Shown here: positions 1 through 20,803 of the stretch, piece after piece
How positions within the stretch are numbered: position 1 is the stretch's first letter
How the letters are laid out: the number at the start of each line of letters is the position of its first letter
Virus record (IMG/VR): IMGVR_UViG_2579778622_000006
Span: 1-20,803 of that record
DNA length: 20,803 bases
Direction: 5' to 3' (one strand)
Source: a virus
Taxonomy: Duplodnaviria; Heunggongvirae; Uroviricota; Caudoviricetes
Notes under the pieces: model-generated
The model's database searches: none
Told to the model about the DNA's origin: nothing
Seen by the model: only the letters and a program-made list of their open reading frames with translations
Program-made: the position numbers and the translations under genes

Positions 1-257
1 AAAAATAAAATAAATACAACAACCTTACGGTGTATTTTGATGTCATTAATGTGAAAAAATTCAATGATATCAAATGGTTTTGTAAAAACACATGGTTGTT
101 GTATCGCGTATTTGATGGCGTAACAGAAAGTGATTTTTAACTTTACCGCTCTGTAACTACGGATTATTCCATGCTGGCACGGAGAACGGCTACGGCATGA
201 CGCCACCCAGCCTATACAGAACAGTAAAGCCGATAAATTGTTAATCACGCGCAGCAA

Positions 258-452
258 TGCGTGTGATTTTTGCACACTTCCGGTTAACGGGTACGATGTC
301 CGGTTTGTTTGTACATTTTTTGCACATGTCCGGTTCGCAGAAAGCATGTTTTTATATTTTTCATATAGTTAACTTGCAGAGAAACCGGACATGGATCCCG
401 AAAAATTTTCATAAATAGTGAAAACGCGCGAGGTCGACGCCCCGTAACGGGT
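258..452 (-). other. cos: lambda-type cos site: cosN-like 12-mer (431-442, GGGCGTCGACCT on minus strand) plus cosB-like repeat region (266-392)
   Basis: Minus-strand read CCGTTACGGGGCGTCGACCTCGCGCGTTTTCACTATTTATGAAAATTTTT is near-identical to the lambda left-end cos as I recall it (GGGCGGCGACCTCGCGGGTTTTCGCTATTTATGAAAATTTTCCGG). Followed by an AT-rich stretch and repeated ATGTCCGGTT motifs (296-305, 326-335, inverted at 383-392). Confidence 0.7.
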
Positions 453-473
453 CCACATGCCGGAAAGGACCCG

Positions 474-497
474 CAAAAAAAGCCGGATTTCTCCGGC
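474..497 (-). terminator. rho-independent terminator ending the capsid operon
   Basis: Hairpin GCCGGA-tttc-TCCGGC (482-497) with an A-run at 474-481 on plus, giving a U-tract after the stem on minus. Lies 7 nt past the stop of the 504-917 gene. Confidence 0.6.
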
Positions 498-503
498 CTT
501 GTC

Positions 504-917
504 TCAGATGGTTTTCAGTATGCGATCGATGTTGCCGTCATCGACCGGGTTTCTGCCATCGTATGCCATGCCAGCTGATACGGCTTTCGGGCTGTGCATG
601 TCCATAAAGTTTTCAAAGGCTGAAGTAAGCTGTGGTGCAACCTTCGGGCGTTCCTGCTCTATGGTCATGCTAAGGATGCTTTTAGCCGTACCAACATCGA
701 TACAAGGCACGTTAGCCATTGCACGTAACAGCGGCTGGTAGTCGTCAGATTCATGAAGCGCCATAATCGCATCAGCGCGCTGCTTGTCCTGTTCTTCCAG
801 TTTGTTTAGTCGGTGTATGGCCTCGTAGGTTGATAAACCTCTGTCAGCCATTGCCCGCGCTTCGGCTTTAAATTTACTCGCCAGCGGTAGCGTCATGATA
901 CTTTCATTCGTTGCCAT
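504..917 (-). CDS. hypothetical protein, last gene of capsid operon (occupies the position of a lambda FI-like packaging protein)
   Basis: 137-aa ORF co-oriented with the capsid genes and followed by a terminator; protein-like acidic composition. No family recognised. Confidence 0.5.
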   Translation of the reverse strand: MATNESIMTLPLASKFKAEARAMADRGLSTYEAIHRLNKLEEQDKQRADAIMALHESDDYQPLLRAMANVPCIDVGTAKSILSMTIEQERPKVAPQLTSAFENFMDMHSPKAVSAGMAYDGRNPVDDGNIDRILKTI

Positions 918-929
918 CGTTCCCCCTGC

Positions 930-1265
930 TTATCGGGCCAGCGGCTGAACGGATACGCCGGAACCCGCAAAGGCGGCGCATTTTTTCGCATCGGTGTCGA
1001 CGCTGTCAGGCCAGTTAACGGCGGCAATATTGAATATCCCCGTTTTGTAACACTGTGCTGATTTCTGCTTTGACGTGTCCACGGGGTGCGAAGTCAGATA
1101 AACAGCTTTGCCAGATTCCTGACCATCCCACGCCTTAAACTCGCCATTGTCTGCCAGCATCAGCGGGGTAAATTCCTGAATAACGCCAGCATCAGCGGCA
1201 AAATGTACCAGCGTCGTGGATACCTGCTGGCTGCCTGCAAATAACTCAATATATGGAGCGTCCAT
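930..1265 (-). CDS. head decoration protein, lambda gpD family
   Basis: 111 aa. Shares TPLMLxD, AWDG, YKTG and AFAG motifs with recalled lambda gpD. GGGGGA RBS. Confidence 0.85.
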   Translation of the reverse strand: MDAPYIELFAGSQQVSTTLVHFAADAGVIQEFTPLMLADNGEFKAWDGQESGKAVYLTSHPVDTSKQKSAQCYKTGIFNIAAVNWPDSVDTDAKKCAAFAGSGVSVQPLAR

Positions 1266-1276
1266 AGAATCCCCCG

Positions 1277-2332
1277 TTAAGCAATTTTGACGGTAACAAA
1301 TTTGCGAATATCTGCCGGTACCGGCTGCGGTGCGCTGTGCGTCTGCACGTACTCAATCGCCGGATCGCCGTCCTCAATCCAGTTTTTCGGGTAGTACATG
1401 TTTTGCGTTGCGCCCGTTCTTACCGCTTCCTGATCCATAATCGCACCATAGGCCACCAGCCCTTTATTATTGGTGTTACCCAGGACCAGCAAATCAGGCT
1501 CAAGGAAATATTTTTCGGTGCCGTCGCTGTCAGTGTATTTGCCGGAATAGACGATAAGGGCCAGATCACCAAGATAGCCTTTAAAGCTCACCACTTCGCC
1601 CAGGTTTTTACAGGCCAGCTCGGCGGCGGATTCTGATCCACGGGAAAGATCGTACAGTTCACGGAATTTTTTAAAGCTGCGTAATGTGCGCCATACCTCA
1701 CCGCCCATAATCATGACGTTGGCGGGGCAACCTGCCTGATCAGCATAAAGCTCGATGTCATAGATTGGGTCGTGCATGTCTTTATCCTGCTGGGACCATT
1801 TTTTACCACTGGCCTGCTGTATGATGCAGTTTTCCGGTATTTTCCAGTCGATTTCATAGCGTTCTATGCCTTCGCCCTCAATGATGTTTTTTCCGGTCGT
1901 TACCGCATTCACCGCCAGCCATTCCACGCGCGCCTTAATGGCGTTTATCTGGCGGCGCATGTTGCCAGTAATCAGGCGCATACGGCGGTAAGTTGGATCG
2001 TTAAGCTGTGCCGGATCTTCTCCAGCCATGCGCATGATGGTCTTTGTTGGATCGATTTCGTGCTTTGGCTTCATGTAGCCAGGTTTAATCGTGCTGGTTT
2101 CGTACCCTTTATCGCGCTGGACCTGACTACCCACCATAGGCGAACAGAAAGCCGACATCGTAACCTCTTCAATGTCCAGGGTGTCCAGCATGATGTTTTG
2201 GGTGTTGAAGGTCGCCACGTTCGGGAAAAACAGCGTGGTAAACAGCGGACTAAATTTAAATTCCGAAATATCCCCGCGATTCAGGTACGCGAAAAGCTGG
2301 TTAGTTGTAAGTGCCGTTGCTTTGCCTGTCAT
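1277..2332 (-). CDS. major capsid protein, lambda gpE family
   Basis: 351 aa. Matches recalled lambda gpE in several blocks: EFKFSPLF, PGYMKPKHE, EDPAQLNDPTYRRMR, YPKNWIEDGDPA. GGAGG RBS. Confidence 0.9.
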   Translation of the reverse strand: MTGKATALTTNQLFAYLNRGDISEFKFSPLFTTLFFPNVATFNTQNIMLDTLDIEEVTMSAFCSPMVGSQVQRDKGYETSTIKPGYMKPKHEIDPTKTIMRMAGEDPAQLNDPTYRRMRLITGNMRRQINAIKARVEWLAVNAVTTGKNIIEGEGIERYEIDWKIPENCIIQQASGKKWSQQDKDMHDPIYDIELYADQAGCPANVMIMGGEVWRTLRSFKKFRELYDLSRGSESAAELACKNLGEVVSFKGYLGDLALIVYSGKYTDSDGTEKYFLEPDLLVLGNTNNKGLVAYGAIMDQEAVRTGATQNMYYPKNWIEDGDPAIEYVQTHSAPQPVPADIRKFVTVKIA

Positions 2333-2538
2333 TATTCACCTCCGTGAACCTGATTCATACCCAGCGCCGCACGTAAATAGGTACGCACCTGCCAGCCTGT
2401 TGACGGCTCAACCATCGCCAGCGGATCAAGTCCTGCCGCAATGCCTGCTTTTACATTCTGCTGGTGGCGTTCCTTGAGCGCCTCCACGATGTCGGGGCTT
2501 ATGTAGACCGTCACCCCGCCTTTTTTCTCTTCTGCCAT
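2332..2538 (-). CDS. hypothetical small protein, first gene of capsid operon
   Basis: 68-aa ORF with AGAGGA RBS; its stop overlaps the MCP start (TAATG), suggesting translational coupling. Confidence 0.5.
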   Translation of the reverse strand: MAEEKKGGVTVYISPDIVEALKERHQQNVKAGIAAGLDPLAMVEPSTGWQVRTYLRAALGMNQVHGGE

Positions 2539-2573
2539 AGTCAGAAATTCCTCTTTGACTTAAAAAATCATAA

Positions 2574-2623
2574 CTGGATGTTCATCCAGTCCTGATTATA
2601 ATCATGATTGCATTTTGCGCAAC
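2574..2623 (-). promoter_or_regulatory. candidate sigma70 promoter of capsid operon with a 16-bp palindromic operator
   Basis: On minus strand: -35 TTGCGC (2617-2622), 16-nt spacer, -10 TATAAT (2595-2600), then perfect palindrome CTGGATG-TT-CATCCAG (2574-2589) at the predicted start region. Confidence 0.35.
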
Positions 2624-2703
2624 AATATTGAGTTACGTTGCAAATTATGAAATGATTATCCCGATCATGTGTGCCAGTGCACCATAAAAAACCTCGTATA
2701 CAA

Positions 2704-2743
2704 AAGCCCGATAAGCCCCCTGTGACCTTATCGGGCTTTTTTT
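2704..2743 (+). terminator. strong intrinsic terminator hairpin on plus strand with no upstream plus-strand CDS
   Basis: 10-bp stem CCCGATAAG(G)/CTTATCGGG with an 11-nt loop, followed by TTTTTTT (2737-2743). Confidence 0.5.
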
Positions 2744-2748
2744 AGGCG

Positions 2749-2771
2749 TAAAAAAGCCGGATTGCTCCGGC
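2749..2771 (-). terminator. rho-independent terminator after the ProQ/FinO gene
   Basis: Hairpin GCCGGA-ttgc-TCCGGC (2756-2771) with an A-run at 2749-2755 on plus (U-tract on minus). Confidence 0.55.
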
Positions 2772-2796
2772 TTCGTCTCTTCATGTGGTCAGGGTT

Positions 2797-3381
2797 TTAT
2801 GCTTTCCGTACGCCCGAGGAACTGGCATTTTTCAGAATAATATTATGCCCTGCTGGTGGCTTACCGTTATGCTTATTTTCTGCCTTCATGTTTCTGCGCT
2901 CCTGCTGTTTTTTCTTCATCTCATCCAGTCGCTTCCCCGCGTTCAACTGGTGCTCCTGTGTCACCTCCCCGCACGGATGGCCTTTCAGGTCGTAACGCAC
3001 GCCACCAGCCATCAGGGAACGGTAATATCGCACTGAACTGACATAATACGCCAGCGTTGCGCGAAGCGCTCCCTGACCTAATGAAATACCTCTCGCAGTA
3101 ATATCCTCCATCAGGTCATCAAATATGCCAACCTTAAGCGGTCTGGGCGATTCCTGGCTGAAAAGTTCAGGCCAGAGCGCGGCAAGGCGTTCAACGCGTC
3201 TGATATTTTTTTTCCGGCTCTTTTCTGATTTGCGTTTTGCTGCCGTCTTCTGTTGTGTTTTCTGCTCGCGGCTCTGCTTTTGCGCTGGTGTGGTTTTATC
3301 CGGCTGTTCAGCCTCCTGCGTCTTTTTCTGCGGTGTGCCGTATATGCCTTTTGGTTTTCGGTTAATGGTCAGCTTTGTCAT
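2797..3381 (-). CDS. ProQ/FinO-domain RNA-binding protein with lysine-rich N-terminal tail
   Basis: 194 aa from the ATG at 3381 (GGGGGAG RBS). C-terminal PLKVGIFDDL...LRATLAYYVSSVRYYRSL...RYDLKGHPCGEV matches the recalled E. coli ProQ N-terminal FinO domain (PLKIGIFQDL...RVDLDGNPCGEL). Confidence 0.75.
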   Translation of the reverse strand: MTKLTINRKPKGIYGTPQKKTQEAEQPDKTTPAQKQSREQKTQQKTAAKRKSEKSRKKNIRRVERLAALWPELFSQESPRPLKVGIFDDLMEDITARGISLGQGALRATLAYYVSSVRYYRSLMAGGVRYDLKGHPCGEVTQEHQLNAGKRLDEMKKKQQERRNMKAENKHNGKPPAGHNIILKNASSSGVRKA

Positions 3382-3460
3382 GTTCTCCCCCTTTGTGCTG
3401 TTCCACCAGCGGCATCTGCTACCCCGTGTCGCTCCCGCTGGTGTCGTGTTTCCCCGCCTG

Positions 3461-3781
3461 TTAATAACCGTCATCATTTACGTTATCAGGGTAATCACGC
3501 CATATTTCATCAGTAAGCGACGGTAGCCCCATCTGTTGTATTGTCCTGTCTGCGGCCCTTCTGACTGCGTGAACATCATAACGGTTTTCAGGTATCGGGC
3601 GCTTTGCCTTCCTGATACATTCCCTTGCTCTCATTGCCGCAAGTTCTCTGTGCCTGTCTTCCTGAAGAGTAATCATCACATCCTGCCACCTTCTGGCAGC
3701 CCGTCGCCACAGTCCCCTGCTCTCGAGTTCTTCTGCTGTCGCGTCGCTTATTGTCCGGTTCTTCGGTGTGCTGTTGTTCAT
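3461..3781 (-). CDS. PerC-family-like transcriptional regulator
   Basis: 106-aa ORF containing AEELESRGLWRRAARRW, the motif I associate with PerC/Pch-type regulators. Assigned from memory of the motif only. Confidence 0.5.
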   Translation of the reverse strand: MNNSTPKNRTISDATAEELESRGLWRRAARRWQDVMITLQEDRHRELAAMRARECIRKAKRPIPENRYDVHAVRRAADRTIQQMGLPSLTDEIWRDYPDNVNDDGY

Positions 3782-3798
3782 GTTGCTCCCCGCCTGAT

Positions 3799-4209
3799 TC
3801 AGAAGGGTATATCATCTCCGTAGGGGTCATCGCCTCCCGCTGGTGGCTCATTCCCCTGTGTGCCTGTGGTTTTGCGTCTGTTCCCGCCATGACGTGCCGC
3901 ACGCGCACTGATTACGCTGTCTGCGATAACCTGCCAGCCCTGCCGCGTTTCCCCGTTCTGTCCGGTCCACTGGCTCACCTGCATGTTACCCGCCACGCTC
4001 AGGAGTTCACCTTTGCGGTGCTTTGCCAGTGCTTCGGCCTGTCTGCCAAACGCCAGCACAGATAACCACATCGTCGCCGTTCCGTCATCTGCCTGGCTGC
4101 ACGGAAGGGGGACCGCCATACTCGCCATCGCCATTTGTGTCCCCTTGCTGGTGGTCTTTAACTGCGGGTCAGCCACCAGCCGCCCGTAAGCCGCTATCTG
4201 TGCTGTCAT
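3799..4209 (-). CDS. ssb: single-stranded DNA-binding protein (short SSB)
   Basis: 136 aa with OB-fold-like core (WLSVLAFGRQAE...KGELLSVAGNMQVSQWTGQNGETR), a Gly-rich linker and the canonical acidic C-terminal tip DDIPF. Confidence 0.85.
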   Translation of the reverse strand: MTAQIAAYGRLVADPQLKTTSKGTQMAMASMAVPLPCSQADDGTATMWLSVLAFGRQAEALAKHRKGELLSVAGNMQVSQWTGQNGETRQGWQVIADSVISARAARHGGNRRKTTGTQGNEPPAGGDDPYGDDIPF

Positions 4210-4457
4210 GCTGTATGCTCTCCGGTTTTAACGTTGATGGTTGTCACCTGTTCCGCTCCGGCAATCTCCCGTTCTGTCAGCGTGGCAAAATTTGCCGCTA
4301 CCGTTGTCATGAATGCGCTTATCAGTTCGGGATGTGCTTTCGCGTATCCTTCTCCCGCGTGGCGGTCTATCGTTCTGATTGCCACCTTTAAGGCGTGCTC
4401 TGTCATGTCTAACGCTTTATATTTTGGCGCTGTCTTATCTCTGGTTTTTCTGTTCAT
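4206..4457 (-). CDS. hypothetical protein
   Basis: ORF 4206-4487; the upstream extension translates the iteron repeats (GEWWG), so the ATG at 4457 is preferred. Overlaps the ssb start. Confidence 0.4.
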   Translation of the reverse strand: MNRKTRDKTAPKYKALDMTEHALKVAIRTIDRHAGEGYAKAHPELISAFMTTVAANFATLTEREIAGAEQVTTINVKTGEHTA

Positions 4458-4458
4458 T

Positions 4459-4670
4459 CCCCACCACTCCCCACTTTTGCTCCCCACTTTTTAAATTCCC
4501 CACTTGCTCCCCACCTCGTTTTTTGAGTGAATCTAATGCTTTGTTTTTCATTGCGTTTTTTACTCCCCACTTTTTTGGATATATACAGGTGGGAAAGTGG
4601 GGAATTATGTTTCAATTTTGTTAAATTCCCCACTCTCCCCACTTTTACTACCCACTTTTTACAGTGGGTA
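4459..4670. repeat. iteron array, putative satellite replication origin
   Basis: At least 9 copies of TCCCCAC(TTTT) in direct orientation (4459, 4468, 4481, 4496, 4508, 4563, 4626, 4635, 4649) plus inverted copies (GTGGGAAAGTGGGGAA at 4588-4604; CAGTGGGTA at 4662-4670), flanking an AT-rich core (4570-4585). Sits immediately 3' of the helicase gene. Confidence 0.6.
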
Positions 4671-6074
4671 AACATCATCCCCATCGACACAAATCACGCC
4701 GTCTTTTTCCAGCTTGGACAGCCAGCGCCGGAAGTGCTTCATCTCATACCCCAGCTTTTTCATATCGTCGCGGAGAAGGGCGATAGTGCATGGCTCTTTG
4801 TGTGCCGTCCGCGTTCTGATGCACTGCCATAGCGCGGTATGGTTTTCCGTCTTGTTGCCTGCCTCCTCGATGCGCTCCAGTTCAACGGGAGAGCGCGGCT
4901 TATCAACCACCACCAGCGACGTGATTAACTCCCCGTCAGCGTCGGTAAAAAGCTCCACCACGCGTAAATCGTAGGCGGCCTCTTTCAGTTCCTCCGCGTC
5001 CTTCATTTTGGTGCAGGATATAACCAGGGCTTTACTGTCTGCACCTTCTCGGCGAATACGGTATTCAGCGTCCAGAGATGCACGAAATGCACTGGAACCA
5101 CGCGCCCCCTTTGTTTCATCCTTGCCGGAATGGTGGACCACCAGCACCGTGGCCCCTGTGCGTCGTTTCAGGTCGTCACATCCACGGATAAACGCCCCCA
5201 TATCCCGCGCGTCATTTTCATCATTACCGCCAAAGCAACGCGCCAGCGTATCCAGAATAATCATGCGTACCGGTTTACCCGTTTCCCGTTCAACCTGGCG
5301 GGAAGCGATAACCATTTCATCAACATCAAGCGGGGCTGCCGGAAAAATCGGGCGGTTTACCAGGTACAGATTTTTCACCCGTTCATCATTAACGATTTCC
5401 CATGCCTTGATACGACGGGGGACACCAATGCCACCTTCACCGACAACATACATCACCGAACCATGCGCCACCCTGCGGCCTCCCCAGTGGCGCCCCGTGG
5501 CAACATGACACGCCCAGGAACACGCAAGGAATGATTTATAGGAACCGCTCGCACCGTATGTGCTGCACAATGAATTAGCCGGAATCACGCCCTTAACGAC
5601 ATAATCAAGCTGTGTGTCGTATCCTGCAGATCCAATGCTCATGGGTAGCGTGGTTTTTCGCTGGCTGTATTGCTCATCAGTAAGTATTTCCCCGCGCTCT
5701 GCCTGTTCGCGGATCCGTTGCAGGTAGTCGCGCCATTCCTCCCGCTTCTGGCTGTGCATTCCCTCGGGGTAATAACTCGCATCCCGTACACCTGCCGCCG
5801 CCAGTTTTTGCCCGATGGCATTAATATTTGATGGCTTGATGTGGCCTGCCTTGTACAGCCGGACACAATAGCGACCATCGTCGATAATTTTCAGGTCTGC
5901 CAGTTCGTCAAGCTGACTGTCTCCCAGCCATACTGGCGGGACGTTATCGCCAGCAAGTCGCCCGTCCTGTTCCTGCCATTGTTTTGCGTGCGCCCAGGCA
6001 TCACTACCTGCAAAAATAATGACTTCGGTCATTTTGTTGTGTGGCTGTTTTTTTAAGTTCGGTGCCAGTTTCAT
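4659..6074 (-). CDS. replication protein: RecA-fold (AAA_25/DnaB-like) helicase with C-terminal winged-helix
   Basis: 471 aa. Walker A GASGSYKS; Walker B-like ILDTLARCF; VLVVHHSGKD motif typical of RepA/DnaB-like ATPases; C-terminal basic wHTH-like segment. Confidence 0.8.
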   Translation of the reverse strand: MKLAPNLKKQPHNKMTEVIIFAGSDAWAHAKQWQEQDGRLAGDNVPPVWLGDSQLDELADLKIIDDGRYCVRLYKAGHIKPSNINAIGQKLAAAGVRDASYYPEGMHSQKREEWRDYLQRIREQAERGEILTDEQYSQRKTTLPMSIGSAGYDTQLDYVVKGVIPANSLCSTYGASGSYKSFLACSWACHVATGRHWGGRRVAHGSVMYVVGEGGIGVPRRIKAWEIVNDERVKNLYLVNRPIFPAAPLDVDEMVIASRQVERETGKPVRMIILDTLARCFGGNDENDARDMGAFIRGCDDLKRRTGATVLVVHHSGKDETKGARGSSAFRASLDAEYRIRREGADSKALVISCTKMKDAEELKEAAYDLRVVELFTDADGELITSLVVVDKPRSPVELERIEEAGNKTENHTALWQCIRTRTAHKEPCTIALLRDDMKKLGYEMKHFRRWLSKLEKDGVICVDGDDVYPL

Positions 6075-6370
6075 TTTTTATCCCTGAATCCGTTAATCAT
6101 GGTTTTCATCTTCTGAATATTGGCGCGTGCTTTCTCCCTGCTGGTTGGTTTACTGCGGGGCGCTGCCTGTACCAGAGAAAAATCACGCCGGAACTGATAA
6201 ACAGGCATCACGCAGTCATATTCGTAGCCATCACGGCGGTAAGTGATGCGCCGTTCTGCCACGCCTTTAATCGTTACCGTACCGCCGTAGTTATCACGGA
6301 AAATATCGCCGGGACGGATTTCAGGCCGAGCGGGGCCGCTGGCAGTAAAGCCAGAATTTTTCTTTTTCAT
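6071..6370 (-). CDS. hypothetical protein
   Basis: 99-aa ORF with AGGAAA RBS; its stop overlaps the helicase start (ATGA). Confidence 0.5.
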   Translation of the reverse strand: MKKKNSGFTASGPARPEIRPGDIFRDNYGGTVTIKGVAERRITYRRDGYEYDCVMPVYQFRRDFSLVQAAPRSKPTSREKARANIQKMKTMINGFRDKK

Positions 6371-6374
6371 GGTT

Positions 6375-6575
6375 TTATTTTCCTGTCAGTGATTCCGGCT
6401 TTATTCCGGCGCGAATACAGGCTTCAGAAAAAAAAGCCAGAGAACCAATAACCTCATTATTTCTAAGGCGGCATTGCGATTTCACTTTCCCTTTATCCAG
6501 GAATATCAAAACGCGCCCCGTATAATCAGATGGCACATTAAGCACTACAGGTAAGTGCGCTTCATGATTATTCAT
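6375..6575 (-). CDS. hypothetical protein
   Basis: 66 aa from the ATG at 6575, preceded by a perfect AGGAGG (6585-6590). The longer ORF start at 6644 lacks an RBS. Confidence 0.5.
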   Translation of the reverse strand: MNNHEAHLPVVLNVPSDYTGRVLIFLDKGKVKSQCRLRNNEVIGSLAFFSEACIRAGIKPESLTGK

Positions 6576-6855
6576 GGCTAACCACCTCCTGGAATTTTCT
6601 TCTGTAACGCGCCTCTGCCACATATTCAGCATAGTCCGACGCAATATTGAGAATATCGCTACCCGTTCCTGAATGTTCGGCGGTTTCCAGTAAAAAACAT
6701 GCAGCTTTTACCATGTCAGCAACACATAACAGCGCAATATCTGTATCTTCCGGTGTGCCATCAAATTCCTGTTTCAGGGCATTAAAACGATCATCACGCA
6801 TAACCCCATATTCACAATCAGCAATCAGGATGGCTTTGGCCTCATTCAGTGCCAT
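6568..6855 (-). CDS. hypothetical acidic protein, first clear gene of the leftward replication operon
   Basis: Protein-like C-terminal 95 aa of the 6568-7809 ORF; the stop overlaps the next start by 8 nt. Start is uncertain because the ATG at 6855 has no clear RBS. Confidence 0.45.
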   Translation of the reverse strand: MALNEAKAILIADCEYGVMRDDRFNALKQEFDGTPEDTDIALLCVADMVKAACFLLETAEHSGTGSDILNIASDYAEYVAEARYRRKFQEVVSHE

Positions 6856-7009
6856 ATCAGCGGTAAGCTGTGCGTAGGCCAGCAAATGCGGGATTATTGC
6901 CCCTGTATATTCCGGCTCTCTGATAATGTGGTCGGATGTGTTGATTAAATAGTTTGTGCGAAAAATGCACCTGTAACCATCAGTTAACAACGGATATACA
7001 GGGGGGACC

Positions 7010-7180
7010 ATGAATGATAAGGGGGTGCCGTTTGATGTGCTCCTGCAAAAGCTGAATGCTGCACGCGCCGCAAGGGAACGTGAGCGCATGAGTAATAACC
7101 CTGTCCCTCCTGAATTACCTCGCCCTGAACATTTTCCGCTTGAGGATTTCATCAGGGGACGAATCCGAACAAAACGATAA
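7010..7180 (+). CDS. hypothetical small protein (56 aa)
   Basis: ATG preceded by a G-run; shares the motif FPLE(D/R)FI with the 7424-7618 ORF. Ambiguous: the opposite strand is one long open frame. Confidence 0.25.
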   Translation: MNDKGVPFDVLLQKLNAARAARERERMSNNPVPPELPRPEHFPLEDFIRGRIRTKR

Positions 7181-7231
7181 CCGCCGCCGTGATATGAGGC
7201 ATCACGACGCAATGCATTACAGGTGAGCACC

Positions 7232-7348
7232 ATGAACAAATCCATATTATCCCCCACAGTTCTGGACGTAAACACAAAGCAGCGACAGATATTATTACGC
7301 GCCGTCATTAAAGCCAGACACGAGAAATTAAACCAAATCTTAAAATAA
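7232..7348 (+). CDS. hypothetical small protein (38 aa)
   Basis: AGGTGA RBS 5 nt upstream of the ATG; amphipathic, protein-like sequence. Confidence 0.3.
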   Translation: MNKSILSPTVLDVNTKQRQILLRAVIKARHEKLNQILK

Positions 7349-7423
7349 GATACGCCGCTACCGCTGTAAGTCTTCATCAGAAACAGAAAACGCCAGAGCA
7401 GATGAGCACGGAGGTAACTCTTT

Positions 7424-7618
7424 ATGAAAATAAACGAATCAGGGGAAATTACCGAAGCCAGCGTGGTACGCCAGCGGAGGCGGGAACGACGGGTACGGCC
7501 CCCCGCGCCATCCGATAATTTCCCGCTTGAGCGCTTCATCAGTGAACGGCCCCGCATACGCTGGAACGGCACAACCCCATACCCCGAGGAGAGACAGACA
7601 AAAAACAAACAGCGATGA
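7424..7618 (+). CDS. hypothetical small basic protein (64 aa)
   Basis: GGAGGT RBS 8 nt upstream of the ATG; Arg-rich; FPLERFI motif paralogous to the 7010 ORF. Confidence 0.3.
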   Translation: MKINESGEITEASVVRQRRRERRVRPPAPSDNFPLERFISERPRIRWNGTTPYPEERQTKNKQR

Positions 7619-7897
7619 TGAAATCTGGAGGCCAATACCATCACGCAGCCATCAGGAGATTGCTGACGCGCTTCCTGTTCGCTGGTGGCCTCGATGGTAA
7701 TCACGCGCGGTTGTGCAGTGCTCAGGGCGATAAAACGCCACACAAAGGCCGTTTGTGTGTGCGCCAGGCGTGGGGTATGCTGTCTTACAGCCATAAAACT
7801 ACCTCTCATAACGGTTTGTGGTTAGAAGCCCCGTTACTGCTCCAACAGTGCGGGGCTTCGTCGTTTCAATTGCTGAATTGCATGTATCAGCCCTTGT

Positions 7898-7951
7898 GGT
7901 ATTCAGATTACGTTTTGGTGAATAACATTTCAAGTCTTTTTTGGTATTCAC
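7898..7951 (+). promoter_or_regulatory. candidate operator repeats upstream of the RHH gene
   Basis: TGGTATTCA at 7898-7906 and 7942-7950, with an inverted partner GGTGAATAA at 7916-7924 (TATTCA-N12-TGAATA dyad), in the AT-rich region upstream of the 7995 start. Confidence 0.35.
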
Positions 7952-7994
7952 TTTTGTATTACACTGCATCACGTTATTAATCGGAGGTGCAAAC

Positions 7995-8300
7995 ATGTCC
8001 ACGAGTTCTGTTAACAATAAGTCACAGCAACTGAATGCCAGATTTCCACATGAAGTAGTGAGTGGCATTGAGGCATCCCTACAGCCGGGGGAAACTAAAG
8101 CGAATTTTATAGTTACGGCTGTACGCGGAGAGATCGCCCGCCGCCAGGCAGAAGGAAGAGGAGAAAATCCCCTAGTTTCTTCGCTCGATGCACTGGCGCA
8201 GGTGGAAAAAATCGGTGTCAAAGCTGCCGAGGAGATCGGGCAACTCGTCGCCGTTGCGCGTGAAGAACTCCAGCGGCGCAAAGCCAAAGAGCAGGAATAG
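7995..8300 (+). CDS. ribbon-helix-helix-like DNA-binding protein with coiled-coil C-terminus
   Basis: 101 aa from the ATG at 7995 (GGAGGTG RBS). N-terminal beta-strand/helix pattern (LNARFPHEVVSGIEAS...KANFIVTAVRGEIARR) typical of RHH/Arc-type regulators; followed by a terminator. Confidence 0.6.
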   Translation: MSTSSVNNKSQQLNARFPHEVVSGIEASLQPGETKANFIVTAVRGEIARRQAEGRGENPLVSSLDALAQVEKIGVKAAEEIGQLVAVAREELQRRKAKEQE

Positions 8301-8331
8301 CCCACCAGCAAGCCACCACACTGATCACATT

Positions 8332-8360
8332 GGCCACCGTGACAGGTGGCCTTTGTTTTG
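8332..8360 (+). terminator. rho-independent terminator after the RHH gene
   Basis: GGCCACC-gtgaca-GGTGGCC followed by TTTGTTTTG. Confidence 0.6.
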
Positions 8361-8454
8361 CCTGTTATCCGGCAATTGTGGAGCTTCGTCACACGGTTGA
8401 TATAATTCCCCTGCTCAGATTCATTTTTTGCGCGGCAGGTAAATTGTTCAGAAA

Positions 8455-8482
8455 GGCGGCTCCTTATCGGGGCCGCTTTTTT
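8455..8482. terminator. second hairpin with T-tract between the convergent RHH and alpA genes
   Basis: GCGGC-tccttatcgg-GCCGC followed by TTTTTT (8477-8482) on plus; possibly bidirectional. Confidence 0.4.
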
Positions 8483-8508
8483 CGTGTTTGTCATATCTGT
8501 GATACCCG

Positions 8509-8715
8509 TTAAGCAGCCGTTCCGCGTGCTTCCTGTTCGCGTTCTTTCTGCCAGGCCAACACATCATCCTCATACCATCCGCGACGGCGTAAACCAACGC
8601 GAAAACCCTGCGGAAATTCTCCGGCGTTGATCATGCTTTGCAGCGTGCTGTCTGCCTTGATGTGGATAATTTTTTTTACTTCCTGGCGAAAGATAATTTT
8701 TCTGATTGCTTCCAT
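8509..8715 (-). CDS. alpA: AlpA-family phage transcriptional regulator / excisionase-like HTH protein
   Basis: 68 aa; pattern IIFRQEVKK...GEFPQGFRVGLRRRGWYEDDVLAW matches the AlpA/Vis HTH_17 architecture. Confidence 0.8.
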   Translation of the reverse strand: MEAIRKIIFRQEVKKIIHIKADSTLQSMINAGEFPQGFRVGLRRRGWYEDDVLAWQKEREQEARGTAA

Positions 8716-8848
8716 CGTGATTTACCTTGTGAATCCGGTGTATTCCGGTGACAAATACGGTAAATCATCGGATATGGGTAAAAACAGTTCCCACCGTTTT
8801 TAAACGGTATACACCGTTTTTTATATTGATGATTTGAAATGGAATTAT

Positions 8849-8872
8849 AAAAAAAGCGGCATTTCTGCCGCT
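8849..8872 (-). terminator. rho-independent terminator after the orf83/int transcript
   Basis: AGCGGCA-gaaa-TGCCGCT on minus followed by TTTTTTT (plus 8849-8855 is an A-run); 10 nt past the stop at 8883. Confidence 0.55.
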
Positions 8873-8882
8873 TCCAGGATTG

Positions 8883-9134
8883 TTACCGCCATTTTTTGGG
8901 CCTGCCTCCGATCTTCATAGATGCCGGACGTACGACCTTATCAATACTTACCGCCAGATTTCTGGAAGCGCCACGGGATACCAGAAAATCTACTACCTGT
9001 TTTTTTGATGGGGCCGTCGTCCTGTCCTCCGGATCGTAGGTTGACCAAAATTCATGCTGAACCATCAGGGCCAGTTGCAGCCCGTCGCAATTGCATCTGA
9101 TATTTTTTTGCATCTTAACGGTTTCATGTTTCAC
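8883..9134 (-). CDS. hypothetical protein between int and alpA
   Basis: 83-aa ORF (GTG at 9134 or ATG at 9113) with a terminator directly downstream. Start uncertain. Confidence 0.45.
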   Translation of the reverse strand: MKHETVKMQKNIRCNCDGLQLALMVQHEFWSTYDPEDRTTAPSKKQVVDFLVSRGASRNLAVSIDKVVRPASMKIGGRPKKWR

Positions 9135-9211
9135 GGCCTTGTCGTTAAATTTGATGCAATTATACGACGGTTTTACATGGTTTTCGTAGTTTTTACTGGT
9201 TTTCTGTACAG

Positions 9212-10453
9212 CTACACGGCTCGGATACCCCTTTTACCACTGGCGAGGGTTACGCCCGTCGCCGCAGCCTCGACAAATTCGCCCCACCAGCGCATCAGCA
9301 CGATGCGTTTTTCTATGTAGTTGCTCCGGTTGTATGCCCGTCTAACTTCGTTGGTGTCGACGTGGGCAAGTGCCGCCTCTATTACGTCCGGCTCGAATCC
9401 TTCCTCGTTCGCTGCTGTGCTGAATATGGCGCGTAATCCATGAGACACCAGCACGCCAGCGAATCCCATACGCCGCAATGCTGCGTTAGCTGTCTGGCTG
9501 TTCATCGGCTGCTGTGGGTCTTTCAGACTTGGGAAAACGTAATTGCGGTGGTGGCTGATTGGTTTCATGGCCTCCAGCACCGCCATAGCCTGACCGGAAA
9601 GCGGGATAACGTGATCCCTGCGCATCTTCATGCGTCCGGCAGGTATCGTCCATTGCTTCGCGTCCAGGTTGATTTCATCCCACCGCGTTGATGACGCTTC
9701 GGCGGGACGGGTTACGGTCAGTAACTGCCATTCAATCAGTAATCTGGTCTGCCGTTCTGTTGCCGATACTGATAAAGCCTGCATAAGCTCGGGCAGCTGT
9801 TCGGGGCGGATTGTTGGCATATGTTTTTTTACAGGTGAGGGAAACGCCTTACGCACATTCATAGCCGGATTGGCATCAATCAGCCCACTGTTGGCGGCGT
9901 AATCCATTACCTCATTAACGCGCTGTAAAACCCGCTTGAGTGTTTCCAGGTTGCCGCGCTCCTTGATGGGGGTAAGCACTTCAACGAACCTTCGGGCGGT
10001 GAGGGTATCTATTGGCGTGTTGCCGATGAACGGGAATACATATTTATCCAGCGAACGCCAGATGTCTTTAATCGTGTTGGGGGCCAGATTCTGGCTGATT
10101 TTCACCTGGTACCATGCCGCCGCCACATTTTCGAACGTGTTCCCTTGTCTTCGGGCCTCTGTCTCTCTTTTTTGCCTCTCGTGGTCCTGCGGGTCAGTTC
10201 CGGCACTGATTAACGTCCTGTACTCGCTACGGCGTTTTCTGGCATCAGCCAGGGAAACATCTTCAAGCGATCCAAAACTCAGCAATATTCTTTTTTTGTC
10301 CGATGGTCGGTAGTAGGAAAATCTCCAGAGTTTTGATCCAGACGGTTTGACCAGGAGAAAAAGCCCTCCGCCGTCCTGCAGGGTGTACTCCTTTTGCGCT
10401 GGTCTGGCTGCTTTGATCTGCACTGTGGTTAATGGGTGTGTTTTTCTCGCCAT
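9212..10453 (-). CDS. int: tyrosine recombinase, P4-type integrase
   Basis: N-terminal arm-binding-like domain (LTTVQIKAARPAQKEYTLQDGGGLFLLVKPSGSKLWRFSYY), catalytic C-terminus with R...HGLR and terminal RAYNRSNY (Tyr). Adjacent to the tRNA 3' remnant. ATG at 10453 preferred over the GTG at 10471. Confidence 0.9.
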   Translation of the reverse strand: MARKTHPLTTVQIKAARPAQKEYTLQDGGGLFLLVKPSGSKLWRFSYYRPSDKKRILLSFGSLEDVSLADARKRRSEYRTLISAGTDPQDHERQKRETEARRQGNTFENVAAAWYQVKISQNLAPNTIKDIWRSLDKYVFPFIGNTPIDTLTARRFVEVLTPIKERGNLETLKRVLQRVNEVMDYAANSGLIDANPAMNVRKAFPSPVKKHMPTIRPEQLPELMQALSVSATERQTRLLIEWQLLTVTRPAEASSTRWDEINLDAKQWTIPAGRMKMRRDHVIPLSGQAMAVLEAMKPISHHRNYVFPSLKDPQQPMNSQTANAALRRMGFAGVLVSHGLRAIFSTAANEEGFEPDVIEAALAHVDTNEVRRAYNRSNYIEKRIVLMRWWGEFVEAAATGVTLASGKRGIRAV

Positions 10454-10485
10454 ATGTCTATGATTCCACACGAAAAAACAGGGTT

Positions 10486-10539
10486 TTAGTTATACGGCTT
10501 TAGTTATACGTCAGCCCGTATAACTAAACGTATAACTAA
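10486..10539. repeat. integrase arm-type site candidates: four 11-mers TTAGTTATACG (two direct, two inverted)
   Basis: Direct copies at 10486-10496 and 10500-10510; inverted copies CGTATAACTAA at 10517-10527 and 10529-10539; between the int start and the att core. Confidence 0.5.
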
Positions 10540-10590
10540 AAAATCCGGCTGATAGCTTATAAATCCGGTGATGTTCGGTGACTAAAAAAC

Positions 10591-10625
10591 ATAAAAAAAC
10601 CCGCCAATCAAGTGATTAGCGGGTT
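10591..10625 (-). terminator. hairpin with U-tract downstream of the tRNA 3' remnant (weak terminator)
   Basis: AACCCGC/GCGGGTT stem with a 14-nt loop; the A-run at 10593-10599 on plus gives a U-tract on minus. Confidence 0.35.
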
Positions 10626-10636
10626 ATCCCTGTCTT

Positions 10637-10664
10637 ATCCGGTGCTTTCCGGTGATATCCGGTG
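10637..10664. repeat. three tandem (A/T)TCCGGTG heptamer-core repeats at 10-bp period next to the att core
   Basis: ATCCGGTG (10637-10644), TTCCGGTG (10647-10654), ATCCGGTG (10657-10664). Related copies at 10564-10580 and at 8731-8750 in the alpA promoter region. Confidence 0.45.
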
Positions 10665-10671
10665 GGCGATT

Positions 10672-10720
10672 TGGTCGGCACGAGAGGATTTGAACCTCCG
10701 ACCCCCGACACCCCATGACG
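10672..10720 (-). other. tRNA-Pro (GGG-type) 3'-end fragment, 49 nt, not an intact gene; integration (att) junction
   Basis: Minus-strand read CGTCATGGGGTGTCGGGGGTCGGAGGTTCAAATCCTCTCGTGCCGACCA equals the anticodon-loop-to-CCA portion of E. coli tRNA-Pro as recalled; the sequence 5' of it cannot form the acceptor or D arm. Confidence 0.65.
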
Positions 10721-10912
10721 CCGCTTGTAAAACGCTGAGAGCCGCGCTATTGCTGGTTAGAAGTACCATTTGCATGTATAAACAAACAGTGCTTTTTCGA
10801 CATAATCTGCTCTATATACTTCAATGGCTTACATGGTGGTTTCTCCCCATGTTTGAATAGTTTCGAAGAGTTGTGTGACATAATGCCAGAATAAACTACT
10901 AGAGGCTGGATA

Positions 10913-11764
10913 ATGAAAAAAAGAACTAAAAAAGGCAGTAACATTCGTTTCCGAGAACACACTGAGGTTGAGAGGTCTTACATTAGCCTTTATAAGATCT
11001 TCTGCCGCGCTTGTGAAATTTCCGCGGCCATATCACTGAATCAAAGCGGAATTAAGACTGACGGCAGGGGAATACGGGCTGCAAATATTTTCACTCGTCA
11101 AGTGTTGACTGCGCATAGTCTTAAGAAACTACTACCAGTACTGCGAAACGGAGTTAATCCCGATGATACAGTATGGGATGTAACCACTATCGCACTTGTG
11201 TCCAGAAGTGTGATGGAAAATTTTCAGGCGCTTTTTTATTACGGAACGGAAACGGTCTCGGAAGCGGAGGCTGACTTTCGTTTTCGAATTTTCCAGAAAG
11301 ACAGAAATGTTAAATGGCGTGATATCAGACTGAAGGCTGGTGAATCTGAAGAATCACTGGAGGAGTTTTTCACCGGCATACCAAAGCAGCAGGAGGAGAT
11401 AGTGAACCATGAATTCTATAGTTCACTATCTAAAGAACAAAAGAATAGTCTCAAAAACAGGGCCGAAATGTATTATACCAAAGCTGAGTTCGAAGCTCGC
11501 TGCCCGCGGTTAGCCGACATTGCACTACATCACCAGTTACTATCAAATCTGGCTCATCCATTGCCACTGGCTATCCACAGGATTGATGAATTTAGCGGTC
11601 ATGGTGCACCCAGTGAAGCTGACATCTGCTTAGTCATAATATCCCTGAAGGTTGCTACAGACTGCCTAATTGCGTCAGTTGAGGGGATGGGCGAAAAATT
11701 TGCCGATAGTATCGGTATACATTATCGGTCAATGATTGAAGAACTCTCCAATTACTCACTTTGA
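10913..11764 (+). CDS. hypothetical protein, AT-rich cargo gene (candidate accessory or defence function)
   Basis: 283-aa ORF, the only plus-strand gene between the att remnant and the lambdoid int; visibly lower GC than its flanks; convergent terminator hairpin downstream; R-x6-H motif (RLADIALH) in the C-terminal third. Confidence 0.6.
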   Translation: MKKRTKKGSNIRFREHTEVERSYISLYKIFCRACEISAAISLNQSGIKTDGRGIRAANIFTRQVLTAHSLKKLLPVLRNGVNPDDTVWDVTTIALVSRSVMENFQALFYYGTETVSEAEADFRFRIFQKDRNVKWRDIRLKAGESEESLEEFFTGIPKQQEEIVNHEFYSSLSKEQKNSLKNRAEMYYTKAEFEARCPRLADIALHHQLLSNLAHPLPLAIHRIDEFSGHGAPSEADICLVIISLKVATDCLIASVEGMGEKFADSIGIHYRSMIEELSNYSL

Positions 11765-11792
11765 AATTAATACATTCCTCAACTTCCAACAC

Positions 11793-11821
11793 AGAGCAAC
11801 CCGTCCAATTTGGTTTGCTCT
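11793..11821. terminator. hairpin between the convergent 283-aa gene and int
   Basis: AGAGCAA...TTGCTCT stem (with extension) followed by GCTTTATAC. Confidence 0.4.
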
Positions 11822-11857
11822 GCTTTATACTAAAGCAATAAAGGGAGTAATTTATTA

Positions 11858-13036
11858 TTAGCTGGCTTTAATTTCTCCATGGGGAACGACAACCCAATCT
11901 ATATGATTTTGCGTGTAGATCTTGGTTGACTTCGCATCGCTGTGCGCCATTCGTCCTTGTGGATCGATACCCTGCTGATCGAATAGATGCGCTGCTAGTG
12001 CTCGAATTTCGTGAAAGGTTGGTCTTTCATCCATTGGTAGATTGTCGCATAAACCTAGTTTGTCCCGTGTAGCTGAAAACGACCTACTCAAATAGTCCGG
12101 TGCAACTTGAGTAGGATGTGAAACCTCTTTGCTGCGTTTAACTTGGCGTTCTGGGATCCTGTGAACGACAAACGGACTGGCCACATTATCTCGGCTATCG
12201 TCAATTATCCGTTTCAACTCTTCACCAATTGGTATTGCAACGTGTGACGCCTCTTTTTGTTGCACTTTTTGCCTGTGGATGTAAAGCGTCCCATATATGC
12301 CATTTTGTGGTTGTTCGAACCAGACACATCCACATATACCGTCTTTAGGTTCGCGAATTGAGTAACGGATTCGCGATACTTCGAGTCGTGCATGTGTAGT
12401 CTGCAATGCTAGGTCCATTGCTGTTCTTAACCATGGTGCAGCGGCCTGCCTGATAGCTATAAAATGCTCGAGTGACAGGCGCCGTCTTTTCTTCTCATCA
12501 GTCCTACGCATTTTTTTTCTGATGGCCGGGTTATCCAGCATTAGTGATTCATCGACCGCATAAGAGAACAACTTTTTAAGAAAGCTGACCTTTCTGTTCT
12601 GCACATTTGCGGATGCGCTGGCATGATATTTGTTGATGTAGGTATTAACGTGTTCAAGTTCGATATCGCATGCCGGAACATTTACGAAAAACGCTTTTAC
12701 GCGTAGAGCGTCATTTTTCCAGTCATCTAAGGTGCTCTGGGAAGGACGTTCGTCTTCGATAATTCGGGCCATTATGTGATCAACATGTTCAGCAAATGGT
12801 TTTGCTTCTCCGATAACACCGCCAGATTCTCTAATAAGATTATCTACTGATGGAGATAATTCTGGTCGCATCCTCAGGTTGTACTCTCTGGCGATTGCAA
12901 TGGCTATTGCCCTATCCTTACCTATATTTTTCTTCTTTCCGGTAATAAGTGTGAATTTATAAACACCTCGATCTTTATCAAAAATCAGATAATCAGGAAG
13001 ATGTCTGTATTCTTTTTTACGTGGCCTTGCCGCCAT
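11858..13036 (-). CDS. int: tyrosine integrase, lambda Int family
   Basis: Aligns to recalled lambda Int in several blocks (LSLEHFIAIRQAA..WLRTAMDLA vs LTADEYLKIYQAA..WLRLAMELA; RPTFHEIRALAAHLF vs PPTFHELRSLSARLY). ATG at 13036 with GAGGGGTGA RBS; the ORF-track start at 13042 is a GTG. Confidence 0.9.
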   Translation of the reverse strand: MAARPRKKEYRHLPDYLIFDKDRGVYKFTLITGKKKNIGKDRAIAIAIAREYNLRMRPELSPSVDNLIRESGGVIGEAKPFAEHVDHIMARIIEDERPSQSTLDDWKNDALRVKAFFVNVPACDIELEHVNTYINKYHASASANVQNRKVSFLKKLFSYAVDESLMLDNPAIRKKMRRTDEKKRRRLSLEHFIAIRQAAAPWLRTAMDLALQTTHARLEVSRIRYSIREPKDGICGCVWFEQPQNGIYGTLYIHRQKVQQKEASHVAIPIGEELKRIIDDSRDNVASPFVVHRIPERQVKRSKEVSHPTQVAPDYLSRSFSATRDKLGLCDNLPMDERPTFHEIRALAAHLFDQQGIDPQGRMAHSDAKSTKIYTQNHIDWVVVPHGEIKAS

Positions 13037-13038
13037 GG

Positions 13039-13248
13039 TCACCCCTCATTTATTAACTTGCGAACAGCTTGACTAACCATTGAGTCGACTCCCCATTTTT
13101 CTGTTTCGCAGACAAAAACAGAACCGTCCACGATACGCCCCATGAGCAGACCGTTCTCGACCCAGCGTTTTATCGTTCGGTTGTCAGGAATTGAGCCATT
13201 AGAGAATTCACGGCGTCCCCATTGGCTCGCTTTCATTAGTTTTGCCAT
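13039..13248 (-). CDS. xis: excisionase (Xis-like)
   Basis: 69 aa from the ATG at 13248 (GGAGAAA RBS). Pattern ASQWGRREF...RTIKRWVENGLL...DGSVFV resembles lambda Xis (LQEWNARQ...ETVRRWVRE). Lies immediately upstream of int. Confidence 0.7.
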   Translation of the reverse strand: MAKLMKASQWGRREFSNGSIPDNRTIKRWVENGLLMGRIVDGSVFVCETEKWGVDSMVSQAVRKLINEG

Positions 13249-13309
13249 GGCTGTTTCTCCACTTAACCCGCTGCACACGGGCAGTAATATCAAATTTCAG
13301 TCCTGATAA

Positions 13310-13525
13310 TTAATTTTGTTCTATGGTTGCTACCTGTTTAATTGGCCTGATGCTGTCCAGGAGCAGTCGGCGGCGCGTATTTTCTGCAAAGTGGCGGCGT
13401 CCGGTTTCTTTGTGGTAAAACTCGTTTTTTCCGACGACCCACATCCGCTTTGTCTGGTGCAGTTTTTTTACCTGCGGACCGTTTCGGGTAATAACAATTC
13501 CTGTATGAGTTTTTATCACGCTCAT
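13310..13525 (-). CDS. hypothetical protein
   Basis: 71-aa ORF with GGAGAA RBS; start overlaps the upstream stop (ATGA). Confidence 0.5.
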   Translation of the reverse strand: MSVIKTHTGIVITRNGPQVKKLHQTKRMWVVGKNEFYHKETGRRHFAENTRRRLLLDSIRPIKQVATIEQN

Positions 13526-13884
13526 TTCTTATTCTCCGGTGCTTTCGGCATTACTGCCCAGTGAGTGATATTGACGTTTTCAAGGTCCCCGACCTGAAAT
13601 GTCCACTGCCATTCTCCGGTTTCTTTTTGCCCCCATGTGTACCAGAGAGAACGCCAGCCAATCAGCCAGCCTTCTCCGTTAGCATCAAATAACAGAACAC
13701 TTTCATTTGCTGGTGGCAGTTCAGCTGACACTGGTATTACTTTGTTTTCCAGTGCTGCACATTTAGCTTCAAGCGCATCTAATTTACGCACCAGGTATTC
13801 AGCATCCGTTTCATTCACTTTCAGGTCTCGTGGTACACATCTCCCGCGAAGAAACCCTTCCATTTCGAAAACATTCATGCGCAT
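13522..13884 (-). CDS. hypothetical prophage protein (Trp-rich C-terminal domain)
   Basis: 120-aa ORF, GGAG RBS 8 nt upstream of the ATG; coiled-coil N-terminus and Trp-rich C-terminus. Confidence 0.5.
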   Translation of the reverse strand: MRMNVFEMEGFLRGRCVPRDLKVNETDAEYLVRKLDALEAKCAALENKVIPVSAELPPANESVLLFDANGEGWLIGWRSLWYTWGQKETGEWQWTFQVGDLENVNITHWAVMPKAPENKK

Positions 13885-14411
13885 TTGCGTAACTCCGATA
13901 ACTCGTGAAAGCGTTCCATAAACATCCCGTAGGCATGGCCCGGTGGCATTGGAATCACGTTGAACATCTCTGTTGCCGGGATGCCTTCCAGTACAGGCCA
14001 GAAAGAGCCATCATCAAGCCCGAGATCGCGGCGTTCGGTTGCCAGCATAATGAGATCGGCATATTTCACTGGCGTGCTCATAACAGGAGGTAACCCGTAT
14101 TTCTCACGGATTACGGCGTCTATTTTTTCTTCCATCCGTTTATAGTCAGGAAGAAGGCGTTTCAGTGGAGCGGGGATGTCCTGGCAATACGCTTCTGTTG
14201 CATCATGCATTAACGCTTCAAAAGCAAATTCCTGCGGTACCAGCTGGCTGCAAAGAACCGCATGTTGGGCGACGCTGTAGAAGTGTGAAAGATGTCCTGC
14301 AAAGCGACAGATATTTGAAAGGGAAACCGCGATATCGTTAATATCGATGTTGTCTTTATTTATCCGGTCATAATAAAAATGCTTCCCGGAAAAAGTTTTA
14401 ATAAATGACAT
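13875..14411 (-). CDS. HD-domain metal-dependent phosphohydrolase
   Basis: 178 aa from the ATG at 14411 (GGAG RBS); H...HD signature (VAQHAV ... ALMHDATEAY). Confidence 0.7.
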   Translation of the reverse strand: MSFIKTFSGKHFYYDRINKDNIDINDIAVSLSNICRFAGHLSHFYSVAQHAVLCSQLVPQEFAFEALMHDATEAYCQDIPAPLKRLLPDYKRMEEKIDAVIREKYGLPPVMSTPVKYADLIMLATERRDLGLDDGSFWPVLEGIPATEMFNVIPMPPGHAYGMFMERFHELSELRKCA

Positions 14412-15082
14412 TTCGTTCTCCACGTTATATGCGCTGCACCGCGTTGAATTTTGGTTGCAAGAATCCCTCGCCATCCGGCGATTATTGAGTCAATTACGTT
14501 TCCATAAATGCCCCCGCAGGGGCGGTTAGTTTCTCCACAAAACAGAGAAGAACACCTACGGTAGTCACTGCCGGATGGATTGGGTTATGAGCCCATCGTC
14601 CGGTGATGCTCTTCTCTGTTTTGTAAAAAGGGCGGTGCCAGAAAGGACTAAGGAAAAAACTGGTACCGCCAAAGCAATGGCAGTTGTGGTGGGGTTGTCA
14701 CTCAGGCGTATGGTCAACCTGACAACCCGGTGTCCTCAACGGGGAAAGAGTAACCCCGCCATACTTACCGCCGCGCCATTTCGCGGATTACCACAACGCA
14801 GAGAGCACTTAGCCAGTTACGGCACCACACTTTGTCGCGGTTCCATAAATGCCCTCATCGTTGCACCCTGGTCTCTTCCCAGGCGTCAAACCGAATCGCC
14901 ACGCTGGTTAGGCGTCTTATCAGCATCCTCATTGACTTGCACATTCCGGCTACCTGGTTTGTTTGCCCGAGCAAGGAGTGGATTGTCCCCTTTAACGTCT
15001 CCAGACCGCTAACGACGCATGTGCCATACGCCGTGTTACAACCAAATTTTGTTTGAATCTTGCCTGCTTCATGTTTCTTTTG

Positions 15083-15109
15083 GGTACATTATGTATCTCA
15101 AAGGTACAT
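15083..15109. promoter_or_regulatory. candidate left operator (O_L) dyads
   Basis: GGTACAT-t-ATGTATC (15083-15097) overlapping ATGTATC-tcaaa-GGTACAT (15091-15109); same half-site family as the dyads flanking the cI start. Confidence 0.45.
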
Positions 15110-15153
15110 TGTCAAGTATAAAAAAACCTGCCGAAGCAGGTTCATAACATTGA

Positions 15154-15828
15154 TTAGGCTTTGATTTTGTATCTTCTTGGTTTTCCTGAGAAAATTACTG
15201 TACCAATTATAGAGCAATTACCGTTGATCTTAATGTAAGGCTCAGGCCAGTTTGGGTTTAATGCTTTGAGATAACGCTGTGTTCCATCTTCTATCAATCG
15301 CTTGAAGGTGGTTTCGCCTGTATCGTGCATCAACGCAATAACGTCGTCACCGTGGCAAGCAGGGACTTCAGGATCAACAAAAATCATGTCTCCCGGGCGG
15401 TACTCATCAATCATTGAATCACCAATCACCCGCAAGATATAAGTCATTTCGCCACAGGGTACAGGGCAGGGATACGTTTCCGCTGTGCTCAAATCAACCT
15501 CAGAATAACCAACTTCTTTCCATGCTCCGGCCTGTACCCATGATATGACAGGAACTAACGTAATTTGTTTGTTAGTGATTGAAACATCAGGTTTTTTTGT
15601 GATGTTTGTTGTCTGGTGTTCTTGATCAAGCCATCCGACAGGCAGGTCGAAGCATTTTTCGATGTGCCGTGCCATGCTGTCACCGATATTTTTAGTGGCG
15701 CCATCCCCCATAAACCTGCTGGTTTGGGTTGGCTCGCGATCAATCATGGTGGCAAAGGAAGAATTCCCGCCAACACCATCTCTCAGTTTTCTGGCGTTAG
15801 ACCGCCGGATGTCATGGACTGTTTTCAT
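15154..15828 (-). CDS. cI: CI-like prophage repressor with S24 (LexA-type) autopeptidase domain
   Basis: 224 aa. C-terminal S24 signature with catalytic Ser in VIGDSM and Lys in TFKRL; N-terminal HTH-type region; divergent from the cro-like gene across palindromic operators; no strong SD. Confidence 0.85.
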   Translation of the reverse strand: MKTVHDIRRSNARKLRDGVGGNSSFATMIDREPTQTSRFMGDGATKNIGDSMARHIEKCFDLPVGWLDQEHQTTNITKKPDVSITNKQITLVPVISWVQAGAWKEVGYSEVDLSTAETYPCPVPCGEMTYILRVIGDSMIDEYRPGDMIFVDPEVPACHGDDVIALMHDTGETTFKRLIEDGTQRYLKALNPNWPEPYIKINGNCSIIGTVIFSGKPRRYKIKA

Positions 15829-15844
15829 AACGAAATTAAAACCT

Positions 15845-15915
15845 TTGTACCGTTAAGGTACAAGTATCTTGAAGGTTCATTTCAATCATGTAATATGTAT
15901 ACCGGGGGTACATAT
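15845..15915. promoter_or_regulatory. right operator region (O_R) with two palindromes between cI and cro-like starts
   Basis: TTGTACC-gttaa-GGTACAA (15845-15863) and ATATGTATACC-ggg-GGTACATAT (15893-15915). Confidence 0.5.
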
Positions 15916-15918
15916 TGT

Positions 15919-16119
15919 ATGAAAGCGTATTGGAACTCTTTAACCAAAGAACAGCAGGGCGATTTGGCCGGAAAAGTTGGTTCAACACCTGGCTACTTAC
16001 GGCTGGTTTTCAATGGCTATAAAAAAGCCAGCTTTGTACTGGCTAAAAAACTTGAGCAATGCACATCAGGAGCAATTACGAAATCTGACTTAAGACCGGA
16101 TATCTATCCGAAAGATTAG
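15919..16119 (+). CDS. Cro-like HTH regulator (Cro/YdaS-like)
   Basis: 66 aa from the ATG at 15919, immediately after the O_R dyad; HTH-like segment LAGKVGSTPGYLRLVFNGYKKAS; divergent from the repressor. Confidence 0.6.
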   Translation: MKAYWNSLTKEQQGDLAGKVGSTPGYLRLVFNGYKKASFVLAKKLEQCTSGAITKSDLRPDIYPKD

Positions 16120-16150
16120 CAGAAGACCTTCAATTTTTAACCACAGAACG

Positions 16151-16714
16151 ATGAGGCTAACCGTGGGTAAGCATCACTGGAAAGTAAAAAAACAGCCTGA
16201 GTGGTATGTGAAAGCGGTCAGAAAAACTATCGCGGCGTTGCCGGGTGGTTATGCTGAGGCTGCTGACTGGCTGGATGTAACAGAGAACGCATTATTTAAC
16301 CGCCTTCGTGCAGATGGCGATCAGATTTTCCCGCTGGGATGGGCAATGATTTTGCAACGTGCTGGTGGCACTCACTTCATTGCTGACGCTGTGGCGCAGT
16401 CTGCAAATGGCGTCTTTGTGTCTCTTCCTGATATCGAGGATGTGGACAACGCCGATATTAACCAGCGCTTGCTGGAAGTCATTGAACAGATTGGCAGTTA
16501 TTCCAAACAGATTCGTTCGGCAATCGAAGACGGTGTGGTGGAACCGCATGAGAAGACAGCAATTAACGACGAGCTGTACCTGTCAATTTCGAAGCTGCAG
16601 GAGCATGCAGCACTGGTCTACAAAATTTTTTGCGTTTCAGAAAGTAATGACGCCCGCGAGTGTGCAGCTCCGGGCGCCGTGGCGTGTCGTGACTGTGGAG
16701 AAACTAACGCATGA
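16151..16714 (+). CDS. hypothetical early protein (position of a CII-like regulator)
   Basis: 187-aa ORF. The ATG at 16151 lacks an SD; the GTG at 16163 has a GAGG RBS. Stop overlaps the next ORF start (ATGA). Confidence 0.5.
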
Positions 16715-17049
16715 ACAGTTTAACAACACACTACCGTCGCTCGCAACTGATTGCGCTTCCTGTACCGGGTGGAAAAGCGAAGGTGGAATATTGCTATGCA
16801 GTGAATGTACCAGGTGACAGGGAAATTGTAACCCACAGCTTTGCAGAGTGGGCTGTGGGTGATTTCAACCGGCAGAAGGAGACAGTCCTTTGCGACAAGT
16901 TAACCGCTGGTTCAAAGATCACTACGGAGTGCCCGTCAGAGTCATTCGTTGGGAGCCGGAAACACAACGGGTTATCTACCTCCGCGAAGGTTATGAGCAT
17001 GAATGCTTCAGTCCGCTCGAACAGTTTCGTCGTAAATTCAGGGAAATAG
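16711..17049 (+). CDS. hypothetical protein; 3' half doubtful (possible frameshift or overlapping small gene)
   Basis: ORF start coupled to the upstream stop; the first 57 aa are protein-like, the rest is Ser-rich, while an alternative frame (16890-17069) is protein-like. Confidence 0.3.
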
Positions 17050-17058
17050 AGGTCGGTC

Positions 17059-18000
17059 ATGAGCACTAAATTAACCGGCTATGTATGGGATGGTTGCGCT
17101 GCATCAGGCATGAAGTTATCCAGCGTGGCAATTATGGCCCGCCTGGCTGATTTCAGTAATGACGAAGGTGTGTGCTGGCCATCAATTGAAACCATTGCCC
17201 GCCAGATTGGCGCGGGGATGAGTACCGTCAGAACGGCTATCGCACGGCTGGAAGCAGAAGGCTGGTTAACGCGTAAGGCGCGTCGCCAGGGTAACCGCAA
17301 TGCGTCGAATGTTTATCAGCTTAACGTTGCGAAGCTTCAGGCAGCGGCATTTTCTCAACTGTCAGATTCTGACCCGTCAAAATCTGACGCATCAAAATCT
17401 GACCCGTCAAAATTTGATGCGTCGAAATCTGGCAAAAAAGCGGGTTTTCACCCGTCAGAATCTGGCGGGGATCCGTCAGTAAAATCAAAACATGATCCGT
17501 CAGATAAAAATACTTCTCGTCCGGACGCTTCGCAACCGGACACGCAGACGGCTGAACAGGAGTTTTTAACTCGCCATCCTGATGCGGTTGTATTCAGCCC
17601 TAAAAAGCGCCAGTGGGGAACGCAGGATGATTTGACCTGCGCACAGTGGCTCTGGAAAAAAATCATCGCCCTGTACGAGCAGGCCGCCGAATGTGACGGC
17701 GAGGTGGTTCGTCCCAAAGAACCGAACTGGACAGCCTGGGCAAACGAAATTCGCCTGATGTGTGTGCAGGATGGTCGTACTCACAAACAAATCTGCGAGA
17801 TGTACAGCCGCGTCAGCCGCGATCCGTTCTGGTGCCGTAACGTGCTCAGCCCGTCGAAGTTGCGGGAAAAATGGGATGAGCTTTCCCTGCGCTTATCACC
17901 GTCCGTCAGCACGTACACCGAAAAACGCGAAGACCCGTACTTCAAATCCAGTTACGACAACGTGGACTACAGCCAGATCCCGGCAGGATTCAGGGGGTGA
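17059..18000 (+). CDS. replication initiation protein (lambda O-like; N-terminal HTH origin-binding domain)
   Basis: 313 aa. N-terminal HTH-like domain (VAIMARLADFSNDEGVCWPSIETIARQIGAGMSTVRTAIARLEAEGWL), a repeat-encoded linker and a C-terminal domain; iterons inside the gene. Confidence 0.7.
   Translation: MSTKLTGYVWDGCAASGMKLSSVAIMARLADFSNDEGVCWPSIETIARQIGAGMSTVRTAIARLEAEGWLTRKARRQGNRNASNVYQLNVAKLQAAAFSQLSDSDPSKSDASKSDPSKFDASKSGKKAGFHPSESGGDPSVKSKHDPSDKNTSRPDASQPDTQTAEQEFLTRHPDAVVFSPKKRQWGTQDDLTCAQWLWKKIIALYEQAAECDGEVVRPKEPNWTAWANEIRLMCVQDGRTHKQICEMYSRVSRDPFWCRNVLSPSKLREKWDELSLRLSPSVSTYTEKREDPYFKSSYDNVDYSQIPAGFRG
17361..17465 (+). repeat. iteron array inside the O-like gene (putative prophage ori)
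   Basis: Four tandem 15-bp units TCTGAC(C/G)C(G/A)TCAAAA at 17368-17427, plus degenerate copies to about 17465, followed by an A-rich stretch; encodes SDPSK/SDASK pentapeptide repeats. Confidence 0.5.
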
Positions 18001-18002
18001 TC

Positions 18003-18491
18003 ATGAGTCTTTTGAATGAAGTTCAGAAATTCATTGAAGCCCATCCGGGGTGTACTTCCGGAGACATTGCGGATGCTTTTGCAGGTTACTCACGGCAGCG
18101 CGTTCTGCAGTCAGCAAGCAAGTTACGTCAGAGTGGGCGTGTAGCTCACCGTTGTGAAGGAGATACACGCAGACATTTCCCACGCCTGACTGAGAGAGCG
18201 CAGAAGCCGGAACCACAACCAGTTCGTGAAACCAGACCTGTGCGCAATTTCTATGTCGGCACTAACGATCCCCGGGTGATTTTGTGCCTGACCCGCCAGG
18301 CGGAAGAACTGGAGTCCAGGGGCTTATACCGTCGTGCTGCAACGGTGTGGATGGCGGCATTCCGTGAAAGCCACTCCCAGCCAGAACGAAACAATTTTCT
18401 GGCGCGTCGTGAGCGGTGCTTACGGAAAAGCAGCAAGCGCGCTGCATCGGGTGAAGAGTGGTATCTGTCAGGGAATTACGTGGGGGCTTAA
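18003..18491 (+). CDS. winged-helix plus PerC-like domain protein
   Basis: ATG at 18003 with AGGGGG RBS. N-terminal wHTH-like region; C-terminal AEELESRGLYRRAATVW, the same motif as the satellite PerC-like gene at 3461-3781. Confidence 0.5.
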   Translation: MSLLNEVQKFIEAHPGCTSGDIADAFAGYSRQRVLQSASKLRQSGRVAHRCEGDTRRHFPRLTERAQKPEPQPVRETRPVRNFYVGTNDPRVILCLTRQAEELESRGLYRRAATVWMAAFRESHSQPERNNFLARRERCLRKSSKRAASGEEWYLSGNYVGA

Positions 18492-19144
18492 TGAGTAATA
18501 AATATTGCCAGGCGCTGGTGGAGCTGCGGAACAAACCAGCCCATGAACTGAAGGAAGTGGGCGATCAGTGGCGCACGCCGGATAACATTTTCTGGGGAAT
18601 TAACACCCTGTTTGGCCCGTTTGTTCTGGATCTGTTCACTGATGGTGATAACGCCAAATGTGCCGCTTATTACACTGCGGAAGACAACGCGCTGGCGCAT
18701 GACTGGTCTGAACGTCTTGCGGAGCTTAAAGGTGCTGCCTTTGGTAATCCCCCATACAGCCGCGCCAGTCAGCATGAGGGGCAATACATCACCGGCATGC
18801 GTTACATCATGAAGCATGCCAGTGCCATGCGTGATAAAGGCGGGCGCTATGTTTTCCTGATCAAAGCTGCCACCAGCGAAGTGTGGTGGCCGGAAGATGC
18901 AGATCATATTGCTTTTATTCGCGGGCGTATTGGTTTTGAACTGCCTGTCTGGTTTATCCCGAAAGACGAGAAGCAGGTGCCGACAGGAGCGTTCTTCGCT
19001 GGTGCTATTGCTGTTTTCGACAAGACCTGGAAGGGACCGGCAATCAGCTACATCGGGCGCGATGAACTTGAGGCATGTGGTGAGGCCTTTCTGGCGCAGG
19101 TTCGCCAGCAGGCAGAAAAACTTGTCAGGGAGATGGCGGCATGA
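18491..19144 (+). CDS. phage N6-adenine DNA methyltransferase (Dam-type)
   Basis: 217 aa from the ATG at 18491 (overlaps the upstream TAA); catalytic NPPY motif (GNPPYS). Confidence 0.8.
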   Translation: MSNKYCQALVELRNKPAHELKEVGDQWRTPDNIFWGINTLFGPFVLDLFTDGDNAKCAAYYTAEDNALAHDWSERLAELKGAAFGNPPYSRASQHEGQYITGMRYIMKHASAMRDKGGRYVFLIKAATSEVWWPEDADHIAFIRGRIGFELPVWFIPKDEKQVPTGAFFAGAIAVFDKTWKGPAISYIGRDELEACGEAFLAQVRQQAEKLVREMAA

Positions 19145-19467
19145 CGACGTTAACTCAATGCCAGCAGCAGGTGCTGGATATGCTGATTTCTTACCAGAAA
19201 GAGCGTGGCTTTCCGCCAACCAATCAGGAGGTGGCAACCATGCTGGGATACCGTTCAGTGAATGCAGCAGTGGAGCATCTTCGCGCACTGGAGAAAAAAG
19301 GCGTCATCACGATAAAGCGTGGCGTGGCCCGGGGCATCACGCTTCATACCGCGGTGAAGGACGACGACAGCGAGGCGGTCGGGATTATCCGCTCACTGCT
19401 TGCCGGTGAGGAAAACGCCAGGCTGCGTGCAGCCCACTGGTTACATGAGAGGGGCCTGAAAGTATGA
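19141..19467 (+). CDS. LexA N-terminal DNA-binding-domain-like protein lacking the S24 peptidase domain
   Basis: 108 aa; LTQCQQQVLDMLISYQKERGFPPTNQEVATMLGYRSVNAAVEHLRALEKKGVITIKRGVARGITL aligns residue-for-residue with the recalled E. coli LexA N-terminal domain. No GDSM/K catalytic region. Confidence 0.65.
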   Translation: MTTLTQCQQQVLDMLISYQKERGFPPTNQEVATMLGYRSVNAAVEHLRALEKKGVITIKRGVARGITLHTAVKDDDSEAVGIIRSLLAGEENARLRAAHWLHERGLKV

Positions 19468-19853
19468 AGCTGATTCTGCCGTTTCCGCCCAGCGTGAACA
19501 CGTACTGGCGACACCCCAACAAAGGGGCGTTTGCTGGTAAGAGCCTGATAAGCACGGCGGGACGCAAATTCCAGGGCGCGGCGTGTGCCGCCATCATTGA
19601 GCAGTTACGTCGTCTGCCGAAACCAACGTCGGCACCTGCTTCAGTGGAGATCGTGTTGTTTCCACCGGACAACCGGATCCGCGATCTGGACAACTATAAC
19701 AAGGCACTGTTTGACGCCCTGACCCACGCGGGTGTGTGGGAAGACGACAGTCAGGTGAAAAGGATGCTGGTGGAGTGGGGACCGGTTATCCCGGAAGGGA
19801 AGGTCGAGATCACCATCAGTAAGTACGAGAAAACGGCGGGTGCAGCCGCCTGA
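19464..19853 (+). CDS. rusA: RusA-family Holliday junction resolvase
   Basis: 129 aa; LPFPPSVNTYWRH ... RDLDNYNKALFDALTHAGVWEDDSQV matches RusA (LPWPPSNNRYYRH ... [26 protein letters not shown]). Confidence 0.85.
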   Translation: MKLILPFPPSVNTYWRHPNKGAFAGKSLISTAGRKFQGAACAAIIEQLRRLPKPTSAPASVEIVLFPPDNRIRDLDNYNKALFDALTHAGVWEDDSQVKRMLVEWGPVIPEGKVEITISKYEKTAGAAA

Positions 19854-19872
19854 TCAAGAGGAGAAACGAAGT

Positions 19873-20682
19873 ATGAATAATCTGATGGTCATTGATGGTA
19901 TTGAAGTTCGTCGTGATGCTTATGGGCGTTACAGCCTGAACGATTTGCATCGCGCAGCAGTAGCATCTGGTGCAAATGCCAGAACCAAGGAGCCGGGAAA
20001 GTTTCTTTCCAGCCAACAGACTGTTGAGCTTGTTCATGAATTGACCAACACCCAGAATTTGGGTGTTGACCCGGTGAGTGTGATTCATGGGGGAAATGAA
20101 CGGGGAACGTATGTCTGCAAGGAACTGGTGTATGCCTATGCAATGTGGATCAGCCCGTCATTCCATCTGAAGGTGATCCGTACTTTCGATATGGTAACCA
20201 GCGCACCGGAAAAATTATCCGGGCAGGCTGCTGACAAGATGCAGGCTGGAGTGATTCTGCTGGACTTTATGCGCAGGGAGTTAAACCTGTCTAACTCTTC
20301 AGTGCTTGGGGCCTGTCAGAAACTCCAGGAGGCTGTTGGCTTACCGAATCTGGCACCGCGCTATGCCATTGATGCTCCTGCTGATGCACACGATGGCTCA
20401 AGTCGCCCGACACTGTCACTGAGTGCATTGCTGAAACAGTATGGTATCCGCCTGACGGCTAATCAGGCATATCACCAGATGGCGAAGCTGGGGATCGTCG
20501 AACAGCGCGAACGATACAGCCGTACCGCGATTAACAACATTAAAAAATTCTGGTCGCTGACGGCGAAAGGCTGCATGTTCGGCAAGAACATCACCAGTCC
20601 CGCAAATCCGCGCGAGACGCAGCCGCATTTCTTCGAATCCCGGTTCCCTGAGCTGTTAAAGCTGCTCGATACCGTTCATTGA
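19873..20682 (+). CDS. KilA-N domain protein (antirepressor-like)
   Basis: 269 aa from the ATG at 19873 (AGAGGAGAAA RBS); N-terminal KilA-N signature (GTYVCKELVYAYAMWISPSFHLKVI). Confidence 0.7.
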   Translation: MNNLMVIDGIEVRRDAYGRYSLNDLHRAAVASGANARTKEPGKFLSSQQTVELVHELTNTQNLGVDPVSVIHGGNERGTYVCKELVYAYAMWISPSFHLKVIRTFDMVTSAPEKLSGQAADKMQAGVILLDFMRRELNLSNSSVLGACQKLQEAVGLPNLAPRYAIDAPADAHDGSSRPTLSLSALLKQYGIRLTANQAYHQMAKLGIVEQRERYSRTAINNIKKFWSLTAKGCMFGKNITSPANPRETQPHFFESRFPELLKLLDTVH

Positions 20683-20689
20683 GGTGACC

Positions 20690-20803
20690 GTGAGAGCACT
20701 ACTGCCCCCTGAAATTGCCCCGCGTATGGGGATCGTATTGTTCAGACCAGGTTCAGAGCTGATGCCCCTGTTTATGCAGGGGCGTGTCCTGCTGGAGCCT
20801 GAG
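20690..20803 (+). CDS. partial CDS (5' end only), unknown function, continues past window end
   Basis: Open frame from GTG 20684/20690 to the window edge; protein-like (ALLPPEIAPRMGIVLFRPGSELMPLF). Confidence 0.3.
   Translation, partial: MRALLPPEIAPRMGIVLFRPGSELMPLFMQGRVLLEPE

Follow-up and report, generated by a model that had tools for sequence, protein, structure and literature searches.

P4 attP with its Int arm repeats and the Vis protein have reportedly been described by Pierson and Kahn in 1987, Polo in 1996, Cali in 2004 and Piazzolla in 2006. The 112 bp between the P4 core and the arm pair carry TCC at offsets 8, 18 and 28 and again at 71, 81, 91 and 101, and we take these phased repeats to be the footprinted Vis 'Box I/II' of Cali 2004. 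Binding of Vis to attP DNA has been observed by EMSA and footprinting (PMC2603039, citing Cali 2004). Recombination directionality factors (RDFs) bind head-to-tail repeats lying one turn apart; some repress the int promoters at att, and some, among them P4 Vis, 186 Apl and P2 Cox, regulate distant promoters as well (PMC7498355). KplE1 attL contains five TorI sites in two blocks, with the P'1 arm site placed over the −10 element of PintS and TorI site I5 beside the −35 element (PMC2951348).

Among the phage satellites, AlpA of EcCICFT073 is needed for induction and activates its own promoter, and its overexpression leads to int-dependent excision; an effect on Pint was not seen (PMC6092414). 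The function of PICI AlpA is disputed, since one study describes a transcriptional activator without an effect on int (PMC6092414) and others an excisionase without an effect on transcription. RDF binding or excision in relatives is treated for the PICMI AlpA (PMC10803314), P4 Vis (PMC2603039, PMC7498355), and EcCICFT073 AlpA (PMC6092414). In the literature searched, we found no report of DNA sites for PICI AlpA. A doubled motif flanks attP on both sides in helper-embedded PICIs (HE-PICIs; PMC10111431).

We analyzed a stretch of 20,803 nucleotides, referred to here as the window. By sequence, positions 1–10720 are an EcCICFT073-like phage satellite (PICI) inserted at tRNA-Pro (proL), and beyond 10720 follows a lambdoid prophage that occupies the same tRNA gene. 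The island is organized unidirectionally in the order int, alpA, replication and late (capsid) genes, with tail and lysis genes absent from it both in the window and in E. coli B771 (L001). It shares gene families and synteny with EcCICFT073, namely int, alpA, Icd-like, DUF4222, replication, SSB, PerC, major capsid, and decoration genes in the same module order. No complete tRNA was found in the window; E. coli B771 and others have an intact tRNA-Pro at the equivalent place. At the distal junction of the island, the core has left the remnant CTCTCGTG..GACCAAA.

We read window positions 10486–10720 as the int-proximal arm (attL) of a P4-type attachment site with two classes of protein-binding sites. 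The 11-mers of this region would be Int arm sites, and the heptamers, which recur at alpA, would be sites of an AlpA/Vis-type RDF. For this explanation as a whole, we estimate a probability of about 0.7. The features concerned are the following.

8509–8715, − strand: alpA-like gene, 68 aa, encoding a predicted winged-HTH protein of the AlpA/Vis family, the proposed heptamer binder
8734–8750, − strand: two putative RDF-type sites, CACCGGA AUA CACCGGA in the alpA sense, 10-bp spacing, −36 to −14 from the alpA ATG
8852–8875, − strand: intrinsic terminator (terminator scan) that ends the transcript of int and the 76-aa ORF, keeping int transcription apart from the alpA promoter region
9212–10453, − strand: P4-type tyrosine integrase gene int, 413 aa (Pfam Arm-DNA-bind_3, Phage_int_M, Phage_integrase)
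10486–10496, + strand: predicted arm-type site 4, exact copy of TTAGTTATACG, inverted relative to sites 1 and 2; int ATG 33 bp downstream
10500–10510, + strand: predicted arm-type site 3, exact copy of TTAGTTATACG, inverted relative to sites 1 and 2
10517–10527, − strand: predicted arm-type site 2, exact copy of TTAGTTATACG, int-oriented, 12 bp from site 1
10529–10539, − strand: predicted arm-type site 1, exact copy of TTAGTTATACG, int-oriented; 2+2 layout and position kept, sequence co-varying in relatives
10544–10580, − strand: int-side block of three putative RDF-type sites, spacings 10 and 20 bp
10588–10625, − strand: intrinsic terminator with a 12-bp stem and U-run, flanked by the two heptamer blocks; stops read-through from tRNA-Pro
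10606–10618, + strand: exact IHF consensus AATCAAGTGATTA within the hairpin loop and stem
10638–10664, − strand: core-side block of three putative RDF-type sites, CACCGGA three times in the int sense, exact 10-bp spacing; 7 bp separate the end of the block from the tRNA 3′ end
within about 10672–10688: satellite att core (crossover region), inside the tRNA-Pro 3′ end
10672–10720, − strand: 3′ 49 nt of tRNA-Pro(GGG) proL, the only tRNA fragment present in the window

A preliminary description of this DNA had listed four 11-mers, two direct and two inverted, and all four proved to be exact copies of TTAGTTATACG, located at 10486–10539. A search of the whole window revealed no other exact copies. 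A further pair of 11-mers, likewise with 12-bp spacing, is located at the distal end of the island (E. coli B771, L001 2972–2994), approximately 62 bp from the core remnant. The L003-type island carries TTAGCTAYACG at both of its ends, so that the distal and the int-side 11-mers co-vary. Moreover, the 11-mer classes GTTATAC/GCTATAC, GGACTAG, and GGCATA match the Int beta-strand versions SK(L/I)WRFS, VKTWQLR, and AKLWRFR. The Int protein of the window has a separate N-terminal arm-binding domain (Pfam Arm-DNA-bind_3, residues 8–95, E 4.6e-23) and scored 552 bits against NCBIfam PRK09692. Because the 11-mers are found on either arm and vary in parallel with the Int N-domain, we assign them to Int, and they most likely represent arm-type sites in a P4-like layout. 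That the arm-site sequence co-evolves with the arm-binding domain can be stated with moderate confidence, the independent lineages being few.

The second class of sites is built on the heptamer TCCGGTG. Its frequency in the window exceeds the background, with 12 copies against 2.31 ± 1.39 expected (none of 100 shuffles reached 12). Half of the exact copies sit on one strand in two short intergenic stretches, starting at 10638, 10648, 10658, and 10564 close to the core and at 8734 and 8744 upstream of alpA. The exact 10-bp phasing of the core-side triplet had been recognized correctly, but the block begins at 10638, one base later than described. From the two further heptamers previously placed at 10564–10580, one is exact (10564–10570) and the other is the variant TTCGGTG (10574–10580). 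In the int sense, the int-side block thus reads CACCGAA (10574–10580), CACCGGA (10564–10570), and CAGCCGGA, whose CCGGA core lies at 10545–10549; this third, degenerate site corresponds to TCCGGCT on the + strand (10544–10550) and is 20 bp away from the copy at 10564. Three phased sites were found at the equivalent position in all relatives.

All heptamers of these blocks are co-oriented and separated by whole helical turns, and at att the two blocks occupy the stretch from the core to the int-side 11-mers. The distal junctions of three island types yielded no heptamers; only the 11-mer pair was present there. Islands with GGACTAG arms still have ACCGG(A/T) sites, showing that the heptamers stay unchanged when the arm specificity of Int switches. 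The phasing was also evident from a motif-free test, in which self-identity was determined as a function of the shift in 9–10 non-redundant islands. It peaked at a shift of 10, with values of 0.39 for the core-side, 0.36 for the int-side, and 0.37 for the alpA-upstream segment against a null of about 0.26–0.27. The periodicity persisted when the window was left out, and every p value was ≤ 0.0007 (core-side p < 0.001), although these p values overstate independence because the relatives share ancestry. Homologous islands from E. coli, Phytobacter, Pantoea, Edwardsiella, Erwinia, Brenneria, and Rosenbergiella retain the two kinds of motif together with their spacing. Neither of the two objections foreseen in the preliminary description, a motif frequency at background level and a lack of conservation, thus applies, and its observation of the repeats is confirmed. 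The earlier view of 11-mers and heptamers as one single architecture does not hold, as they fall into two classes, the 11-mers occurring on both arms and co-varying with Int and the heptamers being of the RDF type. By comparison with P4 Vis, KplE1 TorI, and 186 Apl, co-oriented repeats that are spaced by one turn, confined to one att arm and independent of Int are the signature of an RDF.

In the window, the identical heptamer occurs at att and upstream of alpA. The alpA-upstream pair, formerly given as 8731–8750, indeed consists of two copies with 10-bp spacing; they start at 8734 and 8744, and position 8731 belongs to the flanking bases. The pair directly precedes the Shine-Dalgarno sequence, and heptamer-type repeats are found about 35 bp before the alpA start codon in most relatives examined, which represent seven genera. 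For quantification, a PWM was trained solely on the att segments of other islands, with the arm sites excluded, and phased pairs were scanned in each locus on both strands. Outside att, no phased pair anywhere in the locus scored higher than the alpA-upstream pair of the window. Among 10–20 thousand positions, the corresponding pair ranked first in four of nine islands and second or third in two more, and the ranked pairs were always located at −33 to −42 from the ATG. In two of the nine relatives, L005 and L011, the pairs were only weak, and that of L012 ranked approximately 20th. The comparison was extended to 55 IMG/VR loci; nearly all of these contigs are provirus calls ending at the int start, and they were used for the alpA-upstream region only. 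The pair CACCGGAATAC(A/G)CCGGAT was invariant in all E. coli-type variants and its flanks varied; one locus contains a third 10-bp unit.

The protein encoded directly downstream of this pair scored 17.6 bits against Pfam Phage_AlpA (PF05930; gathering score 21), and PF05930 was matched by all 10 aligned members of its family (best 2.1e-08), for which the alignment was built from fetched loci. Comparison with P4 Vis by hhalign gave a probability of 96% (E 3.3e-09), and comparison with PDB 8c3t ('AlpA family phage regulatory protein') an E value of 0.0055. A protein database search returned close E. coli relatives only, and the AlphaFold2 model, obtained from a shallow alignment, had a pLDDT of 56.6 and was too poor for fold comparison. 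The recognition region of AlpA is nearly constant, and the sites drift among CACCGGA/CCGGA, TCGGTA/CGGTA, and CAGTTA. Within the family, we observed no convincing residue-to-base co-variation between AlpA variants and site variants. We also considered the Q-like antiterminator AlpA of Pseudomonas aeruginosa as a model. That protein comprises eight helices and more than 140 residues, inserts an N-terminal segment into the RNA exit channel and binds at one 6-bp element located between −35 and −10 (PMC9371919). It was rejected, as the window protein has 68 residues and belongs to PF05930; the two have nothing but the name in common.

Between the two heptamer blocks at att, the terminator at 10588–10625 was predicted by a terminator scan and folding, with an RNA folding energy of −31.3 kcal/mol and a z score of −4.05, and its hairpin is kept in all relatives. 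The IHF pattern has two matches in the window against about one expected, and the match in the hairpin is suggestive only. A promoter scan of the − strand gave no consensus sigma-70 promoter for int or alpA. The alignment of the relatives, in turn, points to a candidate Pint with a conserved −35 element TTTACA, a 17-nt spacer and a −10 element TAnnnT. In the window, the int-side block overlaps the candidate −35 element (CTATCA, 10550–10555) and the spacer, and the 3′ half of arm-type site 1 provides the candidate −10 element (TACGTT, 10527–10532). Because the scan gave no sigma-70 consensus promoter, these overlaps are predicted ones. The terminator/IHF-consensus element, the third degenerate site on the int side and the published design of P4 and KplE1 had all been overlooked in the preliminary description.

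The arrangement resembles P4 in several respects. Both have a P4-type Int, pairs of arm repeats with 12-bp spacing on either side of a tRNA-derived core, an inverted copy near the int start, and two 10-bp-phased blocks that separate the core from the int-side arm pair (3 + 4 TCC in P4 and 3 + 3 in the window). Both also encode a protein of the Vis/AlpA family, which in P4 is excisionase and regulator at once, and by eye the vis and alpA leaders are alike around the Shine-Dalgarno sequence (P4 ...CATTAACGAGGTAGCCCGATG and L003 ...GGATTAACGAGGTAAAACATAGTG). In P4, however, the arms read TTGGGGGCAT, the repeats TCC(A/G)A, and the target is tRNA-Leu instead of tRNA-Pro; furthermore, P4 is P2-dependent with sid, psu, and delta, whereas the island, a PICI, carries capsid and decoration genes of the lambda type. 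What is shared with P4 is the layout and not the sequence, because the site PWM of the tRNA-Pro family did not single out the att and vis regions of P4.

KplE1 (CPS-53) is similar in that transcription of int starts at a promoter within the recombination region (predicted here) and leads away from the tRNA-borne attL, and in that there are two blocks of RDF sites, an arm site over the −10 element and an RDF site beside or inside the −35 element and spacer (of the candidate Pint here). Repression of int by both Int and the RDF would be expected in either case. The TorI sites differ by their GTTCG core, and none are known at the promoter of TorI itself. With 186 Apl and P2 Cox, the locus shares direct repeats of 6–7 bp that are 10–11 bp apart and occur at att and at a far promoter, a low specificity per site with cooperative head-to-tail binding (proposed here), and an RDF gene in first position of the operon it regulates (PMC7498355). 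The seven Apl sites of 186, in contrast, lie between the face-to-face promoters pR and pL, both of which are repressed (PMC7498355), whereas here no more than two sites, or three in one variant, directly precede the ribosome-binding site. The proteins belong to the Apl/Cox families in 186 and P2 and to AlpA/Vis here. EcCICFT073 differs from the island in its int, in its att site next to roxA instead of tRNA-Pro, in its AlpA allele and in its repeats, which are ACAAC as opposed to CCGGA, and replication of the island uses a RepA-type helicase instead of a primase. We conclude that the locus is a further example of a known attachment-site design and involves no new mechanism.

According to the mechanism that we propose, the 68-aa AlpA/Vis-type winged-HTH protein would act as RDF on the CACCGGA repeats (int and alpA sense), with AlpA protomers bound head-to-tail on each heptamer block. 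AlpA and a bend at the hairpin/IHF element would fold the arm such that arm-bound Int reaches the core, and excision would be favored. AlpA at the int-side block and Int at the first arm site would turn down int, because the int-side block and arm site 1 overlap the likely int promoter. At the alpA-upstream pair, the same protein would feed back on alpA, thereby tying satellite induction to excision. As to the sign of this autoregulation, we tend to favor negative feedback or a mixed effect, given that the sites directly adjoin the Shine-Dalgarno sequence, though AlpA of EcCICFT073 reportedly activates its own promoter.

A single protein that coordinates recombination and alpA expression had been suggested before, with the Int arm domain and an AlpA/Vis-like protein as candidates. 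For the TCCGGTG-type repeats, the comparative evidence supports this idea well, and the phasing, the restriction to one arm, the recurrence upstream of alpA, and the homology to Vis favor the latter candidate. The binder of the heptamers is most likely an AlpA/Vis-type excision factor, and this factor probably regulates its own gene as well. Occupation of the heptamers by Int is the most improbable of the readings considered. Int does have an arm-binding domain, with which it could read heptamers as well as 11-mers and itself control alpA, and in P4 and KplE1 it autoregulates its own promoter (PMC7286903, PMC2951348). Yet the distal arm has Int arm sites and no heptamers, the heptamers remain constant when the Int N-domain and the 11-mers switch class, and recognition of two unrelated sequences is unlikely for one small beta-sheet domain. 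It is also very unlikely that the heptamers are no protein sites at all but slipped-strand 10-bp duplications, elements of intrinsic curvature, or leftovers of a duplication between att and alpA. The extra 10-bp unit in one IMG/VR variant indicates that slippage occurs, and G+C-rich and A+T-rich segments do alternate once per turn; position, orientation, and phasing are kept, however, across genera with diverged flanks, the site pair is invariant between variable flanks, and two unrelated AlpA/Vis systems display the same layout with different sequences.

A winged-helix factor of the host, for example, a response regulator of the OmpR/PhoB/ArcA type, which uses direct repeats 10–11 bp apart, could in principle transmit a host signal to both excision and alpA. 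This is consistent with repeats that are fairly constant over seven Enterobacterales genera while the Int arm sites diverge. The variants CTGTTAG, CGGTTAC, and CCGTTTAC, which we counted in its favor, presumably resemble GTTA-type response-regulator half-sites. We nevertheless consider a host factor unlikely, as the drift of the sites between islands (CACCGGA, TCGGTA, CAGTTA) exceeds what would be expected of a fixed host specificity, and EcCICFT073 and P4 combine the same layout with quite different repeat sequences, which argues for an element-encoded binder. In addition, wherever an island has such arrays, an AlpA/Vis homologue is encoded directly downstream. The island encodes several small proteins of unknown function, and the product of the 76-aa ORF between int and alpA (8883–9113), PerC, or the YlcI/YnfO-like protein might bind the heptamers instead of AlpA. 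This is quite unlikely: the ORF is confined to E. coli variants (found in L003, not found in L005–L013 or L015), and the loci without it keep the phased att sites and mostly also the alpA-upstream sites. PerC and YlcI are not known as RDFs, and AlpA alone is a conserved small HTH protein beside int in all relatives.

With AlpA as the probable binder, the locus supplies a testable operator in the form of CACCGGA repeats with one-turn spacing, present both at att and in the leader of alpA, alongside separate, co-varying Int arm sites. If confirmed, this would yield a map of the sites through which satellite excision could be engineered or disabled, would explain the coupling of induction and excision, and would indicate the likely identity of the protein at the doubled motif flanking attP in helper-embedded PICIs. 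The general picture of site-specific recombination, established with P4, KplE1, and 186, is not altered. More tentatively, and with slightly less than even odds in our estimation, phased 10-bp operator arrays common to att and the alpA leader could characterize AlpA-encoding satellites in general, a property not described before. PICI AlpA would then be an excisionase and an autoregulated master switch, which would settle the dispute between activator and excisionase. Cross-talk between co-resident satellites could then be predicted from the sequence, since those that have one repeat type in common could react to one another's AlpA. The cases behind this generalization are the tRNA-Pro family, P4, and EcCICFT073, whose 10-bp phased arrays consist of another repeat, ACAAC, and lie on either side of int as well as upstream of alpA.

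The phage-satellite island occupies window positions 1-10720 with every gene on the minus strand. It shares its module order and a number of gene families with EcCICFT073, an experimentally studied PICI (phage satellite). E. coli B771 carries the same island, in which window 8400-10720 is matched at 100% identity; it lies there between yejO and an intact tRNA-Pro adjoining yejM. In the window, tRNA-Pro identity ends after 49 nt (10672-10720), no intact tRNA was found, and a lambdoid prophage directly follows this 3' fragment (fragment and prophage together, 10672-20803). We therefore place satellite and prophage in tandem in one tRNA gene, which both thus use with different crossover positions. 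This arrangement fits poorly with a published statement by which prophages never use PICI attachment sites (PMC6092414). The prophage could be the helper of the satellite, because the latter has lambda-type capsid and decoration genes.

Features of the satellite and the neighbouring prophage
9212-10453, minus strand: int, with Arm-DNA-bind_3, Phage_int_M and Phage_integrase domains
8509-8715, minus strand: alpA-like gene, 68-aa product
Satellite, between int and alpA, minus strand: 76-aa ORF
Satellite, minus strand: ORF with an Icd-like N-terminus
Satellite, minus strand: RepA-type helicase gene
Satellite, minus strand: SSB gene
Satellite, minus strand: ProQ/FinO protein gene
Satellite, minus strand: lambda-E-type major capsid protein gene
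Satellite, minus strand: gpD-type decoration protein gene
11858-13042, minus strand: prophage lambda-type int
15154-15828, minus strand: prophage cI-like S24 repressor
Window, beyond 10720: prophage O gene with iterons

The preliminary description had reported four TTAGTTATACG 11-mers, two direct and two inverted, and this count was exact: two copies lie on each strand, all within 10486-10539, with no others in the window. Another 11-mer pair, in int sense and with 12-bp spacing, lies at the distal island end, ~62 bp from the core remnant (L001, the B771 island, 2972-2994). The copies at both ends of a related island with an 83% identical Int (L003/L027) all read TTAGCTA(C/T)ACG or TAAGCTATACG. 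Across relatives from seven genera, the layout of two direct and two inverted copies upstream of int is constant and the word varies (GTTATAC, GCTATAC, GGACTAG, GGCATA). Each word class is paired with its own version of the beta-strand segment in the arm-binding domain of Int (SK(L/I)WRFS, VKTWQLR or AKLWRFR). The annotated attP arm repeats of phage P4 show the same geometry: the core is flanked on either side by adjacent 12-bp pairs, and an inverted copy lies at the int start. The 11-mers are thus predicted, with considerable confidence, to be arm-type sites of Int.

The distal arms of L001, L027 and a further island type (L028) also contain an IHF-like word, AATCA(A/T/C)NNNNTTA, about 25-37 bp from the core remnant. 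Its position between 11-mer pair and core is conserved; the consensus is exact in L027 and has one mismatch in L001 and L028. At their far ends, these islands carry a damaged tRNA-Pro fragment (L001 2897-2911; L027 about 10612-10632; L028). Two island types read CTCTCGTG-GACCAAA, which lacks 2 nt, and the third reads CTCTCGTGCC-AAAAA, in agreement with the 'tRNA damage' described in PICIs that use tRNA-Pro (PMC10111431).

The heptamer TCCGGTG (CACCGGA in int/alpA sense) lies above background, with 12 window copies versus 2.3 expected, a number reached by no shuffle. Six of them share one orientation and lie in clusters (10638/10648/10658, 10564 and 8734/8744), and the 10-bp phasing described earlier was confirmed for the triplet at att and the pair upstream of alpA. 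At the attachment site, with the distal junctions searched as well, heptamers are confined to the int-side arm and form two blocks of three. A gap of 7 bp separates the core-side block from the tRNA 3' end; the int-side block, completed by degenerate TTCGGTG (10574) and TCCGGCT (10544), adjoins the first arm site. Between them lies a strong intrinsic terminator on the minus strand, which would halt tRNA read-through. The window has just two exact matches to the IHF consensus, and one of these is in the terminator loop. In all relatives the tRNA end is followed, in this order, by three phased sites, the hairpin, a second trio of phased sites, the arm sites and int, and the phased sites are conserved in homologous islands from seven genera. 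In a motif-free test, self-identity peaked at shift 10 in the two att segments as well as the alpA leader, and the peak persisted without the window.

Which protein binds the heptamers? Their type is unchanged where the Int N-domain and the 11-mers switched class, which argues against the Int arm domain, one of the binders suggested initially. The 76-aa ORF was found only in E. coli variants; the sites persist in the relatives from other genera, where it was not found, and its product is therefore unlikely to bind them. The heptamer consensus is loose, (A/T)A(C/T)CG(G/T)(A/T)(A/T), as is typical of sites for recombination directionality factors (RDFs), whose binding is cooperative and of relaxed specificity (PMC7498355). 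Judged by sequence, the heptamers are likely to behave as RDF sites. The 68-aa product (8509-8715) falls just under the Pfam threshold for Phage_AlpA; 10 of 10 aligned family members match Phage_AlpA (best 2.1e-08), a search with the family profile retrieves the PDB entry 'AlpA family phage regulatory protein', and hhalign gives 96% probability against P4 Vis. Its structure model was of too low quality for use. AlpA of Pseudomonas, an antiterminator, is unrelated and was dismissed as a counterpart. Overall, we assign a probability of about 70% to a two-protein explanation, in which Int would occupy the 11-mers and an AlpA/Vis-like protein the heptamers. Our confidence is greater for Int at the 11-mers than for AlpA at the heptamers, which we nevertheless regard as likely. 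The original proposal of one DNA-binding protein for att and alpA is thus partly supported: it fits an AlpA/Vis-like heptamer binder and gives way to a separate Int at the 11-mers.

Loci were scanned on both strands for 10-bp pairs with a site matrix (PWM) trained only on att segments of other islands. The pair upstream of alpA was the top match outside att in the window, L003, L009 and L010, second or third in L007 and L008, and scored weakly in L012, L005 and L011. Its position is always -33 to -42 from the ATG, and among 55 IMG/VR loci every E. coli-type variant has its sequence, CACCGGAATAC(A/G)CCGGAT, unchanged, with differing flanks. The alpA leader of one IMG/VR variant (L083) has three CACCGGAATA units rather than two, a change of exactly one helical turn. 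Farther upstream, we observed small palindromes (ACCGTTTTTAAACGGT, ACGGTATACACCGT) in the window (8786-8822), a perfect 15-bp inverted repeat with a T-run after it in L003 and, in the relatives from other genera, 3-4 copies of TACCAAC-like words (L008 and L012) or of AACTTCA-like words (L007), with other repeat systems in L010. These repeats could be the place where a helper-phage signal acts on alpA.

In the proposed mechanism, AlpA protomers would align head-to-tail on both heptamer blocks and fold the arm with a bend at the intervening element, for which IHF is a candidate. Int molecules held at the 11-mers via their N-domains would then reach the core, and excision would be favoured. A candidate int promoter is conserved in relatives (-35 TTTACA, 17-bp spacer, -10 TAnnnT). 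Its window version has CTATCA (10550-10555) and TACGTT (10527-10532), the latter formed by the first arm site, and the spacer contains the last AlpA-type site. The arrangement equals that of KplE1, where IntS and TorI were both shown experimentally to repress PintS (PMC2951348), whereas the promoter here is predicted; P4 int is reportedly under the same control (PMC7286903, PMC7498355). Feedback of AlpA on its own gene would come from the two sites that precede the alpA Shine-Dalgarno sequence. Their position next to the ribosome-binding site suggests occlusion, unless the promoter is activator-dependent; AlpA of EcCICFT073 activates PalpA (PMC6092414). Both binding and promoter function are what we infer here.

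The reference PICI EcCICFT073 (L031, in E. coli CFT073) differs in its AlpA allele and its repeat word, and likewise carries arrays at exact 10-bp spacing (15839-15876, 17188-17252, 17449-17480): TTGTT x4 upstream of int, next to a GGTGTAGTTAAT tandem pair; inverted ACAAC x6 just past the end of int; and, ahead of alpA, GACACAAYCC repeats. A second occurrence of the GGTGTAGTTAAT pair is at the distal end (about 27103-27126). In P4 (L029 3966-4077), the 112 bp between core and int-side arm pair contain TCC at offsets 8, 18, 28, 71, 81, 91 and 101, a density of 71 per kb versus 14 per kb genome-wide. P4 Vis has reportedly been footprinted as two boxes in this core-to-arm region. The matrix of the tRNA-Pro satellite family does not transfer to P4; the two share layout, not sequence. 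Vis binds at attP (PMC2603039, PMC7498355).

The satellite att shows the known design of P4, KplE1 and 186 in a PICI family at tRNA-Pro. In the literature searched, AlpA binding sites had not been described for PICIs; one paper, which reported a doubled motif on each side of a PICI attP, did not settle which protein binds it and failed to find that motif in other PICIs (PMC10111431). The proposed site map is useful as a testable operator map and unsurprising to a specialist.

Further repeats were observed. Six TCAAAATCTGACCCG-like iterons with 15-bp spacing inside the prophage O gene (17347-17469) are the lambdoid replication origin. Just downstream of the RepA-type helicase gene, direct and inverted CCCCACT-containing repeats, TTTT(G/A)CTCCCCACTTTTT at about 84-bp spacing, cluster at 4448-4661, which by sequence is probably the satellite replication origin. 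The minus-strand ORFs 6568-7809 (413 aa) and 7799-8494 (231 aa) had no match in a Pfam search; the Icd-like segment of the former is confined to residues 22-63. For the corresponding stretch, the B771 annotation lists only a frameshifted Icd-like pseudogene and a YlcI/YnfO gene on the plus strand. Finally, a 30-nt direct repeat, AAAAAAGCCGGATT(T/G)CTCCGGC..., is present at 476-505 and 2750-2779 (90% identical), and each copy looks like a terminator hairpin, reused twice in the late region.

Follow-up and report, generated by a model that had tools for sequence, protein, structure and literature searches.

A probable pL-driven early-left unit with a K-12-type yfdR gene and a conserved structured leader RNA in an N-less lambdoid prophage

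Introduction

YfdR of E. coli K-12 has been described as an HD phosphohydrolase of the YfbR-like kind, YfbR being a 5'-deoxynucleotidase (Noguchi & Katayama 2016, PMC4776307). Its affinity for nucleotides is much below that of YfbR, according to what is cited of Zimmerman 2008 in PMC4776307. The protein binds domain I of DnaA (Phe46) and moderately blocks, or competes with, the binding of DiaA and DnaB to DnaA (PMC4776307). Initiation at oriC is inhibited by multicopy (oversupplied) yfdQ and yfdR together with either yfdS or yfdT, and a yfdQRST deletion in K-12 gave no phenotype (PMC4776307). The inhibition of DnaA by YfdR has so far been seen just on overexpression and for a protein from a cryptic prophage.

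For the region upstream of such genes, the antisense RNA sRNA-17 of E. coli K1 RS218 has been reported; its locus is in the leader that separates the repressor gene from yfdP, and the RNA is antisense to the pL transcript (PMC7719688). In a related prophage, replacement of a leader segment containing sRNA-17 by a cassette raised the expression of yfdP by log2 6.6 and that of yfdR by log2 4.1 (PMC7719688). Here, we describe the early-left genes and their leader in a 20,803-nt stretch of viral DNA (IMG/VR record IMGVR_UViG_2579778622_000006, positions 1 to 20,803), referred to as the window.

Results

The early-left unit and its control region

The following genes and control elements were assigned:

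11858–13042, minus strand: lambda-type tyrosine integrase (int), last gene of the leftward unit (Pfam Arm-DNA-bind_1, 26.7 bits, cut-off 22)
13039–13251, minus strand: probable excisionase (xis-like), 70 aa (weak match to PHROG 629, excisionase, E 0.005)
13310–13525, minus strand: 71-aa ORF, orf71 (PHROG 1226, a phage family annotated 'unknown function', E 2e-40)
13522–13884, minus strand: yfdS, DUF551 protein, 120 aa (97% identity to K-12 YfdS)
13875–14411, minus strand: yfdR, HD-domain protein and 5'-deoxynucleotidase homologue, 178 aa (K-12 identity, PHROG 318, PDB 2gz4)
15072–15088 and 15092–15108: left operators of pL (pattern TGTACC-N5-GRTACA)
15115–15088, minus strand: promoter pL, TTGACA-16-CATAAT (11/12 in the promoter scan)
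15154–15828, minus strand: prophage repressor of the YmfK/cI type, LexA-like, with an S24 peptidase domain (Pfam Peptidase_S24, E 1.5e-26)
15846–15862 and 15896–15912: operators of pR (same pattern)

The strong promoter pL and its operators are real: the operator pattern occurs at four sites, giving 6 strand-matches compared to 0.02 expected. The repressor is named ymfK and assigned to the LexA family in RefSeq relatives, and the immunity module ymfK-ymfT-ymfL-ymfM is of the same type in e14. The prophage is an N-less lambdoid in which e14-type immunity is combined with early-left genes of the CPS-53/SfV type. All ORFs of the window from int to the replication genes are intact, and the window has kept the repressor gene, the operators and cro as well as cII-like and O-like genes.

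The interval from pL to xis/int holds three genes, yfdR, yfdS and orf71, all on the minus strand, so that the order of the unit is leader, yfdR, yfdS, orf71, xis and int. Stop and start codons overlap at yfdR/yfdS (10 nt, equal to the overlap in CPS-53), yfdS/orf71 and xis/int. None of the ORFs between pL and xis matched N, exo, bet or gam in Pfam, NCBIfam or PHROGs, and the Red/Gam families (exo, bet, gam) were absent among all ORFs from pL to int. Directly downstream of pL, no N-like ORF was found, the sense-strand ORFs in 14412–15080 being all of 50 aa or less and devoid of a credible family match; the 50-aa one has a TTG start and overlies a hairpin. These small leader ORFs, as well as a 145-aa ORF on the plus strand (14575–15012; again no credible family match), were rejected as genes. 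N, exo, bet and gam are also missing between the repressor gene and int/xis in every annotated relative examined (e14, UMNF18, VE-V11-M and Ayreon), and none of them is recognisable beside yfdP-T in CPS-53, where the immunity region is lost. ORF calls and family searches thus confirm the preliminary description of this DNA, which had listed three genes between the left operator and xis, the HD gene first, and no N, exo, bet or gam.

Operator and first gene are not adjacent but separated by a non-coding leader of ~660 nt (14412–15080), which the preliminary description does not mention.

YfdR and the distal genes

The ATG of yfdR is located at 14411 and preceded by GGAGA at a distance of 7 nt, and the corresponding 537-nt gene is annotated in RefSeq relatives, where the product is likewise named 5'-deoxynucleotidase. 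The protein is identical to YfdR of K-12 CPS-53 in 171 of 178 positions (96%; full length, no gaps, E 4e-134), matches PHROG 318, labelled 'deoxyribonucleoside 5' monophosphate phosphatase', with E 2e-109, and PDB 2gz4 (Atu1052) with E 1.4e-14. The metal ligands are H50, H69, D70 and D119, and all four fall into the conserved His/HD/Asp columns in the alignment with Atu1052. In the alignment with YfbR, the housekeeping 5'-deoxynucleotidase of E. coli, H69, D70 and D119 are matched as well, but the first His (H50) is not. The HDxxE...D..P.P.K motif and the distal Asp are common to both proteins (pairwise E 8e-5 over the motif), with HDATEAYCQD of YfdR aligned to HDASEVLTGD of YfbR, and E73 and D78 are the counterparts of the conserved Glu and Asp of the YfbR motif. 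The identity to YfbR over the MAFFT alignment is just 25%, and YfdR fails the YfbR equivalog model (NCBIfam NF003009; 20 bits, cut-off 122 bits) and narrowly misses Pfam PF12917 (24.4 bits, gathering score 25.9). On account of this low identity and of the scores below the family cut-offs, YfdR is a relative, not an orthologue, of YfbR. Phages widely encode YfdR-like proteins (333 phage records), and both lytic and temperate phages of many hosts are among them.

As judged by sequence, the HD protein of the window is an intact orthologue of K-12 YfdR and the gene following it encodes an orthologue of K-12 YfdS. The earlier assignment of the first gene to the HD-domain proteins was right, and the protein is not the inactive remnant with lost metal ligands that had been considered, all four ligands being kept. 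It does have a close characterised homologue, K-12 YfdR, although this one is encoded by a prophage and has no housekeeping role.

YfdS reaches the Pfam DUF551 cut-off exactly (22.0 bits) and matches PHROG 583 with E 2e-81. The product of orf71, annotated as 'hypothetical protein' in relatives, has no similarity to K-12 YfdT and so is not YfdT. The xis-like ORF matches the HTH model DUF4817 (E 0.003), shows no similarity to TorI of CPS-53, and its stop codon overlaps the start of int. For the integrase, matches to Phage_int_SAM_1 and Phage_integrase are weak and under their cut-offs (both E 0.0011).

Loss of yfdP and yfdQ

In most relatives, yfdR is the third gene, preceded by yfdP and yfdQ (~1.3 kb), which are missing from the window. 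The junction was located by a break in the BLAST alignment and by its hybrid sequence:

14512–14527, minus strand: hairpin GCCCCUGCGGGGGC, carrying the yfdP-yfdQ junction

The alignment to L002 breaks at 14512–14523. In relatives, yfdP is preceded by CGACCTTGCAGGGTCG and yfdQ is followed by GCCCCTGCGGGGGC; the window carries a hybrid of both. The operon is short because yfdP and yfdQ were lost at a junction inside the hairpin. Of the gene neighbourhood yfdQ-yfdR-yfdS, the window has yfdS next to yfdR, whereas yfdQ and also yfdP are absent. At 95% identity or more, the exact junction was present in 9 E. coli records only; in strain EC20-4B-2, which has the same arrangement, yfdS is frameshifted and the immunity region is lost. 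The 'minimal operon' does not reflect design, the window containing a rare deletion derivative without yfdP-yfdQ.

A conserved structured RNA downstream of pL

The leader contains four further elements:

14532–14629, minus strand: long hairpin, 98 nt, with a ~25-bp stem (fold of 14530–14650)
14623–14670, minus strand: terminator-like hairpin in the pL transcript (GGCGGUACCAG, 18-nt loop, CUGGCACCGCC, then CUUUUUAC)
14626–14797, plus strand: putative positional equivalent of the antisense RNA sRNA-17 (alignment A5 with the sRNA-17 locus)
14858–15039, minus strand: module A, a conserved structured leader RNA of ~182 nt downstream of pL, from which it would be transcribed (covariance model R1)

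Module A is present in a single copy in the window and scores 205.6 bits against covariance model R1. The structure is supported by covariation: among 21 diverse homologues, 97.7% of the cells pair, the slid controls reaching 30-48%, and in 8 of 23 pairs both sides have changed. The RNA has at least five helices, and its strands GGUAGCCGGAAUGUGCAAG and GGCGAUWCGGUKUGAC are invariant. None of the reading frames stays open throughout the members, whose lengths differ by non-multiples of 3. Rfam 15 gave nothing over module A, either in the gathering scan of the window or in permissive scans of the leader and of divergent homologues. A tRNA/tmRNA scan of the window was negative, which rules out a degenerate tRNA as cause of the similarity to P1 and phiV10 beside tRNA genes.

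About 25% of complete E. coli genomes carry module A, and it is also found in P1-like and epsilon15-like phages. In a species-dereplicated genome scan with a 19-nt core, 3 loci only were hit (Kluyvera, Escherichia sp. and one likely chance match), so that module A is confined to enterobacterial phages. In several lambdoids with differing repressors, it directly follows the repressor gene, at the place expected for pL. In P1 and epsilon15-like phages it occurs outside any pL context, within the C1-controlled ban operon of P1/P7 and downstream of a site annotated as repressor operator in the epsilon15-like phages. In each of the three settings found, the region that contains or immediately precedes module A is under annotated or inferred control by a repressor.

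By eye, the hairpin CCUGG-GAAGAGA-CCAGG and the downstream UGCUCUCUG can be read as lambda boxB and boxA. This reading was dropped, since neither order nor spacing fits, an N partner is lacking and P1 has the hairpin too.

Further leader elements

The long hairpin folds with -47.6 kcal/mol (z -5.5; none of 200 shuffles as stable) and is kept upstream of yfdP in relatives; it would probably be an RNase III-type processing site in the leader. The terminator-like hairpin is located ~450 nt downstream of pL and ~210 nt upstream of yfdR; the fold of 14610–14680 gave -18.9 kcal/mol (z -2.5), and a site of the terminator scan (14684–14665) overlaps it.

At the sRNA-17 position, the window agrees with the published locus in the two flanks and in the closing inverted repeat GTTGTGGTG..CACCACAAC. 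Compared with the 193-nt sRNA-17, the first ~67 nt and the last ~10 nt align, but a central cassette of ~100 nt does not; alleles with such a differing cassette were called 'degenerative' by the authors (PMC7719688). Both strands of the cassette were folded. The sole Rfam signal was a sub-threshold match to C4 (RF01695) on the plus strand at 14673–14775 (21.3 bits, gathering score 45, E 0.21). When mapped here, the segment that was replaced in PMC7719688 also contains the terminator-like hairpin, and the derepression of yfdP and yfdR in the sRNA-17 deletion could be simple read-through from the inserted resistance cassette.

Discussion

Most likely, the locus represents the early-left transcription unit, driven by pL under repressor control, of an N-less lambdoid prophage with e14-type immunity and CPS-53/SfV-type genes. 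Upon SOS cleavage of the repressor, pL would fire, and YfdR, probably aided by YfdS, would dampen initiation on the host chromosome and/or trim dNMP pools at an early stage of lytic development; excision of the prophage would fall to xis and int, the last genes of the unit. With no N protein, yfdR to int would be reached only by transcription through the ~660-nt structured leader and its terminator-like hairpin, and the 182-nt RNA, the cassette at the sRNA-17 position and the long RNase III-type hairpin may set how much transcription reaches the genes. As yfdQ, which is required for the multicopy phenotype, is absent, the effect on DnaA and oriC may be weakened here. This need for yfdQ and the normal behaviour of the K-12 yfdQRST deletion speak against the proposed action of YfdR (PMC4776307). 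The role in host takeover proposed in the preliminary description has published backing via DnaA (PMC4776307), but not via the degradation of a signalling molecule.

There is some chance, albeit a clearly smaller one, that the main role of YfdR is manipulation of nucleotide pools by dephosphorylation of dNMPs early after induction, and not binding of DnaA. The pre-early 5'-deoxyribonucleotidase Dmp of phage T5 is said to dephosphorylate dNMPs early. The catalytic HD..E..D motif of YfdR is intact, RefSeq and PHROG call the protein a 5'-deoxynucleotidase, and the family is kept in lytic and temperate phages of many hosts, most of which would be unable to share the contacts of E. coli DnaA, whereas the low nucleotide affinity cited from Zimmerman 2008 speaks against this role. 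It is unlikely that the operon is a decaying remnant whose three genes are carried passively, and without current role, by a cryptic prophage. The deletion of yfdP-yfdQ, the state of yfdS and of the immunity region in EC20-4B-2 and the cryptic nature of CPS-53 and e14 in K-12 would fit such decay, but the genes from int to the replication genes and the immunity elements of the window are preserved, and the YfdR and YfdS proteins are 96-97% identical to those of K-12 and free of frameshifts.

Very unlikely, in our view, is a counter-defence enzyme that hydrolyses signalling molecules, e.g. cyclic nucleotide second messengers or further signals of defence systems, and is encoded first so as to act immediately. 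The HD superfamily does include signalling-nucleotide hydrolases, yfdR is first after the leader in the deletion variant of the window, and YfdR-like proteins are widespread among phages. However, the nearest characterised relatives are dNMP phosphatases, as seen from the YfbR motif and the PHROG label, the published partner of YfdR is DnaA (PMC4776307), and no link to anti-defence was found in literature mentioning YfdR. Since yfdR is the third gene in most relatives, its first position is an accident of deletion, and the counter-defence role suggested in the preliminary description was left with nothing in its support.

Within the pL unit as we propose it, module A may represent an undescribed class of phage structured RNA, a suggestion that we make tentatively. 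It could modify RNA polymerase, i.e. allow put-like, N-independent read-through of the terminator before yfdR..int, or be excised in a tRNA- or RNase III-type manner and act in trans. Control of the early-left genes by such an RNA would account for the lack of an N gene.

YfdR and YfdS had already been known from E. coli prophages and the operon owes its shortness to a deletion, so the finding of the HD gene as originally stated adds nothing new; it is ordinary because the gene is a 96%-identical copy of the yfdR already studied. A natural allele that lacks yfdQ and yfdT and is still joined to an intact immunity region is of modest practical use, and could test whether the inhibition of DnaA by YfdR matters in real prophage induction. 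The unannotated structured leader RNA, carried by about a quarter of complete E. coli genomes and by model phages such as P1, is the more interesting part and merits a separate look; if it controls early transcription, it bears on how N-less lambdoids pass terminators.

Compared with yfdP-yfdQ-yfdR-yfdS-yfdT of CPS-53 (KpLE1) in K-12, the window encodes YfdR and YfdS of 96% and 97% identity in the same order, but lacks yfdP, yfdQ and yfdT and keeps the immunity region and pL that CPS-53 has lost. Where CPS-53 has yfdT, the window has a 71-aa ORF unrelated to it, and its xis (not TorI) and int differ from those of CPS-53. SfV, cdtI, 2H10, Ayreon and Stx2c-converting phages share 95% DNA identity over the repressor gene, leader, yfdR and yfdS, and have the same leader, but yfdP-yfdQ stand between leader and yfdR. 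The element at the leader position of sRNA-17 has the 5' hairpin and the closing inverted repeat in common with it, whereas the central ~100 nt are unrelated in sequence; sRNA-17 is distinct from the 182-nt module A and lies on the opposite strand.

The put RNAs of HK022 and HK639, which mediate N-independent antitermination, resemble the arrangement in the window in that a structured RNA is located shortly downstream of pL in an N-less lambdoid. Stem I of putL and the window RNA share the string ACGGCG..CAUGCGUCG..AGCG (6 + 9 + 4 nt only), but put comprises ~74 nt and two stems compared to 182 nt and at least five helices, and G35, which is essential in put, is not conserved in the window RNA. 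The features of put used in this comparison, the conserved G35 and U28 context among them, were read from putL/putR of HK022 and the annotated putL-like RNA of HK639. Read-through of terminators by put depends on the zinc-binding domain of the RNA polymerase beta' subunit. Model R1 did not match the put regions of HK022 and HK639, Rfam has no put family, and the 31-nt gap between cro and the cII-like gene in the window has no room for a second RNA copy as partner in the manner of putR. Membership of module A in the put RNAs was rejected, given the shared string alone and the lack of a covariance model match, and put is kept as an analogy.

Relative to the early-left operon of lambda (N, ..., gam, bet, exo, xis, int), the window lacks N, a nutL/boxB with N partner, gam, bet and exo. 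The N leader of lambda carries an RNase III site. Common to lambda and the window are the leftward promoter and operators beside the repressor gene, the distal xis and int, and a structured leader with a long hairpin ahead of the first gene.

Gene content and control of the early-left operon

The window includes an arm of a lambdoid prophage. In order of transcription, its minus strand carries a repressor gene, a gap, the gene for an HD-domain protein (yfdR), two small open reading frames (ORFs), an xis-like ORF and an integrase gene.

Genes and signals of the early control region
15919-16119, plus strand: cro-like gene, right of the repressor gene
15154-15828, minus strand: LexA-like repressor gene (Peptidase_S24, E 1.5e-26)
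15115..15088, leftward: pL promoter, TTGACA-16-CATAAT
13875-14411, minus strand: yfdR, HD-domain protein of 178 aa, after a long gap from the repressor gene
13522-13884, minus strand: 120-aa ORF
13310-13525, minus strand: 71-aa ORF
13039-13251, minus strand: xis-like 70-aa ORF (weak assignment)
11858-13042, minus strand: tyrosine integrase

Four sites, of which two overlie pL and two fall in the cI-cro gap, carry an operator pattern of 17 bp (TGTACC-N5-GRTACA), with six strand-matches versus 0.02 expected by chance. The arrangement and identity of the genes, an unbroken catalytic motif in YfdR and the control of pL by the repressor are taken as shown. The ORF map and the operator sites confirm that three genes lie between the left operator and xis, as the preliminary description had it. 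Since the first of them has an HD domain and none of the ORFs matched an N, exo, bet or gam family, that observation was correct.

On the plus strand, the repressor gene is followed to the right by cro-like, cII/YmfL-like, YmfM-like, O-like, PerC-like, methyltransferase, RusA and regulator genes. A 112-aa ORF of PHROG 1170 (16711-17049, plus strand), directly after the ymfL-like gene, stands at the position of ymfM in e14; ymfM is annotated in K-12 as a cell division inhibitor.

At 1-10471, in tandem with the prophage, is a separate integrative element that may be akin to a capsid-encoding phage satellite (cfPICI-like). It has its own integrase (9212-10471) and genes for an AAA_25 primase/helicase-like protein (4659-6074), SSB, a ProQ/FinO-domain protein (2797-3477), DUF4222, a lambda E-like capsid (1277-2332) and a D-like decoration protein (930-1265). 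Between the two integrases, a 283-aa ORF (10913-11764, plus strand) had no Pfam or PHROG match; strain EC20-4B-2 has a hypothetical protein gene, also of 852 nt, at the equivalent place adjoining the integrase (L134 12914-13765).

A conserved structured RNA in the leader

The leader between pL and yfdR (15080 to 14412, ~660 nt) is non-coding, with no credible ORF, and its fold is more stable than those of shuffled sequences (z -2.7). It is a mosaic, the modules of which occur separately in other phages.

Structured elements of the leader
15039-14858, minus strand: module A, ~182 nt (covariance-model alignment)
14797-14683: cassette with closing inverted repeat GTTGTGGTG..CACCACAAC, second leader module (b)
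14670-14623, minus strand: 11-bp G+C-rich hairpin, then CUUUUUAC (terminator scan, fold)
14629-14532, minus strand: hairpin of 98 nt, stem ~25 bp (z -5.5)

The RNA of module A recurs in P1 (L005 2509-2697), O157 typing phage 10 (L006 2496-2678), mEp390 (L135 2435-2600), SPN9TCW (L136 2435-2605) and Kluyvera (L129 6394-6565). Homologues from IMG/VR, P1/P7/SJ46, phiV10/epsilon15/SPN1S-type phages, mEp390, Klebsiella and Enterobacter phages, one phage recorded on Stenotrophomonas and one Kluyvera genome were aligned by covariance model (R1). For the four-helix structure, 97.7% of the cells in 21 diverse sequences are in standard pairs, as against 30-48% with slid partners; both sides changed in 8 of 23 pairs, and the covariation score is 0.317 versus 0.135 for shuffles. 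The invariant parts, GGUAGCCGGAAUGUGCAAG, GGCGAUWCGGUKUGAC, a YUMACCA loop and a GAAGAGW loop, are loops and joining strands. Judging from its G·U pairs, the RNA is on the strand transcribed from pL. No reading frame stays open across the whole set of members, whose lengths differ by amounts that are not multiples of three.

Of 5426 complete E. coli genomes, 1375 carry module A, and 255 of its places are on plasmids. Among lambdoids whose repressors differ (the window, mEp390, BUCT708, strain 510016), it lies at most ~250 nt downstream of the repressor gene; P1 has it in its C1-controlled ban operon, where it stands between tRNA-Ile and ban. In epsilon15-type phages it follows a site annotated as repressor operator and directly precedes tRNA-Arg or a terminator, a position marked 'RNaseIII, mRNA processing' by the epsilon15 annotators. 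Each setting found is in or just after a region that is repressor-controlled by annotation or prediction, and it often abuts a tRNA gene. RefSeq has no annotation at the position of module A. Rfam 15, searched with the window and divergent members, gave no matching family, and the RNA was also absent from a literature search of partial coverage; of the features described here, it alone may be new. We tentatively consider a hitherto undescribed RNA of the early operon that either stands in for N or works in trans, a reading to which we give somewhat less than one chance in three. Its identification as a put RNA was rejected by sequence comparison with HK022/HK639, to which R1 gave no match.

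A 26-aa arginine-rich ORF (MKQARFKQNLVVTRRMAHASLAVWRR; 14992-15072, minus strand) starts ~9 nt past the predicted pL start site and extends into helix 1 of the RNA. It is unlikely to be a gene: the first 11 codons precede the conserved RNA (15039), and in that stretch the P1- and phiV10-type copies are unrelated in sequence. In vB_SmeS_BUCT708, the sequence directly downstream of the module A copy (L138 2683-2802) reached 50 bits with the RprA model of Rfam, for which the gathering score is 70, and may be a phage-borne RprA-like sRNA.

Downstream hairpins and the position of sRNA-17

The plus strand of the cassette gave a weak, sub-threshold C4-like match (21 bits, with the gathering score at 45). 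A related prophage has sRNA-17, the antisense RNA of 193 nt published for E. coli K1 (PMC7719688), at exactly the position of the cassette and on the opposite strand from yfdP (L142 2501-2693). The flanks, 5' hairpin and closing inverted repeat of sRNA-17 are common to its positional equivalent in the window, 14626-14797 (plus strand); the central cassette differs and has the look of an exchangeable specificity module set between conserved stems. Replacement of sRNA-17 by a resistance cassette raised yfdP by log2 6.6 and yfdR by log2 4.1 (PMC7719688), which could reflect loss of the antisense RNA, loss of the terminator-like hairpin described below or read-through from the resistance cassette.

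By scan and fold, the hairpin at 14670-14623 looks like a terminator. The 98-nt hairpin directly after it would form a long duplex of the kind cut by RNase III and, because its 5' arm includes the U-tract of the terminator, these two signals could act either as alternatives or in sequence.

Identity of YfdR and probable working of the operon

Relatives with ~95% DNA identity to the window, among them SfV, cdtI, 2H10, Ayreon, Stx2c phages and many E. coli prophages, have two further genes, yfdP and yfdQ, between leader and yfdR. Aligned to such a relative, the window forms two pieces that meet at 14512-14523, with ~1.3 kb missing. In the relative, a hairpin CGACCTTGCAGGGTCG precedes yfdP and a second one, GCCCCTGCGGGGGC, lies after yfdQ; the window carries their hybrid, AACCG joined to CCCCTGCGGGGGC. 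At 95% identity or higher, just 9 E. coli records have the exact junction; by comparison, 4791 of 5426 genomes contain some part of the 3-kb region.

The product of the 120-aa ORF shares 97% identity with YfdS, and the 71-aa ORF, a member of PHROG 1226 (a family without assigned function), is unrelated to K-12 YfdT. YfdR-like proteins were found in phages of many hosts (333 records), and among solved structures the closest relative is Atu1052 (PDB 2gz4, from structural genomics). Assignment of YfdR as an orthologue of the housekeeping enzyme YfbR was rejected at 25% identity, with 20 bits versus a 122-bit cut-off for the NCBIfam equivalog and 24.4 versus 25.9 bits for Pfam YfbR-like.

For the yfdQRST cluster of K-12, the minimal set for the oversupply effect is yfdQ plus yfdR plus one of yfdS and yfdT. 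Purified YfdR binds DnaA, for which DnaA Phe46 is important, and has a moderate inhibitory effect on the binding of DiaA and of DnaB to DnaA; in vitro, oriC replication is inhibited by extracts with an oversupply of YfdQRST, and deletion of the cluster has no phenotype (PMC4776307). Its authors describe YfdR's function as still elusive.

The preliminary description had proposed a role in host takeover or counter-defence. The former finds published support through DnaA; the latter has none in the literature, and a counter-defence hydrolase is very improbable. It had also held that an inactive remnant or a close homologue of a characterised housekeeping enzyme would speak against this reading. 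Lost metal ligands are excluded, H50, H69, D70 and D119 all being intact, and a decaying operon is unlikely, even with the missing segment. The second objection largely holds, though for a prophage protein and not a housekeeping enzyme: the HD protein shares 171 of 178 residues (96%, no gaps) with YfdR of the cryptic K-12 prophage CPS-53. A pure nucleotide-pool enzyme is a possibility of about one in four; RefSeq names the orthologues 'yfdR: 5'-deoxynucleotidase' and the HDxxE...D motif common to YfbR is intact. Against it, PMC4776307, citing Zimmerman 2008, treats YfdR as structurally homologous to YfbR but far weaker in its nucleotide affinities.

We favour a unit in which SOS induction would cleave the repressor and pL would fire. 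To reach yfdR-yfdS-orf71-xis-int, transcription would have to get through the structured leader and past the terminator-like hairpin; YfdR, together with YfdS, would then restrain host initiation and/or dephosphorylate dNMPs, while Xis and Int would excise the prophage. DnaA binding, weak nucleotidase activity and inhibition of initiation on oversupply are taken from the literature (PMC4776307). Without YfdQ, on which the multicopy phenotype depends, the effect on host initiation may be weaker in this phage.

As all annotated relatives examined also lack N, exo, bet and gam between the repressor gene and int/xis, this absence looks normal for the phage group. The short HD operon is an already known, ordinary arrangement; the immunity module of the window, ymfK-ymfT-ymfL-ymfM, is that of K-12 e14, the early-left arm of which is also short and without N.

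Follow-up and report, generated by a model that had tools for sequence, protein, structure and literature searches.

The RNA transcribed from the left early promoter, pL, of this lambdoid prophage begins with an untranslated leader that, as sequence comparison supports, is a functional structured non-coding RNA and not junk. It had been predicted to form one long leader RNA; instead, it consists of at least five modules that are found separately in other phages. One of these, module A, is well supported by covariation as a new pseudoknotted RNA family, for which no description was found in Rfam 15 or in the literature searched. Roughly one third of the leader (~170 nt) is, by homology, a version of an RNA already described, long DicF. 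Thus, the original suggestion of a novel non-coding RNA holds for module A, which has no Rfam match, and not for the ~170 nt homologous to the described 190-nt DicF species.

The window (the whole 20,803-nt stretch of viral DNA that was analysed) has a close counterpart in Escherichia coli UMNF18, which carries a near-identical lambdoid prophage (99.8% over the query in a comparison with complete E. coli genomes). A gene for a cI-like repressor of the LexA/S24 type (15154-15828; PHROG 4 transcriptional repressor, E = 1.9e-49) is followed by its intrinsic terminator, identified by a terminator scan as an 8-bp stem and T run at 15124..15143, and then by pL at 15115-15088 (TTGACA-16-CATAAT, 11/12 consensus positions); all three are on the minus strand. 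The sequence GGTACAWT occurs at 15083-15090 and 15103-15110, overlapping pL, and GGTACA operator half-sites are present on both flanks of cI-cro, including around the divergent cro promoter. The near-consensus promoter and these half-sites bear out the original call of a left operator and promoter at this place, and the same pL promoter is annotated in the record of phage Ayreon. From the position of the -10 element, transcription from pL is predicted to start near 15081. The gap between cro and the gene after it is only 31 bp.

The first early-left gene (13875..14411, minus strand) encodes a YfdR-like HD-domain deoxyribonucleoside 5'-monophosphate phosphatase of 178 aa (PHROG 318, E = 2.2e-109). 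It is followed by two or three small ORFs without assigned function, one of them a possible xis, and then by the integrase gene (11858-13042). As predicted, no N-like ORF follows pL: none of the early-left ORFs matches an N-like protein or another antiterminator family in PHROG, and the related phages examined also have no N.

The untranslated stretch covers ~670 nt of the minus strand, from about 15081 to 14412; its 3' limit is the phosphatase ATG at 14411, which is preceded by GGAGAA. The region had been described as about 600 bp without ORFs (14475-15075), and it is indeed noncoding, over a somewhat longer stretch than was claimed. The statement that no minus-strand ORF exceeds about 30 codons is inexact, as there is a 50-codon ORF with a TTG start at 14717-14565. 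Plus-strand ORFs of 145 and 74 aa exist as well, and none of the three is conserved among 57 distinct homologous leaders. A reading frame conserved across these 57 leaders was looked for, and none was found; from one leader to another, the longest ORFs vary in length, in strand and in where they lie. Short ‘hypothetical proteins’ have been annotated here in GenBank records (for example, cdtI, Ayreon and mEp460), and they are mutually inconsistent in strand and frame. The GC content is raised, only modestly for a region that had been called GC-rich (0.50-0.55 versus 0.41-0.47 in the flanks). The description as highly structured fares better: the minus-strand RNA 15045-14495 has a folding energy of -213 kcal/mol (z = -3.79), which none of 100 shuffles equalled, and homologous prophages display compensatory base changes in two modules, A and C. 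The plus-strand fold of the same region has z = -3.09. The Rfam scan that had been proposed returns nothing at gathering thresholds over the whole window, and in E-value mode, run on three sub-regions, it gives only sub-threshold matches at chance level, namely to C4 (plus strand), to rsmX where cI terminates and, with 11 bits, to DicF.

Module A (14867..15033; minus strand, as are all of the RNA elements described below) is a structured RNA of 167 nt in which four helices covary and two pseudoknots are probable. Helix P1 pairs CGGCG (15033-15029) with CGUCG (15017-15013); P2 is a variable hairpin with its base at approximately 15009-15002 / 14958-14951; P4' (14915-14912 / 14904-14901) has a 7-nt loop; and P5 (14883-14879 / 14871-14867) has a conserved GAAGAGA loop. 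The pseudoknot PK2 pairs CACC (14909-14906) with GGUG (14892-14889) and shows a clean switch from C-G to A-U in 4 of 26 aligned sequences, with no exceptions. PK1 (GGCACAU / AUGUGC, 15024-15019 / 14944-14939) stays a candidate because its bases are invariant, and an extended P1 hairpin can be drawn in its place. Invariant unpaired stretches comprise UAUGGCACAUG, AGCGGUC and the 18-mer GUAGCCGGAAUGUGCAAG at 14953-14936. A closing helix around the whole module was considered and rejected as inconsistent across members, and a 9-nt match between a module C loop and module A was set aside because it is not kept in P1.

The structure of module A was read from the alignment of these 26 diverse sequences and evaluated with 500 shuffles and with controls in which the pairing partners were slid. 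Standard pairs fill 98.5% of the cells, and 11 pairs are changed on both sides, a result matched by 0 of the 500 shuffles; in the slid-partner controls, pairing falls to 28-44%. G-U pairs are frequent, occurring in 15 of the 26 sequences at one P1 pair and in all 26 at one P2 pair.

Module A is carried by lambdoid, P1-like and epsilon15-like phages of Enterobacteriaceae. A 24-mer from it, AACCAGGTAGCCGGAATGTGCAAG, is present in >120 viral contigs, and the 18-nt core was located in 23 prophage loci of Kosakonia, Citrobacter, Klebsiella, Kluyvera, Enterobacter, Phytobacter, Buttiauxella, Erwinia and others; more diverged copies occur in Klebsiella, Salmonella and Enterobacter phages. No Rfam 15 family matches the module, even at E-values up to 10, no sequence record annotates it, and no description was found in the literature searched. 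Within the 20.8 kb of the window it is single: the invariant 18-mer and an 11-mer each occur once, with mismatches allowed, and no second copy lies near pR. In several lambdoid phages, module A is the sole element between pL and the first gene. A cis-acting role would therefore fit at least as well as a trans-acting product.

Downstream of module A, stem B (14794..14863) is a long helix, read from the sequence, in which CAACGAUGAGGGCAUUUA (14863-14846) pairs with UAAGUGCUCUCUGCGUUG (14811-14794). It encloses a variable apical insert, and its final GUUG is also part of the closing stem of module C. In homologues, the helix is kept with other sequences, such as AAGAGCAUU / AGUGCUCUU and GAAGCGCAC / GUGCGCUUC, as judged by eye. 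The K-12 equivalent of stem B, again by eye, sits where the RNase III-made 5' end of 190-nt DicF maps, and we propose that stem B is an RNase III processing site. The 3' strand of the stem (UGCUCUCU here, UGCUCUUU in several homologues) was also compared with boxA (GCUCUUUA-like). The resemblance is probably a coincidence, because the strand is base-paired and the helix covaries, so that other members have unrelated sequences there. A hairpin resembling boxB was not identified in the leader.

Module C (14683..14797) is a cloverleaf-like four-way junction of 115 nt, recognized by covariation and by homology with K-12. It has a closing stem S0 (GUUGUGGU / ACCACAAC), three hairpins and a pseudoknot GUAUGG / CCAUAC, with CCAUAC in the third loop. 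An alignment of 17 sequences is 94.3% paired, with nine pairs in which both bases change (a level reached by 0 of 500 shuffles) and one compensatory change in the pseudoknot, from U-A to C-G. As in module A, G-U pairs place the RNA on the minus strand; the assignment to the pL-transcribed strand follows because these pairs would be C-A on the other one. Together, the compensatory changes and the G-U pairs indicate that selection acts on RNA pairing. In phiV10-like phages, the slot of module C is filled by tRNA-Arg. The junction lengths of the module are unlike those of a tRNA, and ARAGORN finds no tRNA or tmRNA genes here, nor is there an Rfam tRNA match.

The closest described counterpart is found in the Qin prophage of K-12, where a sequence 94% identical to module C (L158, 3001-3107, between ydfC and dicB) lies directly upstream of DicF (3133-3184) and ends 25 nt before it. 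DicF regulates cell division, and it pairs with ftsZ and other host mRNAs to repress them. In the window, the corresponding place is taken by a DicF-like segment (14625..14682) that aligns with the K-12 DicF terminator hairpin. Here GGCGGUACCAG (14670-14660) pairs with CUGGCACCGCC (14641-14631), forming 10 of 11 possible pairs around a pyrimidine-rich loop of 18 nt, and five U residues follow at 14629-14625. The 11-bp stem that had been placed at 14633-14672 is this hairpin; it exists, with the 10 pairs and a shift of 2 nt. The hairpin and U run form a predicted intrinsic terminator ~455 nt downstream of pL, and no other strong minus-strand terminator was found between 14411 and the integrase gene. 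The pattern scan gave the hairpin no score because of the length of its loop.

The resemblance to DicF has clear limits. The Rfam DicF model (RF00039) matches the window with only 11.4 bits (E = 2.8; model positions 12-52, 14673-14630 on the minus strand; threshold 48 bits), compared with 76.7 bits for K-12 DicF in the same scan, and ~19 nt of the K-12 alignment are absent, including the DicF 5' seed (UUCUGGUGACG; UUCUGGUGAC), which in DicF is single-stranded and set free by RNase E. DicF-type targets cannot be assumed here for these two reasons. On this comparison, we describe the hairpin as a DicF relative by position and descent and not as a member of the Rfam family. A near-identical hairpin is present in the K-12 e14 prophage, and across prophages the terminal hairpins at the DicF position keep their stem while the loop varies, as expected for diversifying trans-acting seeds if the loops do serve in that way. 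No cis target or complementary site for the loop was found in the window.

As described in a preprint that cites Faubladier 1990, there are two DicF species, one of 53 nt with a 5' end made by RNase E and one of 190 nt with a 5' end made by RNase III, and they have a common, terminator-made 3' end (bioRxiv 10.1101/2023.04.14.536235). Counting 190 nt back from the DicF terminator leads to the GUUGUGG that opens module C, so that module C plus DicF constitutes the 190-nt RNA. The module C and DicF-like hairpin of the window correspond to the 190-nt species of the Qin dicBF operon.

The leader continues with module D (14537..14624), whose closing stem of 20-25 bp is formed by the arms 14624-14600 and 14561-14537, an inverted repeat of 25 nt with 84% complementarity. 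Its inner hairpin, GAUGGG-CUCAUAA-CCCAAUC, is conserved; homologues have conserved arms, indels in the apical part and, by eye, compensatory changes at some positions. The 14-mer pairing assigned earlier to 14529-14542 and 14612-14625 exists, with true positions 14538-14551 and 14610-14623 (9 and 2 nt away). The complementarity presented as long-range is thus local to modules: the paired 14-mers belong to the stem that closes module D, and the 11-bp stem is the DicF-like terminator hairpin. After module D comes a 3' junction region (14504..14536) containing the conserved junction GGAGAAACUAAC (14536-14525) and a small hairpin, GCCCC-UGCG-GGGGC (14523-14510), followed by AUUUAU; the prediction had located this hairpin correctly to within 1 nt. 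The repeated 14-mer TTCCATAAATGCCC is found exactly where it was reported, at 14500-14513 and 14841-14854. It is part of a 17-mer repeat, the second copy of which lies in the 3' junction region. In Klebsiella phages with a minimal leader, the junction GGAGAAACUAAC directly follows stem B.

In K-12 e14, the DicF-like hairpin and module D lie within the annotated gene ymfH. A 1-nt indel in the window breaks the ymfH frame and leaves the hairpin arms identical, which suggests that ymfH does not code for protein. The K-12 ymfH annotation probably marks an RNA locus and not a gene; the literature searched yielded no account of an RNA from e14 ymfH.

A sensitive BLAST search of phage genomes divides the leader into blocks that occur independently. 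Block A (15047-14870) is found in P1, P7, D6 and SJ46, between tRNA-Ile (trnI) and ban, and in phages of the phiV10 (epsilon15-like) type, just upstream of tRNA-Arg. Block C (14797-14683) is found in PPompW, Qin and many other prophages, and block D (about 14691-14512) in e14, SfII, SfIV, ST64B and others. One block or more turned up in 4,767 of the 5,426 complete E. coli genomes, and 1,071 have 80% or more of the leader. Homology with phages of the cdtI type stops at 14512, within the 17-mer repeat.

The minimal leader of Klebsiella ST101-KPC2phi6.3 and 1 LV-2017 consists of cI, terminator, pL, module A, stem B and GUUGUGUGGAGAnACUAAC, followed by the first gene. Compared with it, the leader of the window seems to have gained module C, the DicF-like hairpin and module D as cassettes at the junction. 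After the conserved ...CGUUGUG junction, the payload differs by phage and can be tRNA-Arg(UCU), a tRNA-like domain with a T-arm (for example, in K. pneumoniae ATCC 13883), a domain closed by GUUGUGG...CCACAAC, or module C. With exchangeable payloads after GUUGUG, the leader behaves as a cassette array of processed RNAs separated by processing helices.

We consider it probable that the pL leader is an induction-expressed precursor of several processed stable RNAs, and that its terminator also attenuates xis-int. After induction, pL would yield an untranslated polycistronic precursor of ~670 nt in which module A, stem B, module C, the DicF-like hairpin/terminator, module D and the small hairpin precede the coding genes. 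Many transcripts would stop at the DicF-like terminator, an efficiency that we infer from the homology with Qin. RNase III would cut the long helices, stem B presumably among them, at processing sites placed here by analogy, and would thereby free module A and a cloverleaf-plus-DicF-like RNA of ~173 nt, the putative counterpart of the 190-nt DicF of Qin. Through its variable loop, this RNA may act in trans on mRNAs of the host. Only read-through transcripts would reach the genes from the phosphatase to the integrase, so the array would attenuate these early-left genes as well.

The precursor reading gives module A no particular function, and another possibility, which we think rather unlikely, is that module A acts in cis to modify the transcribing RNA polymerase, resembling put in action while being unrelated to it, and that it replaces N/nut. 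A polymerase so modified would read through the DicF-like terminator and Rho-dependent stops in the leader. The position of module A is what makes such a role possible: it starts ~45-50 nt past the predicted pL start, upstream of the terminator. The same site after the repressor and pL is occupied in phages with differing repressors (at least four types) and differing downstream genes, such as mEp390, Klebsiella ST101-KPC2phi6.3, Klebsiella phage 1 LV-2017 and the Stx2a and Stx2c phages; an N gene is present in none of the members examined, and the long stretches of unpaired, invariant bases suggest a surface to which a conserved host machine binds. However, similarity to putL and putR is limited to chance 9-10-mers, with a different size and architecture, and module A is single, being absent from the pR operon. 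In P1 it is found mid-operon, following a dicF-like terminator and tRNAs; in epsilon15-like phages it precedes a tRNA gene; the minimal Klebsiella leader has no terminator between module A and the first gene; and in the Qin operon, which does without module A, dicB comes after the DicF terminator. A bolder version, offered tentatively and with little expectation that it is right, would make module A a new class of phage RNA acting on a conserved host machine, namely a put-independent cis modifier of RNA polymerase that lets N-less lambdoid, P1 and epsilon15-like phages read through terminators and long untranslated arrays, with the cloverleaf before DicF-family RNAs serving as a tRNA mimic that directs processing.

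It is quite improbable that module A is a riboswitch-like aptamer, sensing a ligand or factor and tuning early-left expression to the state of the host. The double-pseudoknot architecture and invariant junction nucleotides are typical of aptamers, and a platform can be imagined in the GUUG at 14797-14794, for which stem B and the closing stem of module C would compete, as it can pair with CAAC at either 14863-14860 or 14686-14683. On the other hand, no Rfam riboswitch class matches, the gene context points to no ligand, and before tRNA genes or ban in other phages neither a terminator nor an RBS-sequestering platform is evident. Very little probability attaches to the idea that the structure is incidental to a decayed protein gene (ymfH, or the hypothetical proteins of cdtI, Ayreon and mEp460) or to tRNA remnants. 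In its favour, the annotated K-12 ymfH covers the counterpart of the DicF-like hairpin plus module D, several phage records have short hypothetical CDSs here, and tRNA-Arg is at the module C position in phiV10-like phages; but the annotated ORFs differ in strand and frame, as do the longest ORFs among the 57 leaders, the indel that breaks the ymfH frame spares the arms, ARAGORN and the Rfam tRNA model detect no tRNA, and the compensatory changes and G-U pairs are the marks of selection on RNA pairing. An antisense RNA of the P1 C4 / P4 CI type, made from the plus strand against the pL transcript, is scarcely credible. The weak Rfam match that suggests it (C4, plus strand 14673-14775, 21.3 bits, E = 0.22) is far under the gathering threshold of 45, the covariation-supported helices differ from the C4 alignment, the G-U pairs fit the minus strand only, and a plus-strand promoter looked for upstream was not found.

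Whichever function module A may have, the RNA array would explain what occupies the N/nutL position in a large group of lambdoid prophages without N, the Stx2a-, Stx2c- and Cdt-converting phages among them, and module A adds an RNA family that is without annotation even in phage P1. The long form of DicF is seen to carry a conserved four-way-junction domain, and the DicF-type hairpins emerge as a family with exchangeable loops. If module A does control elongation, put would no longer be the only RNA solution to antitermination, and module A would be the second.

Among known systems, the Qin dicBF operon with its 190-nt DicF is the nearest. Both are repressor-controlled early operons of lambdoid prophages with the RNA at the same position, a GC-rich hairpin and U run ending it and a long helix just upstream; the window differs in having no ydfABC upstream and no dicB downstream. 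Compared with DicF itself, the hairpin of the window likewise belongs to the early operon of a prophage, lies 3' of the conserved upstream domain and has a predicted intrinsic terminator end, whereas its 18-nt pyrimidine-rich loop is unrelated and the DicF 5' seed is missing.

The put RNAs suppress termination via the zinc-binding domain of the RNA polymerase beta-prime subunit. Like put of HK022, module A is structured and lies just after pL (~45-50 nt past the predicted start) of an N-less lambdoid phage, upstream of a terminator. Unlike put, which is ~70 nt long with two stem-loops (PMC9378689), module A has 167 nt, four helices and two candidate pseudoknots; it has no copy at pR, and it is also a neighbour of tRNA genes in P1 and in epsilon15-like phages. 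A blastn-short comparison of the two put sequences, putL and putR, with the window yields only 9-14-nt matches with E > 1. The put-like label of the original prediction is dropped for these differences in sequence, size, architecture and copy at pR.

Several other phage RNAs were compared. The C4 RNAs of P1/P7, the CI RNA of P4 and the leader-derived RNA of N15 are small structured RNAs cut from the untranslated start of an operon, with tRNA-like features that guide processing; the window differs from them in that its only C4 (RF01695) match is sub-threshold and on the wrong strand, and no complementary targets were found in it. AgvB, AsxR and STnc100 have Rfam models and give no match, and the Pas sRNAs are late-region RNAs of another locus. 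GOLLD and ROOL are large structured prophage RNAs of ~600-800 nt that often adjoin tRNA genes in other bacterial lineages; the modules described here are likewise phage-borne, highly structured and tRNA-adjacent, whereas GOLLD and ROOL are much larger, come from those other lineages and have no Rfam match in the window.

The processing-helix logic of the leader is familiar, and module A is the part for which no description was found. Helices for RNase III processing lie between cistrons at the R sites of T7, in the lambda N leader and sib, and in rRNA operons. Stem B and the module D stem resemble these in that ~20 bp separate RNA units, with cleavage here putative, and differ from them in carrying variable apical inserts.

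In the e14 prophage of Escherichia coli K-12 type (L159), the span annotated as the protein gene ymfH (L159 2863-3174) covers a DicF-like terminator hairpin, near-identical to that of the window at 14670-14625, together with the long stem of module D (14624-14537 in the window). The annotated ymfH start lies exactly at a GUGGUGAAU cassette domain, and the ymfH reading frame shows no conservation in the window. Probably, the e14 ymfH locus encodes an RNA, and e14 may provide K-12 with a second, unrecognised DicF-type RNA.

In phage P1 (AF234172, L004), module A, the 167-nt structured RNA, is also present but unannotated, at 71010-71194 (L004 2501-2685), between trnI and ban. This copy is closely followed by UUUUCUGGUGAUGAC, which is similar to the 5' seed of DicF (UUUCUGGUGACG). 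The annotated ‘dicF-like region’ of the same phage lies at 68791-68892; it can be aligned to hairpin three of module C, the cloverleaf-like four-way junction, plus the phage's own terminator.

In the window, module C has a conserved loop, CCAUACGCC (14705-14713), that is a perfect complement of the strand and loop of helix P1 in module A, GGCGUAUGG (15024-15032); this complementarity is not kept in phage P1. The same loop also pairs with GUAUGG inside module C, forming a pseudoknot. On the plus strand, 14673-14775 gives a weak match to the Rfam C4 antisense RNA (21.3 bits, E = 0.22); the match reflects the reverse complement of the nested hairpins of module C, and the C4 reading is unsupported by covariation.

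Other payloads are RNAs of about 100 nt downstream of GUUGUG, as in L141 (Klebsiella pneumoniae ATCC 13883), L137, L142, L151 and others, with a GUUGUGG...CCACAAC closing stem in common. Some contain a perfect tRNA T-arm (GCUGGUUCGACUCCAGC) and a D-arm, but with a long insert, and the hairpin AUCACGCCUUAGGACCGUGAU often comes after them.

A 17-mer, GGGCAUUUAUGGAAC/A when read on the RNA strand, is repeated in the window: the copy at 14838-14854 is the 5' strand of stem B, and the second copy, at 14497-14513, forms the tail of the final small hairpin. Homology to cdtI-type phages ends at 14512, within this second copy, so the repeat looks like a recombination junction between modules. Elsewhere in the window, two integrase-family genes (9212-10471 and 11858-13042, both minus strand) are spaced 1.4 kb apart; between them lie a strong terminator (10625-10598) and a plus-strand ORF of 283 aa (10913-11764) without a PHROG match. 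Here the prophage may end and adjoin a second integrative element.

In the epsilon15-like phages L126, L128, L130, L149 and L152, a conserved palindrome, ATTACCnnnnnGGTAAT, is found upstream of module A, adjoining the TTGACA-type promoter that precedes the RNA array. Its position beside the promoter suggests a dedicated operator for a small RNA-array operon.

The 3' strand of stem B, the long helix after module A, reads UGCUCUCU in the window (14811-14794, minus strand) and UGCUCUUU in several homologues (L135, L137, L139 and L263). The sequence is similar to the core of boxA in rrn and lambda nut sites, but since the strand takes part in base pairing and shows covariation in other members, this is probably a coincidence.

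Follow-up and report, generated by a model that had tools for sequence, protein, structure and literature searches.

The window, by which we mean the whole 20,803-nucleotide stretch of DNA that was analysed, is an e14/SfII-like lambdoid prophage. It has in common with the e14 element of E. coli K-12 a run of neighbouring genes comprising a cI-like repressor, ymfT, ymfL, ymfM and then an O-like gene. The features of interest here are the following, with the basis of each assignment or its position given in brackets.

16151-16714, plus strand: ymfL, a gene for a CII/CP76-type regulator (Pfam PF06892, 50 bits; PGAP annotation; ORF list)
16711-17049, plus strand: the ymfM ORF, 112 aa, ATG start (match to ymfM, SfiC, of K-12 e14, where the annotation reads 'cell division inhibitor YmfM')
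16711-16889, plus strand: N-terminal domain of YmfM, about the first 59 residues (conserved; under purifying selection when read as ymfM)
16860-16862, plus strand: TGA stop in frame with DUF4222 (upstream of its TTG by 9 codons)
16876-16881, plus strand: AAGGAG, Shine-Dalgarno sequence of the DUF4222 gene (8-nt spacing to the TTG; lies within ymfM codons Q55-K56-E57)
16890-17069, plus strand: the DUF4222 gene, 59 aa, TTG start (Pfam PF13973; PGAP WP_001250269.1, annotated in place of ymfM)
16890-17046, plus strand: the YmfM tail, residues 61-112 (the DUF4222 gene read in the +1 frame)
17047-17049, plus strand: TAG, the ymfM stop (read from the sequence; in frame with the O-like ATG, which follows after 9 nt)
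17059-18000, plus strand: O-like replication initiator gene, HTH_36 (Pfam, annotations and geometry)

The ymfL gene, whose PGAP start is at 16163 (annotation in a 99.8% identical genome), ends in a TGA (16712-16714) that overlaps the ymfM start codon as ATGA. Downstream, the O-like gene starts within the final codons of DUF4222, with an ATG at 17059 that shares the ymfM frame, and the ymfM stop overlaps GAGG (17049-17052), a candidate Shine-Dalgarno sequence for the O-like gene. A promoter and terminator scan of 15700-17300 returned no plus-strand site between 16151 and 17059, the ymfL-ymfM-O stretch, and Rfam gave no matches over the whole window. The locus is common: at least 80% of a 551-base query (16600-17150) was matched in 1932 of 5426 complete E. 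coli genomes. Genomes of Raoultella and Phytobacter show the two-frame arrangement too, as do assembly and viral contigs with DUF4222 proteins that match entries from Klebsiella, Enterobacter and Citrobacter.

An initial annotation of this stretch had described an ATG ORF (16711-17049) encoding 112 aa that turns Ser-rich at about residue 57, a 59-aa ORF from TTG 16890 to 17069 preceded by AAGGAG, and an overlap between the stop of this second ORF and the O-like start. All of this is borne out. The serine count, read from the sequence, is 3 in the first 57 residues and 11 in the remaining 55, the peptide is as quoted, AAGGAG lies exactly 8 nt before the TTG, and the TAA at 17067-17069 overlaps the O-like gene by 11 nt counted from its ATG. 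The placing of the TTG ORF in the '+1 frame' was wrong, however: 16890 - 16711 = 179 = 3x59 + 2, so that the TTG frame is +2 (i.e. -1) relative to the ATG frame and it is ymfM that reads the DUF4222 gene in the +1 frame.

The longer ORF is the same gene as K-12 e14 ymfM (b1148), with synteny kept. A single nucleotide (17012) separates the window from NC_000913.3 across 16711-17069 (1/359), and the two YmfM proteins differ by one residue. The O-like gene is complete in the window, whereas K-12 retains a chimeric remnant. YmfM matches phrog_1170 over its full 112 aa and homologues of 108-120 aa occur in diverged lineages. Its N-terminal domain (16711-16889) carries 15 synonymous and 4 non-synonymous polymorphisms in the ymfM frame among 47 haplotypes, matches phrog_20047 (a 63-aa family) and has homologues of 58-68 aa that are complete stand-alone proteins in other phages. 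The family is thus wide, comprising a short and a long form (a mostly bimodal distribution of ORF length), and has a start codon coupled to ymfL; its N-terminal types A and B are homologous (hhalign, 96.6% probability). PDB sequence searches with YmfM gave nothing significant and NCBIfam holds no model for it. The AlphaFold model is poor overall (pLDDT 52), too poor for a fold search to be made. Apparently truncated YmfM proteins in the databases are accounted for by contig ends, by insertions or rearrangements, by in-frame deletions and by adapter read-through, with no simple nonsense variants among them; one of them (P0044) ends in LSLIHI, which we take to be translated Nextera adapter.

The shorter ORF matches the Pfam DUF4222 model (PF13973) over positions 3-52 of 53 with 67.3 bits (E = 8.6e-19; cut-off 27), sharing with other DUF4222 phage proteins the full-model match, the length and the position before a replication initiator. 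The usual place of such genes is directly upstream of, and overlapping, the initiator start, as in the window. Non-synonymous change is about 0.20 per site against 0.72 for synonymous change (pooled types A, B and C), a ratio of about 0.28, and AlphaFold predicts a compact domain, an SH3/Tudor-like barrel (pLDDT 83). A PDB sequence search with the DUF4222 protein found nothing significant, and NCBIfam has no model for it. In four natural variants DUF4222 is interrupted by a nonsense codon whilst ymfM is intact, from which it follows that DUF4222 is dispensable in at least some prophages. Nor are the two genes always joined. In Morganella, Serratia, Yersinia and three contigs (L348-L350) they are either unlinked or abut and overlap only briefly; in some phages a KilA-N/ANT gene separates them, and in L348 and L350 too there is a gene between them.

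That both ORFs are genes is not apparent from existing records. In K-12, where the embedded DUF4222 ORF is intact but unlisted, and in most phage records ymfM appears alone; PGAP has DUF4222 alone, so that the ymfM N-terminal domain (16715-16889) goes without annotation in the 30 E. coli genomes that match best, and none of the annotations examined lists both. Taken at face value, the K-12 annotation implies that DUF4222 is spurious and the PGAP annotation that the long ymfM is. We regard either as very improbable, given on the one side the Pfam match, stand-alone homologues, purifying selection and confident predicted fold of DUF4222, and on the other the purifying selection on the ymfM N-terminal domain, its wide family of short and long forms and the coupling of its start to ymfL.

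How, then, is the second frame reached? Amongst the possibilities raised by the initial annotation was a programmed frameshift, which as a -1 event would join the YmfM N-terminal domain to DUF4222 in a fusion of about 118 aa. Lambda G/GT, dnaX tau/gamma and the IS3-family transposases are pairs of this kind, and the locus shares with them the -1 frame relation and two protein-like halves. Here, though, there is no slippery site: neither the window nor 148 of 149 unique homologous contexts contain an X_XXY_YYZ heptamer in the upstream frame at a permissive position. DUF4222 instead has a start codon of its own at the homologous position in every one of the 149 (ATG in 123, TTG in 20 and GTG in 6), accompanied by a Shine-Dalgarno-like motif in 142, and in 53 contexts a stop stands one codon upstream of that start. 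In the window there is a TGA in this frame at 16860-16862; its T varies to G or C without changing ymfM, and it is hence not a conserved feature. Predicted RNA folding across 16835-16935 is no better than that of shuffled sequence (z = -0.78), with a weak 6-bp hairpin predicted to pair the Shine-Dalgarno sequence with the start region; at the O-like junction the value is z = +1.37.

The initial annotation had also asked whether the two halves are fused elsewhere. A few database proteins (P0031, P0053, P0060, P0065 and P0090) do fuse the YmfM N-terminal domain to DUF4222, but these are rare, come from assemblies in clusters of only 1-14 sequences and differ in their join points, as expected of sporadic indels and in contrast to the conserved fusions of the known frameshift pairs. 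DUF4222 homologues otherwise stand alone, at 43-86 aa, save for one sporadic 102-aa fusion among the 120 of 139 clusters listed, and the gene intervening in L348 and L350 would part the two halves altogether. A frameshift at this locus would therefore be most surprising.

Sequencing error and a decaying pseudogene, the other two suggestions, both suppose that one ancestral gene was broken by an indel. All that recommends this is that, to the eye, the frame seems to change partway along the ORF. Against it stand sequence that is identical or almost identical in K-12 and in the 1932 E. coli genomes, the recurrence of the architecture in other genera and distant lineages, and purifying selection in both segments, each in its own frame; nor is there a conserved single-frame homologue. 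We give this explanation next to no credence. Stand-alone DUF4222 genes with their own start and Shine-Dalgarno sequence, the missing heptamer and the sporadic nature of the indel fusions together lead us to reject frameshift, error and pseudogene alike.

What the same evidence favours, with selection that switches frame (below), is the remaining suggestion of the initial annotation, namely two overlapping genes of which the second has a TTG start. In our judgement the locus most probably consists of two independently initiated genes that share 160 nt in different frames on one early-right operon transcript, with no shift of frame. A literature search for ribosome profiling or proteomics covering this prophage found none.

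We now turn to the part of ymfM that lies over DUF4222. Three independent measures place a change of character near residue 57: conservation among YmfM homologues falls there, AlphaFold confidence drops (residues 68-112 have pLDDT 30-40 and no secondary structure) and polymorphism changes frame. The tail is Ser/Thr-rich and predicted to be disordered. Between 16890 and 17049, 13 of 19 polymorphisms are synonymous in DUF4222 and non-synonymous in ymfM, the reverse being seen in only 4 rare variants. In the pooled types A, B and C, the rate at the sites of this first kind (SN) is 0.72 per site in the tail against a neutral 0.68, with NN/NS = 1.1. As far as sequence comparison can show, purifying selection thus passes from the ymfM frame to the DUF4222 frame at about 16890, and the amino acid sequence of the tail is without detectable constraint of its own. 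A single uninterrupted frame with a conserved C-terminus in the homologues, the pattern that the initial annotation had set against its own suggestion, is accordingly found in one half only: the frame is uninterrupted, but the C-terminal residues drift. Residues free of constraint are also what would be seen in a tail that does nothing.

Lambda Rz/Rz1 and the phiX174 pairs A/B and D/E are overprinted genes on the same strand in which both products are constrained in sequence. Like them, the present pair has two frames on one strand and an internal second start, and a newer frame lies over an older gene, the overprinted gene here being DUF4222, which also exists alone. Unlike them, purifying selection is not seen on the residues of both products: DUF4222 is constrained and the ymfM tail is not, and all that is conserved of the overprinting frame is that it stays open and where it stops.

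The openness is striking in its extent. Every ymfM-linked lineage has 0 stops in the ymfM frame across the DUF4222 gene, where about 2.2 would be expected. For 12 such lineages together the figures are 0 against about 27 by synonymous-codon resampling, with a probability of being open of 0.015-0.10 per lineage, although this comparison is partly circular in that a lineage gaining a stop would be scored as having a short ymfM. Synonymous sites are near saturation between these lineages, which can thus be treated as close to independent. Ten control DUF4222 genes without a ymfM overlap, by contrast, have an ordinary number of stops in that frame (23, against about 27 expected), with one of them, from Yersinia YeP2, also open over the first 50 codons scored. 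In 214 of 217 unique sequences the ymfM frame is open for 50 or more DUF4222 codons, the three exceptions being a contig end, an indel fusion and Morganella. Stop-creating variants within the tail number 0 against about 5.2 expected (derived from polymorphism rates; Poisson probability about 0.006), a small count but one that, like the DUF4222-seeded retrieval, is unaffected by the state of the ymfM ORF. Codon choice tells the same story: Val and Leu codons that precede A or G are NTY without exception (746/746), whilst 32% of Val codons at safe positions are GTR. Extra synonymous constraint on DUF4222 arising from the overlap was looked for and none was found.

The end of the ymfM frame is equally regular. 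The distance from its stop to the next ATG is exactly 9 nt, in frame, in 172 of 178 unique sequences, and this holds across at least three unrelated downstream replication genes; the DUF4222 stop, by contrast, varies in position from -50 to -4. Both frames are therefore open and conserved across diverged relatives beyond chance. The comparisons show that both ORFs are conserved, that DUF4222 has conserved start signals of its own, that the position of the ymfM stop is fixed and that the tail frame is kept free of stops to an extent well beyond chance.

These observations bear on another account of the tail, in which there are still two genes but the products that matter are a YmfM N-terminal domain of about 60 aa and DUF4222, the long tail being a neutral run-on that is open through ancestry or codon habits. 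Drift and predicted disorder in the tail would be expected on this account, as would the completeness of the 58-68 aa homologues, the persistence of the N-terminal domain where the DUF4222 core has been deleted (L010, L011) and a control, YeP2, that is open by chance. We nevertheless consider it improbable, because it has to accommodate 12 near-saturated lineages free of stops beside controls that are not, the exclusive use of NTY before A or G, the lack of nonsense polymorphisms, and ORF lengths that are mostly bimodal with a stop constantly placed 9 nt ahead of the following ATG.

We infer instead that selection acts on the passage of ribosomes or on a tail whose sequence is immaterial, and not on the residues of the tail. 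Translation of ymfM would begin at the ATG that overlaps the ymfL stop (ATGA), the first 57-60 residues would form the conserved small domain, and ribosomes would then run on through the whole of the DUF4222 gene in the +1 frame, adding a tail of about 52 residues, before terminating at the TAG 9 nt ahead of the replication initiator ATG. DUF4222 would initiate separately at the internal TTG by means of AAGGAG, giving the 59-aa barrel. The mechanism we prefer, and hold only tentatively, is translational coupling, in which the chain of ribosomes from ymfL to ymfM would be delivered to the Shine-Dalgarno sequence and ATG of the replication gene. Phages with a short-form ymfM function without the tail and so coupling through a long tail cannot be obligatory.

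The main alternative to coupling, which leaves the two-gene architecture as it is, holds that the tail works as a peptide through bulk properties alone (length, disorder, Ser/Thr richness), for example as a spacer or degron on a toxic division inhibitor. It would account for a frame that stays open whilst its sequence drifts, it suits the predicted disorder, and SfV-type phages have an ORF in which the same +1 segment connects an Ash-family domain with a ymfM-like N-terminus. It sits less well with a composition that is largely dictated by the DUF4222 codons, with short-form homologues that have no tail at all and with the strict 9-nt spacing between stop and ATG, which peptide function does not explain; we think this alternative rather unlikely. 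A broader reading, which takes in both coupling and the sequence-independent tail, would be that the ymfM tail is an overprinted translated spacer, in which selection keeps only the +1 passage through DUF4222 to a fixed stop, across enterobacterial lambdoid phages. This may be so, but we would put its chances at somewhat under even.

The arrangement also bears on the phenotype ascribed to ymfM. The gene has been identified as SfiC, the SOS-associated cell-division inhibitor of e14 (Ansari et al., bioRxiv 10.1101/2020.11.19.390815). The cloned K-12 ORF is reported to inhibit Z-ring formation and cause filamentation when expressed, and its action to be independent of SulA, SlmA and MinC (bioRxiv 10.1101/2020.11.19.390815). 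ymfM has also been used to produce filamentous E. coli (PMC11410268). YmfM thereby resembles lambda Kil, Rac KilR and Qin DicB, small prophage-encoded division inhibitors (bioRxiv 10.1101/2020.11.19.390815), in being small, in coming from a prophage early operon and in its reported block to the Z-ring; we saw no sequence relation between it and these three proteins.

The functional papers examined used either the ymfM ORF or a fragment containing ymfL 142-185, all of ymfM and ymfN 1-92. The DNA of the ymfM ORF itself carries DUF4222 codons 1-53 with their own Shine-Dalgarno sequence, so that the two frames were kept together, with the native DUF4222 Shine-Dalgarno sequence, in every construct described. 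DUF4222 is complete in the shotgun clone and probably lacks its last six codons in pBAD-ymfM. The filamentation assigned to YmfM could therefore be due partly or wholly to DUF4222. A literature search for DUF4222 returned no mention of ymfM.

Two consequences follow. ymfM is the published answer to the 35-year-old question of what SfiC is, and yet the clones on which that answer stands also carry DUF4222. The locus moreover offers a clean case of a second frame that is open for some 52 codons without constraint on the residues it encodes, a pattern that lies outside what standard tests for overlapping genes look for. If the spacer reading of the tail is true, these phages would possess in it either a device for long-range translational coupling or a sequence-independent tail on a toxic protein.

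The window belongs to an e14/SfII/SfIV-like lambdoid prophage and covers its immunity and replication genes.

Genes of the immunity and replication region
15154-15828, minus strand: LexA-family cI-like repressor
No window coordinates (PGAP's 201-nt ymfT), plus strand: cro/ymfT-like gene
16151-16714, plus strand: ymfL (CII/CP76 family)
16711-17069, plus strand: ymfM/DUF4222 overlapping pair
17059-18000, plus strand: O-like HTH_36 replication gene
17997-18491, plus strand: PerC-like gene
18458-19144 (ORF; PGAP start ~18491), plus strand: Dam methylase

The ymfL coordinates are those of the longest ORF, from ATG 16151; the PGAP annotation of a genome with 99.8% identity begins ymfL at 16163, 12 nt further in. 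Within the O-like gene, 17368-17431 consists of 4.3 tandem copies of a 15-nt unit (TCTGACCCGTCAAAA); the array encodes DPSKSDASKS repeats and resembles the internal origin iteron arrays of lambda O-type genes. Of 5426 complete E. coli genomes, 1932 match a 551-base query (16600-17150) over at least 80% of its length, and the 359 nt of 16711-17069 differ from K-12 e14 at one base, 17012.

The initial annotation described an ATG ORF at 16711-17049 and a TTG ORF at 16890-17069, the latter with AAGGAG 8 nt 5' of its start and a stop overlapping the O-like ATG. All of these features are present, with products of 112 and 59 amino acids and an overlap of 11 nt, but the TTG frame, labelled +1, is in fact +2 (i.e. 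-1) with respect to the ATG frame; it is ymfM that is read in the +1 frame relative to the DUF4222 gene. The longer ORF is ymfM, a reported cell-division inhibitor gene (Ansari et al., bioRxiv 10.1101/2020.11.19.390815) whose K-12 record is named 'cell division inhibitor YmfM', and YmfM appears in many phage records. The shorter encodes a full-length DUF4222 protein (Pfam, 67.3 bits; cut-off 27). PGAP places the DUF4222 ORF at 16890-17069 in the best 30 matching E. coli genomes, leaving the 175 nt 5' of it unannotated in the one genome examined in detail, and none of the records examined annotates both genes. In PHROGs, one family spans all 112 residues of YmfM, another (63 aa) matches its N-terminal part only and three further families match DUF4222. 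Phage vB_EcoS-733R5 has a minus-strand hypothetical protein annotated at 865-1152 and neither plus-strand gene; no support was found for gene status of the comparable 90-aa antisense ORF in the window (16794-17066, minus strand).

Comparison of homologues shows that the two halves are not fused elsewhere. Among the best 120 of 139 DUF4222 homologue clusters, lengths run from 43 to 86 aa, save for one sporadic 102-aa fusion, whilst ymfM homologues fall into two main classes, short (58-68 aa), terminating near the DUF4222 start, and long (108-120 aa). Database fusions of the ymfM N-terminus with DUF4222 are few; they change frame at differing points and form small clusters from assemblies, features that identify them as sporadic indels. 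In two loci (L348 and L350, roughly 1190-2090) a KilA-N/ANT antirepressor gene separates short-form ymfM from DUF4222; in Morganella and in L349 the genes abut or overlap by 4-17 nt only; and in a Serratia phage DUF4222 follows a KilA-N gene and ymfM is absent. Atlantibacter and Entomohabitans loci (~2501-2740) have lost the DUF4222 core, with only its last residues left, and retain the ymfM N-domain as a 75- or 78-aa ORF immediately 5' of the replication gene. Wherever the gene downstream of DUF4222 is visible, it is a replication or Ash-family gene with DUF4222 immediately 5' of it, and the gene content between the cII-like and replication genes appears variable.

A different arrangement is seen in SfV, where orf37 (755-1591), annotated as a 278-aa 'transcriptional regulator', has a ymfM-like start, passes in the +1 frame and with no stop through an intact, unannotated DUF4222 gene and continues as an Ash-family domain (PF10554; residue 117 onwards). 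An Stx2a phage and Hafnia phage yong2 share this arrangement, and related ORFs in Stx, cdtI and mEp460 records are labelled antirepressor, Rha or peptidase.

DUF4222 has its own start signals. The homologous position holds ATG in 123, TTG in 20 and GTG in 6 of 149 unique contexts, with a Shine-Dalgarno-like motif 5' of it in 142; 53 have a DUF4222-frame stop one codon 5' of the start, and no canonical slippery heptamer was found in 148 of the 149. Together with conservation across genomes, these data exclude the programmed frameshift, sequencing error and pseudogene that the initial annotation had entertained. Its fourth alternative, two overlapping genes, is borne out by separate occurrence, independent start signals and selection on each frame in its own segment, and is what the sequence comparisons demonstrate. 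In the window, the TGA at 16860 that closes the DUF4222 frame 5' of the TTG is polymorphic: 9 of 47 haplotypes have G or C in place of the T, silently for ymfM, the DUF4222 frame then being open further upstream.

Across the 47 E. coli-type haplotypes, the variants in 16711-16889, read in the ymfM frame, comprise 15 synonymous and 4 non-synonymous changes. Over 16890-17049, 13 of 19 variants, including all the common ones, leave the DUF4222 residues unchanged but alter those of YmfM; only 4, all rare, do the reverse. We also pooled variant rates over three divergent groups (166 sequences kept). The neutral reference, ymfM-synonymous sites in the N-terminal part, gave 0.68 variants per site; within the overlap the rates were 0.72 for DUF4222-synonymous, ymfM-non-synonymous changes, 0.21 for changes non-synonymous in both frames and 0.19 for DUF4222-non-synonymous, ymfM-synonymous changes. 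These rates show constraint on DUF4222 (rate ratio ~0.28) and, since 0.21 and 0.19 give a ratio of ~1.1, none detectable on the residues of the ymfM tail; judged by the variants, selection switches frame at ~16890. AlphaFold agrees with this switch: the DUF4222 model is a confident five-stranded SH3/Tudor-like barrel (pLDDT 83), and YmfM residues 68-112 lack secondary structure (pLDDT 30-40).

These results bear on earlier work in which filamentation was assigned to ymfM through expression of the cloned ORF from pBAD24 and gene deletion, the shotgun clones containing ymfL 142-185, whole ymfM and ymfN 1-92. All ymfM constructs described include DUF4222 with its native Shine-Dalgarno sequence, so filamentation could be partly or wholly due to DUF4222; if the pBAD insert ended at the ymfM stop, as we infer, DUF4222 would have lost its last six codons only.

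Unexpectedly, the tail residues appear to change freely while the ymfM frame stays uninterrupted. Queries with ymfM or DUF4222 yielded 217 unique sequences; in 214 of them the frame remains open for 50 or more DUF4222 codons, and the other three are a truncated contig, an indel fusion and Morganella. Their N-terminal parts fall into three very different types (homology probabilities by profile comparison: A-B 96.6%, B-C 70%, A-C 54%), DUF4222 identity between lineages falls to ~40% and synonymous sites are near saturation. When synonymous codons were resampled with each lineage's DUF4222 protein held fixed, ~2.2 +1-frame stops were expected per lineage (P(none) 0.015-0.10). None occurs in any of 12 ymfM-linked lineages, nor in three whose +1 frame continues into an Ash-family domain, against 23 (~27 expected) in ten control DUF4222 genes without ymfM overlap, which indicate a well-calibrated null model. 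In this comparison the outcome itself partly decides which lineages count as ymfM-linked and which as controls; it plays no part in the sampling seeded with DUF4222 or in the count of polymorphisms. That count is small: no stop-creating variants were seen in the ymfM tail, with ~5.2 expected from the pooled rates. The codon choice that keeps the frame open can be seen directly: Val and Leu are encoded by GTY or CTY in all 746 cases where A or G follows, against 32% GTG or GTA for Val at safe positions. Four unique viral-contig sequences carry DUF4222 nonsense codons (L060 at codon 7, L123 at 33, L241 and L326 at 35) with the ymfM frame intact; the reverse was not seen in any sequence.

The ymfL stop and ymfM start overlap as ATGA, and in 172 of 178 unique sequences the ymfM stop lies exactly 9 nt 5' of the replication gene start and in frame with it; this spacing holds across at least three unrelated replication genes, whilst the DUF4222 stop varies from 4 to 50 nt past that start. 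In the window the ymfM TAG overlaps a GAGG 6 nt 5' of the O-like ATG. Here ymfM and the O-like gene share one frame, separated by TAG plus three codons (17047-17061), and a YmfM-O fusion could arise in amber-suppressor hosts; elsewhere the stop is TAA (148/178).

Taken together, the comparisons show a second frame kept open, with a fixed stop position, apparently without constraint on its residues. Why this should be so we can only infer. A neutral run-on is improbable, and it is rather doubtful, though the second-ranked reading, that the tail has a sequence-independent function, for example as a spacer or as a degron for a toxic inhibitor. Judging by the short-form phages, an arrangement other than the long tail is also workable. 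We tentatively favour translational coupling, in which the stream of ribosomes translating ymfL and ymfM would be coupled to translation of the replication gene.

Follow-up and report, generated by a model that had tools for sequence, protein, structure and literature searches.

The analysed window is a stretch of 20,803 nucleotides of viral DNA (Caudoviricetes, IMG/VR), and the surroundings of the segment described here had the gene content of a lambdoid early-right region. The genes were arranged as follows.

15154–15828, minus strand: S24 repressor gene
16151–16714: CII/CP76-like gene
16890–17069: small ORF (PHROG 1343), named a DUF4222 protein in RefSeq genomes
17059–18000, plus strand: O-like initiator gene, 313 aa (ORF list, PHROG 391, Pfam HTH_36, megablast)
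17997–18491: PerC-family regulator gene, the next gene after the initiator gene
18458–19144, plus strand: phage-encoded Dam-type adenine methyltransferase gene (Pfam PF05869, E 1e-45)

Further genes of the region encoded a LexA-like DNA-binding protein, a RusA-type resolvase (so annotated in homologous loci) and a KilA-N protein. The PerC-family regulator and then Dam, not a loader, lay directly downstream of the initiator gene, and neither PHROG nor Pfam searches identified a P-like or DnaC-like loader or a helicase gene directly 3′ of it. Genes resembling lambda P or DnaC were also absent from the fetched flank, which was of limited length, in 61 of 69 related loci.

An earlier note on this DNA, made from the sequence alone, had proposed that the gene at 17059–18000 is O-like and that it carries the iterons of a prophage origin. 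The first point was borne out, as the full-length product matched PHROG 391 (‘replication initiation O-like’) with E 1e-135 and its C-terminal domain was about 35 % identical to those of lambda O (34.9 %, E 5e-18, tblastn, the alignment starting at aa 131) and phi80 gp15 (35 %, E 2e-25, blastp). Pfam HTH_36 was found at aa 23–70; the family of the lambda O N-terminal domain was not matched in Pfam, where the hits were confined to HTH_36, GntR-like and related families. The NCBIfam search returned no informative family, and current records label the gene just ‘helix-turn-helix domain-containing protein’. Megablast searches gave 98–99 % DNA identity between the gene and its counterparts in Shigella phages SfIV and SfII, where they encode a replication protein, as well as in several induced E. 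coli phages; the encoded initiator was about 99 % identical to the SfII/SfIV protein. At least 80 % of the gene was present in 1576 out of 5426 complete E. coli genomes, and relatives were spread across the Enterobacterales. The copy in E. coli K-12 comprised only nt 234–942 of the gene and adjoined yfdN; this partial copy is the truncated CPS-53 gene yfdO, of which the gene in the window is the intact version.

The following segments were distinguished within the initiator gene.

17059–17352, plus strand: N-terminal winged-helix DNA-binding domain, aa 1–98, the presumed reader of the iterons (AlphaFold2, Foldseek, HTH_36)
17361–17433: tandem array of five 13-bp dyad-symmetric units, consensus GTCAnAATCTGAC, with 2-bp spacers and a period of 15
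17434–17453: spacer with an A6 run (17434–17439), GCGGG and a T4 run (17445–17448)
17451–17469: sixth copy, an extended near-perfect 19-bp dyad CCCGTCAGAATCTGGCGGG with its core at 17454–17466
17470–17517: A-rich tract of low stability, a candidate DNA-unwinding element, with two GATCCGTCAG direct repeats
17504–17537: mosaic junction, with the N-terminal domain and repeats to its left and the C-terminal domain to its right
17542–17898, plus strand: C-terminal domain, aa 162–280, homologous to lambda O and phi80 gp15

The five units of the tandem array lay at 17361–17373, 17376–17388, 17391–17403, 17406–17418 and 17421–17433, with a period of exactly 15 bp, and had GTCA(G/A)A(T/A)T(C/T)TGAC-like sequences. 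Internal dyad symmetry was evident in that GTCAGATTCTGAC and related units matched both strands. Tandem Repeats Finder reported the array at 17368–17431, both with a period of 15 (4.3 copies, 81 % matches) and with a period of 30 (2.1 copies, 88 % matches). The pattern GTCANANTCTGAC, with up to two mismatches, gave 14 strand matches in the window, 11 of which fell inside the 106 bp from 17361 to 17466; in 100 shuffled sequences the mean was 3.77 matches and the highest count 10, so that 14 was never attained. Within the prophage part of the window, the repeat searches reported this cluster alone.

The sixth copy lay 33 bp on from the fifth unit and encoded the conserved peptide HPSESGG. It was the best-conserved site of all, with per-nucleotide conservation of at least 0.9 at most positions in 76 diverged loci. 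The pattern of an A-tract followed by a T-tract in the spacer before it was kept across the family despite differences in the encoded amino acids. All six sites (17361–17466) were inside the ORF at 17059–18000 and in frame, with the translation SDSDPSKSDASKSDPSKFDASKSG, in which the tandem array gives S-D-x-S-K repeats. As read from the sequence, one of the three reading frames of the palindrome contains TGA and the others give SKSDP or QNLTR; the hydrophilic frame was the one used almost always by the family. The in-phase 15-bp repeats of the earlier note were thus upheld, whereas its count of four exact copies plus degenerate ones was not, there being five tandem units and a separate sixth. 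Two apparent degenerate copies in the A-rich tract proved to be a different sequence, the direct repeat GATCCGTCAG with 24-bp spacing.

The A-rich tract (GATCCGTCAGTAAAATCAAAACAT GATCCGTCAGATAAAAATACTTCT) was present after the repeats, as had been noted earlier. Its two direct repeats started at 17470 and 17494, each with a Dam site (GATC). GC content fell to 0.30 at 17480–17519. The 40-mer at 17478–17517 had a dG of −45.6, compared with a mean of −56.1 (sd 3.7) for 15800–19200; it was the least stable within coding sequence and the second least stable overall in that interval, where only the operator region, which separates the repressor gene from the rightward early genes, was less stable. 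An AT-rich tract of low stability was therefore placed directly 3′ of the repeats, as an origin of the lambda type requires. No convincing match to IHF or DnaA boxes was seen in the tract when it was inspected by eye.

An AlphaFold2 model built from a 50-sequence alignment predicted an N-terminal domain of helices followed by a β-hairpin wing (E70-74/E84-88), a disordered linker at aa 102–160 (pLDDT <50) and a helical C-terminal domain at aa 162–280 (pLDDT >90). The linker corresponds to window positions 17362–17538, which comprise the repeats and the A-rich segment, so that the candidate origin coincides with the predicted disordered linker between the two domains of its own initiator. The claim that the iterons are in frame and encode a linker accordingly agreed with both the ORF translation and the predicted disorder. 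Foldseek searches against the PDB gave weak matches of the N-terminal domain to dimeric winged-helix regulators of the ArsR/MarR type (E approximately 2e-3) and nothing for the C-terminal domain. These matches are weak evidence, consistent with dimers that might read the palindromes.

Copy-number alleles were counted in an IMG/VR sample of 80 viral contigs in which the N-terminal domain was 100 % identical to that of the window. Five tandem units were present in 74 of these loci, four in two, six in three and seven in one, and all of the changes were in steps of 15 bp. E. coli MS 69-1 had three units owing to a 30-bp deletion and encoded a protein of 303 aa. Near-identical alleles therefore ranged from three to seven tandem units, all in frame. 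Since one unit is five codons within a predicted disordered linker, the protein presumably tolerates the encoded S-D-x-S-K, and the frame stays intact when a unit is added or removed. Both expectations of the earlier note in this respect held good: repeat number changed without frameshifting, and the comparison among homologous prophages gave a count that was neither invariant nor purely protein-constrained. In different genera, loci had from two to 10 core sites, most often five; the ten sites of a locus from a Providencia MAG (L066) comprised nine tandem units and a tenth, distal one.

Relatives for the comparison of DNA and protein conservation were gathered with the N-terminal domain only (aa 1–95, the repeats being left out of the query). 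The set comprised 80 loci from the genomes of different species, 80 viral contigs and five phages, and its members are not phylogenetically independent. Every family member possessed the N-terminal domain, followed by tandem units of the S-D-x-S-K type and then a conserved F(H/D)P(S/P)ESGGDPSV..(K)..DPS block. One way of accounting for this organization is that the repeats are a low-complexity disordered linker grown by slippage, with DNA that has no function of its own. The segment is indeed predicted to be disordered, whole-unit insertions and deletions are tolerated, and a composition rich in Ser, Asp and Lys is like that of many linkers. Synonymous sites, however, were far more conserved in the repeat region than in the folded domains. 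In 76 unique diverged loci, residues identical to those of the window were encoded by the same codon in 87.3 % of cases in the distal block, compared with 43.7 % in the N-terminal domain, and third-position conservation was 0.86 in the conserved block and 0.55 in the N-terminal domain. A codon-aware alignment of the 51 loci with the same type of C-terminal domain gave codon identities of 0.81–1.0 at reference aa 98–164, peaking at 1.0 over GDPSVNSKDP, compared with 0.44–0.73 (mostly 0.5–0.65) in the flanking folded domains of the same loci.

Codon usage in the linker was also extremely skewed. Serine was encoded by TCA or TCT in 85 % of cases in the linker compared with 29 % elsewhere, and lysine by AAA in 96 % compared with 65 %; these are the codons needed for spelling the palindrome, which suggests selection on the DNA. 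Moreover, the units are palindromic, a property that a protein repeat does not need. Variation within the linker was greatest at the 2-bp spacer and at the outer positions of the arms, whilst the inner core TCAnAnTCTG was nearly fixed, and the freely varying x of S-D-x-S-K was encoded mainly by the spacer between palindromes. In 78 loci, 407 of 409 core sites shared one frame, with spacings of 15 bp (n=238), 48 bp (n=57), 33 bp (n=18) and 30 bp (n=13). Two relatives, phiP27 (L005) and L076, kept the DNA motif intact in another reading frame (CCCTTCAGAATCTGGAC and CCCGTCAGAATCTGAC): the distance from the off-frame copy to its neighbour was 32 bp instead of 33, and the copy was consequently translated as TLQNL or TRQNL. 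Together, the synonymous sites, the codon skew, the dyads and the off-frame copy support the view that the repeats are constrained as DNA and not as protein alone, and make a linker without a function in its DNA highly improbable. Common descent of the loci, or the spread of a module-junction sequence by recombination, could have raised the apparent conservation of synonymous sites.

Whether the iterons covary with the recognition helix was considered as well. Four distant relatives with altered helices (L078, L083, L084 and L086) had altered outer iteron bases, of the CCAGAATCTGG type, but no clean covariation is claimed because the same iteron variation occurred in the distal copy of loci in which the helix was unchanged.

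An action of the repeats on RNA or translation was also weighed, whether by frameshifting at the A6 run to yield a truncated regulator consisting of the N-terminal domain only, or through an antisense terminator or another RNA element. The A6 run at 17434–17439 is followed by a +1-frame ORF ending at 17482, and in one natural allele (L102) an A7 variant of the run frameshifts the gene to give a product of 145 aa; there is in addition a terminator-like hairpin on the minus strand at 17454–17441. As read from the sequence, however, the heptamer in the zero frame is not of the slippery X_XXY_YYZ kind, and the palindromes and their periodicity would be left unexplained, so that an RNA-level role is scarcely credible. 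The hairpin was dropped as a candidate because it was not conserved in relatives. A promoter scan of 16900–18100 identified no sigma-70-like site, and an internal promoter is therefore not the explanation.

Comparison of match boundaries revealed the modular structure of the gene. Phage phiNP matched only nt 2–479 of the query, whereas mEp460_4F5 and several genomes matched only from nt 446 or 455 to 942, which places a mosaic junction at 17504–17537, just past the A-rich tract. The island of synonymous constraint ended at about the same positions (approximately 17504–17537). The N-terminal domain and the repeats were co-inherited and were joined to at least four unrelated C-terminal domains, namely the lambda-O type found in the window, a TIGR02220/DnaD-like type, which was the commonest, the phiP27 type, followed by DnaC-like and DnaB-like genes, and another type in L084 and L086. 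Conversely, C-terminal domains of the lambda-O type were combined with other N-terminal domains and their own repeats in lambda, phi80 and mEp460_4F5. A pattern of this kind would be expected of the DNA-binding domain of an initiator and its cognate sites.

The same boundaries bear on the possibility that the DNA is functional without being an origin, either as a module junction that promotes recombination or as initiator or regulator sites serving autoregulation or inhibition of replication, with the origin elsewhere. Mosaic breakpoints lie at the right edge of the segment. The conserved nucleotides extended past the A-rich tract for about 30 nt, as CCGGTTGC.GCGCAACC-like sequence, and some of the conservation could therefore stem from a junction between modules that is prone to recombination. 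Plasmid iterons, moreover, act in negative control too. Against this, the layout matches the experimentally defined origins of lambda and phi80, with tandem dyads, an A/T-tract spacer, the strongest site and the least stable DNA of the gene following one another between the domains of an O-like protein. The lack of a second repeat cluster in the prophage part of the window also speaks against an origin elsewhere, and recombination alone would explain neither the palindromic sites nor their fixed 15-bp phase. A function in the DNA other than that of an origin is thus considered unlikely.

The preferred reading is that 17361–17517 is the replication origin of a lambdoid prophage of the SfII/SfIV/CPS-53 type, located inside its own initiator gene; on the computational support assembled here, we give this a probability of roughly 80 %. 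The arrangement is lambda-style and well known in kind. Midway along gene O, the lambda origin combines four dyad-symmetric iterons with an AT-rich tract, and Stx phages have six iterons (PMC7466680); the O protein can remain active when the lambda origin carries in-frame deletions (PMC6022878). In the window, as in lambda, the origin would occupy the central part of the initiator gene, with the N-terminal DNA-binding domain encoded on one side and a homologous C-terminal domain (34.9 %) on the other, dyad-symmetric repeats are followed by an easily melted AT-rich tract, and iteron number varies among relatives. The two differ in that the N-terminal domain of the window protein is of the HTH_36 family and not of the lambda O family, and in that the iterons of the window are 13 bp long, abutting, with a period of 15 and in a single frame, whereas the four of lambda are 19 bp long, are spaced by roughly two turns and encode four different peptides (IPQNEG, SPKTRD, SLKLGD and YPSKQG). 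The window also lacks a P gene downstream and has two conserved GATC sites in its A-rich tract.

The closest parallel for iterons that are translated in frame was provided by phi80, whose record has four annotated gp15 binding sites, TTCCCGAAAACGGGAA, with a 21-bp period inside gene 15. Both periods are multiples of 3, and three of the four phi80 sites are in a common frame that gives FPKTGKS-like repeats, so that the in-frame iterons of the window have a precedent. The C-terminal domains are homologous, and in phi80 too an A-rich tract with GATC follows the sites. phi80 departs from the window in its N-terminal domain, in the sequence of its iterons, in their longer period (21 as against 15 bp) and in their number (four as against five plus one); it also has a P-like gene 14 downstream, whereas no such gene follows the initiator gene in the window. 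Phages P22 and L have their own iterons within gene 18 (10.1101/2020.10.05.325894). The likeness to the window is that each of these distantly related ori-binding proteins has its own iterons in its coding region; the iterons themselves (four of approximately 20 bp in P22, six of 11 bp in L) differ from those of the window, and in both phages a DnaB-type helicase gene follows the initiator gene. The SfIV genome paper covers the replication module and mentions neither an origin nor iterons (PMC3851460). General literature searches on yfdO, SfII/SfIV and iterons turned up no experimental study of this putative origin.

A mechanism for the putative origin can be outlined from these parallels. The winged-helix N-terminal domain would bind the observed 13-bp palindromes, probably as dimers, its targets being the five abutting copies at 15-bp period and the stronger sixth. 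A phasing of 15 bp corresponds to approximately 1.4 helical turns, so that, unlike in lambda, adjacent sites would face almost opposite sides of the helix. By analogy with lambda and phi80, the initiator may form a higher-order complex on the dyads, and this nucleoprotein complex, if it behaves as in lambda, would stress the DNA and open the adjacent A-rich tract at 17470–17517. The lambda-O-like C-terminal domain would then recruit the helicase, as in lambda and phi80; the partner is presumably host DnaB-DnaC because there is no P-like or DnaC-like gene 3′ of the initiator gene.

Should this reading be correct, the segment offers a cis element for studies of prophage induction, for phage-derived replicons and for annotation. 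It would also be a natural case of dual coding, in which about 200 bp are constrained as DNA and read through as a disordered linker. Dual coding would account for the odd peptide repeat and would allow the repeats of an origin to expand and contract without damage to the gene. The general picture of lambdoid replication is unchanged.

The GATC sites of the A-rich tract suggest a further, speculative layer, in which opening of the tract may be under Dam/SeqA control. In Dam-controlled origins (the 13-mers of E. coli oriC, and P1 oriR), GATC sites occur within the AT-rich unwinding region or along its border, beside the initiator sites. The GATC sites of the window likewise lie in an AT-rich tract beside putative initiator sites, the difference being that there are two only. 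The Dam-type methyltransferase encoded at 18458–19144 is possibly linked to these sites. A more elaborate version, which we regard as rather doubtful, is an origin gated by GATC methylation (through Dam/SeqA and the phage's own methylase), in which the array acts as a slippage-prone dial of origin strength and a single initiator loads the host helicase without a phage loader. If methylation gating were true, it would resemble that of oriC or P1 oriR, with the phage supplying its own methylase. The idea of Dam/SeqA control was raised because the unwinding tract contains a GATC pair taken as invariant and because more than half of the related prophages have a methyltransferase gene. All 76 diverged loci had the first GATC and 68 of them the second; two such sites make up a small cluster. 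The Asp codon at the GATC of the tract was always GAT, compared with a GAT:GAC ratio of 126:137 in the N-terminal domain, and 39 of the 69 related loci had an adenine methyltransferase gene in the downstream flank that was fetched.

The initiator has a C-domain homologous to that of lambda O, the part of O that binds P, but, unlike in lambda, no P-like gene follows the initiator gene. The next gene encodes a PerC-family regulator (17997-18491), and no gene for a lambda-P-like or DnaC-like helicase loader was found 3' of the initiator gene in the window. Neither type of gene was present within the fetched downstream flank in 61 of 69 related loci (L009-L087).

The last 76 nt of the initiator gene (17925-18000; encoded tail ..VDYSQIPAGFRG) were 96-97 % identical across many phages, including SfV, mEp460 and Stx2 phages, the rest of whose O genes are different. 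A tail of the form (V)DYS.P..GF(R/K)(G/S) closes initiators with unrelated C-domains and could either be an interaction peptide common to these proteins or mark a second junction between modules. The initiator of mEp460_4F5 (L006) has the same lambda-O-type C-domain as that of the window, but a different N-domain. By eye, this locus could be seen to carry, at 2299-2520, GGTCAAA(A/G)TG(A/G)CC-like repeats and, after them, an AT-rich tract; these repeats form a set of their own at the position equivalent to that of the repeats in the window.

Two GATC sites lie inside the candidate unwinding tract, of which the one at 17470-17473 was kept in all 76 diverged loci and the one at 17494-17497 in 68 of the 76. 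A phage adenine methyltransferase gene (18458-19144) is located shortly 3' of the candidate origin; at least 39 of 69 loci related to this one likewise carry such a gene downstream. The GATC pair, together with this nearby gene, may point to control of the candidate origin by methylation. Directly rightward of the A-rich tract, at 17521-17537, synonymous sites were still conserved (family consensus TGTCCGGTTGC.GCGCAACCC) and short inverted repeats were present, GTCCGG..CCGGAC in the window and GGTTGC..GCAACC in relatives. These recall the lambda origin, in which an inverted repeat lies to the right of the AT-rich region.

The spacer that separates the sixth site from the tandem array contains the A6 run at 17434-17439, which is replaced by A7 in one viral contig (L102). 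The resulting frameshift leaves a product of 145 aa comprising the N-domain only. Such an allele may stem from an error in sequencing, mark a pseudogene or represent a truncated variant that occurs naturally. The minus (antisense) strand of the spacer also carries a terminator-like hairpin (17441-17454), made up of CGGGTGAAAACCCG and a T6 run after it; the stem of this hairpin was not kept among relatives.

The left half of the window (1-10500, minus strand) is occupied by a second integrative element, and no tRNA gene was found in the window.

Features of the left-half element and the adjoining prophage integrase
1277-2332, minus strand, major head protein
4659-6074, minus strand, AAA_25 primase/helicase-like protein
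6568-7809, minus strand, HTH repressor-like protein
9212-10471, minus strand, integrase
11858-13042, integrase of the SfII/SfIV-like prophage, adjoining the element

This element and the SfII/SfIV-like prophage appear to stand in tandem, the former resembling a capsid-encoding satellite or PICI-like island.
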